From positions 256,001 through 320,000 of the forward strand of contig CAWCPV010000003.1 in assembly GCA_963797555.1 (NCBI GenBank): 64,000 nt of DNA. The letters are read 5' to 3'. A program made the translations under genes and the position numbers. The DNA is from an uncultured Gammaproteobacteria bacterium (GTDB lineage: Bacteria; Pseudomonadota; Gammaproteobacteria; CAWCPV01). This document shows, one piece after another, positions 1 to 64,000 of this stretch (the stretch's first letter is position 1; the number at the start of each line of letters is the position of its first letter). The notes beneath the pieces are model-generated. The model saw nothing but the letters and a program-made list of their open reading frames with translations. It was not told the origin of the DNA and ran no database searches.

Positions 1-1421
1 ATGGCCGCGGGGTGTAGAGGATATTGCGCCCGTCGAAGTTGCCTTCGAAGGTGACGCCGTAATAGGCCGTCACCAGCCGCGCGCGGTCTTTTCCCAGGGC
101 GGCGTCGATGTCGTCTGGGCTCCAGGTGAAAAACCACCCCTCCTCCCGGCGCCCGTTGGGGGTCAGGCTATCGGCGTCGGTGGCCGAGTAGAAGGCGCCG
201 TCCGGCGAGGTCATGTCCCTCGCGACGTACTGGAGCGTCTCTTGGACCACTCGGGCGAAGTCCTCCCGCCCGGTCACCTGGTAGCCCTCCAGGTAGGCGA
301 TGGTGAGAAGCGCGTTGTCGTACAGCATCTTCTCGAAATGGGGCACCCGCCAACGGGCGTCCGTGGAATAGCGGTGGAAGCCGCCGCCGATGTGGTCATA
401 GATGCCACCCGCGGCCATCTTCTCCAGGGTCAGTGTCGCCATGTCCAGGGCGTGTCGATCTCCGGAGCGACGCTGGTAGTGGAGCAGGAACCCGATCGGC
501 AGACTGCTGGGAAACTTCGGCGCTCCGCCCAAACCGCCGTCGGTCGCGTCGAATCGCTCGCCATAGTAGCCGACGGCCCTGCGCAGCACAGCCGCGTCGG
601 GCAGATCCTGAGCGGCAGGCGTCTCGGAGAGCTTGGCTTTCACCAGCTCAGCGATGCGGCTGGCCGAACGGGTCACCCGCTCCGGCTGCTGGTCATAGAT
701 CTCCCTGAGCTTGCGCAACAGAGTCAACAGCCCCACTTGAGCGCCCCGGTCGCCGTCGCGCGCCGGGACGTAGGTCGCGCCGTAGAACGGCTTGCGCTCC
801 GGGTTGAGCCACAGGCTCATGGGCCAGCCACCACCGCCGCTCAGCAATCTGCACCACCTCCATATAGACGGCGTCGAGGTCCGGCCGCTCCTCGCGATCC
901 ACTTTGATGGCGATGTAGTTCTCGTTGAGGTAGCGTGCGATCTCCTCGTCCTCGAAGGACTCCTCCTCCATGACGTGACACCAGTGGCAGGTGGAATAGC
1001 CCACCGAGAGGAAGATGGGACGGCCGAGCTTGCGCGCGGTTTCGAAGGCCTCGTCGCCCCACGGGTACCAGTTCACCGGGTTGTGCGCGTGCTGCAGCAG
1101 GTAGGGGCTCGACTGGAGGAACAACCGGTTGGTGTACTGGGGCAATCCGTCCGGCCGCAGATGGCGCGTGCGCGGCTTGTAGTGCGGGTCGCGGGAGGCC
1201 CAGGCAGCGTCCAGACGCCTGATCAGTCCATCATCGAAGGGCGGCGCCCCGGGAAGCGGTGCGCCGAAGCTCCTGGGCGCGCCGGCGGCGCCCTTGACCG
1301 ACGGACCGGGCTGGCCGGCACTCGACGCGGAAGCCGGGGCGCCCGCAAAAGACAGGGTCACCAGCCAGACCGTGCCCGCAAACAGGGCTCGGCGGGCGGC
1401 GCTGACTGGCGCGGAGAGCAT
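1..1421 (-). CDS. Thioredoxin-domain protein, YyaL/SSP411 (DUF255) family, with signal peptide; runs off the window edge; frameshift near 845
   Basis: [26 protein letters not shown]...[16 protein letters not shown] motif; the frame continues GGWPMSLWL...[13 protein letters not shown] after the shift. Confidence 0.9.
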
Positions 1422-1574
1422 GCGTGGCCTCCTGGGCTGCGTGTCAGCCCTGAACCCGTCAATCCGCAGCAGCCGGGTCGCCGCTCCTCCAGAAGGACCC
1501 CCGCCCTGAGGGCCGCGTCCTCCGGCCGAACGCTCTCCGCCCAGCCAAGCTCCGTCCAAGCCAGGACCGGCGCC

Positions 1575-2169
1575 TCAACTGTTCCGGCCGCACAACCAGC
1601 GCCTCCAAGTCCGAAAGGCCGCAAAGGGGGCGACCACAGCGGTCCCTATCAGAAGGGGCAACAGCCAGCCTAGCCATGCGACGGGACCGAAGAGGTAGGT
1701 CACGTCGTCGAAGTCGAAGCCGTCCGTCCCCCGGATAGGTCTTGACCTTGTCGCGCTGCTCTAGGCGCTCGGCTACCAGCGCGTCGATGGCGAGGGCCGC
1801 GGCGGCCACCAGTCCGAGCGGAAGCGGCCACCATCCCATGGCGGTGTGGCGCAGCCCAACACCGACACCGACGAAGAACAGGGAATTCAGGACGACGTCG
1901 GTGCCATAGTCGTACGCACGCCCGCGCGGACTCGACTGACCTGCGAGCCGGGCCAACTCGCCGTCCGCCCGGTCGAAAAACGCCGACAGCACCCAGAGGA
2001 CACCGACCCAGATCTGCCAGGCTCGGGCGCCGGCGGCGAGGGCTCGCGCAAGCAGCGAGCCCCAACAGCAGCCTGACCGTGGTGAGGTGGTTCGGCGTCA
2101 CCGAGCTGCCGACCAGCGGGCGCACGCACACCCCCCGCGAGCACGATGCGTCCAAGTGTCGTGCGGCAT
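1575..2169 (-). CDS. CDP-alcohol phosphatidyltransferase family protein (several 1-bp frameshifts)
   Basis: TPNHLTTVR and DRADGELAR...G..YDYGTD signature; C-terminus FDFDDVTYLFGPVAWLGW in another frame. Confidence 0.85.
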
Positions 2170-2184
2170 GGCTCGCCGAGCCTC

Positions 2185-3183
2185 TTACAGCATCCCCACA
2201 CCCGGACTCTGGCGCTGCCTGCCCCGCCATAGGCGCTTGCCCTCCAGTACCTGCCACGCAAGCAAGCCGGGCAGTCCCAGCAGAAGCTCCCGGAACCGTT
2301 TGCTCAGCGACACCGCCAATGCTACGTCGGCGGGCAAGCCGTACAACGCGCCGAGCAGCACGTAGCCTCCCTCCTGGACACCGAACGCACCGGGTACCAG
2401 GAACGCGGCGCTCCGCACGGCTTGACCGAGGCTCTCCAGCACCAAAGCCTCTTCAATCCCCACAGGTTGCTCCATGAGGTGCAGGGCGAGCCAGACCTCG
2501 CCGGTCCCAAGGAGCCACGAGCCCAGGTGGTAGGCCGAGGCGGCAGCCACGCGGGCGCGGTTGCAATAGAGGTGTTGGATGGTGTCATGGAGGCTCCCGG
2601 AGTCAGTAAGCCCCATCCAGGGCCACTTATCGGACACTCTTTCGAGCAGGCTCTCCACCAGCCTGAACAAGCCCCAGCGCTGCGCCAGCACAAAGCCCCC
2701 AAGGACCGGCGCGAAAACGAGGACTCCGAGCGCGATCCATTTGACGGTGGCCCCGTCCTGCCCGTCGAGAATGAGCAAGCCCAGCCCGAACAGGGTGAAC
2801 AGAAACTGGGTGAGGGTCTCCACTGTGAGGTCCGCCACCACCCCTGCCGCCGCGACGCTCCCCGGCATCCCCCTTTCGGCCACCAGTCGAGCGCCGACCA
2901 GCTCCCCTCCCACCTGGGCCACAGGCAGCAAACTGTTGACCGCCTCGCGGATCCAGCGGGCTCAGAAGCACTGAACCGTCGGCGCGGCATATGCGTCCGC
3001 GACGAGCGCGTGCCAGGCGAGGGCCGAGAAGAGCATGGGGATGAGATGGAACAGAGCCACCCACGTCAGGCCGAAGCCGGCGACGGCGAGGACGCTGACC
3101 ACGGAGCCGATACCTTGGTAGGCGATGAGCGCCGTCGCAGCCAACAGCCCGGCAAGCGTGCCGAGGGCGATCCCGAGCCTCAC
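2185..3183 (-). CDS. hpnL: HpnL-like lysylphosphatidylglycerol-synthase/flippase-domain membrane protein (frameshift near 2965)
   Basis: WIREAVNSLLPVAQVGGE and AAFLVPGAFGVQEGG motifs; multiple TM segments; hopanoid context. Confidence 0.8.
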
Positions 3184-5900
3184 GTTCCTCCCCCGCCGGG
3201 TCGATCGGTGCGCGCGGGAGGATCCGCCGCCTGCAACTCCCCGGAGAGCCGTCCGCCACGCTCGTCGGCCCGTGCCTGCTTCGCCTCGATCTGGGCCATC
3301 ACCGCCGGCAAGACGACCAGCGTGCAGAACAGGGCGTACGTCAGAGCGAAGGTCACGAGCAGCCCCATGCTGGACATCCCGCGATGGCGCGAGATGGCGA
3401 GCGTCCCGAACGACGCCATGGTGGTCAATCCGCTGAACAGCACCGCCCGAGGGGTGCTGCTGTGGAACAGCTCATCCACGGTCAGGCCGCCGCGCTTGCG
3501 AGTGACCAGGTAGATACCGAAAGCCACACCGATGCCGAGCAGCAAGGGCAGGGCGATGACGTTGGCAAAATTGAGGGGGAGCTTCAGCAGCACCGAGGTC
3601 GCCACGGTCAGAAGCGCCCCCAGAATCAGCGGCAGGAAGACGAGCAGCGCCTGCCCCAGGCTGCCCAGCATGACGGTGAGGAAGATCAGGACCGCGATTA
3701 CCGCCGAAACCGAGGCTTGGGCGCAGGCACCAACCACCACCTTCCCGCCTTCCACCATGGTCACCGGGGCGCCCACGGCGTTCGGGGTAACGGTCTCGAC
3801 GGACGCGACGAACTGCCGCAGCTTCTTGTTGTCCCGCAGGTTTTCCGTGGGGAATACTTGGATGCGCGCCAGCCCATCCGGCGTCAGATATCGCGCCCTA
3901 AGGTCTTGAGGCAAGTCGGCGAGCGTGACTCGGCTGGGGGACAGCAGCTTCTGGAGCCGTTCCAGGTTGCGCGGCAGGTCCGACAGGATAGAGCGCTGCA
4001 GCTCGTTCAGGACCCGAGCGGGCCAGCCCGGCAGCGTCTTGAGACGGTCCAGGGCGCGTGCCAAACGTTGCGCGCTGTCCACGAAAGGGGCGTTGCGGTC
4101 CGAGCTGGTCAGACGGGCGGCTTTGGCAATGAACCCGCCGAGCGACGCGATCTGCTGCTCTTCAGTGGGCGGGCCGAGATGTTCGGGAGGCGCCAGGGCC
4201 GTCTGCAGGAATAGATACGTATCGTCGATGACGCTGAGCTTTCCCTCCTGGCCGCTCGGGACGTAGCTTGCCAGCGTCACCGCCTTATCGACGGTCGGCA
4301 GCCTCTTCAGAGCCGCCGCCAGCTTTTCTGCCGCCTCGAGACTCGGGGCAAGGATGTCGATGGTGTAGGGGGAGGTCTTGGGATCCTCCAACAGGTCGCG
4401 AAACGTGGCCACGGACTCGCTGTTGGGATCCCTGAGGTCGACCGGGTTGAAATCGAAGTTCATGCGCGGCGCCAGGATGGCGATAGCGGTGATCGCCACC
4501 AGCGTACCGGCGAGAATGGCCCGGCGGTGACCTAGCACCCAGTTCCCCAGCGCTTGGAACCCCTTGATGTCCATGGGCCGAGGTTGGAGCCTCACGGGGG
4601 TGAGGGTCAGCAGGGCAGGCAACACGGTAAGGGTCGCGAACAGGGCCACGAACATGCTGACGCCGGCCAGGAAGCCGAGCTGGGCGAGACCCCGGTAGGC
4701 CGTCGGAATGAAGCAGAAGAAGCTGATCGCAGCCGACATGGCGGCGAGCATCAACGCGTCGCAGAGTCCTGCGGCGGCCCGATTGAGCGCCAGCGCATGC
4801 GCATTGCCGTGGGTGCGCTCCTCCCGGTAGCGCATTCCGAACTGGATACCGAAGTCTACCCCCAGACCGATGAACAACACGATGAAGGTCACGGATATGA
4901 GGTTGAGTGCCCCCAGTGCCCAGGTCGCGAAAGCCGCCATCCATACCAGGCCCATGAACAGCGTCGCCAGCAACCACGCCGCCATGCCAAGCGAGCGGAA
5001 GCCCGCGAGCAGCAGCACGCACACCAGGGCGAAGGACAGGAGGGTGGCAGTCTGCGCGCCTTCCGACACGCTGCGCAGCTCGTCCTCGCCCATCGCCACA
5101 GAGCCGGTCAGCCGCACCCGGACCCCATGGGCCTCGTCGAGCTGCAGGTCGAGAGCATCGTGGCGTATGGTCTGCAGCGCCTCGTGCCCGGGCTGCATGC
5201 TCCCGTAGTCCAGACGGGCTTGCACCAGCACGAAGGCTTTGTTGCCGGCCTCCGTGGCCTCCGCCTTACCCAGAATTTCGCCCTGCCAGGAAACGGGGCG
5301 CGGCCGGCCCGCGATAATCCCTCCGACCGTATCCGCGATGCGGTTGAAGATGGTCGTGAGGAGCGACTCGCTGGAAGCGCTGAGCTTCTCCGCGAGCGCG
5401 CGGTCCAGCAGCGAGAACAGGCCTCGCAGGCTGGGATCGCGTGCGACGGTCCCGAGAAACGGCTGCGCTGCGGCCAAGTGGTTGGCGAGGTCGGACAGCT
5501 CGGCCTGGTCCAAGTAGAGCAGCCCGTTGTGCGCAAAGAACGGCCCTCCGCCGGGCTGGTAGACGGAGGGAAACAGCTTCGGGTCCGCCTGGAGCTTCGC
5601 GGTCAGGGCATCCGCCGCATCTTGCGCCTGGTCCGGCGTCTGGCCGTCGATCACGACCACGATCAAGTCGCTGAGCTGAGGGAAGGCTTTGTCGAACTCC
5701 CGCTGCAACTTGCGGAAGGAGAGATTGGGGTCGAGCATGTTCACCGTGTCCGTGTCGAAGGACAGGTGGCTGGCGGTGTAATCGAACAGCAGCGCGGTCC
5801 CTAGGAGCGCCCCAGCAATCACCCAGCCAGCGGCGCGCCTGGAGTTTTCCACCAGCCACATGGGAACGATACTGCAAGCCTCTCTAGCTTCTTTGAACAA
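3180..5900 (-). CDS. hpnN: Hopanoid-associated RND/MMPL transporter HpnN
   Basis: 906 aa; GLGVDFGIQF and LLLGIGVAFGIY TM motifs; two periplasmic domains. Confidence 0.92.
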   Translation of the reverse strand: MFKEAREACSIVPMWLVENSRRAAGWVIAGALLGTALLFDYTASHLSFDTDTVNMLDPNLSFRKLQREFDKAFPQLSDLIVVVIDGQTPDQAQDAADALTAKLQADPKLFPSVYQPGGGPFFAHNGLLYLDQAELSDLANHLAAAQPFLGTVARDPSLRGLFSLLDRALAEKLSASSESLLTTIFNRIADTVGGIIAGRPRPVSWQGEILGKAEATEAGNKAFVLVQARLDYGSMQPGHEALQTIRHDALDLQLDEAHGVRVRLTGSVAMGEDELRSVSEGAQTATLLSFALVCVLLLAGFRSLGMAAWLLATLFMGLVWMAAFATWALGALNLISVTFIVLFIGLGVDFGIQFGMRYREERTHGNAHALALNRAAAGLCDALMLAAMSAAISFFCFIPTAYRGLAQLGFLAGVSMFVALFATLTVLPALLTLTPVRLQPRPMDIKGFQALGNWVLGHRRAILAGTLVAITAIAILAPRMNFDFNPVDLRDPNSESVATFRDLLEDPKTSPYTIDILAPSLEAAEKLAAALKRLPTVDKAVTLASYVPSGQEGKLSVIDDTYLFLQTALAPPEHLGPPTEEQQIASLGGFIAKAARLTSSDRNAPFVDSAQRLARALDRLKTLPGWPARVLNELQRSILSDLPRNLERLQKLLSPSRVTLADLPQDLRARYLTPDGLARIQVFPTENLRDNKKLRQFVASVETVTPNAVGAPVTMVEGGKVVVGACAQASVSAVIAVLIFLTVMLGSLGQALLVFLPLILGALLTVATSVLLKLPLNFANVIALPLLLGIGVAFGIYLVTRKRGGLTVDELFHSSTPRAVLFSGLTTMASFGTLAISRHRGMSSMGLLVTFALTYALFCTLVVLPAVMAQIEAKQARADERGGRLSGELQAADPPARTDRPGGGGT

Positions 5901-6099
5901 GGTCTATCCTCGACGTTTACGACCCTGACGGGCCGGACACCTCATCGCCCGGCGACACCCCGTCTCGTGAGTCCACCGTCCTGACGCGCGCGACACCGCG
6001 CCCCTCAATGCTTGCGGGACAGCAGCCGCGGCGGGCAGTTCTGGCCGACTGTAAGGCGGTTGCGCCCCATTGCGGGCAGGTCCACGACCATGGCGCGAA

Positions 6100-6720
6100 C
6101 TATGTCTCCCGGATCACGTCCTGGAAGGGCGAGACGAACCTGCGGATGTCCGCATCCGTGATGGCACCCATCGTAAACACGCGAAAGATGCGCGCGGCCA
6201 GGGCTCCCTGCCCCGCGTAGACCACGAAACCCCGCGCCTTCATGCCGTCGTGGAGGCGGCCGTAACCGACGTTGTCGAGCAGATGATAGGCGCTCAAAAC
6301 CACGGACGAGTCGGTCTCCGCCAGCAGGGGCCGTGTGCTCAAGACCAAAAGACCGTCTCGAACGAGGTGGACGAGGCGCCGGTAACGGTGTTGACGTTCG
6401 CGCCAGCCCCCCTCCTCGGCCAGCTCCAGAAGGGCCGTCGCCAACGCATAGGAGACGACTTGCACCGACGGGGTGAACGGCATGCTACCGCCGTCTTGTG
6501 CCCGACAGTGGGCGGCGAGGTCGAGGTAAACTGTGCGCCTGACGGGAGCCTCGCCGAACACGGCAGCACCGCGCGCGACCACGAAGGCTGCCCCCGGCAC
6601 TCCATGCAGGCATTTATTGGCTGCCGCGGCGCACGCCGTGATACCCCAGCCGTCGAAGTCGAGCTCCTGTCCTCCAAAGCTGCTCACCGCGTCCACGAGC
6701 AGCCCGATGCCCCGCTTAGC
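6100..6720 (-). pseudogene. 3' half of a class V PLP aminotransferase (2-AEP transaminase PhnW/AepZ-like); 5' half missing
   Basis: LLVDAVSSFGG, ANKCLHGVPG (PLP lysine), PFTPSVQ, GFVVYAGQG; no N-terminal half or credible start codon. Confidence 0.8.
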
Positions 6721-6880
6721 GGCGTTCAGCCTGGACCAACTCCTCCGCACCCTGCAAGCGGAAGATCTCGCCGACGGAGGCGATGCGGTCCTCGACATCA
6801 GCCACGCTGGCCGTGGCGCGGACCTCCCGCGCCGCGGCCGCCATGGCAGAAACGGGGGCACGGATCATGTGTTTCGCCCA
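6716..6880 (-). pseudogene. pepM: C-terminal fragment of phosphoenolpyruvate mutase, fused in frame to the upstream nucleotidyltransferase
   Basis: WAKHMIRAPVSAM...VEDRIASVGEIFRLQGAEELVQAERR resembles the PepM end (WANHxxRA...VEDRIAxVxEIFRLQ); recalled consensus, not searched. Confidence 0.65.
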
Positions 6881-7237
6881 GAGCCGCTCCATCAGCCGGT
6901 AATCGTAGAGGACGTCGGCATCCATGAGAACCACATCCGCGCCGCCGGTCAGAATCTGGCGCGCGGTCCACAGGCTGACCATGCTGCCCCGCGCATAGTC
7001 CGGGTTGTACAGGGTACGAACCCTGGACGGGGTTCCGAGGTGCTGGATTTCGGACATGACCTGCTCTGCCTCATAACCGACGGCGATCGTCACTTCGTGC
7101 ACCCCGCAGTGACGTAGGATGTCCAGATGACGCTGCAACAGCGTGTCTCCGCCGAAACGCAGCAGACACTTCGGAACCGCTTTGGCCATGGTCCCTAGCC
7201 GGCGCCCCCTTCCCGCGGCCAGAATCAGAGCCTCCAC
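6881..7237 (-). pseudogene. N-terminal about 119 aa of a phosphocholine/phosphonate cytidylyltransferase (LicC/PntC-like)
   Basis: ALILAAGRGRRL, PKCLL, LMDADVLY; GTG start with purine-rich RBS; family similarity stops after the DAD motif. Confidence 0.8.
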
Positions 7238-7361
7238 GGTCGTCCTTCCCTCGTGCCCTCAGACGGGGCCCGACAACGGCCTCCGAACCCTGCGCGCCAC
7301 ACTATACCAGACCTGTGGCCCCGCTATCGGCGGCGTCCCGGCCGTGTGACCTCGCAGGCTC

Positions 7362-8354
7362 TTATTCACAGTAGCCGTGACTGCGGAACCACTGCACCGC
7401 ATCCCTCAGCCCCTCGGCCGGGGGCCGAGGATGAAACCCCAGCGCGCTCGCCGCCTTTTCCACGCTGAAAAACATGCGCTTGCGGGAAAGCCGCACGCCT
7501 TCGACCGTGGCAAGGGGCTCGCCGCCACCGGACAGCCACGCCCACGCCTGAGCCACGTACGCCACCGGCAAGACGAGCTGGTGGGGTAGCCTCAGCCGCG
7601 GGGGCCGACGTCCAGAGATGCGCGCCAGCTCCGATAGGATCTCCCGCAGGGTGAGGTTCTCGCCCCCGAGAATGTAGCCCTCGCCTATCCTACCCCGTTC
7701 GAAGGCAAGCCGATGGCCGACGGCCACGTCGTCCACATGCACCAAGTTGAGGCCGGTATCCACATACACCGGCATCCGCCCGCTAACCGCCTCGACGATC
7801 ATGCGGCCGGTGGGCGTCGGTCTGATGTCGCGGGGGCCGACCGGGGTCGAGGGATAGACGATCACGGCGGGCAGACCCTGTTCCCTGACCAGCCGCCGAA
7901 CCTCCGCCTCGGCCATGAACTTCGAGCGCTTGTAGTGGCCTACCATGTCCGCCAGCGTCACCGGCGTGCCTTCGTCGGCGGGGGTCCCGTCCGCAGTCAG
8001 CCCAAGCGTGGCCACGCTACTGGTGTAGACGACCCTCGGGACGCCCGCCGCGAGGGCGGCGAGCATGATGTTGCCCGTGCCCTCGACGTTGCTGCGGTAG
8101 ATGACCCGCGGGTCTCTCGCCCACAGCCGATAATCCGCGGCCACATGGAACAGGGCCTCGCAGCCCTGCAGGGCGCGGGTCAGGGAGGGCGGGTCCGCGA
8201 GGTCGCCCAAGATGCTCTCGATGCCCAGTCCCTCCAAGTTGCGGCGGTCACTGGTTGGTCTGAGCAGCGCGCGCACGTCGTGGCCCGCCTGCAGGAGTTC
8301 CCGCGTGACAGCGGAGCCGACAAATCCGGATGCGCCGGTGACCAGAGTCTTCAC
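7362..8354 (-). CDS. hpnA: Hopanoid-associated sugar epimerase HpnA
   Basis: VTGASGFVG, FHVAADYRLW, YKRSK, TPVGPRDIRPTPTG. Confidence 0.92.
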   Translation of the reverse strand: MKTLVTGASGFVGSAVTRELLQAGHDVRALLRPTSDRRNLEGLGIESILGDLADPPSLTRALQGCEALFHVAADYRLWARDPRVIYRSNVEGTGNIMLAALAAGVPRVVYTSSVATLGLTADGTPADEGTPVTLADMVGHYKRSKFMAEAEVRRLVREQGLPAVIVYPSTPVGPRDIRPTPTGRMIVEAVSGRMPVYVDTGLNLVHVDDVAVGHRLAFERGRIGEGYILGGENLTLREILSELARISGRRPPRLRLPHQLVLPVAYVAQAWAWLSGGGEPLATVEGVRLSRKRMFFSVEKAASALGFHPRPPAEGLRDAVQWFRSHGYCE

Positions 8355-8981
8355 GCACAGGGTTCCGTAAGGGTGATGCCGAACAGCGTGCCGCGGTGTC
8401 GAGACGCTGCCCGCATGGGGGGCGATCTGGGAGACGCCCGTTCTCGTGACCACGCAACAGCCCCGCACACCCATGCCGCCCACCGCCGTCTTGGGGCTAA
8501 TCGTCCGGCGCCTGGGCCTCGGGACCTCAGGGCAGACGTGGTGGGCCCAGGTCGGAACACCCCTCTTCCAACATCCATTAGCGAGCAATCAAATCAACAG
8601 TGTCACCGGCCTGACCGTCCGATGCGAGCACGATCCTACGGGATCTCGTTCGAGCCCTCGCCGGGACACCCGGAAGGCGGACACGCTTGGCGAGCGGCAG
8701 CGGCGGGGCCGAACAAAATACCCGGCGCCGGTAACCGCCCTCTGGGCTGCCGTGCGCGCAGTCTCGCCGCGGCTCGCCAGAATCAGCGGCCCCGCGAAGC
8801 GATGACGCCACTTGCGAGCAGCCAAGCCCCCAATCCCCGGCCAGTCCCATTGCTTACTTCACGTCGCTGGACCCCTGATAGCGAGGACTCGCGTGGGCAG
8901 GACCGAAGACGGAACGGACTACGGGCGGCCGGCTCCACTCGACGCCCCCCGCCTCTGGGAGCGTGGCATCGACCGTCGGCG

Positions 8982-10421
8982 TCACACCGATTTCGCCGCC
9001 GGGCGGTTCTGGCGGGCGGCGAGGAAGCGGAAGAACTCGACACCTTCACGCAGACGCCGCTTGAGCATCTGCGGGCTGCGTACCATCTCCGAGGTCAGCT
9101 CCGCCATCTTCTTCGGCCGGAAGTAGAAACGCCGGTAGAACGTGTCCACGGCCTCGAAGATCTCCTCATGGGAGAGGTGCGGATAGCTCAGCGAACTCAC
9201 CTGCAGTCCGTCGTTCGCTACCAGGCGGCCACCGTCGTCTACCAACCAGCCATTCTCCTGGGCCTGCCTGTAGAGGGTCGTGCCGGGATAGGCGGCGGCC
9301 AGCGATACCTGGATGGTGTGCGGATTGATCTCCTTGGCGAAGCGGATGGTCTCCTCGATGGTTTCGCGCGTCTCGCCCGGCAGCCCGACGATAAAGGTCC
9401 CGTGAATGGTGATGCCGAGCTTGCGGCAGTCTTCCGTGAAACGGCGCGCCATCTCCACCCGCATCCCCTTCTTGATATTGAAGAGAATCTGTTGGCTGCC
9501 CGTCTCGTAGCCCACCAGCAGGAGCCGCAGGCCGTTGTCTTTCATGATCTTGAGCGTTTCGTAAGGGACGTTGGCCTTGGCATTGCAGGACCAAGTCACC
9601 CCGAGATCCCCCAGCAGCCGGGCCGTAGCCTCGGTGCGCGGTAAGTTGTCGGTGAAGGTGTCGTCGTCGAAGAAGTACTCCTTCACCTGCGGGAAGTAGC
9701 TCGACGCCGTCGCGATCTCCCGGGCCACCACCTCCGGGCTACGCGTGCGGTAATGGTGCCCCCCGATGGTCTGGGGCCACAGACAGAAAGTACAGCGTGA
9801 CTTGCAGCCCCTGCCCGTATACAGGGACACGTAGGGGTGCAGGAGATAGCCGATGAAGTAGTCCTCGATGACCAGGTCGCGCTTGTACACCTCGATGACG
9901 GACGGGAGCCGGTCCATGTCTTCGATGATGGCGCGCTCGCGGTTGTGTCGGAGGCGTCCGTCGACCCGGTAGCTGATCCCATCGACCGCGTCGAGCGGCC
10001 GTCCCGCTGCGATGTCCTGAATCGTGTAGTCGAATTCGCTGCGGGCCACGAAGTCGATTGCGCAGGATGCCGCCAGCGAGGGCTCGGGTGACACCGCCAC
10101 GTGGGCGCCGACGAGTCCGAGCAGCAGTTTCGGGTTGACGTCCTTCAAGGCTTCCGCAACCTTGACGTCGGAGGCGAAGGATGCCGTGCTGGTGTGGAGC
10201 ACCGCCAACTCGTGCTCGGGGGCGAGCCGCAGGATGTCTTCCAGGCCCAGCCCGCGGGCCGGTGCGTCGATGAGGCGGCTCTCGGGCACCAAAGCCGCCG
10301 GCTGCGCCAGCCAGGTGGGATACCAGAAGGATCGAATCTCGCGGCGCGCCTGGTAACGGGATCCCGCACCTCCGTCGAACCCTTCGAAAGAAGGGGGGTT
10401 CAAGAATAAGGTCTTCATCAT
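8982..10421 (-). CDS. hpnJ: Hopanoid radical SAM protein HpnJ
   Basis: KTLFLNPPSFEGFDGGAGSRYQA N-terminus; CKSRCTFC SAM motif. Confidence 0.93.
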   Translation of the reverse strand: MMKTLFLNPPSFEGFDGGAGSRYQARREIRSFWYPTWLAQPAALVPESRLIDAPARGLGLEDILRLAPEHELAVLHTSTASFASDVKVAEALKDVNPKLLLGLVGAHVAVSPEPSLAASCAIDFVARSEFDYTIQDIAAGRPLDAVDGISYRVDGRLRHNRERAIIEDMDRLPSVIEVYKRDLVIEDYFIGYLLHPYVSLYTGRGCKSRCTFCLWPQTIGGHHYRTRSPEVVAREIATASSYFPQVKEYFFDDDTFTDNLPRTEATARLLGDLGVTWSCNAKANVPYETLKIMKDNGLRLLLVGYETGSQQILFNIKKGMRVEMARRFTEDCRKLGITIHGTFIVGLPGETRETIEETIRFAKEINPHTIQVSLAAAYPGTTLYRQAQENGWLVDDGGRLVANDGLQVSSLSYPHLSHEEIFEAVDTFYRRFYFRPKKMAELTSEMVRSPQMLKRRLREGVEFFRFLAARQNRPAAKSV

Positions 10422-10480
10422 GGACCGGATGCTCCTCTCTAGAACCGGCGCGTCCAGCGACGACCGGTCCGCATAGCGAG

Positions 10481-10823
10481 TCAGACGCGGAATACGTAGT
10501 GTTTTCCGGGCTCGCGCTCGCAGTCAGGGGGATAGCTCTTACGCTTATCCGCGTAATACTGCACGCGGTGGTCACCTTCGGACAGCCGGTTGTAGGTCAC
10601 GTACAACCCACGTCGCGCTTGGGCGGTAAGATTCGGGCCGGAGCGGGCTCTCCTCGAAATACATCATGTACTTCCCCGGCACCTCGGGATAACTCGCCAC
10701 CTCCTCGGTCCATGTGGAAAGGCAAGTCACTTCCCGCGGACCGTAAAGGCCGCACACTACCACATAGCCGTCCCGCATAAAGTCGCCGACCTGCGACGAC
10801 GCAAGCACCCGTTTCTCATTCAT
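10481..10823 (-). pseudogene. PhyH/PhnY-like Fe(II)/2OG dioxygenase with a large internal deletion
   Basis: N-terminus DFMRDGYVVV...GKYMMYFEE joined out of frame to C-terminus SGPNLT..RRGLYVTYNRLSEGDHRVQYYADKRKSYPPD; HxD core absent. Confidence 0.75.
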
Positions 10824-11673
10824 CCTGCAAGGTTCCGCCTTCTGCCTCCTCACGACCCCGCGGCCCCAGCAGACGCACGTGCACCTGCTGCCCCATTCGC
10901 CCAACGGCAGACCCAGTCATCAGCACCGCATCACCCGCCCAGCGCAGGCAGCCCTTGAGGCTGCTCCTCGCATGCCGGGCGTTCGCTCCCAACCGCCACA
11001 GGGCCACCCATTCGCTCGGCTGTCCGGCGGCGCCCCACACCAAACGTGCCATCGATAATCCGCGCCCCCCTGGGACCATCGCCGCAAGCAGCGGCCCAGG
11101 CACCGGCTCGTCGGCGGGATCGACCACGGCGCGTACCACCAGGAACGGGAGGCGAGCCTCCACAGCCGCCTCGGCCACGGCACCACTCTCCATGTCCACC
11201 GCAACCGCAGCATAGCGCTCCCAAAGCGCACGCTTGGCGGAGACGCTGGAAATCAGCCGCGCGGCGCCGAGAACCCTGCCGGTGTGCACGGAAACACGGG
11301 CGTCCAAGCACTCAATCGCGCGTCTGTGCCAATCGGCGTCCACCTCGAACACGGCCTGGTCTTCCGAAACCAGGGCGGTGGGGAGCAGCAAGCTTCCGGG
11401 GCGAAGCGCCGGGTCCAGCGCCCCGGCAGTGCCCCAACTGAGTAGGGCGCTGACCCCTTCGCTCAGCAAGCGCTGCGCCGCCGCTCTCGCCCGCTGCGCG
11501 CCGATGCCCGACACGGCGAGCAGCGCCCCGCTGCGCAAGCGCCAGACACCCGCCGAGTGCAGGAGTCTCGGCCCCAGCAGGGGCCGCGCCTCCCATGGCA
11601 ACGCCGAGACGATCCCGATACCCGCTATGTCGGGCGCTCCTGCAACAAGGCGCCATAGCGCGCCAGCGCCCAC
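10816..11673 (-). CDS. hpnG: Hopanoid-associated nucleoside phosphorylase HpnG (true start probably near 11625)
   Basis: GIVSALPWEA, SWGTAGALDP, AVDMESGAVA; directly after shc. Confidence 0.88.
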   Translation of the reverse strand: MGAGALWRLVAGAPDIAGIGIVSALPWEARPLLGPRLLHSAGVWRLRSGALLAVSGIGAQRARAAAQRLLSEGVSALLSWGTAGALDPALRPGSLLLPTALVSEDQAVFEVDADWHRRAIECLDARVSVHTGRVLGAARLISSVSAKRALWERYAAVAVDMESGAVAEAAVEARLPFLVVRAVVDPADEPVPGPLLAAMVPGGRGLSMARLVWGAAGQPSEWVALWRLGANARHARSSLKGCLRWAGDAVLMTGSAVGRMGQQVHVRLLGPRGREEAEGGTLQDE

Positions 11674-13577
11674 AGCGGGAAATACTTATCGTATCCGTGG
11701 TACTTGAGGTAGAAGACGCGCGGAAAACCTGGCGCCGTGAACCAATCGTCCCGCCACAGACCGCCTTCCTCCTGAGCCCGCAGCAAATAGTCAATACCCC
11801 GACGCATGGCCGCGCCATCCACCTCGCCCGCCGCCATGAGCGCAAGCAATGCCCATGCTGTCTGAAAGGAAGTGCTCGCGGGACCCCGGCCGGCCGTGCC
11901 GGGGTCGAAGTAGCTGCCATTGTCCTCCCCCCAGCCACCGTCAGGACGCTGCACGCCGCGCAGCCACTCGACTGCCCGCCGCACCGCCGGGTCGTCCGGG
12001 GGCACGCCGGCCTCCTCGAATGCCGCCAGGACCGACCAAGTGCCGTAGATATAGTTCGTACCCCATCGGCCGAACCACGAGCCATCGGTCTCTTGCTCGC
12101 TGCGCAGGAATGCGAGCGTGGCCTGCGCGACCTCCCGGTAGCGGCCCTCTCTGGCGTTCAGCCGCGAGAACGCTGCCAAGCAGCGCGCGCTCACGTCGCT
12201 GGTCGGCGGGTCGAGCAGTGCGCCGTGATCCGCAAAGGGGATCTCGTTCAAGTGGTAATGCGTGTTGTCCGCATCGAACGCGGCAAATCCTCCGTTCGCG
12301 GACTGCATGCCGCAAAGCCAGTGGGCCGCCCGCCGCGCCGACTCCCGGTACTTTTCGTGAGGCGATCTGTCCATGGCCCATACTACGACGCCGGTATCGT
12401 CCAGATCAGGATAGTAGGCGTTCTCGAACTGGAACGGCCACCCGCCCCCCTCCAAGCCGGGGCGGGACTCCCGCCAGTCCCCTGGTGCTTCCAGCAGTTG
12501 TCGGTCCTTCAGCCAGTCCAAGGCTTTTTCGGCAGCCGCCCGAGACGGCTCGTCGCCCACCTCCTGCAACGCCATGCATGCAAGCGCGGTATCCCACACT
12601 GGAGACACGCAGGGCTGACAGTAGGCGGAGCGCTCCCCCACGACGAGCAACCGTTCGATCGCATCCCGCGCGCTGATCCGCTGGGGATGCTCGTCCGGGT
12701 AGCCGAGAAGGGCCAGCGCCTCATACGCATTGACCATGGCCGGGAATATGGCCCCCAGCCCCCCCGTGCCATTCAGCCTCTCCACGAACCATGCTTCGGC
12801 CTTCCTCACGGCGCGGCGCCGCAGCCACGCGGGTACGAAACGCTCGAGGGCCCTGCCCACCTTGTCCAGCGATAGGAACACGTGGTTCAGCCGCGAGCGG
12901 ACCGGAAAATAATGCCGCTCGTCTTCGGGCCGGACCGTGAACAGCTCTCGAATGCCAATGTCCCGCGGGTTCTTGGCCTGCGCCTTCAGGCTGCACAAGA
13001 TGAGCAGCGGCACCATGACCGTGCGCGACCAGTAGGAGACCTTGCTCAGATGGAACGGGAACCAGCGCGGCAGCAAGACGATCTCGACCGGCATGAACGG
13101 CACCGCACGCCAGGGGACTTGGCCGAACATGGCCAGCGCGATCCGGGTAAAGACATTGGACCGCGCGGCTCCGCCATGATTCAGGACGGCCTCGCGAGCA
13201 CGCGCCATGTGCGGCGCCTCTACGGAGTCCCCGGCGAGCTTCAGGGCGTAATACGCCTTCACCGAGCAGCTAATGTCGAAGGGGCCTCCGTGGTAGAGCG
13301 GCCACCCGCCGGCGGCGGTCTGGTGATCCCGGAGATACACGGCAAGGCGCGCCTGCAGGCCCTGATCGATTTCATCCATGTAGTGCATCATCAGGATGTA
13401 CTCGGCGGGAATGGTACAGTCCGCCTCCAGCTCGAAACTCCAAAAGCCATCCCGATGCTGAACAGCCAACAGTGCGTCGCGCGCCCGTTCAATGGCATTG
13501 CCCAGCCTTCCCGGCCGCACGCCGGTATGACTGTCCGGCGCGAGGCGCTGCGTCACCACCGACGAACCCGCTGGCAT
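11625..13577 (-). CDS. shc: Squalene-hopene cyclase
   Basis: DLDDTG (DxDD), QW repeats, GFPRVFYLKYHGY. Confidence 0.97.
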   Translation of the reverse strand: MPAGSSVVTQRLAPDSHTGVRPGRLGNAIERARDALLAVQHRDGFWSFELEADCTIPAEYILMMHYMDEIDQGLQARLAVYLRDHQTAAGGWPLYHGGPFDISCSVKAYYALKLAGDSVEAPHMARAREAVLNHGGAARSNVFTRIALAMFGQVPWRAVPFMPVEIVLLPRWFPFHLSKVSYWSRTVMVPLLILCSLKAQAKNPRDIGIRELFTVRPEDERHYFPVRSRLNHVFLSLDKVGRALERFVPAWLRRRAVRKAEAWFVERLNGTGGLGAIFPAMVNAYEALALLGYPDEHPQRISARDAIERLLVVGERSAYCQPCVSPVWDTALACMALQEVGDEPSRAAAEKALDWLKDRQLLEAPGDWRESRPGLEGGGWPFQFENAYYPDLDDTGVVVWAMDRSPHEKYRESARRAAHWLCGMQSANGGFAAFDADNTHYHLNEIPFADHGALLDPPTSDVSARCLAAFSRLNAREGRYREVAQATLAFLRSEQETDGSWFGRWGTNYIYGTWSVLAAFEEAGVPPDDPAVRRAVEWLRGVQRPDGGWGEDNGSYFDPGTAGRGPASTSFQTAWALLALMAAGEVDGAAMRRGIDYLLRAQEEGGLWRDDWFTAPGFPRVFYLKYHGYDKYFPLWALARYGALLQERPT

Positions 13578-13656
13578 GCTTCAGTGTCCTCGCTTTGCGG
13601 AGCGATCGGGGTTCGCCCGATGACAGGCATGCATCGGCGGCAGCCAGTGCATGACC

Positions 13657-14751
13657 TCAGGCGCCGCGCACCTTCCGGTGCATCGCCCCACCACGGTCTG
13701 CTGACGCAGAGCGCCCGCGCGAACCATGCGCCGGCGGAAGCCCGCGGCCCGCAAGATAGAATAAACCCCGCAGCACAGTGTCGCTGCTGGCCGACAACCG
13801 CGCCAGGATGATGGTCGCCTTGACGCTGCGGCGCGAGATCTTCACCTCGCTGCCCGTAGTGAAGTTCGGGTGCTTATGAATCTTTCGCAGCGTGAGCACG
13901 GCCATCCCTATCGCCCATAGACAGAAGTTGCGAATGCCGGTCTCCCGTTTTGGAATTAGCAGGGTATAGGCGAGGGCGTTTTGGAGGTGGCCATGAGCCA
14001 CGCCGATCAGCCGCGCGAGCCCCAACCCGAAGCGCTCCTCGTAACGCCCAGGCGACAGCTCCCGCAGGTCGAAACCGACTTCGGCGAAAACGTCCTGGGG
14101 AAGCCAGCAGACGCCGCGGCCGCGGTCGTCCCAGAGGTCCTTCAGGATATTGGTCATCTGCAGGCCCTGCCCAAACGATACGGCCAGAGCGAGCAGGGCA
14201 TCCCGGTGTGCCGCAATCTCGGCGGAATAGTCGCAGAATAGCTTGGTGAGCATTTCCCCGACCACACCCGCCACGTGATAGCAATAGCGGTCCATCTGCG
14301 CCAGCCGCCCCAGCCCGTGTGGGCCATTGTTCTCCTGGAACTCGGCCATGCCGTCGGCCATGACCCGCACGCAACATTCCAGAGCCTCCTGCTGGGTAGC
14401 GGTGAAGCTCCGGGTCACCTCGATGACCCGCGGCGTATTGAGGATAAGCTCCCGCTCAGCCGCCAGGCTGCGCTCCGACAGCAGCGGGTAAATCTCCTCG
14501 GAGAAGATCTCCGGGGAGACATCGCCAGCGACCACTCGCACGAACTGTTCGCAGAACCGGCGCTTCTCCCCCGCGCTCAGAGCCACCTCGTCCTCGATGG
14601 TATCGACGATGCGGCACAGCAGGTAACCGTTCGCCACCACCCGCGCGAGCCGTTCCGGCAGCTGCGGTATGGTGAGCGCGAAAGTGCGCGACACGCCCTG
14701 CAGCATATATCCCTGGAGCGCCTGGTCCGAGATGGCGGCGGCCGGGTTCAT
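13657..14751 (-). CDS. Single-enzyme squalene synthase (phytoene/squalene synthase family)
   Basis: VSRTFALTI, YLLCRIVDTIEDE, YCYHVAGVVG, GLQMTNILKD. Confidence 0.9.
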   Translation of the reverse strand: MNPAAAISDQALQGYMLQGVSRTFALTIPQLPERLARVVANGYLLCRIVDTIEDEVALSAGEKRRFCEQFVRVVAGDVSPEIFSEEIYPLLSERSLAAERELILNTPRVIEVTRSFTATQQEALECCVRVMADGMAEFQENNGPHGLGRLAQMDRYCYHVAGVVGEMLTKLFCDYSAEIAAHRDALLALAVSFGQGLQMTNILKDLWDDRGRGVCWLPQDVFAEVGFDLRELSPGRYEERFGLGLARLIGVAHGHLQNALAYTLLIPKRETGIRNFCLWAIGMAVLTLRKIHKHPNFTTGSEVKISRRSVKATIILARLSASSDTVLRGLFYLAGRGLPPAHGSRGRSASADRGGAMHRKVRGA

Positions 14752-14904
14752 GGGGAGGTTCGCCAGCGGTCTTTGATTTTGGATTGAGCGCCTGGGTTTG
14801 CCGACGCACGCACGCCGGAGCGACCGGCCACAAGCACAAGATTCTAGCGTGTTTTTCGTGTATTCGGGATACCGTCCGGCACGACGGCAGCCTGCCAAGC
14901 GCCG

Positions 14905-16887
14905 CTAGCGCGCACAGCCTCGGGCACTTCCAGCCATTCCACCGAGACGTTGCAACACCGTTTGCACGATGCCCCCGGAGTCCAGGCCGCATTCGGCTAA
15001 TAGCTGCTCCCGCGAGCCATGCTCCAGGAATTGATCGGGCAGCCCCAAATTCATGAGCGGAACCAGCATTCCTCCTGCCGCCAGACACTCGTTGACGGCA
15101 CTGCCCGCACCGCCCGACACCGCATTGTCCTCCACCGTAACCAGTAGCTGATGCTCACCCGCCAGTCGCAGAACCAGATCTTCGTCTAGCGGTTTCACGA
15201 AACGCATATTGACCACAGTCGCGTCCAAGCGCCCCCCGGCTTCGAGAGCTGGCGCCAGCATGCAGCCAAACGCCAGAATGGCCACGCGGTGACCTCTCCT
15301 GCGCAGCTCCGCCCGTCCCACCTCCAGAGCCCTCATGGGCGCGCGCACAGGCACTCCGGGCCCACGGCCGCGCGGGTAACGCACCGCCGCCGGTCCCGGG
15401 TGCAGAAAGCCCGTGTACAGCATCTGCCGACATTCATCCTCGTCTGCGGGCGCCATCACGACCATGTTTGGGACACAACGCAAGTAGCTGAGGTCGAAGC
15501 TTCCCGCGTGCGTGGGACCGTCCGGGCCGACCACGCCTCCGCGATCGATCGCAAACAGCACGGGGAGGTTCTGGATGGCCACGTCGTGTATGAGCTGGTC
15601 ATAGGCACGCTGCAAGAAGGTGGAATAAATGGCCACGACCGGCTTGATACCCTCGCAGGCAAACCCCGCTGCGAGTGTCACCGCATGTTGCTCCGCGATG
15701 CCCACGTCGAAGTACCGGTCCGGAAACCGGCGAGCAAAGTCCACCATGCCGGAGCCTTCGCGCATGGCTGGCGTGATGCCGACCAGTCGCTCATCGCGCT
15801 CCGCCATGTCGCACAGCCATTCACCGAAGACCTGAGTATAGGCGGGTCCGCGACCCGGTGACCCGCACACCACGCCGGTCGTGGGGTCAAAGGGCCCCAC
15901 CCCGTGATAGGTGACCGGGTCACCCTCGGCCGGTCCGTAACCCTTACCCTTCTGCGTGGTCACGTGCAGGATACGCGGACCCCTGAGGGCTCTTAGATTC
16001 CGGAGAGTCGGAATCAAGGTATTGAGTTCGTGCCCATCTACCGGGCCGAAATAGCGGAAGCCAAGCTCCTCGAATAGCGTTCCTGGAGAGACCATGCCCT
16101 TCATGTGCTCTTCGGCGCGGCGCGCGAACTCCTCCACTGCCGGCATGTGGTGAAGGACCTTCTTGCCGCCCTCGCGCGCCGCATTGTACATCCTCCCGGT
16201 GAGAATCCTGGTCAGATAGGTCGACAGCGCGCCGACGTTTGGCGAGATCGACATCCTGTTATCGTTGAGGACAACGAGCAGGTCGGCCTTCATGCCCCCC
16301 GCGTGATTGAGCGCCTCGAACGCCATGCCGGCGGTCATCGCCCCGTCACCCACCACCGCCACCACCTTGCGTGGATGCTGGGTGCGGATTCCCGCTAAGA
16401 CCATGCCGAGCGCGGCGCTGATCGAGGTGCCCGCATGGGCGACGCCGAAACTGTCATAAGGACTCTCATCGCGTCGCGGAAATCCCGACAGCCCCCCCTT
16501 CTGGCGGATGGTACTTAGGCGCTGGCGGCGGCTGGTGACTATCTTGTGCGGATAGGCCTGGTGGCCCACGTCCCACACCAGACGATCCTCCGGCGTGTCG
16601 AAGACATAGTGCAAAGCCAGCGTCAGCTCCACGGCCCCGAGCCCCGCGGCCAGATGACCACCGCTGCGCGACACGGAGTCGATGAGAAATTCTCGAACCT
16701 CTCGGGCCAGCGGCTCCAGCGCGGACTCCGGCAGGCTGCGCAAGTCTTGGGGCGTATCCACTAGGTCCAGCAGCGGGTGACGACCATTGCCGACCATCTC
16801 CCACGGAACTGGAGCCCCACCGTAAGCTTCGGCTGCCGCGATGTCCTCCGACCCCATTTCCGTGGTCCCCCTTGATTGGCTCCTCAT
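14905..16887 (-). CDS. dxs: 1-deoxy-D-xylulose-5-phosphate synthase
   Basis: [40 protein letters not shown]. Confidence 0.96.
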
Positions 16888-17336
16888 GCGCGTGCCGAAC
16901 CCCGCTCAGCCCGGGCGGGACACGCCGAGCCGCTTCGTCGCCGCCATCCGTGGCGCCTATCGCGCGCGGGAGATAGCATTACAGACCTGAATGCGCAGCG
17001 CAATGCCCCGCCTTAAGACTTCAGTTGACGGTCGATAGCAGGACATCCGTATCACGGCGCGCCGCCACCCACATGCTGCTCGGATTGTGCCGAAGCTTCC
17101 GAGTTCCCTTTGCAGAGCCCGCAGCGGCAAGTCCGACCGCCCACCGGACCGCACCGCGCGTCCGGGGCGCTCGCCGGGCCACCACGCACGACCCGCAGTC
17201 CGAACCAACTTTACAAGTACGGGTCCTTGTGATCTAATGGCGGCCATCTGCGGTATCATCTCGGCAGCCGCGTGTACCGGCCTCTGAGCACACTCCGCGG
17301 CCTGCCGAGATGTCTCGATCCCAATGGGGAGGGTGG

Positions 17337-18299
17337 ATGCAGGTCATACTGGCACAGCCGCGGGGTTTCTGCGCAGGGGTTGTGCGCGCCATCGAGATCG
17401 TCGAGCGTGCCCTAGAAATCTATGGGCCGCCCGTTTACGTCCTGCACGAGATCGTGCACAACCAGCACGTCGTAGAGGGCCTGCGCGCCCGCGGTGTGGT
17501 GTTCGTGGAAAACCTCGACGAGGTCCCGCCAAGGGCGGTCACTATCTTCAGCGCTCACGGCGTGTCCACTACGGTCGTCGAGGCGGCCAGGAAGCGGCAG
17601 TTGGAGGTGGTCGATGCGACCTGTCCGCTGGTCACCAAGGTGCACCTGCAAGCCCAGCGCTATAGCCAGCGAGGCTACGAGGTCATCATCATCGGCCATC
17701 TCGGGCATCCCGAGGTGGAGGGCACACGTGGGCGCGTGCCCGGTGCGGTGTACGTCGTATCGGGCCGGGAGGACGTGGACGACCTCGAAGTGCGGGACCC
17801 CGAGCGTCTGGCCTACGTAACGCAGACGACCCTCAGCATCGACGACACGCGCGACGTGATCGACGCCCTGAGACGCCGCTTCCCGTCCATTCAGGGTCCC
17901 GAGCTGGATGGGATCTGTTACGCCACTCAGAACCGCCAGAACGCAGTCCGGCAACTGGCGGCGACGGTCGACCTGTTGCTGGTGGTCGGGGCTCGCAACA
18001 GCTCCAACTCCAATCGACTGCGCGAGGTGGGCGAGCATGCCGAGGTGCGGGCCCACTTAGTGCAGGACGCCGAGGAGCTGGACCGGTCTTGGTTCGCGCG
18101 TGGTGTGCGCGTCGGGGTGACCGCGGGCGCGTCGACACCGGAGATCCTGGTGCAGGGGGTGCTGGATCGTCTGCGCACCTTCGGTGTGGAACAGGTATCG
18201 GAGCTTCCTGCTGAACCCGAAAAGACCACCTTCCGTCTGCCAGCCTCCCTATTGCGAAGAGCGCCCTCCGTTAAAACTTGCCCGCCTTACAAGCCTTAG
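17337..18299 (+). CDS. ispH: HMBPP reductase
   Basis: [28 protein letters not shown]. Confidence 0.96.
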
Positions 18300-18308
18300 G
18301 AGCCCGCC

Positions 18309-19427
18309 ATGAGCGTTCCACTGCGACAACAGCTCCGCGTCGGCACGTACATACTGCGCCAGAAGCTACGCCGCGTCGATCGGTATCCGTTGGTGCTCAT
18401 GTTGGAGCCCCTCTTCCGCTGCAATCTGGCGTGCGCCGGCTGCGGCAAGATCGACTATCCGGAAGAGATCCTGAACCGGCGTCTGAGCGTGGAGGAATGC
18501 CTAGCGGCGGTCGATGAATGCGGGGCGCCCATCGTCTCCATCCCGGGTGGGGAACCGCTCATCCACAAAGAAATGCCCCAGATCGTGGAGGGCATCATAG
18601 AGCGCAAGAAGTTCGTCTACCTGTGCACCAACGCACTGCTCTTGAAGAAGCGCATCGGTGAGTATCGGCCTTCTCCCTACCTGACCTTCTCCATTCACCT
18701 GGATGGGAACCGCGCGCGGCACGATGCCTCCGTGTGCCAGGAGGGGGTCTTCGACAAGGCGGTGGAAGCGATCAGGCTGGCCCGCAGCAAGGGTTTTCGC
18801 GTAACAGTCAACTGCACGCTGTTCAAGGAAGAGTCGCCGCCGGAGATCGCCGATTTCTTCGACTTCGCGATGAAGCTCGGAGTGGAGGGCGTCACCGTCT
18901 CGCCGGGGTTCAATTATTCCCGAGCACCGCAGCAAGAGGTCTTTCTGGAGCGGCATGCCAGCAAACAGCTGTTTCGCGACATCTTCAGGCTGGGGAAACG
19001 CCGCGGGTGGAAGTTCACCCAGTCCAGTCTGTTTCTGGATTTCCTCGCGGGAAACCAAACCTATCAGTGCACCCCATGGGGAAACCCTACTCGGAACGTG
19101 TTTGGCTGGCAGAAACCTTGTTACCTCCTCGTGGACGAGGGTTATGCTCCGACCTTCAGGGTTCTCATGGAACAGACGGAATGGGAGAATTACGGGGTAG
19201 GAAACAACCCGAAGTGCGCACAATGCATGATGCACTGCGGCTTCGAGCCCACCGCCGTCAACGACACTCTGGCACACCCCTTGAAGGCGCTCCGGGTCGC
19301 ACTCATGGGTCCGCGCACCTCGGGACCCATGGCACTCGATCCGCCCAACCGCTACATCGATGCTCCAGCCTCCGCATCCGCGCCGATCACCATCCGCGCG
19401 ACGGCAGAACGCGAAGGCGTGAGTTAG
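18309..19427 (+). CDS. hpnH: Adenosyl-hopene transferase HpnH (radical SAM)
   Basis: YPLVLMLEPLFRCNLACAGCGKI. Confidence 0.96.
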   Translation: MSVPLRQQLRVGTYILRQKLRRVDRYPLVLMLEPLFRCNLACAGCGKIDYPEEILNRRLSVEECLAAVDECGAPIVSIPGGEPLIHKEMPQIVEGIIERKKFVYLCTNALLLKKRIGEYRPSPYLTFSIHLDGNRARHDASVCQEGVFDKAVEAIRLARSKGFRVTVNCTLFKEESPPEIADFFDFAMKLGVEGVTVSPGFNYSRAPQQEVFLERHASKQLFRDIFRLGKRRGWKFTQSSLFLDFLAGNQTYQCTPWGNPTRNVFGWQKPCYLLVDEGYAPTFRVLMEQTEWENYGVGNNPKCAQCMMHCGFEPTAVNDTLAHPLKALRVALMGPRTSGPMALDPPNRYIDAPASASAPITIRATAEREGVS

Positions 19428-19486
19428 CCGAGCACTTTGTATGCTGCGTCACAGGCGGGCGTTTCCGGTGCCGACCACGATAGTGC

Positions 19487-20686
19487 TTGGCGCGATGCGG
19501 GGATGAAATTCGAGCATTCCCGGGCCGATCTCCGGTGACCTTGAGCTGCGAGATCGTCACAGCGGCGGCTCTGGGGTTATGGACCGTTGTCCTGTTGTTA
19601 CCCTGGCGCCCGTGGCAGACCGGCGAACGGCTCGACAATGCTGCGTCCGGCGATTCGCAGGATCTCCAGGATCTAAGCGACGTCACTGCGCTGGTGCCCG
19701 CCCGTAACGAGGCGCAGAACATCGCTGCGGCGCTCAAGTCGCTGCATGCCCAGGGCTCAGGTCTGCACATCGTCCTGATCGACGATGAGTCCACGGATGA
19801 GACGCCTCAGCTTGCGCGGCGCGCGCTCCCCGATCGCCTGAAGGTCATCACCGGGGCACCGCTTCCTCCCGGTTGGACCGGCAAGCTCTGGGCCCTCGAG
19901 CAGGGTAGACGTGAGATCGGCCGTCCCCTGGTGTTGCTGATGGACGCGGATATCGCGCTCGCCCCGGGCACGCTGGTCGCGCTGCGGCGCAAACTGCGAG
20001 CCGACGGGTTGGGTCTCGTATCGCTGATGGCCGCCCCCGGGATCGAGTCGCTGTGGGAACGGCTGCTGATGCCGGCGTTCGTCTATTTCTTCAAGCTCCT
20101 CTACCCGTTCCGGCTGGCAAACTCCGGACACCGCTGGGTCGCCGCCGCAGCCGGCGGGTGCATCCTGGTGCAGGCGCGGCTTCTCGAGGAAATCGGCGGC
20201 TTCGAGGCTATCCGGGGAGCTATCATCGATGATTGCTCCTTGGCGCGGCGCGCGCGGGCGGCGGGATACCGCACCTGGATCGGACTCACGCATTCGGCCC
20301 GGATGCTGCGGCACTATGGGCTCGGCGACATCTGGGAGATGATTTCCCGGACTGCCTACACGCAGCTTCGTTACTCCCTGCCGCTGCTCGTCCTGTGCAG
20401 TGGCCTCCTGCTTCTGGCATTCGTCGTGCCCGTCGCCGGACTGGCGTTTCCCGGGCCTCGATCGGCACCGATGTCGGTTCTGACCTGCCTGATCATGGCA
20501 CGAACATATCTGCCGGTGCTCCGCTATTACGGCGTTCCCGCGCCGTGGGCCCTGGCCCTCCCCGCCGCCGGCACCCTCTATCTCGCAATGACTTGGACGT
20601 TGGCTCTGCGATACTGGCAAGGACAGCGTTCCCGATGGAAGGACCGGACTTACTCCGAGAGCCTAGCGGGAACGGCTCACCGATGA
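19487..20686 (+). CDS. hpnB: Hopanoid-associated GT2 glycosyltransferase HpnB (start uncertain)
   Basis: PARNEA, LPPGWTGKLWA, AIIDDCSLA, RTAYTQLRYS. Confidence 0.88.
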   Translation: MARCGDEIRAFPGRSPVTLSCEIVTAAALGLWTVVLLLPWRPWQTGERLDNAASGDSQDLQDLSDVTALVPARNEAQNIAAALKSLHAQGSGLHIVLIDDESTDETPQLARRALPDRLKVITGAPLPPGWTGKLWALEQGRREIGRPLVLLMDADIALAPGTLVALRRKLRADGLGLVSLMAAPGIESLWERLLMPAFVYFFKLLYPFRLANSGHRWVAAAAGGCILVQARLLEEIGGFEAIRGAIIDDCSLARRARAAGYRTWIGLTHSARMLRHYGLGDIWEMISRTAYTQLRYSLPLLVLCSGLLLLAFVVPVAGLAFPGPRSAPMSVLTCLIMARTYLPVLRYYGVPAPWALALPAAGTLYLAMTWTLALRYWQGQRSRWKDRTYSESLAGTAHR

Positions 20687-20801
20687 GTGGGTTCGACGGT
20701 ACCAGTCCCGGGCCCGGGCAGCGTAGATGGGCGCCGAAAGCGCTCCGAGTCTTCGCGCAACCCGGCTCCGAGCACCTATTCAACTCCGAGGAAACCTTTC
20801 G

Positions 20802-21431
20802 ATGAGCACAGACTTCACCGCGTCCCTTCGGTGGCGCATCGCATCGTTGGCGCTGCTGGCGGTATGGGTGTCGTTTGCACCCGCCGACGAGCCGGACGCG
20901 AAACAGGTGATCACGCAGTTTCAGGACACGCTTATCGGTGTGATGAAAGACGCCAAGTCCCTGGGGTACAAGGGCCGGTACGACAAGCTAGCGCCCGAGG
21001 TGCAGGCCAGCCACGACCTCCCTCTCATCGCTCGGATCTCCGCAGGGCAGTATTGGGACGGGCTCAACGAGCAGCAACGTGCGCTGCTCATCAAGACTTT
21101 CACCGAACTCAGCGTCGCGACCTATGCGTCGCGCTTCGACGAGTATAGCGGCGAACACTTCCAGATGGTCGGCGAACAACCCCTGCGACGCGGCGACATA
21201 CTGGTTCAGTCCGTGCTGATCAAGGCAAACGGAGACAAGGTGCACTTCGACTACCAGCTCCGCAAGACCGAGAACGCGTGGCGCATCATCAACATCGTGG
21301 TGGATGGAGTGAGCGACCTCGCCCTCAAGCGGGCAGAGTACACCAGCATCCTACAGGAGAAGGGCTTCGACGCTCTGCTTGCCAAGCTGAACGACAAGAT
21401 CGCACGGTACGAGAAGGGGAAAACCACATGA
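20802..21431 (+). CDS. hpnM: HpnM/MlaC-family periplasmic lipid-binding protein
   Basis: Signal peptide; WRIINIVVDGVSDLALKRAEY. Confidence 0.85.
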   Translation: MSTDFTASLRWRIASLALLAVWVSFAPADEPDAKQVITQFQDTLIGVMKDAKSLGYKGRYDKLAPEVQASHDLPLIARISAGQYWDGLNEQQRALLIKTFTELSVATYASRFDEYSGEHFQMVGEQPLRRGDILVQSVLIKANGDKVHFDYQLRKTENAWRIINIVVDGVSDLALKRAEYTSILQEKGFDALLAKLNDKIARYEKGKTT

Positions 21432-22279
21432 GCGCCGGCCCATTCGCCCAACCGCGCGGTCCCTGGACGGGCTCGTCGACCAGCACAGAGGGCACATTGA
21501 TCCTGATGCGCCACAGGCGCTCCCTTGCTGAGGCCGCCCTGTGCCTCACCTTGCTTCTGGGGTCCGGATGCGCCACGACCCCCCCCGGCGAGGGCACCTA
21601 CGACCCCATCGAGCCGATGAACCGGCGCATCTATAAGTTCAACGACACCATAGACAAGGCTGTGCTGAAACCCGTGGCCGACTTCTACGTGCGTGTCACC
21701 CCGCAGCCGGTTCGAACCTCGGTCTCGAACTTCTTCAATAACGTGGCCTACCCGAACGTCATTCTCAACGACTTTCTGCAGGGGAAACTGCCGCAGTTTC
21801 TGGATGACGTAGGACGCTTCACCGTAAACAGCACGCTGGGCATCGGCGGACTCTTCGACGTGGCCACCCAGATGGGAATGAAGCCGCACGAGGAGGACTT
21901 GGGCATTACGCTCGGAACCTGGGGTTCGCCGCAGGGAGCATACCTGGTCCTGCCGCTGCTCGGCCCGAACACGGTGCGGGATGCCCCTAACCTCGTGTTG
22001 GCGGCCGTTACGAATGGCCTCTTCTATATCGGTACTGCAGCGGTCACTATACCGCTCAGCGTGCTCGGCGTGATCGACACCCGCGCCAAGGCGAGCAATG
22101 CCATCCGCTTCGTGAACGAAGCCGCCCTCGACCCCTATGTGTTTACGCGGGAGGCGTATGTGCAGAGGCGCATATTCCTCATCTACGGCGGGCACCCTCC
22201 GGCTCAATTCTTCGAGGAAGATACCGGTGAGGACACCACACCGCCCAAGGAGCCCAAGTCGCAGCTCCCTGCTAAGTAA
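21428..22279 (+). CDS. VacJ/MlaA-family lipoprotein
   Basis: Lipobox GSGC; DPIEPMNR, EDLGITLG, YLVLPLLGP; start 21428 or about 21506. Confidence 0.9.
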   Translation: MSAGPFAQPRGPWTGSSTSTEGTLILMRHRRSLAEAALCLTLLLGSGCATTPPGEGTYDPIEPMNRRIYKFNDTIDKAVLKPVADFYVRVTPQPVRTSVSNFFNNVAYPNVILNDFLQGKLPQFLDDVGRFTVNSTLGIGGLFDVATQMGMKPHEEDLGITLGTWGSPQGAYLVLPLLGPNTVRDAPNLVLAAVTNGLFYIGTAAVTIPLSVLGVIDTRAKASNAIRFVNEAALDPYVFTREAYVQRRIFLIYGGHPPAQFFEEDTGEDTTPPKEPKSQLPAK

Positions 22280-22305
22280 GGTGCCGCCGGGGCTGGGGCG
22301 ATGCG

Positions 22306-23871
22306 ATGACCCAGTCTGCACTGATTCGCGCGCTCCAGCGGCCTGAGATGTTTCCCCATGCGGTGGAGTCGTTCAAGGTTCGGGAGACCCATATCTCATG
22401 GGTACTCCTGACCGGACCGTTCGCATACAAGATCAAGAAGCCGGTAGACCTGGGCTTCCTCGACTTCTCCACGCGGGCCAAGCGACGCTATTGCTGCGAG
22501 GAGGAGTTGCGACTCAACCAGCGCCTCTCTCCCCAGCTTTACGTGGAAGTAGTGCCCATCTGCGGCACCGTGGACCGTCCACGACTGGGCGGCCCAGGGG
22601 ACGCCATCGAATACGCCGTGAAAATGGTGGAGTTCTCCCAGGAGAACCAGCTCGACCGCGTGCTAGAGCGCGGCGCTCTGCGCTCCTTCCACATCGATGC
22701 CTTGGCGGATACCGTGGCGGAGTTCCACGCGCGCATCCCTTCGGCCACCGAAGATCAGATCTTCGGAGCTCCGGAGCGACTGTATGAGCCGGTGGAAGAG
22801 AACTTCCTCCAGATTCGGCCGACGCCGGACGAAACCGAGCTGGCTCAGCGACTGCAGGCGCTGGAGACCTGGAGCCTGCAACGCTTCCAGACGCTTCATG
22901 AGACCTTCATTGTGCGCCAGCGCGGGGGCTTCGTGCGCGAGTGTCACGGCGACATGCACCTCGGAAACATGGCACTGCTGGGCCAGGAGCTGGTGATCTT
23001 CGACTGCATCGAGTTCAGCGAAAACCTCCGCTGGATCAACGTCATGAGCGAGATCGCATTCCTGACCATGGATCTGGAGGACCGTGGATGCTCACCCTTC
23101 GCGTGGCGCTTCCTGAATCGCTATCTCGAAGCCACGGGCGACTACCAGGGCCTGCAGTTGCTGCGCTTCTACCAAGTCTATCGTGCCATGGTCCGCGCCA
23201 AGGTCGCCCACATCCGCATGCAGCAGGAGCCGCCCCCTAGTGCTGCTCGCGCGGCGTTGCGGCAGGACCGAGAGGGCTACGTGACCCTGGCGCATACCTA
23301 TACCCGGCCCGACCACCCTGTCCTGATTATCACTTATGGCCTGTCCGGGTCGGGCAAGACTACCGCTACGCAAAGGCTACTGGAGGCGTGGGGAGCCGTC
23401 CGGGTCCGTTCCGATGTCGAACGCAAGCGCCTGTTCGGCCTGTCCCCCCTGCAGCCTAGTCGCTCGGGGGTGGGCACTGGACTCTATACACGGGAGGCCA
23501 GCCAACGCACTTACGAACGTCTCGCGCAGCTTGCCCGCTGCGTCCTGGAAGCCGGCTTCTCTGCCATCGTGGACGCGACCTTCCTGGGGCACGCTCAGCG
23601 ACAGGCGTTCCGAGACCTCGCTCTATCTCTCGCCATCCCGTTCACGATACTTTCGTTCGAAGCGCCGGACGCCCTTCTGCAAGCGCGGGTAGCCGAACGT
23701 GCGCGCGGTGCCGCCGACGCCTCGGAGGCCGACTTGGCAGTGCTCGCCCAACAAGCGTGCTCACGGGAGCCGCTGACGGATAGCGAGCTCGCCCGTGCCC
23801 TACCGGTGCCTTCAGAGGCGGACTTGGACGTCGCAGCCGTTATCGCGCAATTGCAGCAGCCAAAAGACTGA
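22306..23871 (+). CDS. Bifunctional APH-like kinase / AAA_33 P-loop protein
   Basis: ETHISWV, ECHGDMHLGN, FDCIEF; GLSGSGKT, RSDVERK. Confidence 0.88.
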   Translation: MTQSALIRALQRPEMFPHAVESFKVRETHISWVLLTGPFAYKIKKPVDLGFLDFSTRAKRRYCCEEELRLNQRLSPQLYVEVVPICGTVDRPRLGGPGDAIEYAVKMVEFSQENQLDRVLERGALRSFHIDALADTVAEFHARIPSATEDQIFGAPERLYEPVEENFLQIRPTPDETELAQRLQALETWSLQRFQTLHETFIVRQRGGFVRECHGDMHLGNMALLGQELVIFDCIEFSENLRWINVMSEIAFLTMDLEDRGCSPFAWRFLNRYLEATGDYQGLQLLRFYQVYRAMVRAKVAHIRMQQEPPPSAARAALRQDREGYVTLAHTYTRPDHPVLIITYGLSGSGKTTATQRLLEAWGAVRVRSDVERKRLFGLSPLQPSRSGVGTGLYTREASQRTYERLAQLARCVLEAGFSAIVDATFLGHAQRQAFRDLALSLAIPFTILSFEAPDALLQARVAERARGAADASEADLAVLAQQACSREPLTDSELARALPVPSEADLDVAAVIAQLQQPKD

Positions 23872-23939
23872 GCGCTTTCTTGGCAGGCTCCGAGGCCCCA
23901 CCCTGAACGCGTGGTCTGTCTTGCAGACGGAAGCAGGCC

Positions 23940-24482
23940 GTGCTATGTCTTTCGCCCGGGCACACTGCTGTCGAGCCGAGGATGGGTGTCATGGCCGCGC
24001 CCGCCGGACCAGCAGCGAAACCTTCGCGACTTCCCTGCCTCATGCTGTGGTTGGTCGCCGGGGCGTTGCTCGCCGGTTGCGCCGGAACCCCGCCCCGTCC
24101 GTCCCGCCCGCCGGCAACGGCGGCCGTCGCGCTCGCAGCCCTCAGCATGCTGGGGACCCCGTACGTTTCCGGGGGCACAAGCCCAAGGGGCTTCGATTGC
24201 AGCGGCTTGGTCCAATACAGCTACGCCCAAGCGGGCATCCATGTCCCGCGCACCGCCAGGGGACAGTTCGAGAGCAGCGAGCCCGTACCTACGTCGGCCA
24301 TGCACGCGGGAGACGCCCTGTTCTTCCGCACCGGGTGGCTGCGTCGCTGGCACGTGGGGATCTATCTCGGCGACGGCCGGTTCGTCCATGCACCATCGAG
24401 ATCCGGTGCCGTTTCTATCGCGACCCTCGGGGACGCCTACTGGAATCGCCACTTCGTGCGCGCCGGCCGTTTCGCACCATGA
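23940..24482 (+). CDS. NlpC/P60 (C40) peptidase lipoprotein
   Basis: LAGC lipobox; GFDCSGL, HVGIYLG. Confidence 0.9.
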   Translation: MLCLSPGHTAVEPRMGVMAAPAGPAAKPSRLPCLMLWLVAGALLAGCAGTPPRPSRPPATAAVALAALSMLGTPYVSGGTSPRGFDCSGLVQYSYAQAGIHVPRTARGQFESSEPVPTSAMHAGDALFFRTGWLRRWHVGIYLGDGRFVHAPSRSGAVSIATLGDAYWNRHFVRAGRFAP

Positions 24483-24687
24483 GCGCCGGGGGCGGGCACC
24501 GGTTACGCCGGCCACCGGAAGCGCATCGTCCCTCTGGCTGTAGGCGATTCTGCATAGGACCTTGTCGCCTCAGCAGGTTTGGCTATAATCCAAAACCGGC
24601 CGTGGCCGCCGGTTGCGAACCCCGAACCAGCGGACCGCCGGTCCTGCGGCAACGCACCGGCTGGCAATACAGAGAGGCGAGGCGACA

Positions 24688-25173
24688 GTGAGCGATCAGA
24701 TCAAGCGCGGCATGGTACGGTCTACGCCGCTCGCCGTGGAGCTAACCGACGAGCAGTGCGAGGTGTTGGCAGGCATTATCGACAGCCGCACGCTGCAGGA
24801 TGGCGACATGCTGATCCGCGAGGGGAAGGTGGACAACAGCCTGCATGTCGTGGTCAAGGGGATGCTCGCAGTCGTCAAGGACACCGGCGGCGGCGACATG
24901 GTGACACTGCACATCCTCAAGGCCGGCGATCTGGCGGGCGAGCTGGGCTTCATGGACGGTATGGAACACTCCGCTAGCCTGCGCTCCATCGGAGAGACCG
25001 AGGTATTCAGCTTGGAGCGCGAGAGTTTTGAATCCCTGCTCGCCGAACACCCTGCACTGGTGTATCGGGTCATGCGGGCAATCATCCGTCAGGTGCATGC
25101 CATCGTTCGCCGCATGAACACGCAGTACGTGGAGCTGACCAACTACATCACGAAGCAACACGGACGTTACTGA
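24688..25173 (+). CDS. Cyclic-nucleotide-binding domain protein
   Basis: LIREG...GDLAGELGF...HSASLR. Confidence 0.85.
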   Translation: MSDQIKRGMVRSTPLAVELTDEQCEVLAGIIDSRTLQDGDMLIREGKVDNSLHVVVKGMLAVVKDTGGGDMVTLHILKAGDLAGELGFMDGMEHSASLRSIGETEVFSLERESFESLLAEHPALVYRVMRAIIRQVHAIVRRMNTQYVELTNYITKQHGRY

Positions 25174-25320
25174 GCCCGCTCACCCGAGGTTCGTTCCCTG
25201 CGGTTGCTGTCCCGGGCGCATGAGGTCATGCTGCGGCTCCCGCCGGGGCCGCCTGTGGCCGTGCGATGCGGGTACCCTTGGCCGAGCGCGCCGGCGACCG
25301 ATTCCAGAGGAGGTCGATGA

Positions 25321-25542
25321 ATGGCAACGGCACGGTTCCTGGTGGCCAACGTCAAGTGCCAGGGTTGCGTAAGCACGATCCGAGAGGGGCTGCGCAGCCT
25401 CGCCGGGGTGCAGGAGGTGCAGGTCGATGTCCCCACCGGAGAGGTCGTCGTCCGAGGCGACGAACTGTCGCCTACCCTGCTGGCAGCGAAACTGGATGAG
25501 CTGGGCTACCCGGTCGCCGGGGACGCATGGAGCCGCCGATGA
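25321..25542 (+). CDS. Heavy-metal-associated (CopZ-like) chaperone
   Basis: VKCQGC metal motif; GAGGAGG RBS. Confidence 0.85.
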   Translation: MATARFLVANVKCQGCVSTIREGLRSLAGVQEVQVDVPTGEVVVRGDELSPTLLAAKLDELGYPVAGDAWSRR

Positions 25543-26544
25543 GCCCCACCCTCGAGCATCACCTGCCTTCGGCCGACCCGACGCAGCTCAAGCGGCTCGG
25601 ACTGGCCGTCATCGAGACCGAATCCAGGGCGATCCAAGCGCTTGCAGCACGCATTGACGAAAACTTCGTCAAGGCCTGCGAGTACATCCTAGTCTGTCGG
25701 GGTCGCGTCGTCGTCATCGGTATGGGCAAGTCGGGTCACGTGGCCGGCAAGATAGCCGCGACGCTGGCCAGTACCGGGAGCCCTGCGTTCTTCGTCCATC
25801 CAGGGGAGGCGAGCCATGGCGATCTGGGCATGATCACCCCCCAGGACGTAGTCCTCGCACTGTCCAACTCGGGAGAAACGGAAGAGATTCTCACCATCCT
25901 TCCCCTGATCAAACGCCTCGGGGTACCCCTGGTCGCGCTCACCGGAAACATGCGCTCCACCTTGGCACAAGCGGCCACCGTGGCCATCGACGTGAGCGTG
26001 GAGCAAGAGGCCTGCCCACTCGGCCTCGCACCCACCTCGAGCACGACCGCGGCCATGGCCATGGGCGATGCGCTGGCCATATCCCTGCTCGAGGCGCGGG
26101 GCTTTACGGCGGAGGATTTCGCACGCTCCCACCCCCGCGGATCGCTCGGACGGCGGCTTCTGCTCCTCATCAGCGACATCATGCACGTGGGGGATGGTAT
26201 ACCCATGGTGGACGAGGGGGCGCGCTTGAGCGAGACGCTTGTGGAGATGACACGCAAGGGTTTGGGTATGACCGCCGTGGTGGACGCGCTGGGGCGCCTG
26301 ACCGGGATCTTTACCGACGGCGATCTGCGCCGCACGCTCGATCGGGGGCTCGAACGTCCACTCCACCGACATCGCCCACGTGATGACACGCCGGTGCAAG
26401 ACCTGTCCGCCCAATATGCTGGCCGCCGAGGCGCTGCAGATCATGGAGTCTTACAAGATCAACGCGCTGGTCGTGGTCGACCAGGACCGCCGACCGATCG
26501 GTGCGCTCAACATGCACGACCTGCTGAGGGCCGGGGTGGTCTAG
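25539..26544 (+). CDS. kdsD: Arabinose-5-phosphate isomerase (KpsF/GutQ) with CBS pair; frameshift near 26355
   Basis: GMGKSGH, HPGEASHGDLG, APTSSTT; ends GALNMHDLLRAGVV in the shifted frame. Confidence 0.92.
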
Positions 26545-26593
26545 ATCGACAGTGCGTCGAGCGCGCAGAGCGCTCCGTGCCGGGGACACCTGC

Positions 26594-28018
26594 CTAGCCG
26601 CGGCGCCAGACGGTGGTTCCATCCGGCCGGTCCTCCAAGACGACCCCCTGGGACTTCAGCTCCGCCCGGATGCGATCGGCCTCGGCCCAGTTCTTTCGCT
26701 CGCGCGCCGCTTCCCGCTCCTTGATCAACATTTCGATCTGGGCGGGGCCATACTGAAGCACGCGCGGCGGATGCGTGAGCGCGACGTTACTGAGTGCTAG
26801 CACTAGCCGCTCCTTGAGCCACGCCTCCGGGTCACTCTGCAACAGCCCCAACACACCACCGAGCTGGCGCAGCAGAGCCGCCAATTGCGGCACTTCCCCC
26901 GGACTCTCCTCCTTTGCCCGGTTCAAGGAGCGGCTCACCTCAAATAGCACGGCGAGCGCTTCCGGCGTGTTGAAATCGTCTTCCATCGCAGCGTGAAAGC
27001 GCTCCGCGAATTCGCCAGTCGCGGCAGCTTCACCCGCCGGGACACCTCGCAGCGCGAGATAAAGGCGGGTCAACGCTTGCCGTGCCTCTGTAAGCTGCTC
27101 AGCGGAATAGTTCAGCGGGCTGCGGTAGTGGCTGGACAGCAGAAAATAGCGCACGGCCTCCGGAGGATGGCTTTCCAGGACCTCCCTGAGGTTGAAGACG
27201 TTCCCGAGGGACTTGGACATCTTCTCCTCGTTGATGCGCACGAACCCCACATGCATCCAGTAGTTGACGAATTTGTCGCCGCTAGCCGCTTCGGACTGTG
27301 CAATCTCGTTCTCATGGTGGGGGAACTGCAGGTCTGCTCCGCCCCCATGAATGTCGAAATGCGAGCCCAGGCACTCCGTCGACATGGCGGAGCACTCGAT
27401 GTGCCAGCCCGGCCGACCCGCCCCCCAGGGCGAATCCCAGCTCGGCTCGCCGGGCTTTGCAGCCTTCCACAGGACGAAGTCGAGCGGATCGCGCTTGGCC
27501 TCGTTCACCTCCACCCTGGCGCCGGCCCGCAGGTCCTCCAAGCGCTTGCCCGACAGCTCGCCATAGCCCTGGAAGCGGTTGACGTCGTAATAAACGTCGC
27601 CGTTCTCGGCCTGGTAGGCATAGCCCTTTTCCATCAGCTCACCGACCATGGCGAGGATAGCGTCCATGGACTGCGTCGCCCGCGGCTCGTAGTCCGGCGG
27701 TAGCAAGCCGAGACGCTCAACGTCCTGGTGCATGGCCCGAATGAACCGCTCCGCGAGGGCTTTGAAATCCTCCCCGTTCTCGCGCGCCCGCTTGAGGATC
27801 TTGTCGTCGATGTCCGTAATGTTACGCACGTAAGTCACATCGTGGCCCTTCGCCCGCAGATAGCGGACCACCACGTCGAACACCACCATCACTCGGCCGT
27901 GTCCGAGGTGGCAGTAGTCATAGACGGTCATGCCGCACACGTACATGCGCACCCGCCCCGCTTGAATAGGCCGGAACGGCTCCTTGCGCCTGGTCAGGCT
28001 GTTGTAGACGCTAAGCAT
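26594..28018 (-). CDS. cysS: Cysteinyl-tRNA synthetase
   Basis: [26 protein letters not shown]. Confidence 0.97.
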
Positions 28019-28074
28019 GCCTGTGGCCCCCCTGACGGCGGGGTGTTGTGGCCGATGCCGTGGCGCAGCCAAAT

Positions 28075-29490
28075 CTAGCCTCCGCGGGCGGCACGCTGCA
28101 GCCGCTGCAACGCCCGTTCTCGGCCCATGAGGGGCAGCAGACGCGCCAGCTCGGGCCCTTCGACCTCCCCGGTGAGCGCCGCCCGCAGCGGCTGAAATAG
28201 GGCGCGTCCGTGGGCGCCGGTGACCTCCTTCAAGCGCCGAACCAGTGCCTCGAGGTCGGCGTCCTCACGCCGCACCTGTTGCAAGGCCGCCTCGAAAAAG
28301 CTGGCGCCCGCGCTTCCAATGACCATGCGCGCCCGCTCATCCAGCGCCAAGGGATCGCTGAACAGGATGCGCGCCCACCTGATCGCGTCGCGCCGCGACA
28401 TGACGTTCTCGCGTATCGCCTCGGCGAAGGCGGGCACGGCGTCTTGTGGAACCAATGCCGCCACCTCGCCGCCCAGCCACGCCCGGAACGCCTCCGAACT
28501 CAGCCCGGTCAGCCCCCGAGCCTGCCACGCGTTCAACTGGGGTGCGTCGAAACGCGCCGGGGCGCGCCCCAGCCTATCGAGCGAGAAGCCGGCAGCCAGC
28601 GTGTCGAGATCCATCCATGCCGGCTCGTCGTATGAATGCCCCAGCCGGGCTAGGTAGTTGAGCACCGCCCCCGGCAGGTATCCCTCATCGCGCAACTGCC
28701 GCACGCTCACGCTCCCCTGCCTCTTGGCCAGCGGCAGCGCGTCGGCCCCCACAATCAGGGGCACGTGCCCGTAGCTCGGCGCGGAGAGGCCGAGCGCGCC
28801 CAGCACCAGGATCTGTCGTGGCGTGTTGCTGAGGTGGTCCTCGCCCCGCAGCACGTGGGTGATACCCATCAGCGCATCGTCCACGGCATTGCTGAATAAG
28901 AAGCCCGCCGACCCGTCGGCGCGACGGACCACGAAGTCTCCGATGTCCGCTCTGCCGAATCGTTGGCGACCGCGCACCAGATCGTCGAAGTCCACCCATC
29001 CCGAGGACCCCACGCGAAAGCGCCAGGCCGGACGCTCCCCCAGCGCCAGCCTGCGAGATACCTCCTCCCGCGACAGCAGGGCGCAGGTGCCCGGATACCT
29101 GGGGGGTAGACCGGCCGCGTGCTGGGCAGAGCGCGCCCGCGCCAGCTCCTCCTGGCTGCAGAAGCAGGCATAAACGGCCTCTGTCCGCTCCAGCGCTCGG
29201 AAATAGCGCTCATACACTTCCCCGCGTTCCGACTGCAGGTAGGGCCCGTAAGCACCGGCCGTGTCGGGCCCTTCGTCCCAGGGGAGACCGAGCCACCGGA
29301 GGTCCTCCTCCAACGCTTGGATGTATTCGCCGCGGCTGCGGGCGGCGTCGGTGTCCTCGATGCGTAGCAAGAAGACGCCATGACAATGGCGGGCCCACAG
29401 AGCGTTGAACAGCGCCGTGCGCGCGTTGCCGAGGTGTAACAGCCCGCTGGGGCTGGGGGCGAACCGCGTGCGGACACTCGTGAGCTGCAT
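28075..29490 (-). CDS. gltX: Glutamyl-tRNA synthetase paralog (GluRS2-like)
   Basis: [28 protein letters not shown]; full length with anticodon-binding domain. Confidence 0.9.
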
Positions 29491-29596
29491 CGGCGTATGG
29501 TAGCGGAAAGGCCTGCGGCCGACCAAACACGAGGGTTTCGCCGCGGCGCCGAAGCCTTTAACATGTCCATTGCGCCATTATCCGCGAGCCTCCCCT

Positions 29597-30175
29597 ATGA
29601 ACAAGATGCTGCTACCGGTCCTTCTCTGCGCCTTCGCCGCCCCTTCCGCGGGAGACCAACCCGCCGAGCATCCGCGCGTGCGCCTCAAGACCAGCATGGG
29701 AAACATCGTGGTTGAGCTAGACCGAACCGAGGCGCCCGCAACCGTGGCGAATTTCCTGCGTTACGTCAATGAGGGGTTTTACGACGGCACCCTGTTCCAT
29801 CGGGTGATCGGGGGATTCATGATCCAGGGTGGCGGGCTGACGCCCGATCTGCACCGCAAGGCCACGCACCCTCCTATCAAGAACGAGGCGGACAATGGGC
29901 TCAAGAACGGGATCGGCACCATCGCCATGGCCCGGACAGGGGATCCCGATTCCGCAACCTCCCAGTTCTTCATCAATGTCGCAGACAACGCTCGCCTTGA
30001 CTACCGGTCCCCGGATCCCCAGGGCTGGGGCTACTGCGTGTTCGGTAAGGTGGTCGAGGGCATGGACGTGGTCACGGCCATCAGCAAAGTGCCCACCACC
30101 GGCCGCGCCGGCTACCGCGATGTCCCCGAGAGCGATGTGGTCATCGAGCACGCCGAGGTGATCGCGCCCGAGTGA
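29597..30175 (+). CDS. Cyclophilin-type peptidyl-prolyl isomerase with signal peptide
   Basis: [25 protein letters not shown]. Confidence 0.93.
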
Positions 30176-30936
30176 AGACCTATTTCATCTCCGACCTGCA
30201 CCTAGGCGACCAGCAGCCTCGGCTGACGGGGCTCTTCGCGGACTTCCTGCAACGCGGCCTGCAGCGAGCCGAGTCCCTGTACATTCTCGGCGATCTGTTC
30301 GAAGTGTGGGCCGGAGACGACGACCTCACCTCGCTGCACCAGTCGATCATCGACAGGCTACGAGCCCTGACTGAGCGTGGGGTTCCGGTCTACCTCCTGC
30401 ACGGGAACCGGGATTTCTTGCTAGGCAGCGCTTTCGAGAAGCTTGCCGGTGCGCGTATCCTGTCCGAACCGACCACCGTAGACCTTTACGGACAGACCAC
30501 GCTCCTCCTGCACGGGGACACCTTGTGCGTCGACGACACCGAGTACCAACAGTTCCGCACCCGGGTGCGTGACCACGAGTGGCAACGTCGTTTTCTCGCC
30601 CTGCCCTTGGAGCAGCGCAGACAGATCGCCCATCAGGCACGCGAGCAGAGCAGCCTGCGTACGGGAGGCGTAGCCGCCGAGATCATGGACGTCAACCCCG
30701 GTGAAGTGCGCTCCGTGATGCGGCAACACGGCGTATGGTCTCTGATCCACGGCCACACGCACCGACCGGGCATCCACTACTTTGCGCTGGACGGCCACGC
30801 GGCGCGACGTATCGTGCTCGGCGACTGGAGCGACCGGGGGAGCGTGCTGGTCTGCGACAGCACTCACTGGCAGCTCGTCGGTTGGCCTACCAGCGGTTCC
30901 TGGGTGACGGAGGACCACACGCCCATGCGGTCCTGA
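30172..30936 (+). CDS. lpxH: UDP-2,3-diacylglucosamine hydrolase
   Basis: SDLHL, GDLFE, GNRD, HGD, HGHTH, LGDW. Confidence 0.94.
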
Positions 30937-31039
30937 GGGCCGCCCAGTCCTGTCGCTCCGGAGGTCGTCCTTGATTCTCACCGCCACGTCCCTACCCGCG
31001 TCCTAGCCCACATCGCCTGGCCAAGAAGTCGCGCCAACC

Positions 31040-32122
31040 GTGCGCTTCGACCTCTTCTACGAGCTGTCGGTCCCGGCCTTCGGAGGACGCGATGAGTCGC
31101 AGGTGTTGCACGACACGCTCGATGAGCTGGAGCTCGCGGACCGCCTGGGCTTTCAAACCGCATGGGTCGTAGAGCACCACTTCATGCGCGAGTACTCCCA
31201 CAGCTCCGCGCCCGACATCTTCCTGGCCGCAGCCGCGGCCCGCACGACCCGGCTGCGGCTGGGTCACGGCATCATCCCGCTGCCTTACCACCACCCGGTG
31301 CACGTCGCCGAGCGCCTGGCCACTCTGGACATTCTGTCCCGAGGACGCGTCGAGTTCGGGTTCGGGCGCGGCTTCTCGCCGCTGGAGTATCAGACCTTCG
31401 GGGTTGCGATGGCCGACAGCCGCGCGCTCACTGAGGAGTCGTTGGAGGTCATACGCAGGACGTTCGCCGGTGGTCCTGTCAGCTTCCACGGCCGGCGTTT
31501 TCACATAGAAAGACTGGACGTTCTTCCCAGGATCGTCCAGCGGCCCCATCCTCCCATCTGGATCGCCGCGGTCAGCCCGGAGAGCTTCGAGCTCGCAGCA
31601 CGGCTCGGCGTCGGGGTGTTGGTCGGCCCGTTCAAGCCCTGGTTCATGGTCAAGGAGGATATCAGGCACTACCGCGAGGCGTGGCGCCGCCACCATGGCG
31701 AAGGCGCACCCACACCGTTTCAAAACGCCCGCGTTGGGATGACTTTGGGCGTGTTCTGTCTCGAGGACGGGCGGCGTGCACGCGCGCTCGCGGGAGAAGG
31801 CATAGTGTGGTTTTACCGCAAACTGCTGGAGCAGACGTTGCCGGTATTGAAGCGCCTCTGCGAAAGCTATGAGTATTACCGCAAGCTGGGCCGCCTGAGC
31901 GGACTGCTCACCCCGGCGGTCAACCTGACCGTGCTGGAAAGACTGGGCATGGTGGTGGTGGGGGACCCCGCGCACTGCGTCAAACGGCTCCGAGCCCTAC
32001 AGGCGCAGGGTGTAGACCATCTGCTCTGTGCCCTTGGCGCCGGCGCGCTTCCCACAGACCTGGTACGCGCAGCCATGAGGACTATCGCAGAGCAGGTCAT
32101 GCCGCGGTTCCAGCAAGATTGA
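31040..32122 (+). CDS. LLM-class (luciferase-like) flavin-dependent oxidoreductase
   Basis: WVVEHHF, HPVHVAERLATLDILSRGR. Confidence 0.9.
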   Translation: MRFDLFYELSVPAFGGRDESQVLHDTLDELELADRLGFQTAWVVEHHFMREYSHSSAPDIFLAAAAARTTRLRLGHGIIPLPYHHPVHVAERLATLDILSRGRVEFGFGRGFSPLEYQTFGVAMADSRALTEESLEVIRRTFAGGPVSFHGRRFHIERLDVLPRIVQRPHPPIWIAAVSPESFELAARLGVGVLVGPFKPWFMVKEDIRHYREAWRRHHGEGAPTPFQNARVGMTLGVFCLEDGRRARALAGEGIVWFYRKLLEQTLPVLKRLCESYEYYRKLGRLSGLLTPAVNLTVLERLGMVVVGDPAHCVKRLRALQAQGVDHLLCALGAGALPTDLVRAAMRTIAEQVMPRFQQD

Positions 32123-32476
32123 GAGCTTGTGAGAAATCGCCGCGAGCGGCCCGAGAGCAAGGCGCACGCAGCGCAGCGACGAGACATATCCAGTCGATGG
32201 GCGACGAGCGACCGAATGAGGATAGCCATTTCGGCACGTCCGGGGGACGCCCCGAAGGGGTGGCGTACAGGGAGGTACGCCATGACCGCCGCTCAACGCC
32301 GCTATCCGGACGCACAGCAGATTGATTCACAGGCTCTCTGCTTTCCATGCCGCAACGGCCCAAGGGTCGGGCCGTCCGTCTCTCGGGCTGAAGCTGATAT
32401 CATGAGTTCTTGTCCCGACGAGGCATCGCGTCAGCGTGCGGGCGCGCGCCCCTCGCGGCGTCGGGAGCGCAACGAT

Positions 32477-32893
32477 ATGCGGCCCTGGAAGACAACACGC
32501 CTGAAACCCGATGTCATGGGGAGCGTCCTTCAGCTCTACGACTCACGGGTCGGTGCCATCCATGTCGACAGCTTCGCGGTGAGGGTCCGGTTCTCCTTCG
32601 CGTACATCGCCCGCTCCGCGCAACGCCGCCGGAGCGGCGGGGGTCTCTGGGCCCAGGAGGCGGAGATGATTTTCCCCGGCGGTGCCGTGGGGATGCCGCT
32701 GCCGCCGCTGCCCAATACCATAGCGGACGGATTCGTCGAGGTGGGCGGCGTCCAGCACGATACTATCCGCCTTCCATTCAAATGCAGGGGCCGGGGTTCG
32801 CTGTGGCTGAAATTCGTCGATGCCTCCACGCTGAGCGTGAGCGGACTCGCACCCGGCATCGAGCTTTTGGGCAACGCCGTACGCATCGAATAG
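32477..32893 (+). CDS. Hypothetical protein (start uncertain)
   Basis: Open frame with protein-like composition; no motif recognised. Confidence 0.4.
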   Translation: MRPWKTTRLKPDVMGSVLQLYDSRVGAIHVDSFAVRVRFSFAYIARSAQRRRSGGGLWAQEAEMIFPGGAVGMPLPPLPNTIADGFVEVGGVQHDTIRLPFKCRGRGSLWLKFVDASTLSVSGLAPGIELLGNAVRIE

Positions 32894-33108
32894 GCGGCGG
32901 AGAGTCCGGCATCGTCGGCAACGGCTTCATCTCGCCGATCGGCGACCAGGCACGGGAGCATCACAGGATCGCCGTGTTCTGACGGCCCGCACCCACCGTA
33001 TATGGGGCACCCCTCCCAGAATGCGCATATCCGGCGCGCGGCGCGGCTCAGGGTCTACACCCAGCCGGCTGGACAAATGGCATCCGGAGCGCGTATACGA
33101 GCCCGGAG

Positions 33109-34045
33109 ATGAGGGTCCTGGTCACCGGCAGCGCGTCTCGACTGGCAAGGGTACTGCTGCCGCTGCTGTGCGCCGAGGAGCGCATCAGCCATATCATCGG
33201 CGTGGATCTTCGAGCCAGCGGCTTCGTCCACCGACGGTTCTCGGAGCATCATCTCGAACGTCCGTGCGTCCGTGCTGCACCGGCTCTTCACCGGGGTCGA
33301 TGCGCTTATCCACATGGCCTTCATCGTCATGCGTGGGGAGCTGGGTAGGCACCGGCGGGATCGCTTGTTGATGCACAGCATCAACGTGAACGGCAGTATC
33401 AACGTGTTCCGTGCCGCCATGGCGGAGGCCGTGCCGCACGTGATTCACGTCTCCAGCGCAGCGGTCTACGGAGCCTGGCCGGACAACCCGACGCATCTGG
33501 ATGAAGCACGCCCGCTGCGCGCGATGAGCGGCTTCGCCTATGCCGAAGACAAGGTCACCGTAGAAGCGTGGCTCGACCAGTACCAGCAGGCGGCGGGGGC
33601 CCCCCGGGTGACGCGCCTGCGCCCCCACGCCATCCTCGGCCCCCATTGCCAGCCCTTGCTCAGATTCCTGCTCCGTCAGCCCTTCTATCCACGCCTACCA
33701 GACCCGCAGCCCGTGACCCAATGCGTCTGGGAGGACGACGTCGCGCGCGCCATTGTCCAGGGACTCTTCAGTAATGCGAGCGGCAGCTTCAACTTAGCCG
33801 CGGAACCGGCCATGTCGTTCCGTGCGATGCAGCAGTTCCGACACCGGCGCGCCTTTCCCCTACCCTTCCCCTTGGTACGGGCGCTCCAGCGCGCCCTGTG
33901 GCATGTCGCCGGCGTCGGCGGTGAGCCGGGCTGGCTGCAGGCTCTGCCGCATTCTTTGGCCCTCGATTGCCGGCGGGCTCACCAGTATCTCGGCTGGCGG
34001 CCTCAAGCCTCCGTCTACGACTGTCTGCGGCAGCTCCCGCGCTGA
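33109..34045 (+). CDS. NAD-dependent epimerase/dehydratase; frameshift near 33260
   Basis: MRVLVTGSAS, SSAAVYG, YAEDK. Confidence 0.85.
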
Positions 34046-34059
34046 TCCGCGTCCTCTAG

Positions 34060-34711
34060 CCAACCAAGGGAGACCCCCCGGCTTTGCCGGGGTGGCAGTA
34101 GGGGTTTGACATTTTAGGGAGTCCATTGAGGAGACTCCGAATCGTGAGCCGCCAAGCACACGAAACGGAGAACCGCGATGGACGAGTATGAGAGCCTAAG
34201 CCACACGAAGTGGGAGTGCAAATACCATGTGGTATTCATTCCCAAGTGTCGCAGGAGAACGCTGTACGAGCAGCTGAGGCAGCACCTGGGGGAAGTGTTC
34301 CGCAGGTTGGCTGCGCAGAAGGAGAGTCGCATTGAGGAAGGGCACCTGATGCCCGATCACGTGCACATGCTGATCGCGATCCCGCCGAAGCACGCGGTGT
34401 CGCAGGTGATCGGATACCTCAAGGGTAAGAGTGCGATCCACTTAGCGCTACTTAGCGCGGGTGTAGGGTGAGCGAAAGCGCAACGTTGTCGGGCAGTTAC
34501 TTCTGGGCCAGGGGGTACTAGGAAGCCGTGATCCGGGAATACATCCGACACCAAGAGGAAAAGGACAAGCGCCTCGACCAGATGAACCTTTGGCGCTGAC
34601 CGGCCACCGTTACGGTGGCCTATGAACGTCGGGGCCGCGTGAGCGACCCCGGTTAGCTGCTTTGAGCGGCTCACATATCGAAAGCCCCCGGCTTTGCCGG
34701 GGGATTGTTAC
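34060..34711 (+). mobile_element. tnpA: IS200/IS605-family element (tnpA only), degenerate
   Basis: tnpA from 34178 (YHVVFIPK, DHVH HUH motif), broken by a short duplication (acttagcgc x2) and loss of the VSTVG segment; hairpin cccggctttgccggg at both ends. Confidence 0.9.
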
Positions 34712-34745
34712 TCGGGAGGGCTCTCGCGGCGATGCTTGCCAGGCC

Positions 34746-36149
34746 ATGACGAAGGCAATAAGCTACCCGCAAATCCTGAGGTATCTCCTTCGTTGCTCCG
34801 CGTCCGAAGCCTCATCTGGCTCCTGCTCGTGTTCTGCCCCCTTTGGGGAGCAGACCAGAGCGCGCCCCACGTTGTGCTCTTGCACGTCCAAGGCGCCATC
34901 GGCCCGGCCACCGCCGACTATGTGGTACGGGGCCTGAAGACGGCAGCGGAGCATCGGGCAGGATTGGCGATCATCGAAATGGATACGCCGGGCGGGCTCG
35001 ATTCGGCCATGCGCCAGATCATCCAGGCGATATTGGGCTCGCCGATCCCAGTGGCGGGCTTCGTGGCGCCTTCCGGCGCCCGCGCAGCCAGTGCCGGCAC
35101 CTATATTCTCTATGCGTGCCACATCGCCGGCATGGCGCCAGGTACGAACCTCGGAGCGGCAACGCCGATCGAGCTGGGCACCCCGTTGCCGGAAACACCG
35201 CAGAAGGCCGGCCGCGGCGAGGAGCCGAAAAAGTCCGACGAAACAGGCGGGGACGCGAAGACCCGCAAGCTGGTGCAACGATGCGGTCGCCTACATCCGC
35301 AGCCTCGCGGAGTTGCGGCATCGCAACGCAGATTGGGCGGAGAAGGCGGTGCGCGAAGCGGCCAGCCTATCGGCCCAGGAAGCTTTGAAGCTCAACGTCA
35401 TCGATCTCATGGCAACGGACATCGCAGATCTGTTGGGCGCAGTCGATGGCCGGGAGGTCGATGTGCTCGGCAGGATCGTCTCTCTGAAGACCCGCGGTAT
35501 CTTGGTCGAACGCGTGGAGCCGGATTGGCGCAGTCAGTTGCTGGCAGTGATTACCGACCCCAATATCGCCTACGTCTTGATGATCATCGGGATCTACGGC
35601 CTGATCTTCGAGTTCGCGAACCCAGGCTTCGTTCTGCCGGGCGTGGCGGGCGCGATCTGCCTGCTCCTCGCCCTCTATGCCTTCCAGGTGCTACCAGTCA
35701 ACTATGCGGGCCTCGGCCTCATCCTGCTAGGACTCGCGTTCATGGTCGCGGAGGCGTTCATGCCTAGCTTCGGAGCGCTGGGCGTCGGAGGCGTGATCGC
35801 GTTCATCGTGGGCTCGATCATGCTCATGGACACCGGCGCGCCAGGCTACCGCATCCACTGGGAGCTGATCGCCGGGCTGGGGCTGGGAAGCGCGATCTTC
35901 CTGATCGGCGCGGTGACCTTAGCGCTGCGCGCCCGCAGCCGCCCCGTGGTCAGCGGCCGCGAGGCCCTGATAGACGCCCCCGGGGAAGCCTTGGGGGACT
36001 TCGAAGGCGAGGGCCGGATCCGCCTTCGCGGCGAGACCTGGCTCGCCCGTGCCCGCGTCCCGATAAAGCGCGGCCAGAAGGTCCGTGTTGTCCGCAAGGA
36101 GGACCTGATACTCATCGTCGAGCCGGAGGCACCTGAGGAGGGCCCGTGA
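34746..36149 (+). CDS. NfeD-family membrane serine protease (frameshifts)
   Basis: MDTPGGL, ARAASAG, TNLGAATP, TM block, OB-fold C-terminus. Confidence 0.88.
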
Positions 36150-36150
36150 C

Positions 36151-36907
36151 ATGAACGCCATCTATGTGACCCTGGGCATCATCCTGGCGGCGGTATTCGC
36201 CTCCGTCCGTATACTCTGGGAATATGAGCGCGGCGTGGTCTTTCTATTGGGGCGCTTCTGGAAGGTGAAGGGCCCCGGCCTGATCCTGGTCATTCCCATC
36301 CTGCAACGCATCGTGCGCGTCGACCTGCGTACCATGGTGCTCGATGTCCCCACTCAGAGACGTCATCTCCCGCGACAACGTCTCGGTCAAGGTGAACGCG
36401 GTGATTTACTACCGCGTGATAGACCCCGAACGGGCCATCATCCAAGTCGAGGATTTCAATATGGCGACCAGCCAGTTGGCGCAGACGACTTTGCGCTCGG
36501 TCTTGGGTCAGCACGAGCTGGACGAGATGCTGGCGGAACGGGACCGGCTCAACGTCGACATCCAGGCGATCCTCGACAAGCAGACCGACGCCTGGGGCAT
36601 CAAAGTCGCGAATGTCGAGATCAAGCACGTCGATCTGGACGAGAGCATGATCCGCGCCATTGCCAGGCAAGCGGAGGCCGAGCGCGAACGCCGCGCCAAG
36701 GTCATCAACGCCGAGGGCGAGTTCCAGGCCGCGGCGAAGATGCTGGAGGCGGCGCGCATCCTCGCACAGGAGCCTGTCGCGATACAGTTGCGCTATCTGC
36801 ACACCCTGACCGACATCGCCACCGAGCGGAACTCGACCATCGCGTTCCCGATCCCCATCGATCTCCTGGCCCCGCTGTTGAAGTCCGCGGAGAGCAAACG
36901 CGGCTAA
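36151..36907 (+). CDS. Slipin/SPFH (stomatin-like) protein; frameshift near 36355
   Basis: [31 protein letters not shown]. Confidence 0.9.
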
Positions 36908-36932
36908 AGGGACGTTTTGCAGTCACACGGCC

Positions 36933-37667
36933 ATGCCCGACTCACGGCAACCCACCTCCGCCTCGTTGGAGCGTAAGCGTCCGAAACCGATCTCGCCGCT
37001 TGAGATCAAGGGCAGCGTGTTCACTCTCGGAGTGCTGCACCTTCTGGTGAGCGACCTGGACGCCATCGCCGGCGAACTAACCGCCAAGCTCAAAATGAGC
37101 CCGCGGTTCTTCCGCCATGCGCCGCTCGTCATCGACCTGCAAGCGCTGCCGGAATCCGCGGAGCCGGTCGACTTCGACGCCTTGGTGCGCCTGCTGCGAT
37201 CGCACGATCTGGTCCCGGTCGGAGTGCGCAACGCCGCCCCCCAGCAGCAGGAGGCAGCGTTGGCGGTCGGTCTGGGGGTTCTGCAGGGGGGGCGACCAGA
37301 ACGGGAACGCCGTGAAACCGAGGCCGCGGCGCCCTCGCATACGCCGACCAAGCTCATCACTCAGCCGGTGCGCTCGGGTCAACAGATCTATGCGCAGGCC
37401 GGGGACCTGATCGTCCTCGCACCCGTCAGCCCTGGCGCGGAGCTGCTTGCAGATGGTCATATCCACGTTTATGCACCGCTACGCGGACGAGCGCTGGCGG
37501 GTATCCAGGGCGACACCAGCGCACGCATCTTCTGCCAATGCCTGGAAGCGGAACTGATCTCGGTCGCGGGCCACTACCGGGTCATCGAGGATCTGGACGC
37601 AGCCGTGCGCGGCAGGCCGGTGCAGGCATACCTGGAGGGCGAGCGCCTCACCATCAAGGGACTCTAG
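36933..37667 (+). CDS. minC: Septum site-determining protein MinC
   Basis: PVRSGQQIYA, GAELLADGHIHVY. Confidence 0.94.
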   Translation: MPDSRQPTSASLERKRPKPISPLEIKGSVFTLGVLHLLVSDLDAIAGELTAKLKMSPRFFRHAPLVIDLQALPESAEPVDFDALVRLLRSHDLVPVGVRNAAPQQQEAALAVGLGVLQGGRPERERRETEAAAPSHTPTKLITQPVRSGQQIYAQAGDLIVLAPVSPGAELLADGHIHVYAPLRGRALAGIQGDTSARIFCQCLEAELISVAGHYRVIEDLDAAVRGRPVQAYLEGERLTIKGL

Positions 37668-37721
37668 GGCACGGACGGGAACTCTTTACAATCTGGCCAA
37701 CTTTTCCGGGGCAGGGACGAT

Positions 37722-38546
37722 ATGTCGGAGAACTCACTAGCAAAGATCATCGTAGTCACCTCTGGCAAAGGCGGCGTGGGCAAGACCACTACCGCCGCGA
37801 GCTTCGGGGCAGGGCTCGCTCAGAGGGCCTTCAGAACGGTCGTGATAGACTTCGATGTCGGGCTGCGCAACCTCGACCTGATCATGGGCTGCGAGCGCCG
37901 CGTGGTCTACGACTTCGTCAACGTCATCAACAACGAAGCCACCCTCAAGCAGGCGCTCATCAAGGACAAGCGGGTGGATGGCCTGTTCATCCTTCCGGCC
38001 TCTCAGACTCGCGACAAGGAGGCATTGACCCAGGAGGGCGTCGAGAGAGTCCTGACCGAGCTACAGCAGAACTTCGACTACATCATCTGCGATTCACCGG
38101 CTGGCATCGAACGCGGCGCATTGATGGCCATGTACTTTGCGGATCAGGCGCTGGTCGTGACCAACCCGGAGGTGTCCTCCGTACGGGATTCGGATCGTAT
38201 CCTCGGTATCCTGGCCGCCAAGTCGCGCCGTGCCGAACGGGGCGACACCCCCATAAAGGAGCACCTGGTACTGACCCGTTATGCCCCGGAGCGGGTCACC
38301 CGGGGAGAGATGCTGAGCGTGGAAGATGTCAACGAGATCCTGGCCATCCCGGTCCTCGGAGTGATCCCGGAATCGCAGACTGTTCTCTCCGCCTCCAACG
38401 CTGGCGTGCCTGTGATACTCGAGGACAAGAGCGAAGCCGCACAAGCGTATTCCGACACAGTTGCCCGCTTTCTAGGGGAAGACCGACCCCACCGCTTCCT
38501 GCGGGAAGAGAAGAAGGGTTTCCTCCGACGCTTCTTTGGGAGCTGA
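37722..38546 (+). CDS. minD: MinD ATPase
   Basis: SGKGGVGKTT, GLRNLDL, C-terminal amphipathic helix. Confidence 0.97.
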   Translation: MSENSLAKIIVVTSGKGGVGKTTTAASFGAGLAQRAFRTVVIDFDVGLRNLDLIMGCERRVVYDFVNVINNEATLKQALIKDKRVDGLFILPASQTRDKEALTQEGVERVLTELQQNFDYIICDSPAGIERGALMAMYFADQALVVTNPEVSSVRDSDRILGILAAKSRRAERGDTPIKEHLVLTRYAPERVTRGEMLSVEDVNEILAIPVLGVIPESQTVLSASNAGVPVILEDKSEAAQAYSDTVARFLGEDRPHRFLREEKKGFLRRFFGS

Positions 38547-38549
38547 GTC

Positions 38550-38820
38550 ATGAGCCTTCTCAACTACTTTCGCACGGCGAGCAGGAGAAACACGGCTGCG
38601 GTCGCCAAGGAGCGCCTGCAGATTATCGTCGCCCACGAGCGCGCCTACCGCAACGCACCCCATTACCTCCCAATCCTGCAAAAGGGGACTGCTGGACGTC
38701 ATCGGCAAGTACGTCAGAGTGCAGGACGACCACGTGCGGATCAACCTCGAGCGAGAGGGCGACTACGAGATCTTGGAGCTGAACATCACCTTGCCCGACG
38801 ACCCATCTGCTAGGCGTTAG
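38550..38820 (+). CDS. minE: MinE; frameshift near 38685
   Basis: [13 protein letters not shown] ... LLDVIGKYV ... LELNITLP. Confidence 0.92.
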
Positions 38821-38824
38821 TGAG

Positions 38825-39065
38825 GTCCGTCTTACTCAGGCACGGGCACCCCGGCGAGGCGCGCCGGGGACATGTCGATGCACACGACGGTGATTCTCTC
38901 CGGCGTGTCGCCGTGGACGCGCAGATCCTCGGCAAACTGCCCAACGGTCCCTTGATCCCGCCCGTCACAGCCATAGAGCACCCGAGCGGCCTCGAGGTCA
39001 TGGAACAGGCTGATGTAGCGCTGGCCGCGCCGGCCGGCCGTCTCGTCAATGCCGACCAAGCGCAC
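38825..39065 (-). mobile_element. ISL3 transposase internal fragment
   Basis: VGIDET..RRGQRY, VCIDMSPA. Confidence 0.8.
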
Positions 39066-39696
39066 CGCGCTAAAGTCCGCTCACCTGGCATCCGAAGCCA
39101 GGACACGGGTCATTGCTGCCGATTGCCCGACGCGGACCCGCGGACAACCACGAGCAGAAGGAGTGTGCCCAATAATATGGGCATCGGCACCCTCCGGCAA
39201 ATCGTACGGCGCTTCGGTCATAAGCGAGAACGGGCGCATGTTTTCGGGTGATTGAGGTTCTGGCGATTTGAAATCGGCCCGCGGAATTCGCCTGGCTGAT
39301 CGTCGCCGGACTTGTCAGCAGACAGAGCTTGAACACGAACCGCGGCAGGACAAGTCGCTTTCGCACCGTCGAGACTCAATGAGTGGTCCGGTCAGCAGTA
39401 CACGCTGCGTCCGGATGTCTGGCCAATCGAGGAAACGCGGCCTGGCACGCGCCCACAACGGCTTGACGCCCCGATCCCAAGGCTCTAACGGCGATCGAGG
39501 CTACCACCGGTTTCTCACCTCGGCGTTTCGTGCCTTCCATTGCTCGTCATCTGTGCTAATGTTTGGTAAGCTTACGCCGGACATCCAAACGGGGTCCGGC
39601 CCCAAAGTCATACCCGCGGTATTGGCTGCTTCCGCGCTCGTGCGACGGCGTTAGCGGTTAAGCATTGTAGGGACCGCACCAGAAGAGGAGAGACCC

Positions 39697-40251
39697 ATGA
39701 CTTCGTCCAACCGGTATGCTCTGACAGCAGATCAGGTCCGTCGGGCCGCACGTGGGCCGTTTGCCGTTTCGATATTCTTGGCAGTCCTGCTGGGCATCTC
39801 AGCCCCAACCCGGGCGAACGATAACCCGGCTCTGTGGAAACGGGAGGTCAAAGCCCGCTACGACGTGTTGCTTGAGGATGTCAAATCCGCGTTGGAGGCA
39901 TACCAGTTCACGATTGTATCCGAGCAGGATCTGGCAAAGGCGTTGGCCAAGAACCGGCACGTTTTCGGCGAGGGCAAGTGGAACACCATTGGGTTTCAGG
40001 AAGCCACCGTCGTGAATTTCTGTTCCCTGGTCTTTAACCAACAGGTGTTCAACCTGAACATGGATTATTCGATCCTGTGTCCGTTTAAAGTGGTCCTGTA
40101 CTCCATGGAGAAGAGCCCTGATTCGGTGACGATCATAATGGTCCGGCCAACGTATCTTCTCGCGCACTTCCCAGATCCGAGCGCTAAGGAAGTCGCCAAG
40201 AGGATCGAAGACCGCATCGTCGCGGCCCTTACCGAGGCGCTCCCCCACTGA
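39697..40251 (+). CDS. Exported DUF302-like protein
   Basis: Signal peptide; VNFC...LCPFKVVLY. Confidence 0.65.
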   Translation: MTSSNRYALTADQVRRAARGPFAVSIFLAVLLGISAPTRANDNPALWKREVKARYDVLLEDVKSALEAYQFTIVSEQDLAKALAKNRHVFGEGKWNTIGFQEATVVNFCSLVFNQQVFNLNMDYSILCPFKVVLYSMEKSPDSVTIIMVRPTYLLAHFPDPSAKEVAKRIEDRIVAALTEALPH

Positions 40252-40714
40252 CATTGACCTGTGGAAGAGGCTCGACGGGCGCGGCCCGCGGCGCGAACGT
40301 GCCTAGCCGCTAGCGCCGCACGGCCGGGCGTTCGCGCGTAGATGGGCCGGATATGCCGGTCATCCCTCGGCACCACGCGGAACATCAGGTGTCTGGTTTG
40401 GAGACGCAAGACCGGGTTTGCATCGCCGCCCCGACAGACGGCGCGGAGCTCGGCGCAGCCGCCACGGCCTGCGGTCACGTTGAGATGGTTGAGACGTGTG
40501 GGGCGCGTGATCATCCAGGGCGGGGGCGACGCTGGTCATGCCGACGACGGTCCTGGTGGCAGAGTCGGGCGGTAGCATTCGGGGATCGCGGTCAGCACAC
40601 GGAGGCGGAACGCGACCACTTGAAAAACATGTCGAGACTATGATAATTCCTTGCAGGACCCAGGCGATGAGCAGCAAGCCATGCCTGGTCCCATCAACCC
40701 CAACAGGAGGAACC

Positions 40715-41272
40715 ATGACAGCGACAGCTATCACCGAAGAGATGATCTTCCAGTGCTTTGCCGCCGCCCAGCAGTCGGACGATCCTGCGAAGACTGCCGA
40801 GTCCTTTATAGACGTTGAGGAGTATGAGAATCAGGTCATGTACCCGGAGTTTGCCCGATGGGCCGCGAAGGCGGGGCACCCGCAACTGGCGAAGCTCTTC
40901 CGTAAGGTGGCGGGCGAGGAGAAGCTCCACGCCGTGTGGCTGAGAGCGTTGTACGACGAGGTCGGGGTCCCCCCTCGGGGTGAAGACACACAGCGCGCCG
41001 TCGATGCCCTGCGTACGATCCAGGCGAACTGCGACGCCCTCGTCGCCATGAACCCGGAAGGCGTAGTGGAGAAAGCGTTGGCGGTAGCCATTCGAGTGGA
41101 GGAGCGGGAATACAGGGACATTTACCCGCGCTTTCGCGACCAGGCGCGGGCGTCGAACGACACCCGGGCGGCCGAGGTCTACCAAAAGGTGATCGACTCG
41201 GAACGCCAACATGCCCAGTGGTACCGGGCCGCATTGCGGGACTTCCAGCAGCGCGCGGGTGTTGCTGCCTGA
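40715..41272 (+). CDS. Rubrerythrin-like ferritin-fold di-iron protein (no rubredoxin domain)
   Basis: EEYE..MYP.FA, EEKLH, EEREY..IYP, ERQH; AGGAGG RBS. Confidence 0.8.
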   Translation: MTATAITEEMIFQCFAAAQQSDDPAKTAESFIDVEEYENQVMYPEFARWAAKAGHPQLAKLFRKVAGEEKLHAVWLRALYDEVGVPPRGEDTQRAVDALRTIQANCDALVAMNPEGVVEKALAVAIRVEEREYRDIYPRFRDQARASNDTRAAEVYQKVIDSERQHAQWYRAALRDFQQRAGVAA

Positions 41273-41283
41273 TCCCGTAGTCC

Positions 41284-42138
41284 TTGACAGATAAGGTCGC
41301 ATTTCCGGCGCCGGCGAGGTGGTGGCAGGCACTGACCCCTGCCATCTACCTCGTTTCTGTCCTGCCCGGAGTCGGTGTCTGGCAACTTCTACGTCCCACC
41401 GGAGACGCCCTGGGGTCGCTCGGAGCGGCCACGGTCGCCGTGGTGCTCGTGCAGCACGCCATTAACGTCTTGAACGACGTGTCCGACTGGCGCCTAGGCG
41501 CGGACGCAGAAAAACGGAACTCCTGGGTCCGCGTCCACGATGAGGATCTCGTCGTGGCCACACGTCATGGGTGGCTGAGCTTCCTAGCGGGCAGCCTGCT
41601 CGGACTCGCCACGCTGGCTCGGGGTGAGCGCTTGTGGATTCTCGCCGTCGCTTTGCCTCTGGTGGGCCTCGGGTATCTCTACAACTCGGGAAGGAGACCT
41701 TTGTCCTATACCCGGCTGGGAGAATGGGTGACCGGCCTGTGCTACGGGCCGGGCGTCTTCGGCTGTCTCTGGCTCGTGGTCCATCAGGACATCGAGATCT
41801 CGACCCTTTTCGGTTGCGCAGCCTTCGGCTGTCTCGCCGTCGGTCTCCTGCTCTCCCATCAACCCCCGCAGATCTCCACAGACCGTCAGGCCGGCAAACA
41901 TTCCTTCGCCGCGCGGTACGGAGCGGTCCGGACGTATCAAACCGCCCGGCTTCTTTTTCTGAGCTTTCTGACCACATGGGGAATGGCGCTGGGGCAGCAA
42001 CAACCGCACCGAGTGACGTTCGCGTTCTATATCACCCTCTCATGTCTGGTATTCTCCGGGACTTACGTCAAGGAACTCGGCCCGAAGTATCTGCTGCTTT
42101 CATCGACCGGCCTGTTCGCGGTCCAAGCCTTGGGGTAG
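41284..42138 (+). CDS. UbiA/MenA-like prenyltransferase
   Basis: NVLNDVSDWRLGAD, PLSYTRLGE, DRQAGK; multiple TM segments. Confidence 0.8.
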   Translation: MTDKVAFPAPARWWQALTPAIYLVSVLPGVGVWQLLRPTGDALGSLGAATVAVVLVQHAINVLNDVSDWRLGADAEKRNSWVRVHDEDLVVATRHGWLSFLAGSLLGLATLARGERLWILAVALPLVGLGYLYNSGRRPLSYTRLGEWVTGLCYGPGVFGCLWLVVHQDIEISTLFGCAAFGCLAVGLLLSHQPPQISTDRQAGKHSFAARYGAVRTYQTARLLFLSFLTTWGMALGQQQPHRVTFAFYITLSCLVFSGTYVKELGPKYLLLSSTGLFAVQALG

Positions 42139-42362
42139 TTGCGGTCATCGCAGCGGGTTTGGAAGGACTGCGAGACAACCGCAGAGCATGTCCCTGAACA
42201 AGCGATAGGCCCTGACACTGCGCTTACAGGAGGCATCCGCGCGTACCTGCACAGACACACCGCACCCGCAGCTTCGTAGGCATGTCCGGGCTGAACCACC
42301 TGTTCACGCGAGGAGGTGCGGGCCTCGCCCATGGCGGCCACGGCCAGTCCGAGACGCAGCCA

Positions 42363-42797
42363 TCACCGCAACGGAATTTCCCGGCGCGCACGCTGCATAA
42401 AGGCCTGCAGAATGTGTCCGGCCATGTGATCGAACAATGGCACGGCGACGAACTCCAACGTTCTAGAAGCGAACCGGTAGTTGATGTTCAAGGCCAACTC
42501 GCAGCCGCCGCCGGTGTCGGTAAACCGCCAGTCTATCTCGAGGGACTTGAACATGCCTTCTCGGGAGCACACAACGATGCGTTTCGGCCGCTCCAGTCGC
42601 GCCTCGGAGACGAAGCGGTCGCGGAAGCCGCCCACGGTGATCGTCTGCTCCACCGCAAGGCAGTTGCCCTCGCGGCTTAGAATGCGAGCGCCGGCCCATC
42701 CCGGAACGAATTCAGGATACCGCTCAATGTCGGCCACGAGATCGAAAACAGGCTCCCTCCTATAGGGCAACCACGCGCTGTCTCGACGGCTGGCCAT
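42363..42797 (-). CDS. Coq10/RatA (START-fold) protein
   Basis: FDLVADIERYPEFVPG. Confidence 0.85.
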   Translation of the reverse strand: MASRRDSAWLPYRREPVFDLVADIERYPEFVPGWAGARILSREGNCLAVEQTITVGGFRDRFVSEARLERPKRIVVCSREGMFKSLEIDWRFTDTGGGCELALNINYRFASRTLEFVAVPLFDHMAGHILQAFMQRARREIPLR

Positions 42798-43392
42798 CGT
42801 CGCCTACGAGCCGCTCAGCACCTGGCGATCGGCCCGTACGAGTTATAGGGCAGGGACAGGAGCGGACTTGCTGGGCATTCGCAAAGCTCAGGACGGGTGG
42901 AAGGCTCCCACCACCGCATCCGTACCTCATCGCCTGGCGATTCTTCCCGCGAGAGAACCGGATCGCCGGTCACCGTCCGGCGGGGCGGGAACACGCTCGT
43001 CAGGCCCCGCCGAGGACGCTCTGAGGCACTCCCACGCGAGGTCCAAGAGAACGACCGTCGCCAAAGAGGTCGTTGGAACCGGGACTGGTGATGCCCGTCG
43101 CCTGCCGAGCAGACCCGGGATTCAGACCGTTCTTGCAGTGAACCGTCAGCCCGAACATGCACTCTCTCGCTTGCCACAAAGGATTCAGGCATAGTGAATC
43201 TCGCCTCCTTCGACCAGGTGTCGCCTCGTAGTTGTTTGCGCCTCCGAGGGGTATAGGGTACCAGCGGCCTCTCAACCTCCATAATCATAAACCCCGGACC
43301 CGGGCAGATTCAGCACGACGCCAGATTATCGGTTCTTGGAGCCTCCGGCATTCTCGGCACCGGCTGGAACCGGTCGAGTACCATCTACTTAT

Positions 43393-43635
43393 GGTTCATC
43401 CGGCAAGGATGGTTCATGGGGAGTGGGTTGAGTGTTGGGGAGTCGTCGCCAGGGTGTGGATTCTCTGTCTGGGTTGGAGTCCGGACCGAGGAGGCAACCA
43501 TGGACCTTGCCAGCGAGTACCACCAACCAGACCAAGGTGCTCCAGCGTCAAGCCTGTGGCTTTCGGGACAGGGAGTACTTCAAGCTCCGGCTGATGTTCA
43601 TCCACCAGGCCACCCCCTCACTCGCCGGATGAACC
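43393..43635 (+). mobile_element. 243-bp internally deleted ISL3 derivative (MITE-like)
   Basis: TIRs ggttcatccggcaag / ctcgccggatgaacc; flanking ACTTAT direct repeat; retains ACGFRDREYFKLR C-terminus. Confidence 0.85.
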
Positions 43636-43792
43636 ACTTATTTCTCATTGGACTGGCGACGTAGGTAACGAACCAAGGGGGCCCTATTTCTCCACACTTC
43701 CCGGTGGGTTGACAACCGGACCCGAAGCGTCGACACTTTGGTTCGGGCAGTACCCTTGTTTGTAAGACATGTGTGGAAGGAGAGAAAACCCG

Positions 43793-44110
43793 ATGAAGAA
43801 AGCTCTCGTCACCGCGATCGCCGGGGTGGTTCCGTTCGTGTTAGCGGCTTCGGCTTTCGCGGTTCCGCCCGGCCAGACCGTTGAGTTCACCCCAGAGGGA
43901 GCCGGCAAGGTGATCTTCGATGGCAAGATCCATGCTGCGAAGGGAGCCACGTGCGCTGATTGCCATCCCGGCCTGTTCCCCATGAAGAAGGGTGGCGCTA
44001 CGCTTTCCATGAAGGACATGGAAGCGGGCAAGGGCTGTGGCGCATGCCACAATGGCACCAAAGCCTTCGGCGTGAAGGATGCGGTTAGCTGCAACAAGTG
44101 CCACAAGTAG
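43793..44110 (+). CDS. Periplasmic triheme c7-type cytochrome
   Basis: Signal peptide; CADCH, CGACH, CNKCH. Confidence 0.9.
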   Translation: MKKALVTAIAGVVPFVLAASAFAVPPGQTVEFTPEGAGKVIFDGKIHAAKGATCADCHPGLFPMKKGGATLSMKDMEAGKGCGACHNGTKAFGVKDAVSCNKCHK

Positions 44111-44264
44111 CGGCCTGTCATTATCCACGGTAGAAAGAGTTCGCCGTGGCGTCGGTACGGTTGTGGCGTCGGCGACAGGTTCAAATCCTTGCCTGTGCGA
44201 TGGATGTGCAGTATGACCGTCCAATTCCGGACGCCATCCGTGAGCCGACGTGCCGACTACCAAG

Positions 44265-44460
44265 CCAGGCGCTGGACAACGCCTTCATCGAGCGACTTTG
44301 GCACACGGTCAAGTACGAGGATATCTATACTGCGCGACTACCAGAGCGTCCCCGCGCTCGACCGGGCTTGACAGACTACTTTCGCCTCTACAACCATGTG
44401 CGTCCGTGCAGTGCCCTCGGGGGGGGGACTCCCGCTGAGGTCCACTGGGCATCTCTACCA
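44265..44460 (+). mobile_element. IS3-family transposase C-terminal fragment
   Basis: DNAFIERLWHTVKYEDIY, YFRLYNHVRP. Confidence 0.8.
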
Positions 44461-44962
44461 ATCTACCAACCCCTCACTGAGGAAACTCACAACCGCTCTC
44501 ACCCCCTTACGTATCCGGCCCTGATCCCTGTCCAGCAATTGGGGTCCACGTCAGTCCGTTTGATGGAACAACGGCTCCACGCTGCTTGTGGCAGGACTGC
44601 CGACAACGACAAGCCGAAACCTGCGAGTGCGCCTTGATGGCACTATCCCGGTTGTGTCTGCAGCACCACAAGTCGCTGACGAGGAAATCGTGGGCCTTGC
44701 CCTCCCCGATTCCCGCCAGCAACAAATTCTCTCGGCCCTGCAAGTCAAACTCGCCGCTCCTTAGCTCCTTGTAGCCAGGCGAAACGCCCGATCTGCCCAG
44801 CGAAAGTCCTTTATTTCGTTAAGGGGGGGTGGTCAAATTAGCTCCTCTTGCATCAATATATTGGGTCCCTGGACACGTCAGGGGACGACGTGGCAGGGTA
44901 AGCGCAACTTCGGGAGTTTAGGTGCTGAAACGCCCGCGCAACGCCACCCGGAGGGACCGCGC

Positions 44963-45985
44963 ATGACCATCTTGAGTCGCTGGACAAGAGAACTCGCTAA
45001 ACTGCGTCCGCACGATGCACAGGCACTCGCCACCGAGGCCATGCTGCTGCGCGCAGGGCTGCGGGCTGGTGCGGAGGCCGTCGAAGACGTGCGCGAGTTC
45101 GCCGAGGCGAGACCGCTGATGGACTTCGCCGGGGCGCTGCTGGTGCGGCACGGCGTGAAAGACGTCGAGAGCTTGTCGGCGAACCAGGTCTTGAACCGCG
45201 CCCTGGAGGTCGGCCTGACCGCCACCTTGGAGGCCGCCAGCCGCCACGCAGTGCTGATGGGCTACGACGTGGCCCCGCAAACCCACGCGTGTTGGGTGGG
45301 CAACACAGGGGTCAAGGACTTCAACGCGCAGGAGCTTGGCGACGTTGGGACGCTCTCCGGCGACTTCGAGCAAACGGCGGTACAGACCTTTAAAAAAATC
45401 GTCCAGATCGGACGCGCCGCGATGCTGAACGACGACGTTGCACCGTTCCTGCGCACCAGCAACAGCTTCGGCATAAGCGCTCGGATCGCCGAGGCGGACG
45501 TGGCATATGCCACGCTGGAGGCCGACTCCACGCTGAACGACGGGTTGGCCACATTCCACACCACGCACGGTAACCTGATGGACGCGGCTCCCCCGACGGT
45601 CACATCCTTGACGGCGGCCGTCGCGGCCCTGCGCTCGCAGGTAGACGATCAGGGCCGGGCCATCAACCTGACGCCCAGCTTCGTCGTTGTTCCCGTGAGC
45701 GTCGAGATCGGAGCGCGGCAAGCCGTCATCTCGATTTACGGCTCGGGCGACCCTGACGCGCCGCGCGTGCTGGCCGAGCCGCGGTTGACCGCGAACTGGT
45801 ATCTCACCTGCGCGCAGACGGAGCGGCCGGCGCTCCACCTGATCGCCCGGTCCGCCTCGCGCGGGCCGTCGGTCAGCATCGGCCGAATCCCGAATTTCGA
45901 CGGGGAAGCGGCGAAATGCGTTTGGGCTTTCGCCGCCGCCGTACTGTCCTGGCGCGGCGCGGTCAAGACTCCGTTGCCGTCATAG
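44963..45985 (+). CDS. Phage major capsid-like protein (Mu gpT-like, as in protease-capsid fusions), intact frame, no protease domain
   Basis: VKDF, AMLNDD, FHTTHGNL, GRAINLTPSFVVVP, AEPRL..WYL, WRGAVK. Confidence 0.8.
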   Translation: MTILSRWTRELAKLRPHDAQALATEAMLLRAGLRAGAEAVEDVREFAEARPLMDFAGALLVRHGVKDVESLSANQVLNRALEVGLTATLEAASRHAVLMGYDVAPQTHACWVGNTGVKDFNAQELGDVGTLSGDFEQTAVQTFKKIVQIGRAAMLNDDVAPFLRTSNSFGISARIAEADVAYATLEADSTLNDGLATFHTTHGNLMDAAPPTVTSLTAAVAALRSQVDDQGRAINLTPSFVVVPVSVEIGARQAVISIYGSGDPDAPRVLAEPRLTANWYLTCAQTERPALHLIARSASRGPSVSIGRIPNFDGEAAKCVWAFAAAVLSWRGAVKTPLPS

Positions 45986-46136
45986 AGCACAGGCGCACTG
46001 CCACCTGCCTTTGCGTTCATCGCTTTCGGTTCGCCCGATTGAAAGGCCGGGTACTCTTTACCAGGTGAAACGTGGACGGGTCTGCACGGTTCTATCGTCG
46101 CACCACAACACCGGAGGAAGCGGTCGATACAGCACA

Positions 46137-47303
46137 CTAGTGTAGTGCTTCATTCTGTTTAGAACTTAAACGTGCGTTGGCGCGGATGACCTTCTGCAGG
46201 ATGTCCTTAGCCTTGGCGGTCCAGATGAAGGGTTTGGGATTGGCGTTGTGGGCATCGACATAGCGGTTGATGGCATGGATCAACTCGGGGACGCTTCGAA
46301 ACACGCCACGGCGCAACCGATCCACAGTCAGGTCGCGGAAGAATCGCTCGACCATGTTCAACCAGGATGCTGAGGTGGGCGTGAAATGGATGTGGAAACG
46401 CGGGTGTTTTCCCAGCCATTTCTGAACGTTGGGATGTTTGTGGGTGGCGTAGTTGTCGCAGACCAAGTGCAGTTCCTTGTCCTTGGGCGTCTCGCGGTCG
46501 ATTTGGCGCAGGAAGGTGAGCCACTCCGTGTGGCGATGGTGCGGCTCGCAGCGGGCAATCACGGAACCCTCCAAGGTGTTCAGGGCAGCAAACAGTGTCG
46601 TGGTGCCATGGCGCTTGTAGTCATGGGTCATGGTCGCAGCCCGCCCCTTCTTCAGCGGCAGGCCAGGTTGGGTACGATCCAGCGCCTGAACCTGACTCTT
46701 CTCGTCGCAGCACAACACCAAAGCATGCTCCGGGGGGGACAGATACAGCCCGACGATGTCCTCCAACTTCTCGGTGAATTTCGGGTCGCGCGATACCTTG
46801 AAGGATTCGACACGATGCGGCTTCAGCCCATGGGCATGCCACACGCGCAGCACCGTGGTGTCGCTCACTCCCATTTCCTTAGCCAGGGTCCGCGTACTCC
46901 ACTGTGTCGCTGCTAAGGGCTGGGTCTGAGTCGTGCGTCGCACGATCTCGGCGGCATCCACCTTGGGCTGACGACCTCCGCGCGGCAGGTCACACTCGAT
47001 GGCCGCCAGCCCGCCTTGCGCATAGCGCTCCCGCCAACGCCCAACCTGCACACGCCCAATCTTGAGTTCCGCCGCGATGGCCTTGTTCTCCATGCCCACC
47101 GCCGCCAACAGCACAATGCGCGCTCGGCGGGCCAGCCTCACACTCGTGGTGTTCGAACGCGACACACGCCTCAGGCTCCGCTGTTCTTCCGCGCTCAGTC
47201 GGACCATCGGGGCTACTCGCATCAGTGCTCTCCTGTCTTGGCTTCATAGCCCTGGACAGCGATAGATCATATATGTTCCGTTAATTACCAAGCACTACAC
47301 TAG
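46137..47303 (-). mobile_element. Complete IS630-family element (transposase 46137-47222)
   Basis: DEK...HDYKRHGTT...DNYATH...WLNMVE; inverted ends ctagtgtagtgctt / aagcactacactag. Confidence 0.95.
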
Positions 47304-47509
47304 TAGGCTGTCGAAGGTCGAAGAGCGCGAGGCCACAGCGACCTTGCAGCGACTCGCAGAGTCCCCCAACGCTGTCAGCGCCATCCGTCAACGCTGCCTC
47401 GCCTGCGCGAGGTCACCATCGGCCGTGTGGATCTGTCGGTTCGGGTAGGAAAAAATCGCCGCTCATAGGGAAGATGTCGATGGAGTATTAGCAGAGCCTG
47501 ATATAGTGC

Positions 47510-47900
47510 TGACGGACTCAGAAGGTGGAAAGCGTGTTGCTGGTGTACGCCCTTGCCCACAACCTGATGCGCACTGCCTTCTTGCGCCTGCGGAAAGCCA
47601 GCCAACCCGATAACGGCACCGCCCGCCCCGGCGCGCGGGCCTCGGAAGGATCCATCGCGCCGCTTCGATGATCTGGGTTTCGGTGCTCCAGGGCCTTTCT
47701 GAACCCGCTGCTCGCGTTCTTGGGCCGCTCGCGAGTGGGCACAAAAAGCCCGCTCGCGCTGGGAGCTTGCTGGCGGGTCGTCTTGAAGCTCTTGGCACGG
47801 TGCTTCGACCTGCACAGGGGCTTCTTGGAGAGCGTTCTCCAGGGTCGGTTGGGACAGAAACTTGCCCTGCACCACCCTAACGATCATTGCGTCTGGCGCC
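47510..47900. mobile_element. IS1182-like transposase scraps (C-terminus on +, mid part on -)
   Basis: KVESVLLVYALAHNLMR (+); TLENALQEA...DDPPASSQRERA (-). Confidence 0.55.
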
Positions 47901-48126
47901 ACCCCAGAGGATGAAAGAAGCTGTGGGGTGGGAGACGGCGGGAAGAGGTCGCGCAAGTTTTTGGCGGCTCGACCCCGCAACCTAACGTGACCCGCCGGAC
48001 CGACTCGTACCCCGGATTGCTTCCCTACAGAGCGCACGTTAAACAGGCCGTCTGTCTGACGTCAATTACTCTGTCCGGTTGACGACAACTAGAATGGCCG
48101 CTCTGTAGTGTAGGCGGTAGTTGTCG

Positions 48127-48891
48127 TCAGCTCTTGTTCGATACCTCCTGGTTGCGGGTTGCTTGGCGCTTTCGGTAGCTCTGCCCGTTGAGTTCGATGA
48201 TGTGGGCATGGTGGACGAGCCGGTCGATGGCGGCGACGGCCATCATGTTGTCGGGGAAGATCGCATCCCACTCGCTGAAGGGGTGGTTGCTGGTGATCAG
48301 GAGACTGCCGCTCTCGTAGCGGTGGGCGATGAGCTCGAAGAGCACGGAGCTTTCCATCTCGGTGCGCTTGACGTAGCCGATGTCATCGAGGACGAGCAGC
48401 GGGTACTTGTCGAGCTTGGCGAGCGCATCGCTGAGCCTGAGGGCCTGTTTGGCGGTTTGAAGCTCCTGGACGAGGCTGGTTGCCGAGGCGAAACGCACCC
48501 GCACCCCTTGGCTGATGAGCCCGTGCCCAATGGCTGCGGCGAGATGGGTTTTGCCGACGCCGGAGGGCCCGAAGAGCAGGAGGTTGTCGGTGCGCTCGAC
48601 CCAGGTGGCATCCTCGGCGAGCTGCACAATCTGCTGGCGGTTCAGCCCGGCGCTGGCCGTGAAGTCGAAGTGCTGGAGCGTCTTGCCCGCGGGCAGGCGG
48701 GCATCGTTGAGGTGGCGCTCCAGGCGCCGCCGCTCGCGTTCGGCGAGCTCGTGCTCGCAGAGCGCGGCGAGATAGTCGGCGAGGCTCCAGTGGTGCTCGA
48801 GGGCCCGGGTTTGCAGCGGTTGATACAGCCGTGCCATGGTCGGCAGGCGCAGCTCCCTGAGCAGCAGGGGCAAGGTGGCGGCGTTAGCCAT
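48127..48891 (-). CDS. istB: IS21 helper ATPase
   Basis: GPSGVGKT, LVLDDIGY, AIDRLVHH. Confidence 0.95.
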   Translation of the reverse strand: MANAATLPLLLRELRLPTMARLYQPLQTRALEHHWSLADYLAALCEHELAERERRRLERHLNDARLPAGKTLQHFDFTASAGLNRQQIVQLAEDATWVERTDNLLLFGPSGVGKTHLAAAIGHGLISQGVRVRFASATSLVQELQTAKQALRLSDALAKLDKYPLLVLDDIGYVKRTEMESSVLFELIAHRYESGSLLITSNHPFSEWDAIFPDNMMAVAAIDRLVHHAHIIELNGQSYRKRQATRNQEVSNKS

Positions 48892-50413
48892 GGCACACCT
48901 CCTCGGCGGCACTGCGGTGGGTGGCGGGCAGGAGCGCGTCATAGTCGGCCAGCGGGTGCTGAGCAGTGGCGCCGAGAGGGAGCGTCGCGGGGGCTGGCGG
49001 TGCGAAGCGTTGTTGCAGGGCGCTGAGCGTGGGCGATAGGCCTCGCTCCAGGGCGGCCAGCCAGTGGGTCCCCAGGGCCTCCTGGCACTCGTGCTCGGCG
49101 GCGAGCTTGAGTGCGCCGACCATGCGCTTGCAGGCGTCGGCGGGCGCAAGGGTAGCGTCCAGATGCTGCCAGATACGCTGATAGGTGGCATCCGGAAGCA
49201 GGGCGTCGCGGTACTGGAGCCGATAGAAGGCGCGGGGCTTCTTCACCAGCCATCCCACGAGATGGCGATAGTCGATGCGGCTCGCCCGGCGCTTGCCCGG
49301 GGCCGGGTAGACCCGCGGGAGGATGAGCAGGGCCTCGGTGCCGAGGAACAGCTCCAGGCGGGCGTCATAGAGGTGCACCCGCAGGCGCTCGCCGATGAGC
49401 CGCGCGGGGACCGAGTAGACCACCAAGCGCACGGTGATGGTGCTGGCGGTGGTGACCTTCACCCACAGCTCGGTGTAGTCGGCCGCGAAGGTCACCGGCA
49501 GGGGCCGCAGATGGGGGCGCTCGGCCTCGATGGCGGTGGCGTTACGCCGGTTGACGGCGGCGGTGACGGTGTCGAGAAAGTCCTGGTAGGACGCCACCGA
49601 GGGGAACTCGGCACTGCCCCGGGCCAGAAGGCGCTGCACGATACGGCGCTTCAAATGCCCGTGGGGTGACTCGATGCTGCCGTTCTCGTGGCAGGCCCCG
49701 GGGTTGTTGCGCGTCGGCCTCATCCCATAATGGGCGCAGAGCGCCGCGTAGCGCGCCGCAAGGTCGTGCTGGGCCTCAGCCGAGAGGTTCTTGAACGCCG
49801 CCGAGAGGCTGTCAGTGCGGTGCTCGGCCGGTGCACCGCCCAGGCGCAGCAGCGCCTGGCTGAGCCCCTCGGCGAGCGCCGTGAAGCTCTCCCCGCCCAG
49901 CACCACCCGCACCGTGCACCAGCCGCTGTAGGCCAGGCGGAAATGGTAGAGGCGGTGGGCGAGCGGCTCGCCGGCGATGGTGACGGTGACGTCCTTGAGC
50001 ACGGTGAAATCCGACAAACCCCGCAGTCCCGGGACCTGCTGCTGTGGGAACATCACCTCCTTCTCGGGTCCATGCGCCGCCCGCCAGGCCTTCACCCGGC
50101 GCTGCAAGGTGCGCAATAGCTTGTCCGGGTACTGGCCCGGATGGCGCTCCTGGAGCCCTTCCAAGAGCGTCAGCGCGTGCAGTGCCGGGGTGTGCTCAAG
50201 CAGTGGGACCAGCTCGCTGTCCCACACGGTGTCAAAGGGGTCGCGGCGCGTTCGATACCGCCGCGCGCCCCGCGGTGCTCGACGCTCGTCCCGCTCGTCA
50301 AGACGGCGCGCCGTGCGCTCCGAGAAACCCGCCTTGGCGGCGGCGGTTACTTGGTTCTTACCTGCGGTTCTCTGTGACATATAGACCTTGACCTGTTGCG
50401 GTGTGACGGCCAT
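48884..50413 (-). CDS. istA: IS21 transposase
   Basis: SDFT, HRTDSLSAA, HENGSIE. Confidence 0.95.
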   Translation of the reverse strand: MAVTPQQVKVYMSQRTAGKNQVTAAAKAGFSERTARRLDERDERRAPRGARRYRTRRDPFDTVWDSELVPLLEHTPALHALTLLEGLQERHPGQYPDKLLRTLQRRVKAWRAAHGPEKEVMFPQQQVPGLRGLSDFTVLKDVTVTIAGEPLAHRLYHFRLAYSGWCTVRVVLGGESFTALAEGLSQALLRLGGAPAEHRTDSLSAAFKNLSAEAQHDLAARYAALCAHYGMRPTRNNPGACHENGSIESPHGHLKRRIVQRLLARGSAEFPSVASYQDFLDTVTAAVNRRNATAIEAERPHLRPLPVTFAADYTELWVKVTTASTITVRLVVYSVPARLIGERLRVHLYDARLELFLGTEALLILPRVYPAPGKRRASRIDYRHLVGWLVKKPRAFYRLQYRDALLPDATYQRIWQHLDATLAPADACKRMVGALKLAAEHECQEALGTHWLAALERGLSPTLSALQQRFAPPAPATLPLGATAQHPLADYDALLPATHRSAAEEVCHG

Positions 50414-50599
50414 CCCTCCCCCCGAAGCATCGGATGTCAGAACGCCGCCAGTGTGGCCGATCAACCGGACAAAGTAGTTGTCGCCAACCGGTCAACGTAA
50501 TTGTCGCTCTATAGCCGTCGGCGGCTTGCCGCCTTCAGGCTCACTCGGTCCGGCACCCGCCGTCTCCCATCTCTTGAGTGTATTGCGACGGGAGACGAC

Positions 50600-51787
50600 A
50601 TGGAACTGGTAGCGATCTTCAAGCGTGTCATCGGTCTGGATGTGCATCAGGGGCAAGTGACCGCCTGTGCCATCCTTGAGGAGGCCGACGGCCAAGTCTA
50701 CATCGAGCAACGCCAATTCGGTGCCTTCAAGAAAGACCGCCGGGCGCTCGCGGAGTGGTGCGCGGGATTTCGCCCGGAGGAGGTGGTCATGGAGAGCACC
50801 GGCATTTACTGGAAAAGTCCTTACGCAGCCCTAGAGGCGCACGGCATCCAAGCCAAGGTGGTCAACGCCCGCCACGTCAAGCAGGTCCCGGGACGCAAGA
50901 CCGACATCGGCGATGCCCAGTGGCTGGCCATGTTGGCTCGCGCCGCTCTGTTGCGCGCCTCCTTCGTGCCGAAGGCCAAACTGCGCGAGCTGCGCCTGAT
51001 CGCCCGGCAGCGACAGAAGCTCGTGGGCTTGGCTGCCTCGGAGAAGAACCGGCTGCACAAGGTGCTCACCGATGGTGGCATCCGCCTGGGGGTGGTGGTG
51101 AGCGATATCCACGGCCAGTCGGCCCGTGCCATGCTGAAAGCCCTCATCCAGGGGGCTGCTGCCCACGAGGTCCTCCCCCTGGCCAGCCGCCGGCTGAAGG
51201 CGAGCCGCGAGGAGCTGCTCGATGCCCTGCAGGGGGACCTGACCGAGTCTCATCGCTTCGTCCTCGATGAATTGATGCGCCACATCGAGGAGCTCGAAGC
51301 CCGCATCGCCCGCTTCGATGCTCGCTTGCTCGAAGGCCTGAAGGAGGAGGCCAACAGCCTGCTGTTGTTGCAGACCCTACCAGGGGTCAATGTCATCGGT
51401 GCCGCCATGCTGCTGGTGGAAATCGGTAGCGACATGAGCGCCTTCGGTCATGCCGAGCGGCTCGCTTCCTGGGTGGGTATCTGCCCCGGCAACCACGAGT
51501 CGGCCGGCAAGCGCCAATCGGGGCGCACCCGCAAGGGCAACCCCTATGTGCGTCGTCTGCTGTGCGAGTTCGCCCATGCCGCAAGCCGTACCCGCTTGCG
51601 CCGCGGCCGCAAACGAGCCATCATCGCTCTGGCCCACAAGATGTTGCGTATCATCTTCTGCATGCTCTCGCGCGGCCAACACTACCGGGATTCGGCCACT
51701 GACTATGAAGCCCTATTTGTGAAACGCAACGCCCCACGCTGGATCAAGGCCCTCAGCCGCTACGGCTTCCTGCCAGCCGCCGCCTGA
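50600..51787 (+). CDS. IS110 DEDD recombinase/transposase
   Basis: GLDVH, MESTG, KTDIGDA, ESAGK; C-terminus looks slightly shortened. Confidence 0.95.
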   Translation: MELVAIFKRVIGLDVHQGQVTACAILEEADGQVYIEQRQFGAFKKDRRALAEWCAGFRPEEVVMESTGIYWKSPYAALEAHGIQAKVVNARHVKQVPGRKTDIGDAQWLAMLARAALLRASFVPKAKLRELRLIARQRQKLVGLAASEKNRLHKVLTDGGIRLGVVVSDIHGQSARAMLKALIQGAAAHEVLPLASRRLKASREELLDALQGDLTESHRFVLDELMRHIEELEARIARFDARLLEGLKEEANSLLLLQTLPGVNVIGAAMLLVEIGSDMSAFGHAERLASWVGICPGNHESAGKRQSGRTRKGNPYVRRLLCEFAHAASRTRLRRGRKRAIIALAHKMLRIIFCMLSRGQHYRDSATDYEALFVKRNAPRWIKALSRYGFLPAAA

Positions 51788-51861
51788 ACCCTTCACCCCC
51801 TCCTCCTATGGCCCTCATCGGCCAGGCTCCGTCACGCCCAAAAACCGGCTTCTTTCACGTT

Positions 51862-52120
51862 AAAGTCCGCCAAACTGTGGTAGTTCACCGCCACCCCACC
51901 GCACAGCAGCGGTAGGCATCATGCTGTTGGCACAGGCGCTCGAGCGTCCGCGCACTGCCCCCTCCACGGTCGCACACAGCCACAGCGCCATCAGGATCGC
52001 AGGGGCAATCGGCGGGCGTCCCGCCCCGCTCTCCACAGACCGGATCCCCTGATACAGGGGCGATAGATCGATTCCCTCTACGAACGCCCAAACCCCTGCG
52101 CCGTTGTCGGTCACCAAGAG
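51862..52120 (-). mobile_element. IS1182-like transposase N-terminal fragment
   Basis: VWAFVEGIDLS, GRPPIAPAILMALWL, VNYHSLADF. Confidence 0.75.
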
Positions 52121-52285
52121 CGGGGGCTTCGCCAGGGGTCCGTGCAGCCGCTCCGCCTCGGCGCGGGCGCTATCGAGCGCGGCGGCGACCCGGCTGCCTA
52201 TCTTCGACCCTGCCTCTGCTCGGCGGGAATTCTTCAGAAATTTTACCGACGCTCAGCCAATCCTCCTGTAAGTCCTTGTCCTGTT

Positions 52286-52335
52286 TGGCGTCCCCAACGG
52301 GATTCGAACCCGTGTTGCAGCCTTGAAAGGGCTGT
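52286..52335 (-). repeat. att site: 50-bp exact duplicate of the 3' part of tRNA-Glu
   Basis: Identical to 60988-61037; lacks the tRNA 5' end. Confidence 0.95.
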
Positions 52336-52471
52336 CTGACGTCCGCAGCCGTCCGTCGCTGTCCACGTAACCCATTCTCCCGCTTGCTTTCCTGTCCATG
52401 CTCGTCCATACTCGTCCGTAGGGTTCCACCCTGGGGTATTACGGAAGATTACGGAAGCGAGGGTTACCGCC

Positions 52472-53712
52472 ATGCCAAGAATCGCACGGGACGCGCGCAT
52501 CGAGACACGGGACGCCCGGACCCGGCTGAAGGTCCGCAAGGAGCCGTACTGGCGACAGATTCACTTCGGGCTGTCGGTCGGGTACTACCGGGGCGCTCAC
52601 GCAGCCGCCTGGGTAGTGCGTCGCAGGGTAGACAGCCGCTATGCCTTCGAGACCTTGGGCGCCGCAGACGACCACCAGGACGCCAACGGTCTGGACGTCC
52701 TGAGCTACGCCCAAGCCTGCCGCAAGGCCATGGAGCTGGCCGATCAGGCCGTGACCGCGCCGGTCGAGCGCGGCTACACCGTGGCCGATGCCTGTCGGGA
52801 CTATCTGCTGTGGTTCAGGGCGCACCGCAAGAGCTACCGGGACACGGAGCGCACCGTCAACGCGCACATCCTGCCCGCCCTGGGGGCGCAAGGTAGCGAA
52901 CCTGACGACGGTGGATCTGCGCCGCTGGCACCAAGAGCTTGCGGAGGCCCCGGTCAGGCGCCGCGGCAAGCTGGTCCCTGCGGACCCCACCGATACCGAC
53001 GCGACGCGGGCCAGGAAGGCCACGGCGAACCGAATCCTGACCGTGCTGAAGGCCACGTTGAACATGGCCTACCGCGAGGGGAAGGCATCGACAGACGAAG
53101 CCTGGGATTGCGTGCGCCCGTTCCGTGCGGTCGAGGAGCCGAAGGTCCGCTATCTGACCGCGGCCGAAGCCGAAGCGGCTGATCAACGCCTGCCTGCCAG
53201 ACTTCCGGGATTTAGTGGTCGGTGCGCTGCTCACCGGCTGCCGGTACGGGGAGCTCTGCCGGCTGAAGGTCGGAGATTGTGACCGGGACGCGGGCACGAT
53301 CAGGGTCTCGGAGAGCAAAGCCGGGAAGGCCCGCCATGTGCCGCTGACCGACGAAGGCCAAGCGCTGTTCGAACGGATGGCGGCCGGCCGGCGCGGGACC
53401 GCTCCCGTGTTCGTGCGTCCCGACGGGGAGCCCTGGGGCCAGTCGCACCAAGTCCGGCCCATCCGGGAGGCGAGCCGGCGAGCCGGAATAGACCCGCCCG
53501 TGTCGTTCCACATCATCCGCCACACCTATGGGTCTCTGCTCGCCATGCGGGGCACGCCACTGGACGTGATCGCCGCGGCCCTGGGGCACAGCGACACGCG
53601 CATGACTTCCCGCCACTACGCCCACCTGCAGCCGTCCTATGTGGCGCAGACCATCCGGGCGAACCTGCCGAGCTTCGGGGTTCGGCCTGGGAACGTGCGG
53701 CGCATCGGGTGA
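52472..53712 (+). CDS. Tyrosine integrase (frameshifts near 52887 and 53175)
   Basis: TGCRYGE, SKAG, FHIIRH, LGH, RHY; TTACGGA arm-like repeats at 52439, 52449, 60935, 60946. Confidence 0.92.
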
Positions 53713-53717
53713 GCGCC

Positions 53718-54266
53718 ATGGAGCAATTCAGCCGATGGTGCCGACATGTCGGAGGGAAGCCCGACGGCTACGCCCGCCTGTATGAGTTCGCCAAAGCCAT
53801 GGAGCGAGGCGAGACGCCTCGCCCCGAGCTGTTGCGCGAGCTGGCGGACGTGTTCAATCGGATTCTTGGATGACCAAGACCCGGCGCGCGCCCTGGGGCT
53901 GAAGAAACGCCAAGGACGCCGGATCACCATTCAGTCGTTGGACCGTGCGATTCTATCGCAGAGGGCGTCGTCTGGCTGCGCCTGGGAGGCTGCCCACTGG
54001 AAGCGAACGACCCTCGGCGCGTCGGAGCCTTCGCTGAAGTCGCTAAGCTTGCGAACAAAGCAGAGGCGACAGTGCGCGCGCAGTATGCCAGGCATCGCCG
54101 CAGCGCCATCCTCGAAGTGAAGATGAAACTTCTTACCGTGCTGGCCGTCGATCGGATGCACGGCAAAGACCCGAACCCCGACGTTTTGTCCTTGCTGGAG
54201 AAGCTGCCGCAGCCTTTTGCGCTCGTGACGGCTGATGTTCTCGCCTGGCTCTCTTATCAGAACTAA
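53718..54266 (+). CDS. Hypothetical satellite protein (frameshifted)
   Basis: ATG just after int; joinable frames ending WLSYQN. Confidence 0.45.
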
Positions 54267-54376
54267 GCCGCCAAGTACACCCCCAAGAAATCACCGTCGA
54301 TTTGTTGAGGGTTAGCATTCGCTGATCCGCGTGGTGAAATTGCTCCTTCGCCTATCCGCGCACGGAGTAAGACACC

Positions 54377-54631
54377 ATGTCCAAGAAGGATTCGCCCCGC
54401 CCCACGGGCACAGACCCGGCCGCCTACGGCTCCTTGACGGCGTTCTTTGCCGCACACGGCCTGTCTAGGTCGAAGGGCTATGAGCTGGTCCGCGCGGGCT
54501 TCGGCCCGCAGACCACGCGGATCGGGAACAAGCAAGTCGTGTTCGCGGAGCAGGCCGTTGAGTGGCGCGCGCGCTTGGCGAAGATCGGGACCATCCCAGC
54601 AGAATCGAAATACAGGCGGGCAGTCAGATGA
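54377..54631 (+). CDS. AlpA/excisionase-like winged-helix protein
   Basis: FFAAHGLSRSKGYELVRAGFGP..RIG; GGAG RBS. Confidence 0.7.
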   Translation: MSKKDSPRPTGTDPAAYGSLTAFFAAHGLSRSKGYELVRAGFGPQTTRIGNKQVVFAEQAVEWRARLAKIGTIPAESKYRRAVR

Positions 54632-54770
54632 CGGCCGCCCCAGCAGGCCCCGGCGGGCCCCAGACAAGCCGAAGCCCTGCGAGGGACAGGGCTTCGGAGG
54701 AGGGCACAGACCAGACGAGACGACAGAATAACACATCCCTGGCCGCGCGTAGCTCCCCTCGGGAGGTGCC

Positions 54771-56141
54771 ATGGCAGGCCTAGCCGAGCGCGCAAAGAAG
54801 CTGGACGAGCGCATGGAGCGCGCGGAGGCCAGGGCAGACGCAGCGAACGCTGCACGCGAGCGGCGCAGGGCGAACGGCGCCCCACCCGGCGCGGAAAACC
54901 GATCTGCCGATCAGACCTCTCGCATCAAGGAAACCCTCGAAGGCATCCGCACCGGCAACGACCTGCGCGGGATGGAACTCTCCCCGGTCACTTGGGCTGT
55001 CGAGAGGCTGATCCCCGCTGGGGTGACCATCTTGGGCGGAAAACCGAAAGCGAAGAAGAGCTGGATGATGCTGGGCATTGCCATTGCCGTGGCGTGTGGC
55101 GGGAAGGCGCTCGGGAGCATCGACGTGGACCCTGCGGACGTGCTCTATCTGAGTCTGGAGGACGGGAAGCGGCGCTTGAAGCGTCGGGTGGACATCCTGG
55201 AGCGCAGGGCGGACTTGTCGAGGCTGCACTACGCGACTCAGTGGCCGCGGCTGCACGAGGGCGGCACCGAGGCGCTTGAAGCATGGCTCCGGTCCCATTC
55301 GGAGACCCGACTGGTCATCATCGACACCCTCGCCAAGGTACGCCCGCCAGGGAAGCAGAACGAGACCCTGTACACCAACGACTACATCGTGGGCGAGCTG
55401 CTGATTGGTCTCGCCACCCGCTTCGACGTGGCCATCGTGCTCATACACCACTGCCGCAAGCTGGACGCGGAGGACCCGATCGACCTCATCAGTGGATCTC
55501 TCGGGCTCACGGGCGGTGTTGACGGCTACATGGTGCTGAAGCGGGCGGTCGGTGAGCGTGATCTGGCCTTCCTCACCGTGGTCGGGCGCGACTTGGACGA
55601 GGATCAAGAGCTGGCCGTCAAGTGGCATCAGCCAACCGCCACGTGGCACATGCAGGCCGGCAACGCTGAGCGCTACAAGCTATCTCATGAGCAGCGCGCC
55701 GTCATCGAGGCCCTGTCCGAGCATGGGCCTATGCACACCAAGGATCTGGCCGAACGGCTGCACCCTGGCACGAAGATCAGCGACACCGAGCAGTCGAGGG
55801 AGTACAAGAGCACCGCTAAGCTGTGCAGCAAGTTGGCCGCCAAGGACATGATCCATCGGCGGCACTATGACAAGAAGTGGGACGTTACCAATACACAAAC
55901 ACCGGTAGTAGTAGTAGAAGAAGAAGAAGTAGTAGAAGCGGTAGAAGCGGTAGAAGTGACAGGTAAGGGTACCGACTTCTACCGGTGTGAGGGGGCTTCT
56001 ACCGGTACTTCTACCGGTTACGAGAACTCTAATATACGTTCTGCCGCAACGCCTGCACGGGAAACTTCTACCGCTTCTACCGGTACTACCGCGCGCGCGC
56101 GCGAACCTGGCGATGATGACGACCTAGAGGAGCAACCATGA
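54771..56141 (+). CDS. AAA_25 (RepA-like) replicative helicase
   Basis: GKPKAKKS Walker A, YLSLED, LVIIDTL, IHHCRK, SGS. Confidence 0.88.
   Translation: MAGLAERAKKLDERMERAEARADAANAARERRRANGAPPGAENRSADQTSRIKETLEGIRTGNDLRGMELSPVTWAVERLIPAGVTILGGKPKAKKSWMMLGIAIAVACGGKALGSIDVDPADVLYLSLEDGKRRLKRRVDILERRADLSRLHYATQWPRLHEGGTEALEAWLRSHSETRLVIIDTLAKVRPPGKQNETLYTNDYIVGELLIGLATRFDVAIVLIHHCRKLDAEDPIDLISGSLGLTGGVDGYMVLKRAVGERDLAFLTVVGRDLDEDQELAVKWHQPTATWHMQAGNAERYKLSHEQRAVIEALSEHGPMHTKDLAERLHPGTKISDTEQSREYKSTAKLCSKLAAKDMIHRRHYDKKWDVTNTQTPVVVVEEEEVVEAVEAVEVTGKGTDFYRCEGASTGTSTGYENSNIRSAATPARETSTASTGTTARAREPGDDDDLEEQP
55902..56091. repeat. Iteron-like array (putative origin) in the helicase 3' end
   Basis: 4x GTAGAAG followed by 5x inverted CTTCTAC. 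Confidence 0.65.
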
Positions 56142-56692
56142 ACGACATCCCGGTACGGCTACCCTACGGCGGAACGCATTGGGACCCGACCATCCCGCGC
56201 GGCGTGCTGGATGGTTTCATCCGGGCTCGGCATCCCGCGAAGCACTACTACGGGGCGCTCTGGATACCGCCCGGGTTTACCTCTACAGAGCGGTTCAAGA
56301 ACTGGGCCATCGCGATGAGGGAGCGGGCATCCTGGCAGCGCGTGGTGAGCTTCATGGATGCCACCGGGCTACGCCCGAGCGAGGCTTACCGTCGCGTGTT
56401 CCCTCCCCACGGGTTGATGTGGCATCCATACTTCGACCATACGCTGATCTGGCGCGATGACGGCGGGTATATCGTCACGACTGAGCCCTATGGCGAGTGT
56501 GCCCACAACGACCCCGAGGGTACGGCATTCTGGGCAAGAGAACACGGCTGGCAGTGCGTCGCTGCTCCCGAGTGGGGGATGTGGAGACCACCGGAGACGC
56601 ACTTGTGGATACTTTCGCCGCCACGCGTCGGGGCGGACGTGGAAAAGGTCATCCGGCGACTGACGGTTCAACACGAGGGCAAGAGGGTATGA
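56138..56692 (+). CDS. Hypothetical protein, 184 aa
   Basis: GAGGAG RBS; ATGA overlap with the helicase stop. Confidence 0.7.
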   Translation: MNDIPVRLPYGGTHWDPTIPRGVLDGFIRARHPAKHYYGALWIPPGFTSTERFKNWAIAMRERASWQRVVSFMDATGLRPSEAYRRVFPPHGLMWHPYFDHTLIWRDDGGYIVTTEPYGECAHNDPEGTAFWAREHGWQCVAAPEWGMWRPPETHLWILSPPRVGADVEKVIRRLTVQHEGKRV

Positions 56693-56737
56693 GCACCACC
56701 TACCACCTTCACCCGCTGGCCGACGCAGGCGCAGATC

Positions 56738-56847
56738 GCGGGGTGGTTGCGGGTGAGCCGAGCAACTATCGAAAATTGGGTGACAACCAATGATAAAGTT
56801 GTCATTGGTTGTCACCAGTCCAACTCGCCCGAGCGCATGCGCGGACG
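56738..56847 (+). repeat. Cassette A (HTH-like segment plus 38-bp palindrome)
   Basis: 110-bp ungapped inverted homolog of 57978-58087; palindrome 56779-56816. Confidence 0.9.
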
Positions 56848-56956
56848 CTCTGGTCCCGGACCGAGTCGAGGCTCTGTGGAAGGTGGATGTGTCTGAAGCT
56901 TCAGGCATATGAGAATATTATCAAACGCTTCAGAACGTTGTGGCCCAACGTTTCAC

Positions 56957-57000
56957 GGGTCCTCCCTGGCCTCCTCCTCTGCGGTCCAACGGGCCTGCGG
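56957..57000 (+). other. Lambda-like cos region
   Basis: GGGTCCT (lambda cosQ sequence) 90 bp before a Nu1-like terS. Confidence 0.5.
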
Positions 57001-57046
57001 GATTTAGCTAGCGTAACGCCTCCCTAGAGGATTCCTTCCCTACCCA

Positions 57047-57547
57047 ATGGGCATCAACGTCAACAAAAAACAGTTGGCCGAGATCTTCGGATTGAGTCAG
57101 AGGACCTTGACCGAGCTGCAACGCGCAGGATTGCCCATCGAGGAGCGCGGCGCCCGCGGCCGGCCGCCATGTGTACGATACAGCCGCGGTCCACGCGTGG
57201 CTCCTGCGGCCGCGAGTCCGTGAAGCATCGCGCCAACGGCGATGGGCGCCCGCTGGACCTGGACCAAGAGCGCGCCAAGCTCGCAGCCGCTGATCGCGCA
57301 TTGAAGGAACAAACCTTGCGCGAGAGGTCGGGCGAGCTGATTGACGCTTCCTGGGTGCGTACTACCGCTCGCACGCTCTGCGCAACCGCCCGCGAGCGGT
57401 TCGAGGTCCTGCCAGACCGCCTGGCTGCAATTCTCGCGGCCGAGAGCGACGAACGGCGGGATTTACGATCTGATGGCGAACGAGATCCGCGCGGTGCTGG
57501 CCGAGTTTGCCGAAGGTTCGATCGAGAAGTTTGGCGAAGTAAGGTAA
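57047..57547 (+). CDS. Terminase small subunit, lambda Nu1-like (frameshifted)
   Basis: MGINVNKKQLAEIFG...YDTAAVHAW...ERAKL...GELID. Confidence 0.85.
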
Positions 57548-57977
57548 TTCCACAGGAGACGAAAATGCACAAGCCACCCGATGACTTCACCCAGAGCCAG
57601 AGCCCGCGTTTGCTGATGCAGCGCGCCGTGGTTTCACTCCCGACCCGGTATCGCCGCCACGGCTGTCCTTGTTGGCGCCGCCTGTGGACCGAGATCGAGC
57701 CGCACCTGAAGAAAGGCGGACATTCCTGCCGCGTTCACGTGCGAGTTCACGCGCACCGAGGCCGAGTTGGCCGCCCGGATCAGCTCGCCTTGCTGGCGGG
57801 CATCGGTCAACGTCGAGGCCGGCGCCCAGGCCGCACCGAGGCCGCCAACGGCAAGCCCGATACCGCGAGCGTAATACGGGTGTGCCGAGCATTCAGCCAC
57901 CACGCATTCGAAACCTCCCGCCGGCGTGAGGTTGTGCTCCAGGATTTCTCTGCTTGTCCTCCTTGCTGAGCTTCGCT

Positions 57978-58144
57978 CGTCCGCGCATGCGCTCGGGCGA
58001 GTTGGACTGGTGGTAACCTTTACCAGAGCTGGTATTGGTTACCAGCTAATTCGCTACGGTCTGCTGGCTCACCCGCAACCACCCCGCTCGGGCGAGTTGG
58101 GCTGGTGGTAACCAATGACAACTTTATCATTGGTTACCACCCAA
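57978..58144 (-). repeat. Cassettes B (57978-58087) and C (58086-58144), inverted relative to A
   Basis: 38-bp palindromes at 58009-58046 and 58104-58141 sharing the flank ctcgggcgagttggrctgg. Confidence 0.9.
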
Positions 58145-58541
58145 ACCTCCGGGCGGTACTAGCGCCATGAGCCGCGAACGCCTCGCCCAAGCTGCTGACG
58201 CTGGCCGAGAGACACGATCCGGCGTTGCACGCGTGGTTCCGTGACTCGCTGGCACGGTGGAAGTGCGGGTCTACCCCTGGAGACCGCCCTGGAGCTGGCA
58301 GGCCCGGGCGCTCGTCGGCTTCGGGATTCCGCCATCCGCGCCTGGCCGAGCTGCTGGACCCGGACGGCCGAGTACTCGCGATGGCACGTCGCTGGGCTTG
58401 TGATGCGTGCGCTCGCCAGGAAGCACACCAGCGGGGAGATTGGCGCCGCGGTCCAAGCTATTCTGGCATTGGGGTGCGTGGTTCCGGGGCGCCGCCGAGT
58501 GTGGAGCCTCCTGGAAGGCAGACAGGGCGGGATGCTGCTGA

Positions 58542-58722
58542 AGGAGGAGGAGCGCAGACAGGGCGGAGACGGGAAGTGCGCGGTTGCCGGCAACGTTGCC
58601 GGAACCGTCGAATCCTACGCCCGTGCTCTCGAGGAGGAGGAGCGCAGACAGTTGGCGAACGGACTGACAAACTTCCGCCAATATTGGCGGAAGTCTCACC
58701 CTACGCCCGTGCTCTCGAGGAG
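58542..58722 (+). repeat. Tandem 86-90-bp units with conserved flanks and different palindromic cores
   Basis: aggaggaggagcgcagacag x2; cctacgcccgtgctctcgaggag x2; palindromes 58587-58602 and 58671-58694. Confidence 0.9.
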
Positions 58723-58808
58723 CTCGCGTTCTTTGCAATTCTCGCCATCGCAATTGCAAAACGACTCTGTTTCGATAGAGCCTCAGAATTTATCGCGAGG
58801 CGCAGATA

Positions 58809-59885
58809 ATGCAGAAGAACGATAAGCCAGATTGACACGCCCGATTCCATTCTCGCCGCGAGCGACGTTCGAGCCGCGATGGGCGATTGGCTCGCGCTTC
58901 GCGCGGGCCTTCTGCGCGCTGATGATGCGGACCCGATAGCCGGTGGAGCTGACTGGATCCGCTCGCACCGGCCACGCTCGCGGATGTTGCTTGCCATCTG
59001 GCGCGGCCGGGGCAGTGGCGTCACCGCTCACGAGGCGGCCCGAGAGTTTCACGGCACCGATTTTACCGATTCGTTGAGCGTCGGATTGTCCCAAGTGGCA
59101 GGCATCGCGTATTCGCGGCAGGCCGCGGAGAATTCGCAAATCTGCAAAGACGTTACGGTCCCGAATCTCCAACCCGTCGCGTTTCCTGTTTTGGACGTTG
59201 GCGAACTCAGCGAAACGCCGAATGCGGGTGGTCCCGTGCAATTCGCGACCACGTTTGCGAGCGATGGCGTATTTGGAAGCAGCGAATGTTTTCTCTGCGC
59301 GTTTCCTGATTCCGCGCAGACTTGCTCGTAAACGACAACGCTGGCATTGTCGCGCTGGCCGTTGCTCAGTTATCTGGGCATGCTGCTGCGTCTCGAGGCC
59401 CAGGCCATCGCTGCAATTCTCGCGAGCCAACGCGAACTTGGGCGATGGCGCGCGCATTGATCGGCATCGGAAAACACCGCGAGCGGTGGGATCACGAGCG
59501 TAACGGGTCTTGCTGCTGCCGCTGGGAAGCTGCGTACGCGGAGCACGTCGGGCGGAAACGTTGCGAACGTGAAGGCGCGCTTCTTGGCTCGTTGCTGGCG
59601 ATGCGGAGTTTGCCGCGTTGACGACCCTTGGCGGTATCATCCGGGCGGCACACCGCGGATCGATGTGGTCACGAATGCGTGGCTACCGGCTGCGACAGCT
59701 TCGTACCTTTTAGCATCTCCAGATGACGCGCCCACTTTCATTCGGCTCGGGCTGACTTCTCCACCGAAGCCAAGCGTGATCCGACGCCGAGCGCCTCCGG
59801 TTTCGACGGATTGGCGTATGTCGTCGAGCACGTTTTCGGAGTTGCGGCTGTTTCTCGGGATGGACTTGTGAAGATAACGGCGTGA
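58809..59885 (+). pseudogene. Multiply frameshifted capsid-like gene homologous to 44963-45985
   Basis: LALRAGL, LVNDN, SYLLA, FDGLAYVVEHVFGVAAVSRDGLVK parallel LLRAGL, MLNDD, WYLT, FDGEAAKCVWAFAAAVLSWRGAVK. Confidence 0.65.
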
Positions 59886-60987
59886 ACGCTATTCAGGTTA
59901 AACCCGTCGTCCGCCAATTCGTAAATGCTGGCATTTGCCGACGCTGCGCCTCGCAGCTCGCCAAAGCTCTTCGCGTCGAGCCACCCGGCGCGCTGTCGGT
60001 CACGATTTGCGCGCGGCGCGGGATGAGCTTTGATCGCAAGCCGCAATTCATCCGGCGACTTGGTTTTCGAGCCGATCGAGGCGGGCGATGTGTTCGCGAA
60101 TGTGGGGACCTGGAACGCTGCAATGAGCCGCGATTCCTGGATCATGATGCGCCTGCGACCCGACGGCTCTCTGACCTTCTTCCGTTCGTGTCTTTCGGCA
60201 GAGGAAGGCGCGGCGATGGCTTCTCGCGATTCGACGCTGCGCCTGATGACCCGCCGGCAGGCCCTGGAGGCGGAGCTGGGTCAGGAGCGCACGATGGTCA
60301 CCGGGCGCATCGGCCGCCGCCGCAGATAAGCCCACCGGCCGCGCCCGATTGGGAACGTCGGGCCGGGATTGCCGCTCCGGTCGAGGCCCGCTCAACCTCG
60401 CCACGCGGCGCTGAGCAGTGCCCTGGCCTCGAGCCTCGTCACCTCGGGGCTGGATTGTTTCACCTCTCCTCCATTCGCCCCGGCTTCGTGCTGGGGTATT
60501 TTTTTGGCCGCCATCCAGTGGCGCAGGGGTGGAGCCACCCAGGACTTAACTTCCTTAATTGTCTATGTAGGCCTGTGGGACTTTTGGTGGGACTTTTTGA
60601 AGTCCCAGCAACGCGCTTAGTGCGGCAACGCTATTGCCGTTGCTGGGACACGCGGGACTTTTGCGGTCCTAGGACTTGTCCCAGGTAGGTAGTCCCATGT
60701 ATCAACAAGCCTTCGGAATGCGCCGGCGAGGTTTACCAACTTTTGGAGTGTACACACTGTTTTTGAGTAAATCCCGACTGAGTGTCTGCTGACTCACCCC
60801 CTGCCGCTCTGCCGCCCGACGCCCCGAGGAAGGCCCCTCTCGCGTCGCTGGAGGCGAGATCGCACCGGCCCCCTTGCCAGGATACCCACCCCGCCCTTGA
60901 CGGCCGGTCGGGCGCCCATGCCCCGGTCGGAATTTTACGGATATTTTACGGAAGCCTCGCTAGCGATCCTGTAAGTCCTTGTTTGTT

Positions 60988-61063
60988 TGGCGTCCCCAAC
61001 GGGATTCGAACCCGTGTTGCAGCCTTGAAAGGGCTGTGTCCTGGGCCTCTAGACGATGGGGAC
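60988..61063 (-). tRNA. tRNA-Glu (TTC)
   Basis: 76-nt cloverleaf, anticodon loop CT-TTC-AA, GTTCGAATC, CCA end. Confidence 0.97.
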
Positions 61064-61115
61064 CTGGATACGTATTGGAACTGAGTGGCGGTTTCGGCAG
61101 AAACGCCGATGGGGT

Positions 61116-61191
<76 letters not shown>

Positions 61192-61208
61192 GCAACGATA
61201 GGGCGGAA

Positions 61209-61237
61209 ACTCTACGCCACGCCCATTCTAGTGTCAA
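61209..61237 (-). promoter_or_regulatory. Sigma70 promoter of the tRNA pair
   Basis: TTGACA-17 bp-TAGAGT. Confidence 0.75.
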
Positions 61238-62647
61238 GCGGAGGCGTGCAAGCGCACATAATCCATTGCCTGGGTAATGCGTTGTACGGCTTTGTCCCGA
61301 CCGACTAGGCAGGTCGTCACGTCGATAGGGGGAGACACGGCTCGACCCGCCAAGGCCACTCGTAGCGGCTGCGCCAGTTTGCCCACCTTAATCCCGCAAG
61401 CATCAGCCACCGCCTGCACGACTTCGTGAATGGCGGCCGCGTTCCATCGCTCGAGTCCCGCGAGCCTTTCACGCAGCATACCCAGAGGCAACGTCACATC
61501 ACGCGTCAGGTGCTTGGCCGCGTCTTTGGCATCGTAGCCCCGGAAGTCCGTGTATATGAAGGCACTGTTGGCTGCCATCTCGACTAGAGTCTTAGCGCGT
61601 TCCCTCTGCGCCAGGACGACGTTCCAGCAGATCGGGCCCGTCCGCGGGGTCGATTCCCAGTCGACCCATATGCCATGCCAGATGCCGAGCCACATGGGCA
61701 GCATCACTCGATTTCAGGTAATGTTGGTTGAGCCAGAGCAGCTTGCCGGGGTTAAAGATAGCAGGGGAGCGGTGGATGTCCTTAAGATCGAAACGTTCTA
61801 TCATCTCGCCCACGGAGAACACTTCCTGGTCTCCGTAGGACCAACCCAGGCGCACCAAGTAGTTCAGCAGCGCTTCGGGCAGATGGCCGTCCTCGCGGTA
61901 CTGCATCACGCTCACCGCGCCGTGGCGCTTAGAGAGACGCTTGGCGTCCTCGCCCAGAATCATGGGGATGTGCGCGTGAACGGGAATGGGTGCGCTCAGC
62001 GCCTTCAAGATATTTATTTGGCGAGGAGTATTGTTGAGGTGATCGTCCCCGCGTACGACGTGCGTAACACCCATGTCCCAATCGTCCACTACCACCGCGA
62101 AGTTGTAGGTGGGCGTGCCGTCCGAGCGCGCGAGCACGAGGTCGTCCAGCTCGCTGTTCTGGAACAGCACCTTGCCCTTGACTAAGTCATCGACGACCAC
62201 ATGTCCATCCATGGGCGTCTTGAAGCGGACGACGGGCTCGACGCCAGGCGGCGGGAACCCGGTGCGTGCGCGGCACCGGCCGTCATAGCGCGGCTTTTCC
62301 CTACGCGCGAGCTGCGTTGCGCGCATCGTATCGAGATCCTCCTTGGTGCAGTAACAACGGTACGCCCTGCCCTCCTCCAGCAGCCGGTCGACGACCTCCC
62401 GGTAACGCTCCAGACGCTGGATCTGGAAGTACGGCCCTTCGTCGTAATCCAGTCCGAGCCACGCCATCCCTTCCAAGATGGCATTGGCGGACTCCGGCGT
62501 CGAACGCCCCACATCCGTATCTTCGATACGCAGCACGAATGTGCCGCCGTGTTTCCGTGCGTAGAGCCAGGAATAGAGCGCCGTGCGGGCGCCACCGATA
62601 TGAAGGTAGCCAGTCGGACTGGGTGCGAAGCGGGTACGAACGGACAT
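61234..62647 (-). CDS. gltX: Glutamyl-tRNA synthetase (canonical copy); frameshift near 61615
   Basis: [21 protein letters not shown]; linked to tRNA-Ala/Glu. Confidence 0.93.
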
Positions 62648-62705
62648 GGCGGTTGATGGCTCCGGGCGAAAAATGGATGTTACCAGTGGGCCCGCGATCA
62701 AGGAA

Positions 62706-62884
62706 CTAGTACTCCATCAATCTGATACATTCGAATAGAGGCGCTTCAACTTGATACGCGCATCGTCTGTGGTAAAGCGCCAATCGACCGGCTTGGTGGA
62801 TTGGTTGCGCGCTTTCGTCCAGGCGTCGACTTCGGAGGTGACGGTTGCGATATCCGGGAGTCGTCGGTTCAGACACTGACGAGG
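62706..62884 (-). mobile_element. IS630-family 3' fragment
   Basis: QCLNRRLPD...VDWRFTTDDARIKLKRLY; CTAG end. Confidence 0.8.
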
Positions 62885-63197
62885 TTAACTCACCCCCGGC
62901 AAAGCCGGGGGCCTATTGGGTGAGCGCCTCAAAGGCGCCATAACACCGCGAGCCGCCCAAGGCGGCTGGACCCACGTCCCCAGCGTCAGCTGATCGTAGC
63001 GCTCGTCCTCTTGCTCTTGGTTGCGGATGTAGGCCCTCACCGTCGCCTCATCTAGGCCCACCGTGGACACAAAGTACCTGCGCGCCCAGAAGTTCTCTCC
63101 GGTGAAGTTCCGCTGCCTGCCTGCGAACCTCCGGGCGATCTGGACGGCGCTCTTGCCTTCGATTCCTTGTGCCCTGCCAACTCGTGGACCATCTGTC
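62885..63197 (-). mobile_element. tnpA: IS200/IS605 tnpA 3' fragment with end hairpin
   Basis: KGKSA...FWARRYFVSTVG...YIRNQ; hairpin cccccggcaaagccggggg. Confidence 0.85.
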
Positions 63198-64000
63198 GAG
63201 ATATAGTCAAGTCTGGTGTATGAGCATGGGCTGAATCAGGCGGCGATCCGGTTGGCTTCCGCAGCTTCCACACGCACTCCATCTTTGAATTTCACTCCGG
63301 CAATGACCTCGGCCAAGCGTTCGAAGCCCCTGAGTCGACGCCAGCGTTTGGCCGCGCTCTGGCCGAGCTTGTAGACCATCGCCAGGAAGCTCTGGCGTGA
63401 CACGCAACCCCGGGTCTTGTCGGTGCGAAGCCGTACTGTGGCGAAGGTCGACTCGATGGGGTTGGTGGTGCGGATGTGCTGCCAATGCACGGCTGGAAAG
63501 TCGTAGAAGGCAAGCAGTTGCTCGCGGTCCTTCTCCAGGCACTGTGCCGCCTTGGGATACTTGTCACGGTGGGTGTCGAGGAACGCCTCAAAGGCCTTCT
63601 GCGCCTGGTGGCGGCTTTCAGCCATCCAGAATCTCGTGAAGAGCGCTCTTGGCCTTCGGCTGGAGACTCTTGGGGAGCTTGTTCAGCACGTTAGCCTCTT
63701 GTGCACCCAACAGCGCTGATGGCGTGTTTGGCCGTAGACTTTGGTGAGCGCCTTCCACAAGCCCAAAGCGCCATCGCCGACGGCGAGTTCGGGACCGACC
63801 TTCAGCCCCTGGTGCTTGAGCCGCGTCAGGACCTCCAGCCAGCTCTGCTCCGACTCCCGGAAGCCGTCCTCGATGGCCACGAACTCCTTGGTGCCCTGTT
63901 CGGTCACTCCGACGATGACGAGCAGGCATTCGCGCGCCTGTTCCCCACGCACATTGAAGTACACCCCATCGGCCCACCAATACACGTAGCGCTTGCCTGA
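63198..64000 (-). mobile_element. IS256-family element, partial and frameshifted
   Basis: WADGVY, VGDGALG, QRCWVHK, IRTTNPIES. Confidence 0.9.

Follow-up and report, generated by a model that had tools for sequence, protein, structure and literature searches.

Palindromic repeat units around the packaging gene of a decayed satellite-like island in an uncultured gammaproteobacterium

Three repeat units, here called A, B and C, occur in a 64,000-nucleotide stretch of DNA (the window) from an uncultured Gammaproteobacteria bacterium. Two of them have identical flanks and different middles, and each contains a long palindrome. This raises the question of whether they form a system for diversifying DNA-binding proteins, as an earlier note on this DNA proposed, or whether such a pattern can be reached by other routes. 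We find that the units are repeats of about 110 bp in a decayed satellite, placed around its packaging gene. A working system that swaps DNA-recognition segments is not supported.

The island and its sisters

The units are carried by an 8.7-kb island at a tRNA-Glu gene, bounded by a 72-bp attachment repeat. The left end, attL (52264-52335), repeats the 3' portion of tRNA-Glu in direct orientation; it is 97% identical to 60967-61037 over 72 nt (blastn-short) and overlaps a partial tRNA match (52297-52349). The right-hand repeat, attR (60967-61037), lies within the tRNA-Glu feature on the minus strand (60967-61063, the tRNA itself being 60988-61063). All genes of the left half are on the plus strand. 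The tyrosine integrase (52472-53712) is split between two frames, 52472-53182 and 53215-53712; Phage_integrase (PF00589, E 3.8e-27) matches only the second ORF (165 aa), from model position 31, and no Pfam family matches the first. An AlpA-like small HTH regulator (54377-54631; Phage_AlpA PF05930, E 9e-4, just under the cut-off) is followed by an intact AAA_25 replicative helicase-like protein (54771-56141; PF13481, E 1.2e-24), which also has matches among the helicase and primase families of PHROG. Its gene contains, in the 3' end, a cluster of direct and inverted CGGTAGAAG-type iterons (55899-56092; repeat families D2, D6, I5-I7, I11, I13, I15), which is likely the replication origin. The left half ends with a 184-aa ORF of no assigned function (56138-56692), for which Pfam and PHROG searches returned zero matches.

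The right half is heavily disrupted. Its Nu1-like small terminase gene (TerS; 57047-57547, plus strand) is read through three successive +1 frame changes; Phage_Nu1 (PF07471) matches the first 58 aa, and tblastn against intact paralogues runs through frames 2, 1 and 2. It is followed by a segment shared with two sister islands, c3b and c3c (57598-57880; blastn), in which a c3b minus-strand ORF matches by tblastn at 58% over 59 aa. Next comes a frameshifted homologue of the 'MSRDRL' protein (58168-58513, plus strand; tblastn in two frames, with indels). This protein has no PDB relative, and its Atlas matches are unnamed phage-associated clusters only. A capsid-like gene (58864-59882, plus strand), recognised by tblastn with the MCP-like protein of c3b, contains internal stops and out-of-frame patches; the c3b protein itself matches PHROG head protease and major head families. 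Near the right end is the w607 unit (60718-60816, minus strand), an inverted copy of the repeat found at the end of the MSRDRL gene of c3b. Insertions outnumber deletions in this half (20 versus about 4), and single-base insertions near the units amount to about one per 90 bp. The decay of the element that the earlier note had claimed is thus borne out by frameshifts and internal stops in the surrounding genes, although the frameshifts may be assembly errors, in which case the true degree of decay would differ. No tail or lysis genes were seen in the island, and beyond it lie IS630, IS21 and IS110 transposases. In a Rfam 15 search of 52000-62000 at E up to 1, only tRNAs reached gathering scores; the remaining matches fell far below, and none was in 56689-58144.

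Four further islands with the same gene order occupy tRNA-Val, tRNA-Leu, tRNA-Lys and tRNA-Arg in the same genome. Similarity between islands changes sharply from one segment to the next. Positions 56099-56681, which take in most of the 184-aa ORF, are 97-98% identical to the C4 island, whereas the adjoining TerS gene is only 74% identical; likewise, the w607 unit and the c3b repeat are 96% identical and the genes beside them 73-79%. A comparable CGGTAAC cluster is found in C4 in the place that corresponds to the iterons. Units B and C, together with the adjoining 100 bp or so on their left side, take the place of spacers of 81 bp in c3b and 76 bp in c3c. On these comparisons, the five co-resident satellite-like islands appear to trade short modules. 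The A/B/C palindromes occur in none of the four sisters. Other dyads do: the TerS leaders of c3b and c3c each contain four hairpins with arms of at least 8 bp, and a perfect 24-bp palindrome in c3b ends 28 nt upstream of the ATG of the gene homologous to the 58168 ORF.

Judged from gene content, the island would be counted as a phage satellite in the broad sense. Like PICI and P4-like satellites, it is a small tRNA-integrated element with an integrase, an AlpA-like regulator, a replicative helicase with iterons, and a small terminase and capsid-like gene of its own, and it has several sisters in one genome. Families of PICI and P4-like satellites have been catalogued by SatelliteFinder (PMC10085698). 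None of the four described families is matched exactly by an element with only TerS and a capsid-like protein, and the copy studied here is frame-disrupted. The lineage is isolated. This genome is the only member of its GTDB family, and neither rpoB nor rpoC was found in the 84.6%-complete assembly.

Structure of the units and their palindromes

Unit A (56738-56847, plus strand) comprises a left flank of 22 nt, a 21-nt variable stretch, a palindrome (56779-56816) and a right flank. Unit B (57978-58087, minus strand) has an imperfect palindrome with a different centre (58009-58046). Unit C (58085-58144, minus strand) is truncated to a palindrome (58104-58141) plus 19 nt of the right flank; it directly adjoins the left flank of B, giving a 95-bp tandem pair, and it ends 26 nt before the ATG at 58168. 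Unit A aligns with the reverse complement of B (58087-57978) over 110 nt without gaps, so that the two are mutually inverted, and the homology stops abruptly at either end. The flanks are identical over 22 nt on the left and 35 nt on the right. All 27 mismatches fall inside the 53-nt core, where identity is 49%; the chance of such confinement to a single block of this size does not exceed 1.5e-9. Unit C is 92% identical to A over its 60 nt and mixes A and B sequence. Alignment therefore confirms the ungapped match, the identical flanks with a different middle and the mosaic nature of C, all as first described, and this arrangement is real and non-random.

The palindromes also proved to be as described. 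Those of A and C are perfect 15-8-15 structures of 38 bp. Their 8-nt spacers are mutual reverse complements on the plus strand and thus identical once C is oriented as A, and their arms differ at two positions, each compensated on the opposite arm. In B, the outer arms are those of C and the different centre is self-complementary, though three arm positions are unpaired; this centre is made of arm-like sequence (TACCAG/CTGGTA) and can also be read as 6-2-6 and 8-5-8 palindromes. Shuffles of the window give an expectation of 0.00 occurrences for a degenerate version of the palindrome pattern. The palindromes occur only at this locus of the 5.3-Mb assembly when up to 8 substitutions are allowed. 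Their G+C content is 42%, compared with 65% for the genome, and the centre is AT-rich. A perfect dyad of 38 bp is long for a simple operator, and the 15-8-15 geometry is that of tyrosine-recombinase sites.

Symmetric change is shared by two unrelated palindrome families of these islands. The second family in this island (58582-58694; repeats D5 and D10) has two members in tandem units of about 89 bp, P1 (58582-58606) and P2 (58671-58694). Both are 24-bp palindromes, P2 perfect and P1 with a single additional G. Paired arm changes number two between A and C and four between the c3b palindrome and P1 and P2. In the third family, the w607 unit and the first c3b repeat are identical over 94 nt except for the four central bases of an 8-bp palindrome. 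None of the three comparisons contains an unpaired arm substitution, the inserted G of P1 aside. For A, B and C themselves, covariation measures were equalled by 7 of 500 shuffles, with the low statistical power of three sequences. We therefore read 'compensatory' arms as a general property of long palindromes here. They provide no special evidence for the loxP-like sites that the earlier note had put forward as a possibility.

The paired changes would reflect either hairpin-templated correction or binding by a dimer. In E. coli, the conversion of quasipalindromes into perfect ones by template switching is a well-established route of mutation (PMC7202029, Lovett laboratory). An altered arm of an inverted repeat serves as template for its partner, so that the palindrome keeps its symmetry as its sequence drifts, and this is the pattern of all three families here. 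The route as presented in that source was demonstrated in engineered E. coli reporters, not in natural satellite palindromes, and it leaves the 21-nt non-palindromic variable stretch of A and B unexplained.

Searches for relatives returned little beyond the locus itself. In 400 genomes of the same class, DNA searches yielded no more than chance matches, 20-45 nt long; E <= 0.01 was reached in 18 of these genomes, one of them the source genome, and no foreign match was better than 2.4e-4. Exact scans of genome_contigs and viral_contigs for the palindrome core found 0 matches. A flank pattern gave six metagenome and five genome matches, all in unrelated coding sequence without a palindrome, and a second unit pattern gave two unrelated genome matches and 0 viral ones. 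No unit was matched in phages and plasmids by blastn or in phages by tblastn. The peptide read from A matches only B and C in its own genome; among 401 genomes of the phylum, seven had matches at E <= 0.01, again counting the source genome, with foreign values of 0.003 or weaker. A word-index search found no relative of it, and the IS630 transposase of the window has no similarity to it. For the 184-aa ORF and the helicase, there are no close relatives in named genomes. The earlier note had suggested looking for homologous satellites with an intact ParB-HTH gene and counting their cassette variants; no homologous element with more cassettes came to light in any collection searched.

Coding, recombination and other readings

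A coding origin of unit A is plausible at the level of a motif. The putative small HTH gene (56689-56896, plus strand) has an ATG that overlaps the stop of the 184-aa ORF (ATGA), and the HTH-like reading begins at 56693, in the +1 frame relative to that ATG; the gene is therefore frameshifted, or there is no gene. The roughly 20 single-base insertions at other places in the right half of the island cause shifts of the same type. The peptides quoted for A and B, and the out-of-frame start, were translated correctly. Pfam returns HTH_23, HTH_29 and HTH_28 for the A reading at E 0.02-0.08, all sub-threshold (best HTH_23, 15.1 bits against a cut-off of 24.6), and nothing for the B reading. A phmmer search of 1.84 billion representatives gave two matches, a low-complexity repeat protein and a generic multi-HTH repeat protein (E 1.4e-4). 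The A reading thus looks HTH-like at the level of a motif; with no real homologue among so many representatives, a coding origin rests on that short motif. The proposed likeness of MSTTYHLHPLAD to ParB N-termini was not recovered: the 34-aa peptide matched no Pfam family at E up to 10, and the 67-aa reading likewise had no ParB match in Pfam. The unit ends GGTGAG ... CTCGCC..GCGCAT are also present in the c3b and w607 repeats, as judged with a regular expression written after those repeats had been seen. These repeats have a DeoR-like HTH reading in the same frame, with a length difference of 6 nt. A nhmmer search did not link A or B to them and found only the three units.

Exchange of segments by recombination is the reading that the units first suggest. 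In its shufflon-like form, A would be an expression copy and the inverted B and C silent copies, exchanging an HTH recognition-helix segment in a system that has since decayed. The identical flanks around a variable core, the mutual inversion of A and B and the mosaic C all suit it, as does the way in which B alters recognition-helix positions (R/Q, A/Q, E/A) but not T, N or the hydrophobic nature of the I/V and V/L positions. We nonetheless consider it very improbable: the HTH reading is out of frame with its start, B has a TAG stop in that frame, C is truncated, the C/B junction is out of frame, and just one of 15 changed codons is synonymous. The collections searched contain no relative with more or intact cassettes, the centre of B looks less like an imported cassette than like arm sequence rearranged locally, and a single crossover in the flanks would flip the terminase gene away from its leader. 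Nor was a dedicated recombinase found, the island encoding none besides the frame-disrupted tRNA-type integrase 3 kb away. A diversity-generating retroelement was rejected, with no reverse transcriptase in the window (0 of 19 RVT_1 matches fall there) and A/B mismatches that involve all four bases in both copies, without adenine specificity. A second form treats A and C as lox-like sites at which a tyrosine recombinase inverts the 1.3-kb terminase segment, as an on/off switch for packaging. The sites loxP and FRT have a 13-8-13 architecture, with 13-bp inverted arms around an asymmetric 8-bp spacer. Geometry of this type (inverted arms of 11-15 bp, asymmetric spacer of 6-8 bp) is found in A and C, which lie inverted 1.25 kb apart with 8/8 spacer identity in that orientation, and the island does encode a tyrosine integrase. 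Unlike loxP/FRT sites and shufflons, however, the locus has no cognate recombinase and B lacks such a spacer. The arms of each site match one another, whereas a single inversion subsequent to arm divergence would have produced imperfect hybrids, of which none is seen; the integrase is of the tRNA-site type; the arms occur nowhere else in the genome and hence not at the island's attachment sites; copies 92% identical would share a spacer anyway; and a spacer is absent from the other palindromes in these islands. This switch is, in our estimate, quite improbable. Still more doubtful is that the units are specificity cassettes exchanged between satellites, with the flanks as recombination handles and the 53-nt core comprising both the HTH recognition-helix codons and their own dyad site. 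If it were true, regulator and operator would change specificity together and each satellite would have private packaging control, a miniature of the swapping of immunity regions in lambdoid phages.

Other explanations dispense with exchange. The palindromes may act as RNA or single-stranded DNA hairpins (terminator, insulator, RNA stabiliser or processing site), with structure selected over sequence, although we regard this as unlikely. Predicted folds are very stable for A and C (z -4.9 and -5.0) and less so for B (-2.4), pairing of the left and right flanks, which includes G-U pairs, is confined to the strand on which the left flank comes first, canonical A/T-flanked hairpins occupy the equivalent leader of sister islands, and the stems survive through two-sided changes. 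Yet the 15-bp arms of A and C contain no G-U or G-T pairs, which RNA stems tolerate, the sole U-G pair being at the loop in an extended 17-pair stem; B and C read antisense to the genes around them, there is no U-tract and no Rfam match, and the c3b and w607 units fold no better than shuffles (z -0.1 to -1.05). An intrinsic terminator is rejected (0 sites in 56000-59000; no T-run after A, B or C), as is an RNA structure common to all unit types. Comparably unlikely is that the repeats serve no present function, the element being dead and the copies neutral remnants of duplication, inversion and palindrome-driven template switching. The frameshifted neighbouring genes, the confinement to one locus, the imperfect B and truncated C accord with it, and template switching alone could explain perfect arms; but the 15+15 bp of A and C are without a flaw, and the A/B flanks are identical over 57 nt, despite the insertion rate of their surroundings, and palindromes in intact sister islands match the position before two gene starts. 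Least probable is that the units together form a bipartite enhancer or replication origin to which the island's helicase or initiator binds, on the model of ori plus crr in phage P4. Unit A does lie just downstream of the replication module, the units recur at a second site, their palindrome centre is AT-rich, and they are confined to the one island with this helicase type. Against this, the iteron cluster in the helicase gene, with its counterpart in C4, already provides a candidate origin, and its motif is absent from the arms of A, B and C; an iteron-type origin was accordingly set aside. A binding site for the island's own TerS was also set aside, the N-terminus of C4 TerS being nearly identical in an island without such a palindrome.

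Proposed origin, function and meaning

We propose, with a probability of about one half, that the units are dyad-containing modules that were duplicated, inverted and patched by recombination among co-resident satellites, and that they descend from a regulatory region or a small HTH gene. The source would most likely be the 3' two-thirds of that gene or region, situated between the small-terminase gene and the replication genes. The dyad of A lies in a hairpin-rich leader 230 nt before the terminase start, and those of B and C form a tandem pair just before the next gene. Local duplication and inversion may have produced the copies. Patchy recombination or gene conversion, mutual and with related units of co-resident satellites, would then have left identical flanks around a diverged core, although converting both flanks while sparing the centre is not the simplest outcome of gene conversion. 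Complementarity of the arms would be maintained by hairpin-templated (quasipalindrome) template switching, through which inverted repeats self-correct, and a dimeric binding protein may additionally select for symmetry. As a best guess, the units would serve as operator-type sites for a satellite-specific regulator that insulates or controls the packaging genes.

Known arrays offer partial parallels for such a function. Lambdoid phages have operators of this kind, and the F plasmid centromere is built of tandem repeat units each with an inverted repeat. The present units resemble operator- and centromere-like arrays in their tandem dyads at about 95-bp spacing, their place in leaders or upstream of gene starts and their element-specific sequence; they differ in a perfect symmetry of 38 bp, which is unusually long. 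With REP/BIME elements they share palindromes of 35-40 bp, conserved flanks, tandem or inverted intergenic pairs and stems kept by paired changes. REPs, however, number tens to hundreds of copies per genome, whereas A, B and C are confined to one locus. A genome-wide REP/MITE repeat was rejected for these units, with nhmmer and the search allowing up to 8 substitutions both giving only three copies.

At face value, this locus promised a new route for diversifying DNA-binding proteins, which the evidence does not carry. It supplies a caution instead: no dedicated diversification machinery need be present for compensated arms, or a variable core between identical flanks, to arise. The five sister islands in a single genome of an isolated lineage are a natural data set on how long palindromes persist and evolve in bacteria. 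They raise the question of whether such palindromes are kept because they correct themselves from a template or because dimeric binders select for them, and they bear on how co-resident satellites keep their regulation apart.

Repeat units of the tRNA-Glu island

Units A (56738-56847, +), B (57978-58087, -) and C (58085-58144, -, truncated), copies of a ~110-bp palindrome-bearing module, are located within an 8.7-kb island whose two ends share a 72-bp direct repeat (52264-52335, 60967-61037) matching the 3' part of tRNA-Glu. The island begins with a tyrosine integrase split between two frames, after which come an AlpA-like gene, an AAA_25 helicase with an iteron cluster in its 3' end (55899-56092), and a 184-aa ORF. 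Unit A follows, then a Nu1-like small terminase and a conserved segment; beyond these lie units B and C, the homologue of an uncharacterised "MSRDRL" protein, and a capsid-like gene. Broadly defined, such content appears to be that of a phage satellite (cf. PMC10085698). Just left of attL (44861-51787), a Phage_capsid_4 capsid gene is followed by three consecutive insertion sequences: one of IS630 type (DDE_3 transposase), one of IS21 type (an IstA/IstB pair), and one with an IS110-family transposase. Flanks of islands on contigs C4 and C3 (tRNA-Val) are matched by short segments at 51862-52190.

Four sister islands with the same gene order are present in the same assembly, at tRNA-Val (c3b, C3:322.8-334.7 kb), tRNA-Leu (c3c, C3:~346-354.2 kb), tRNA-Lys (C4:825.7-835.3 kb), and tRNA-Arg (C6:~106-118 kb). 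The order common to these and the window island (52264-61037) is AlpA, primase/helicase, (DUF4326-like gene), Nu1-like small terminase, MSRxRL protein, and capsid-like protein. Neither rpoB nor rpoC was found in the assembly, which is 84.6% complete in 20 contigs.

The A/B/C feature is real, and the sequence description in the earlier note proved accurate when its alignment, flanks, and palindromes were re-checked. A aligns over 110 nt without gaps to the reverse complement of B. The first 22 and last 35 positions are identical, while all 27 mismatches fall inside the intervening 53 nt (49% identical), a clustering with a chance probability of <=1.5e-9; the likeness breaks off sharply beyond 110 nt. 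Each unit contains a 38-nt palindrome. Those of A and C are perfect 15-8-15 structures, inverted relative to each other and with equal 8-nt spacers once C is turned; their arms differ at two adjacent positions, each mirrored on the opposite arm. C is a stump made up of 5 nt, its palindrome, and 19 nt from the right flank; it adjoins B's left flank, at a period of 95 bp. B has its outer arms in common with C and its flanks in common with A, around a distinct, self-complementary centre composed of arm-like hexamers. No further copy of these palindromes was found in the 5.3-Mb assembly with up to 8 substitutions allowed, and the feature is an orphan in sequence. Palindromes whose arms span 13 bp or more and whose spacers do not exceed 10 bp number 106 in the assembly.

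Mirrored changes in the palindromes

Other islands have long palindromes at corresponding positions. In c3b, a perfect 24-bp palindrome (C3:330243-330266) lies upstream of the MSRDRL gene and ends 28 nt short of its start codon; in the window, C ends 26 nt before that of the MSRDRL homologue. The 24-mer family has two members in the window: P1 (58582-58606), which carries one additional G, and P2 (58671-58694). They lie in tandem ~89-bp units 3' of the MSRERL homologue. All four positions substituted between the c3b 24-mer and P1/P2 are mirrored on the opposite arm. Likewise, the four bases that differ between w607, an inverted copy of a repeat unit at 60718-60816 (-), and its c3b counterpart rep1 form the centre of an 8-bp palindrome and are replaced by their complement, with the palindrome kept. 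Including the two pairs of A versus C, there are eight mirrored changes and no unmirrored substitutions.

The occurrence of such changes in three unrelated palindrome families points to a general cause and away from a special recombination site. One candidate is quasipalindrome template switching, by which one arm would be copied onto the other during replication; the process is documented in E. coli (PMC7202029). Another is a dimeric binding protein that would select for symmetry. A and C do show the loxP-like geometry proposed earlier; however, the arms are matched within each site, and an inversion after they had diverged would have scrambled them. The arms contain no G-T/G-U pairs, and B and C lie antisense; both observations speak for a constraint at the DNA rather than the RNA level.

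Putative site function and possible coding origin of unit A

A lies in the terminase leader and C directly before the next start codon; from position alone, we infer that the dyads are putative operator-type sites. The main rivals are that the palindromes are hairpin insulators or that the units are pure debris. Terminase leaders carry four hairpins in c3b and four in c3c, and those of c3c resemble canonical two-way terminators. At C3:350400-350630, three perfect 24-26-bp palindromes flanked by A-runs and T-runs are stacked before the c3c terminase gene, whose ORF ends after 117 aa. The idea of a replication origin at A/B/C gives way to the iteron cluster inside the helicase gene. Dense short direct and inverted repeats occupy the helicase 3' ends of the window island (CGGTAGAAG-type) and of the C4 island (C4:830360-830573, CGGTAAC-type), and such clusters are likely to be island-specific origins. 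The GGTAAC core of the C4 iteron also occurs in the arms of B and C.

At 56689, an ATG overlaps the 184-aa ORF's stop codon; this position is compatible with a translationally coupled next gene, but the ATG frame ends after 34 codons. The +1 frame of A contains an HTH-like motif that runs through the left flank into the variable stretch; one extra +1 insertion, like those all around, would suffice to explain the offset. Pfam searches of this reading returned HTH_23, HTH_29, and HTH_28 at E 0.02-0.08, none reaching threshold. The sole phmmer matches among 1.84 billion representatives were a low-complexity protein and a repeat protein with multiple HTHs (E 1.4e-4, over four stretches), and no protein family covers the peptide. 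The unit ends reappear in another repeat, differing by 6 nt in unit length, that occurs twice in tandem at the c3b MSRDRL 3' end and once, inverted, near the window attR (w607); there the same frame reads as a DeoR-like HTH stretch (PF08220, E 0.005-0.015, sub-threshold). A regular expression built post hoc from the unit ends matched exactly four genome sites, all of them among these repeats, with ~0.01 expected by our base-composition estimate. B and the c3b repeat have 15 of 16 nt in common, a score reached by none of 500 shuffles. Counting against a coding origin are the lack of a family, the post hoc nature of the expression, and nhmmer, which found no connection between the two repeat types. 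We put the odds that A has a coding origin somewhat above even.

A mosaic, apparently degraded satellite

The earlier note interpreted the units as shufflon or gene-conversion-like cassettes swapping HTH recognition segments. The defining features of such a system are missing: there is no in-frame constant part and no dedicated recombinase, B contains a stop, and the C-B junction is out of frame. Relatives with more cassettes were found in none of the collections searched. A diversity-generating retroelement is excluded by the lack of a reverse transcriptase in the window and of adenine-specific mismatches. Genome-wide, RVT_1 has 19 matches across nine contigs. Identical flanks around a diverged core are compatible with patchy recombination among related units, though the fit is not compelling; in B, a c3b-repeat-like stretch sits between A-type flanks. 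The proposed diversification system is a reading of low probability.

Compared with the intact c3b paralogues, the terminase, MSRDRL homologue, and capsid-like gene of the window can be read only by changing frame repeatedly and passing over internal stops. The AlpA gene, helicase, and 184-aa ORF (54.4-56.7 kb) are intact. Pairwise DNA alignment of 57047-59882 to the intact paralogue gave ~20 single-base insertions versus ~4 single-base deletions; these changes are mostly outside homopolymers, and the frame is often restored after a short patch. Natural bacterial decay tends to deletions, while certain long-read chemistries are biased to insertions. The excess is odd for natural decay and may reflect assembly error; long intact ORFs elsewhere in the window show that an error of this kind would be confined to this region. 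The frameshifted half may thus be either a genuine relic or sequence that was poorly polished.

The 184-aa ORF stretch (56099-56681, ~580 bp) is 97-98% identical to C4:830345-829700, where the copy is broken by ~50 additional bases. Since the adjoining terminase gene is merely 74% identical, and the islands elsewhere about 74% identical or unrelated, recent recombination is suggested. w607 and the c3b repeat (C3:330663-330756) differ at four bases over 94 nt, compared with 73-79% identity in the neighbouring genes. The place filled in the window by B, C, and ~100 bp on their left is an 81-bp spacer in c3b and a 76-bp spacer in c3c. By these comparisons, modules are exchanged among the islands. 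Known processes acting in a mosaic, degraded satellite account well enough for A/B/C.
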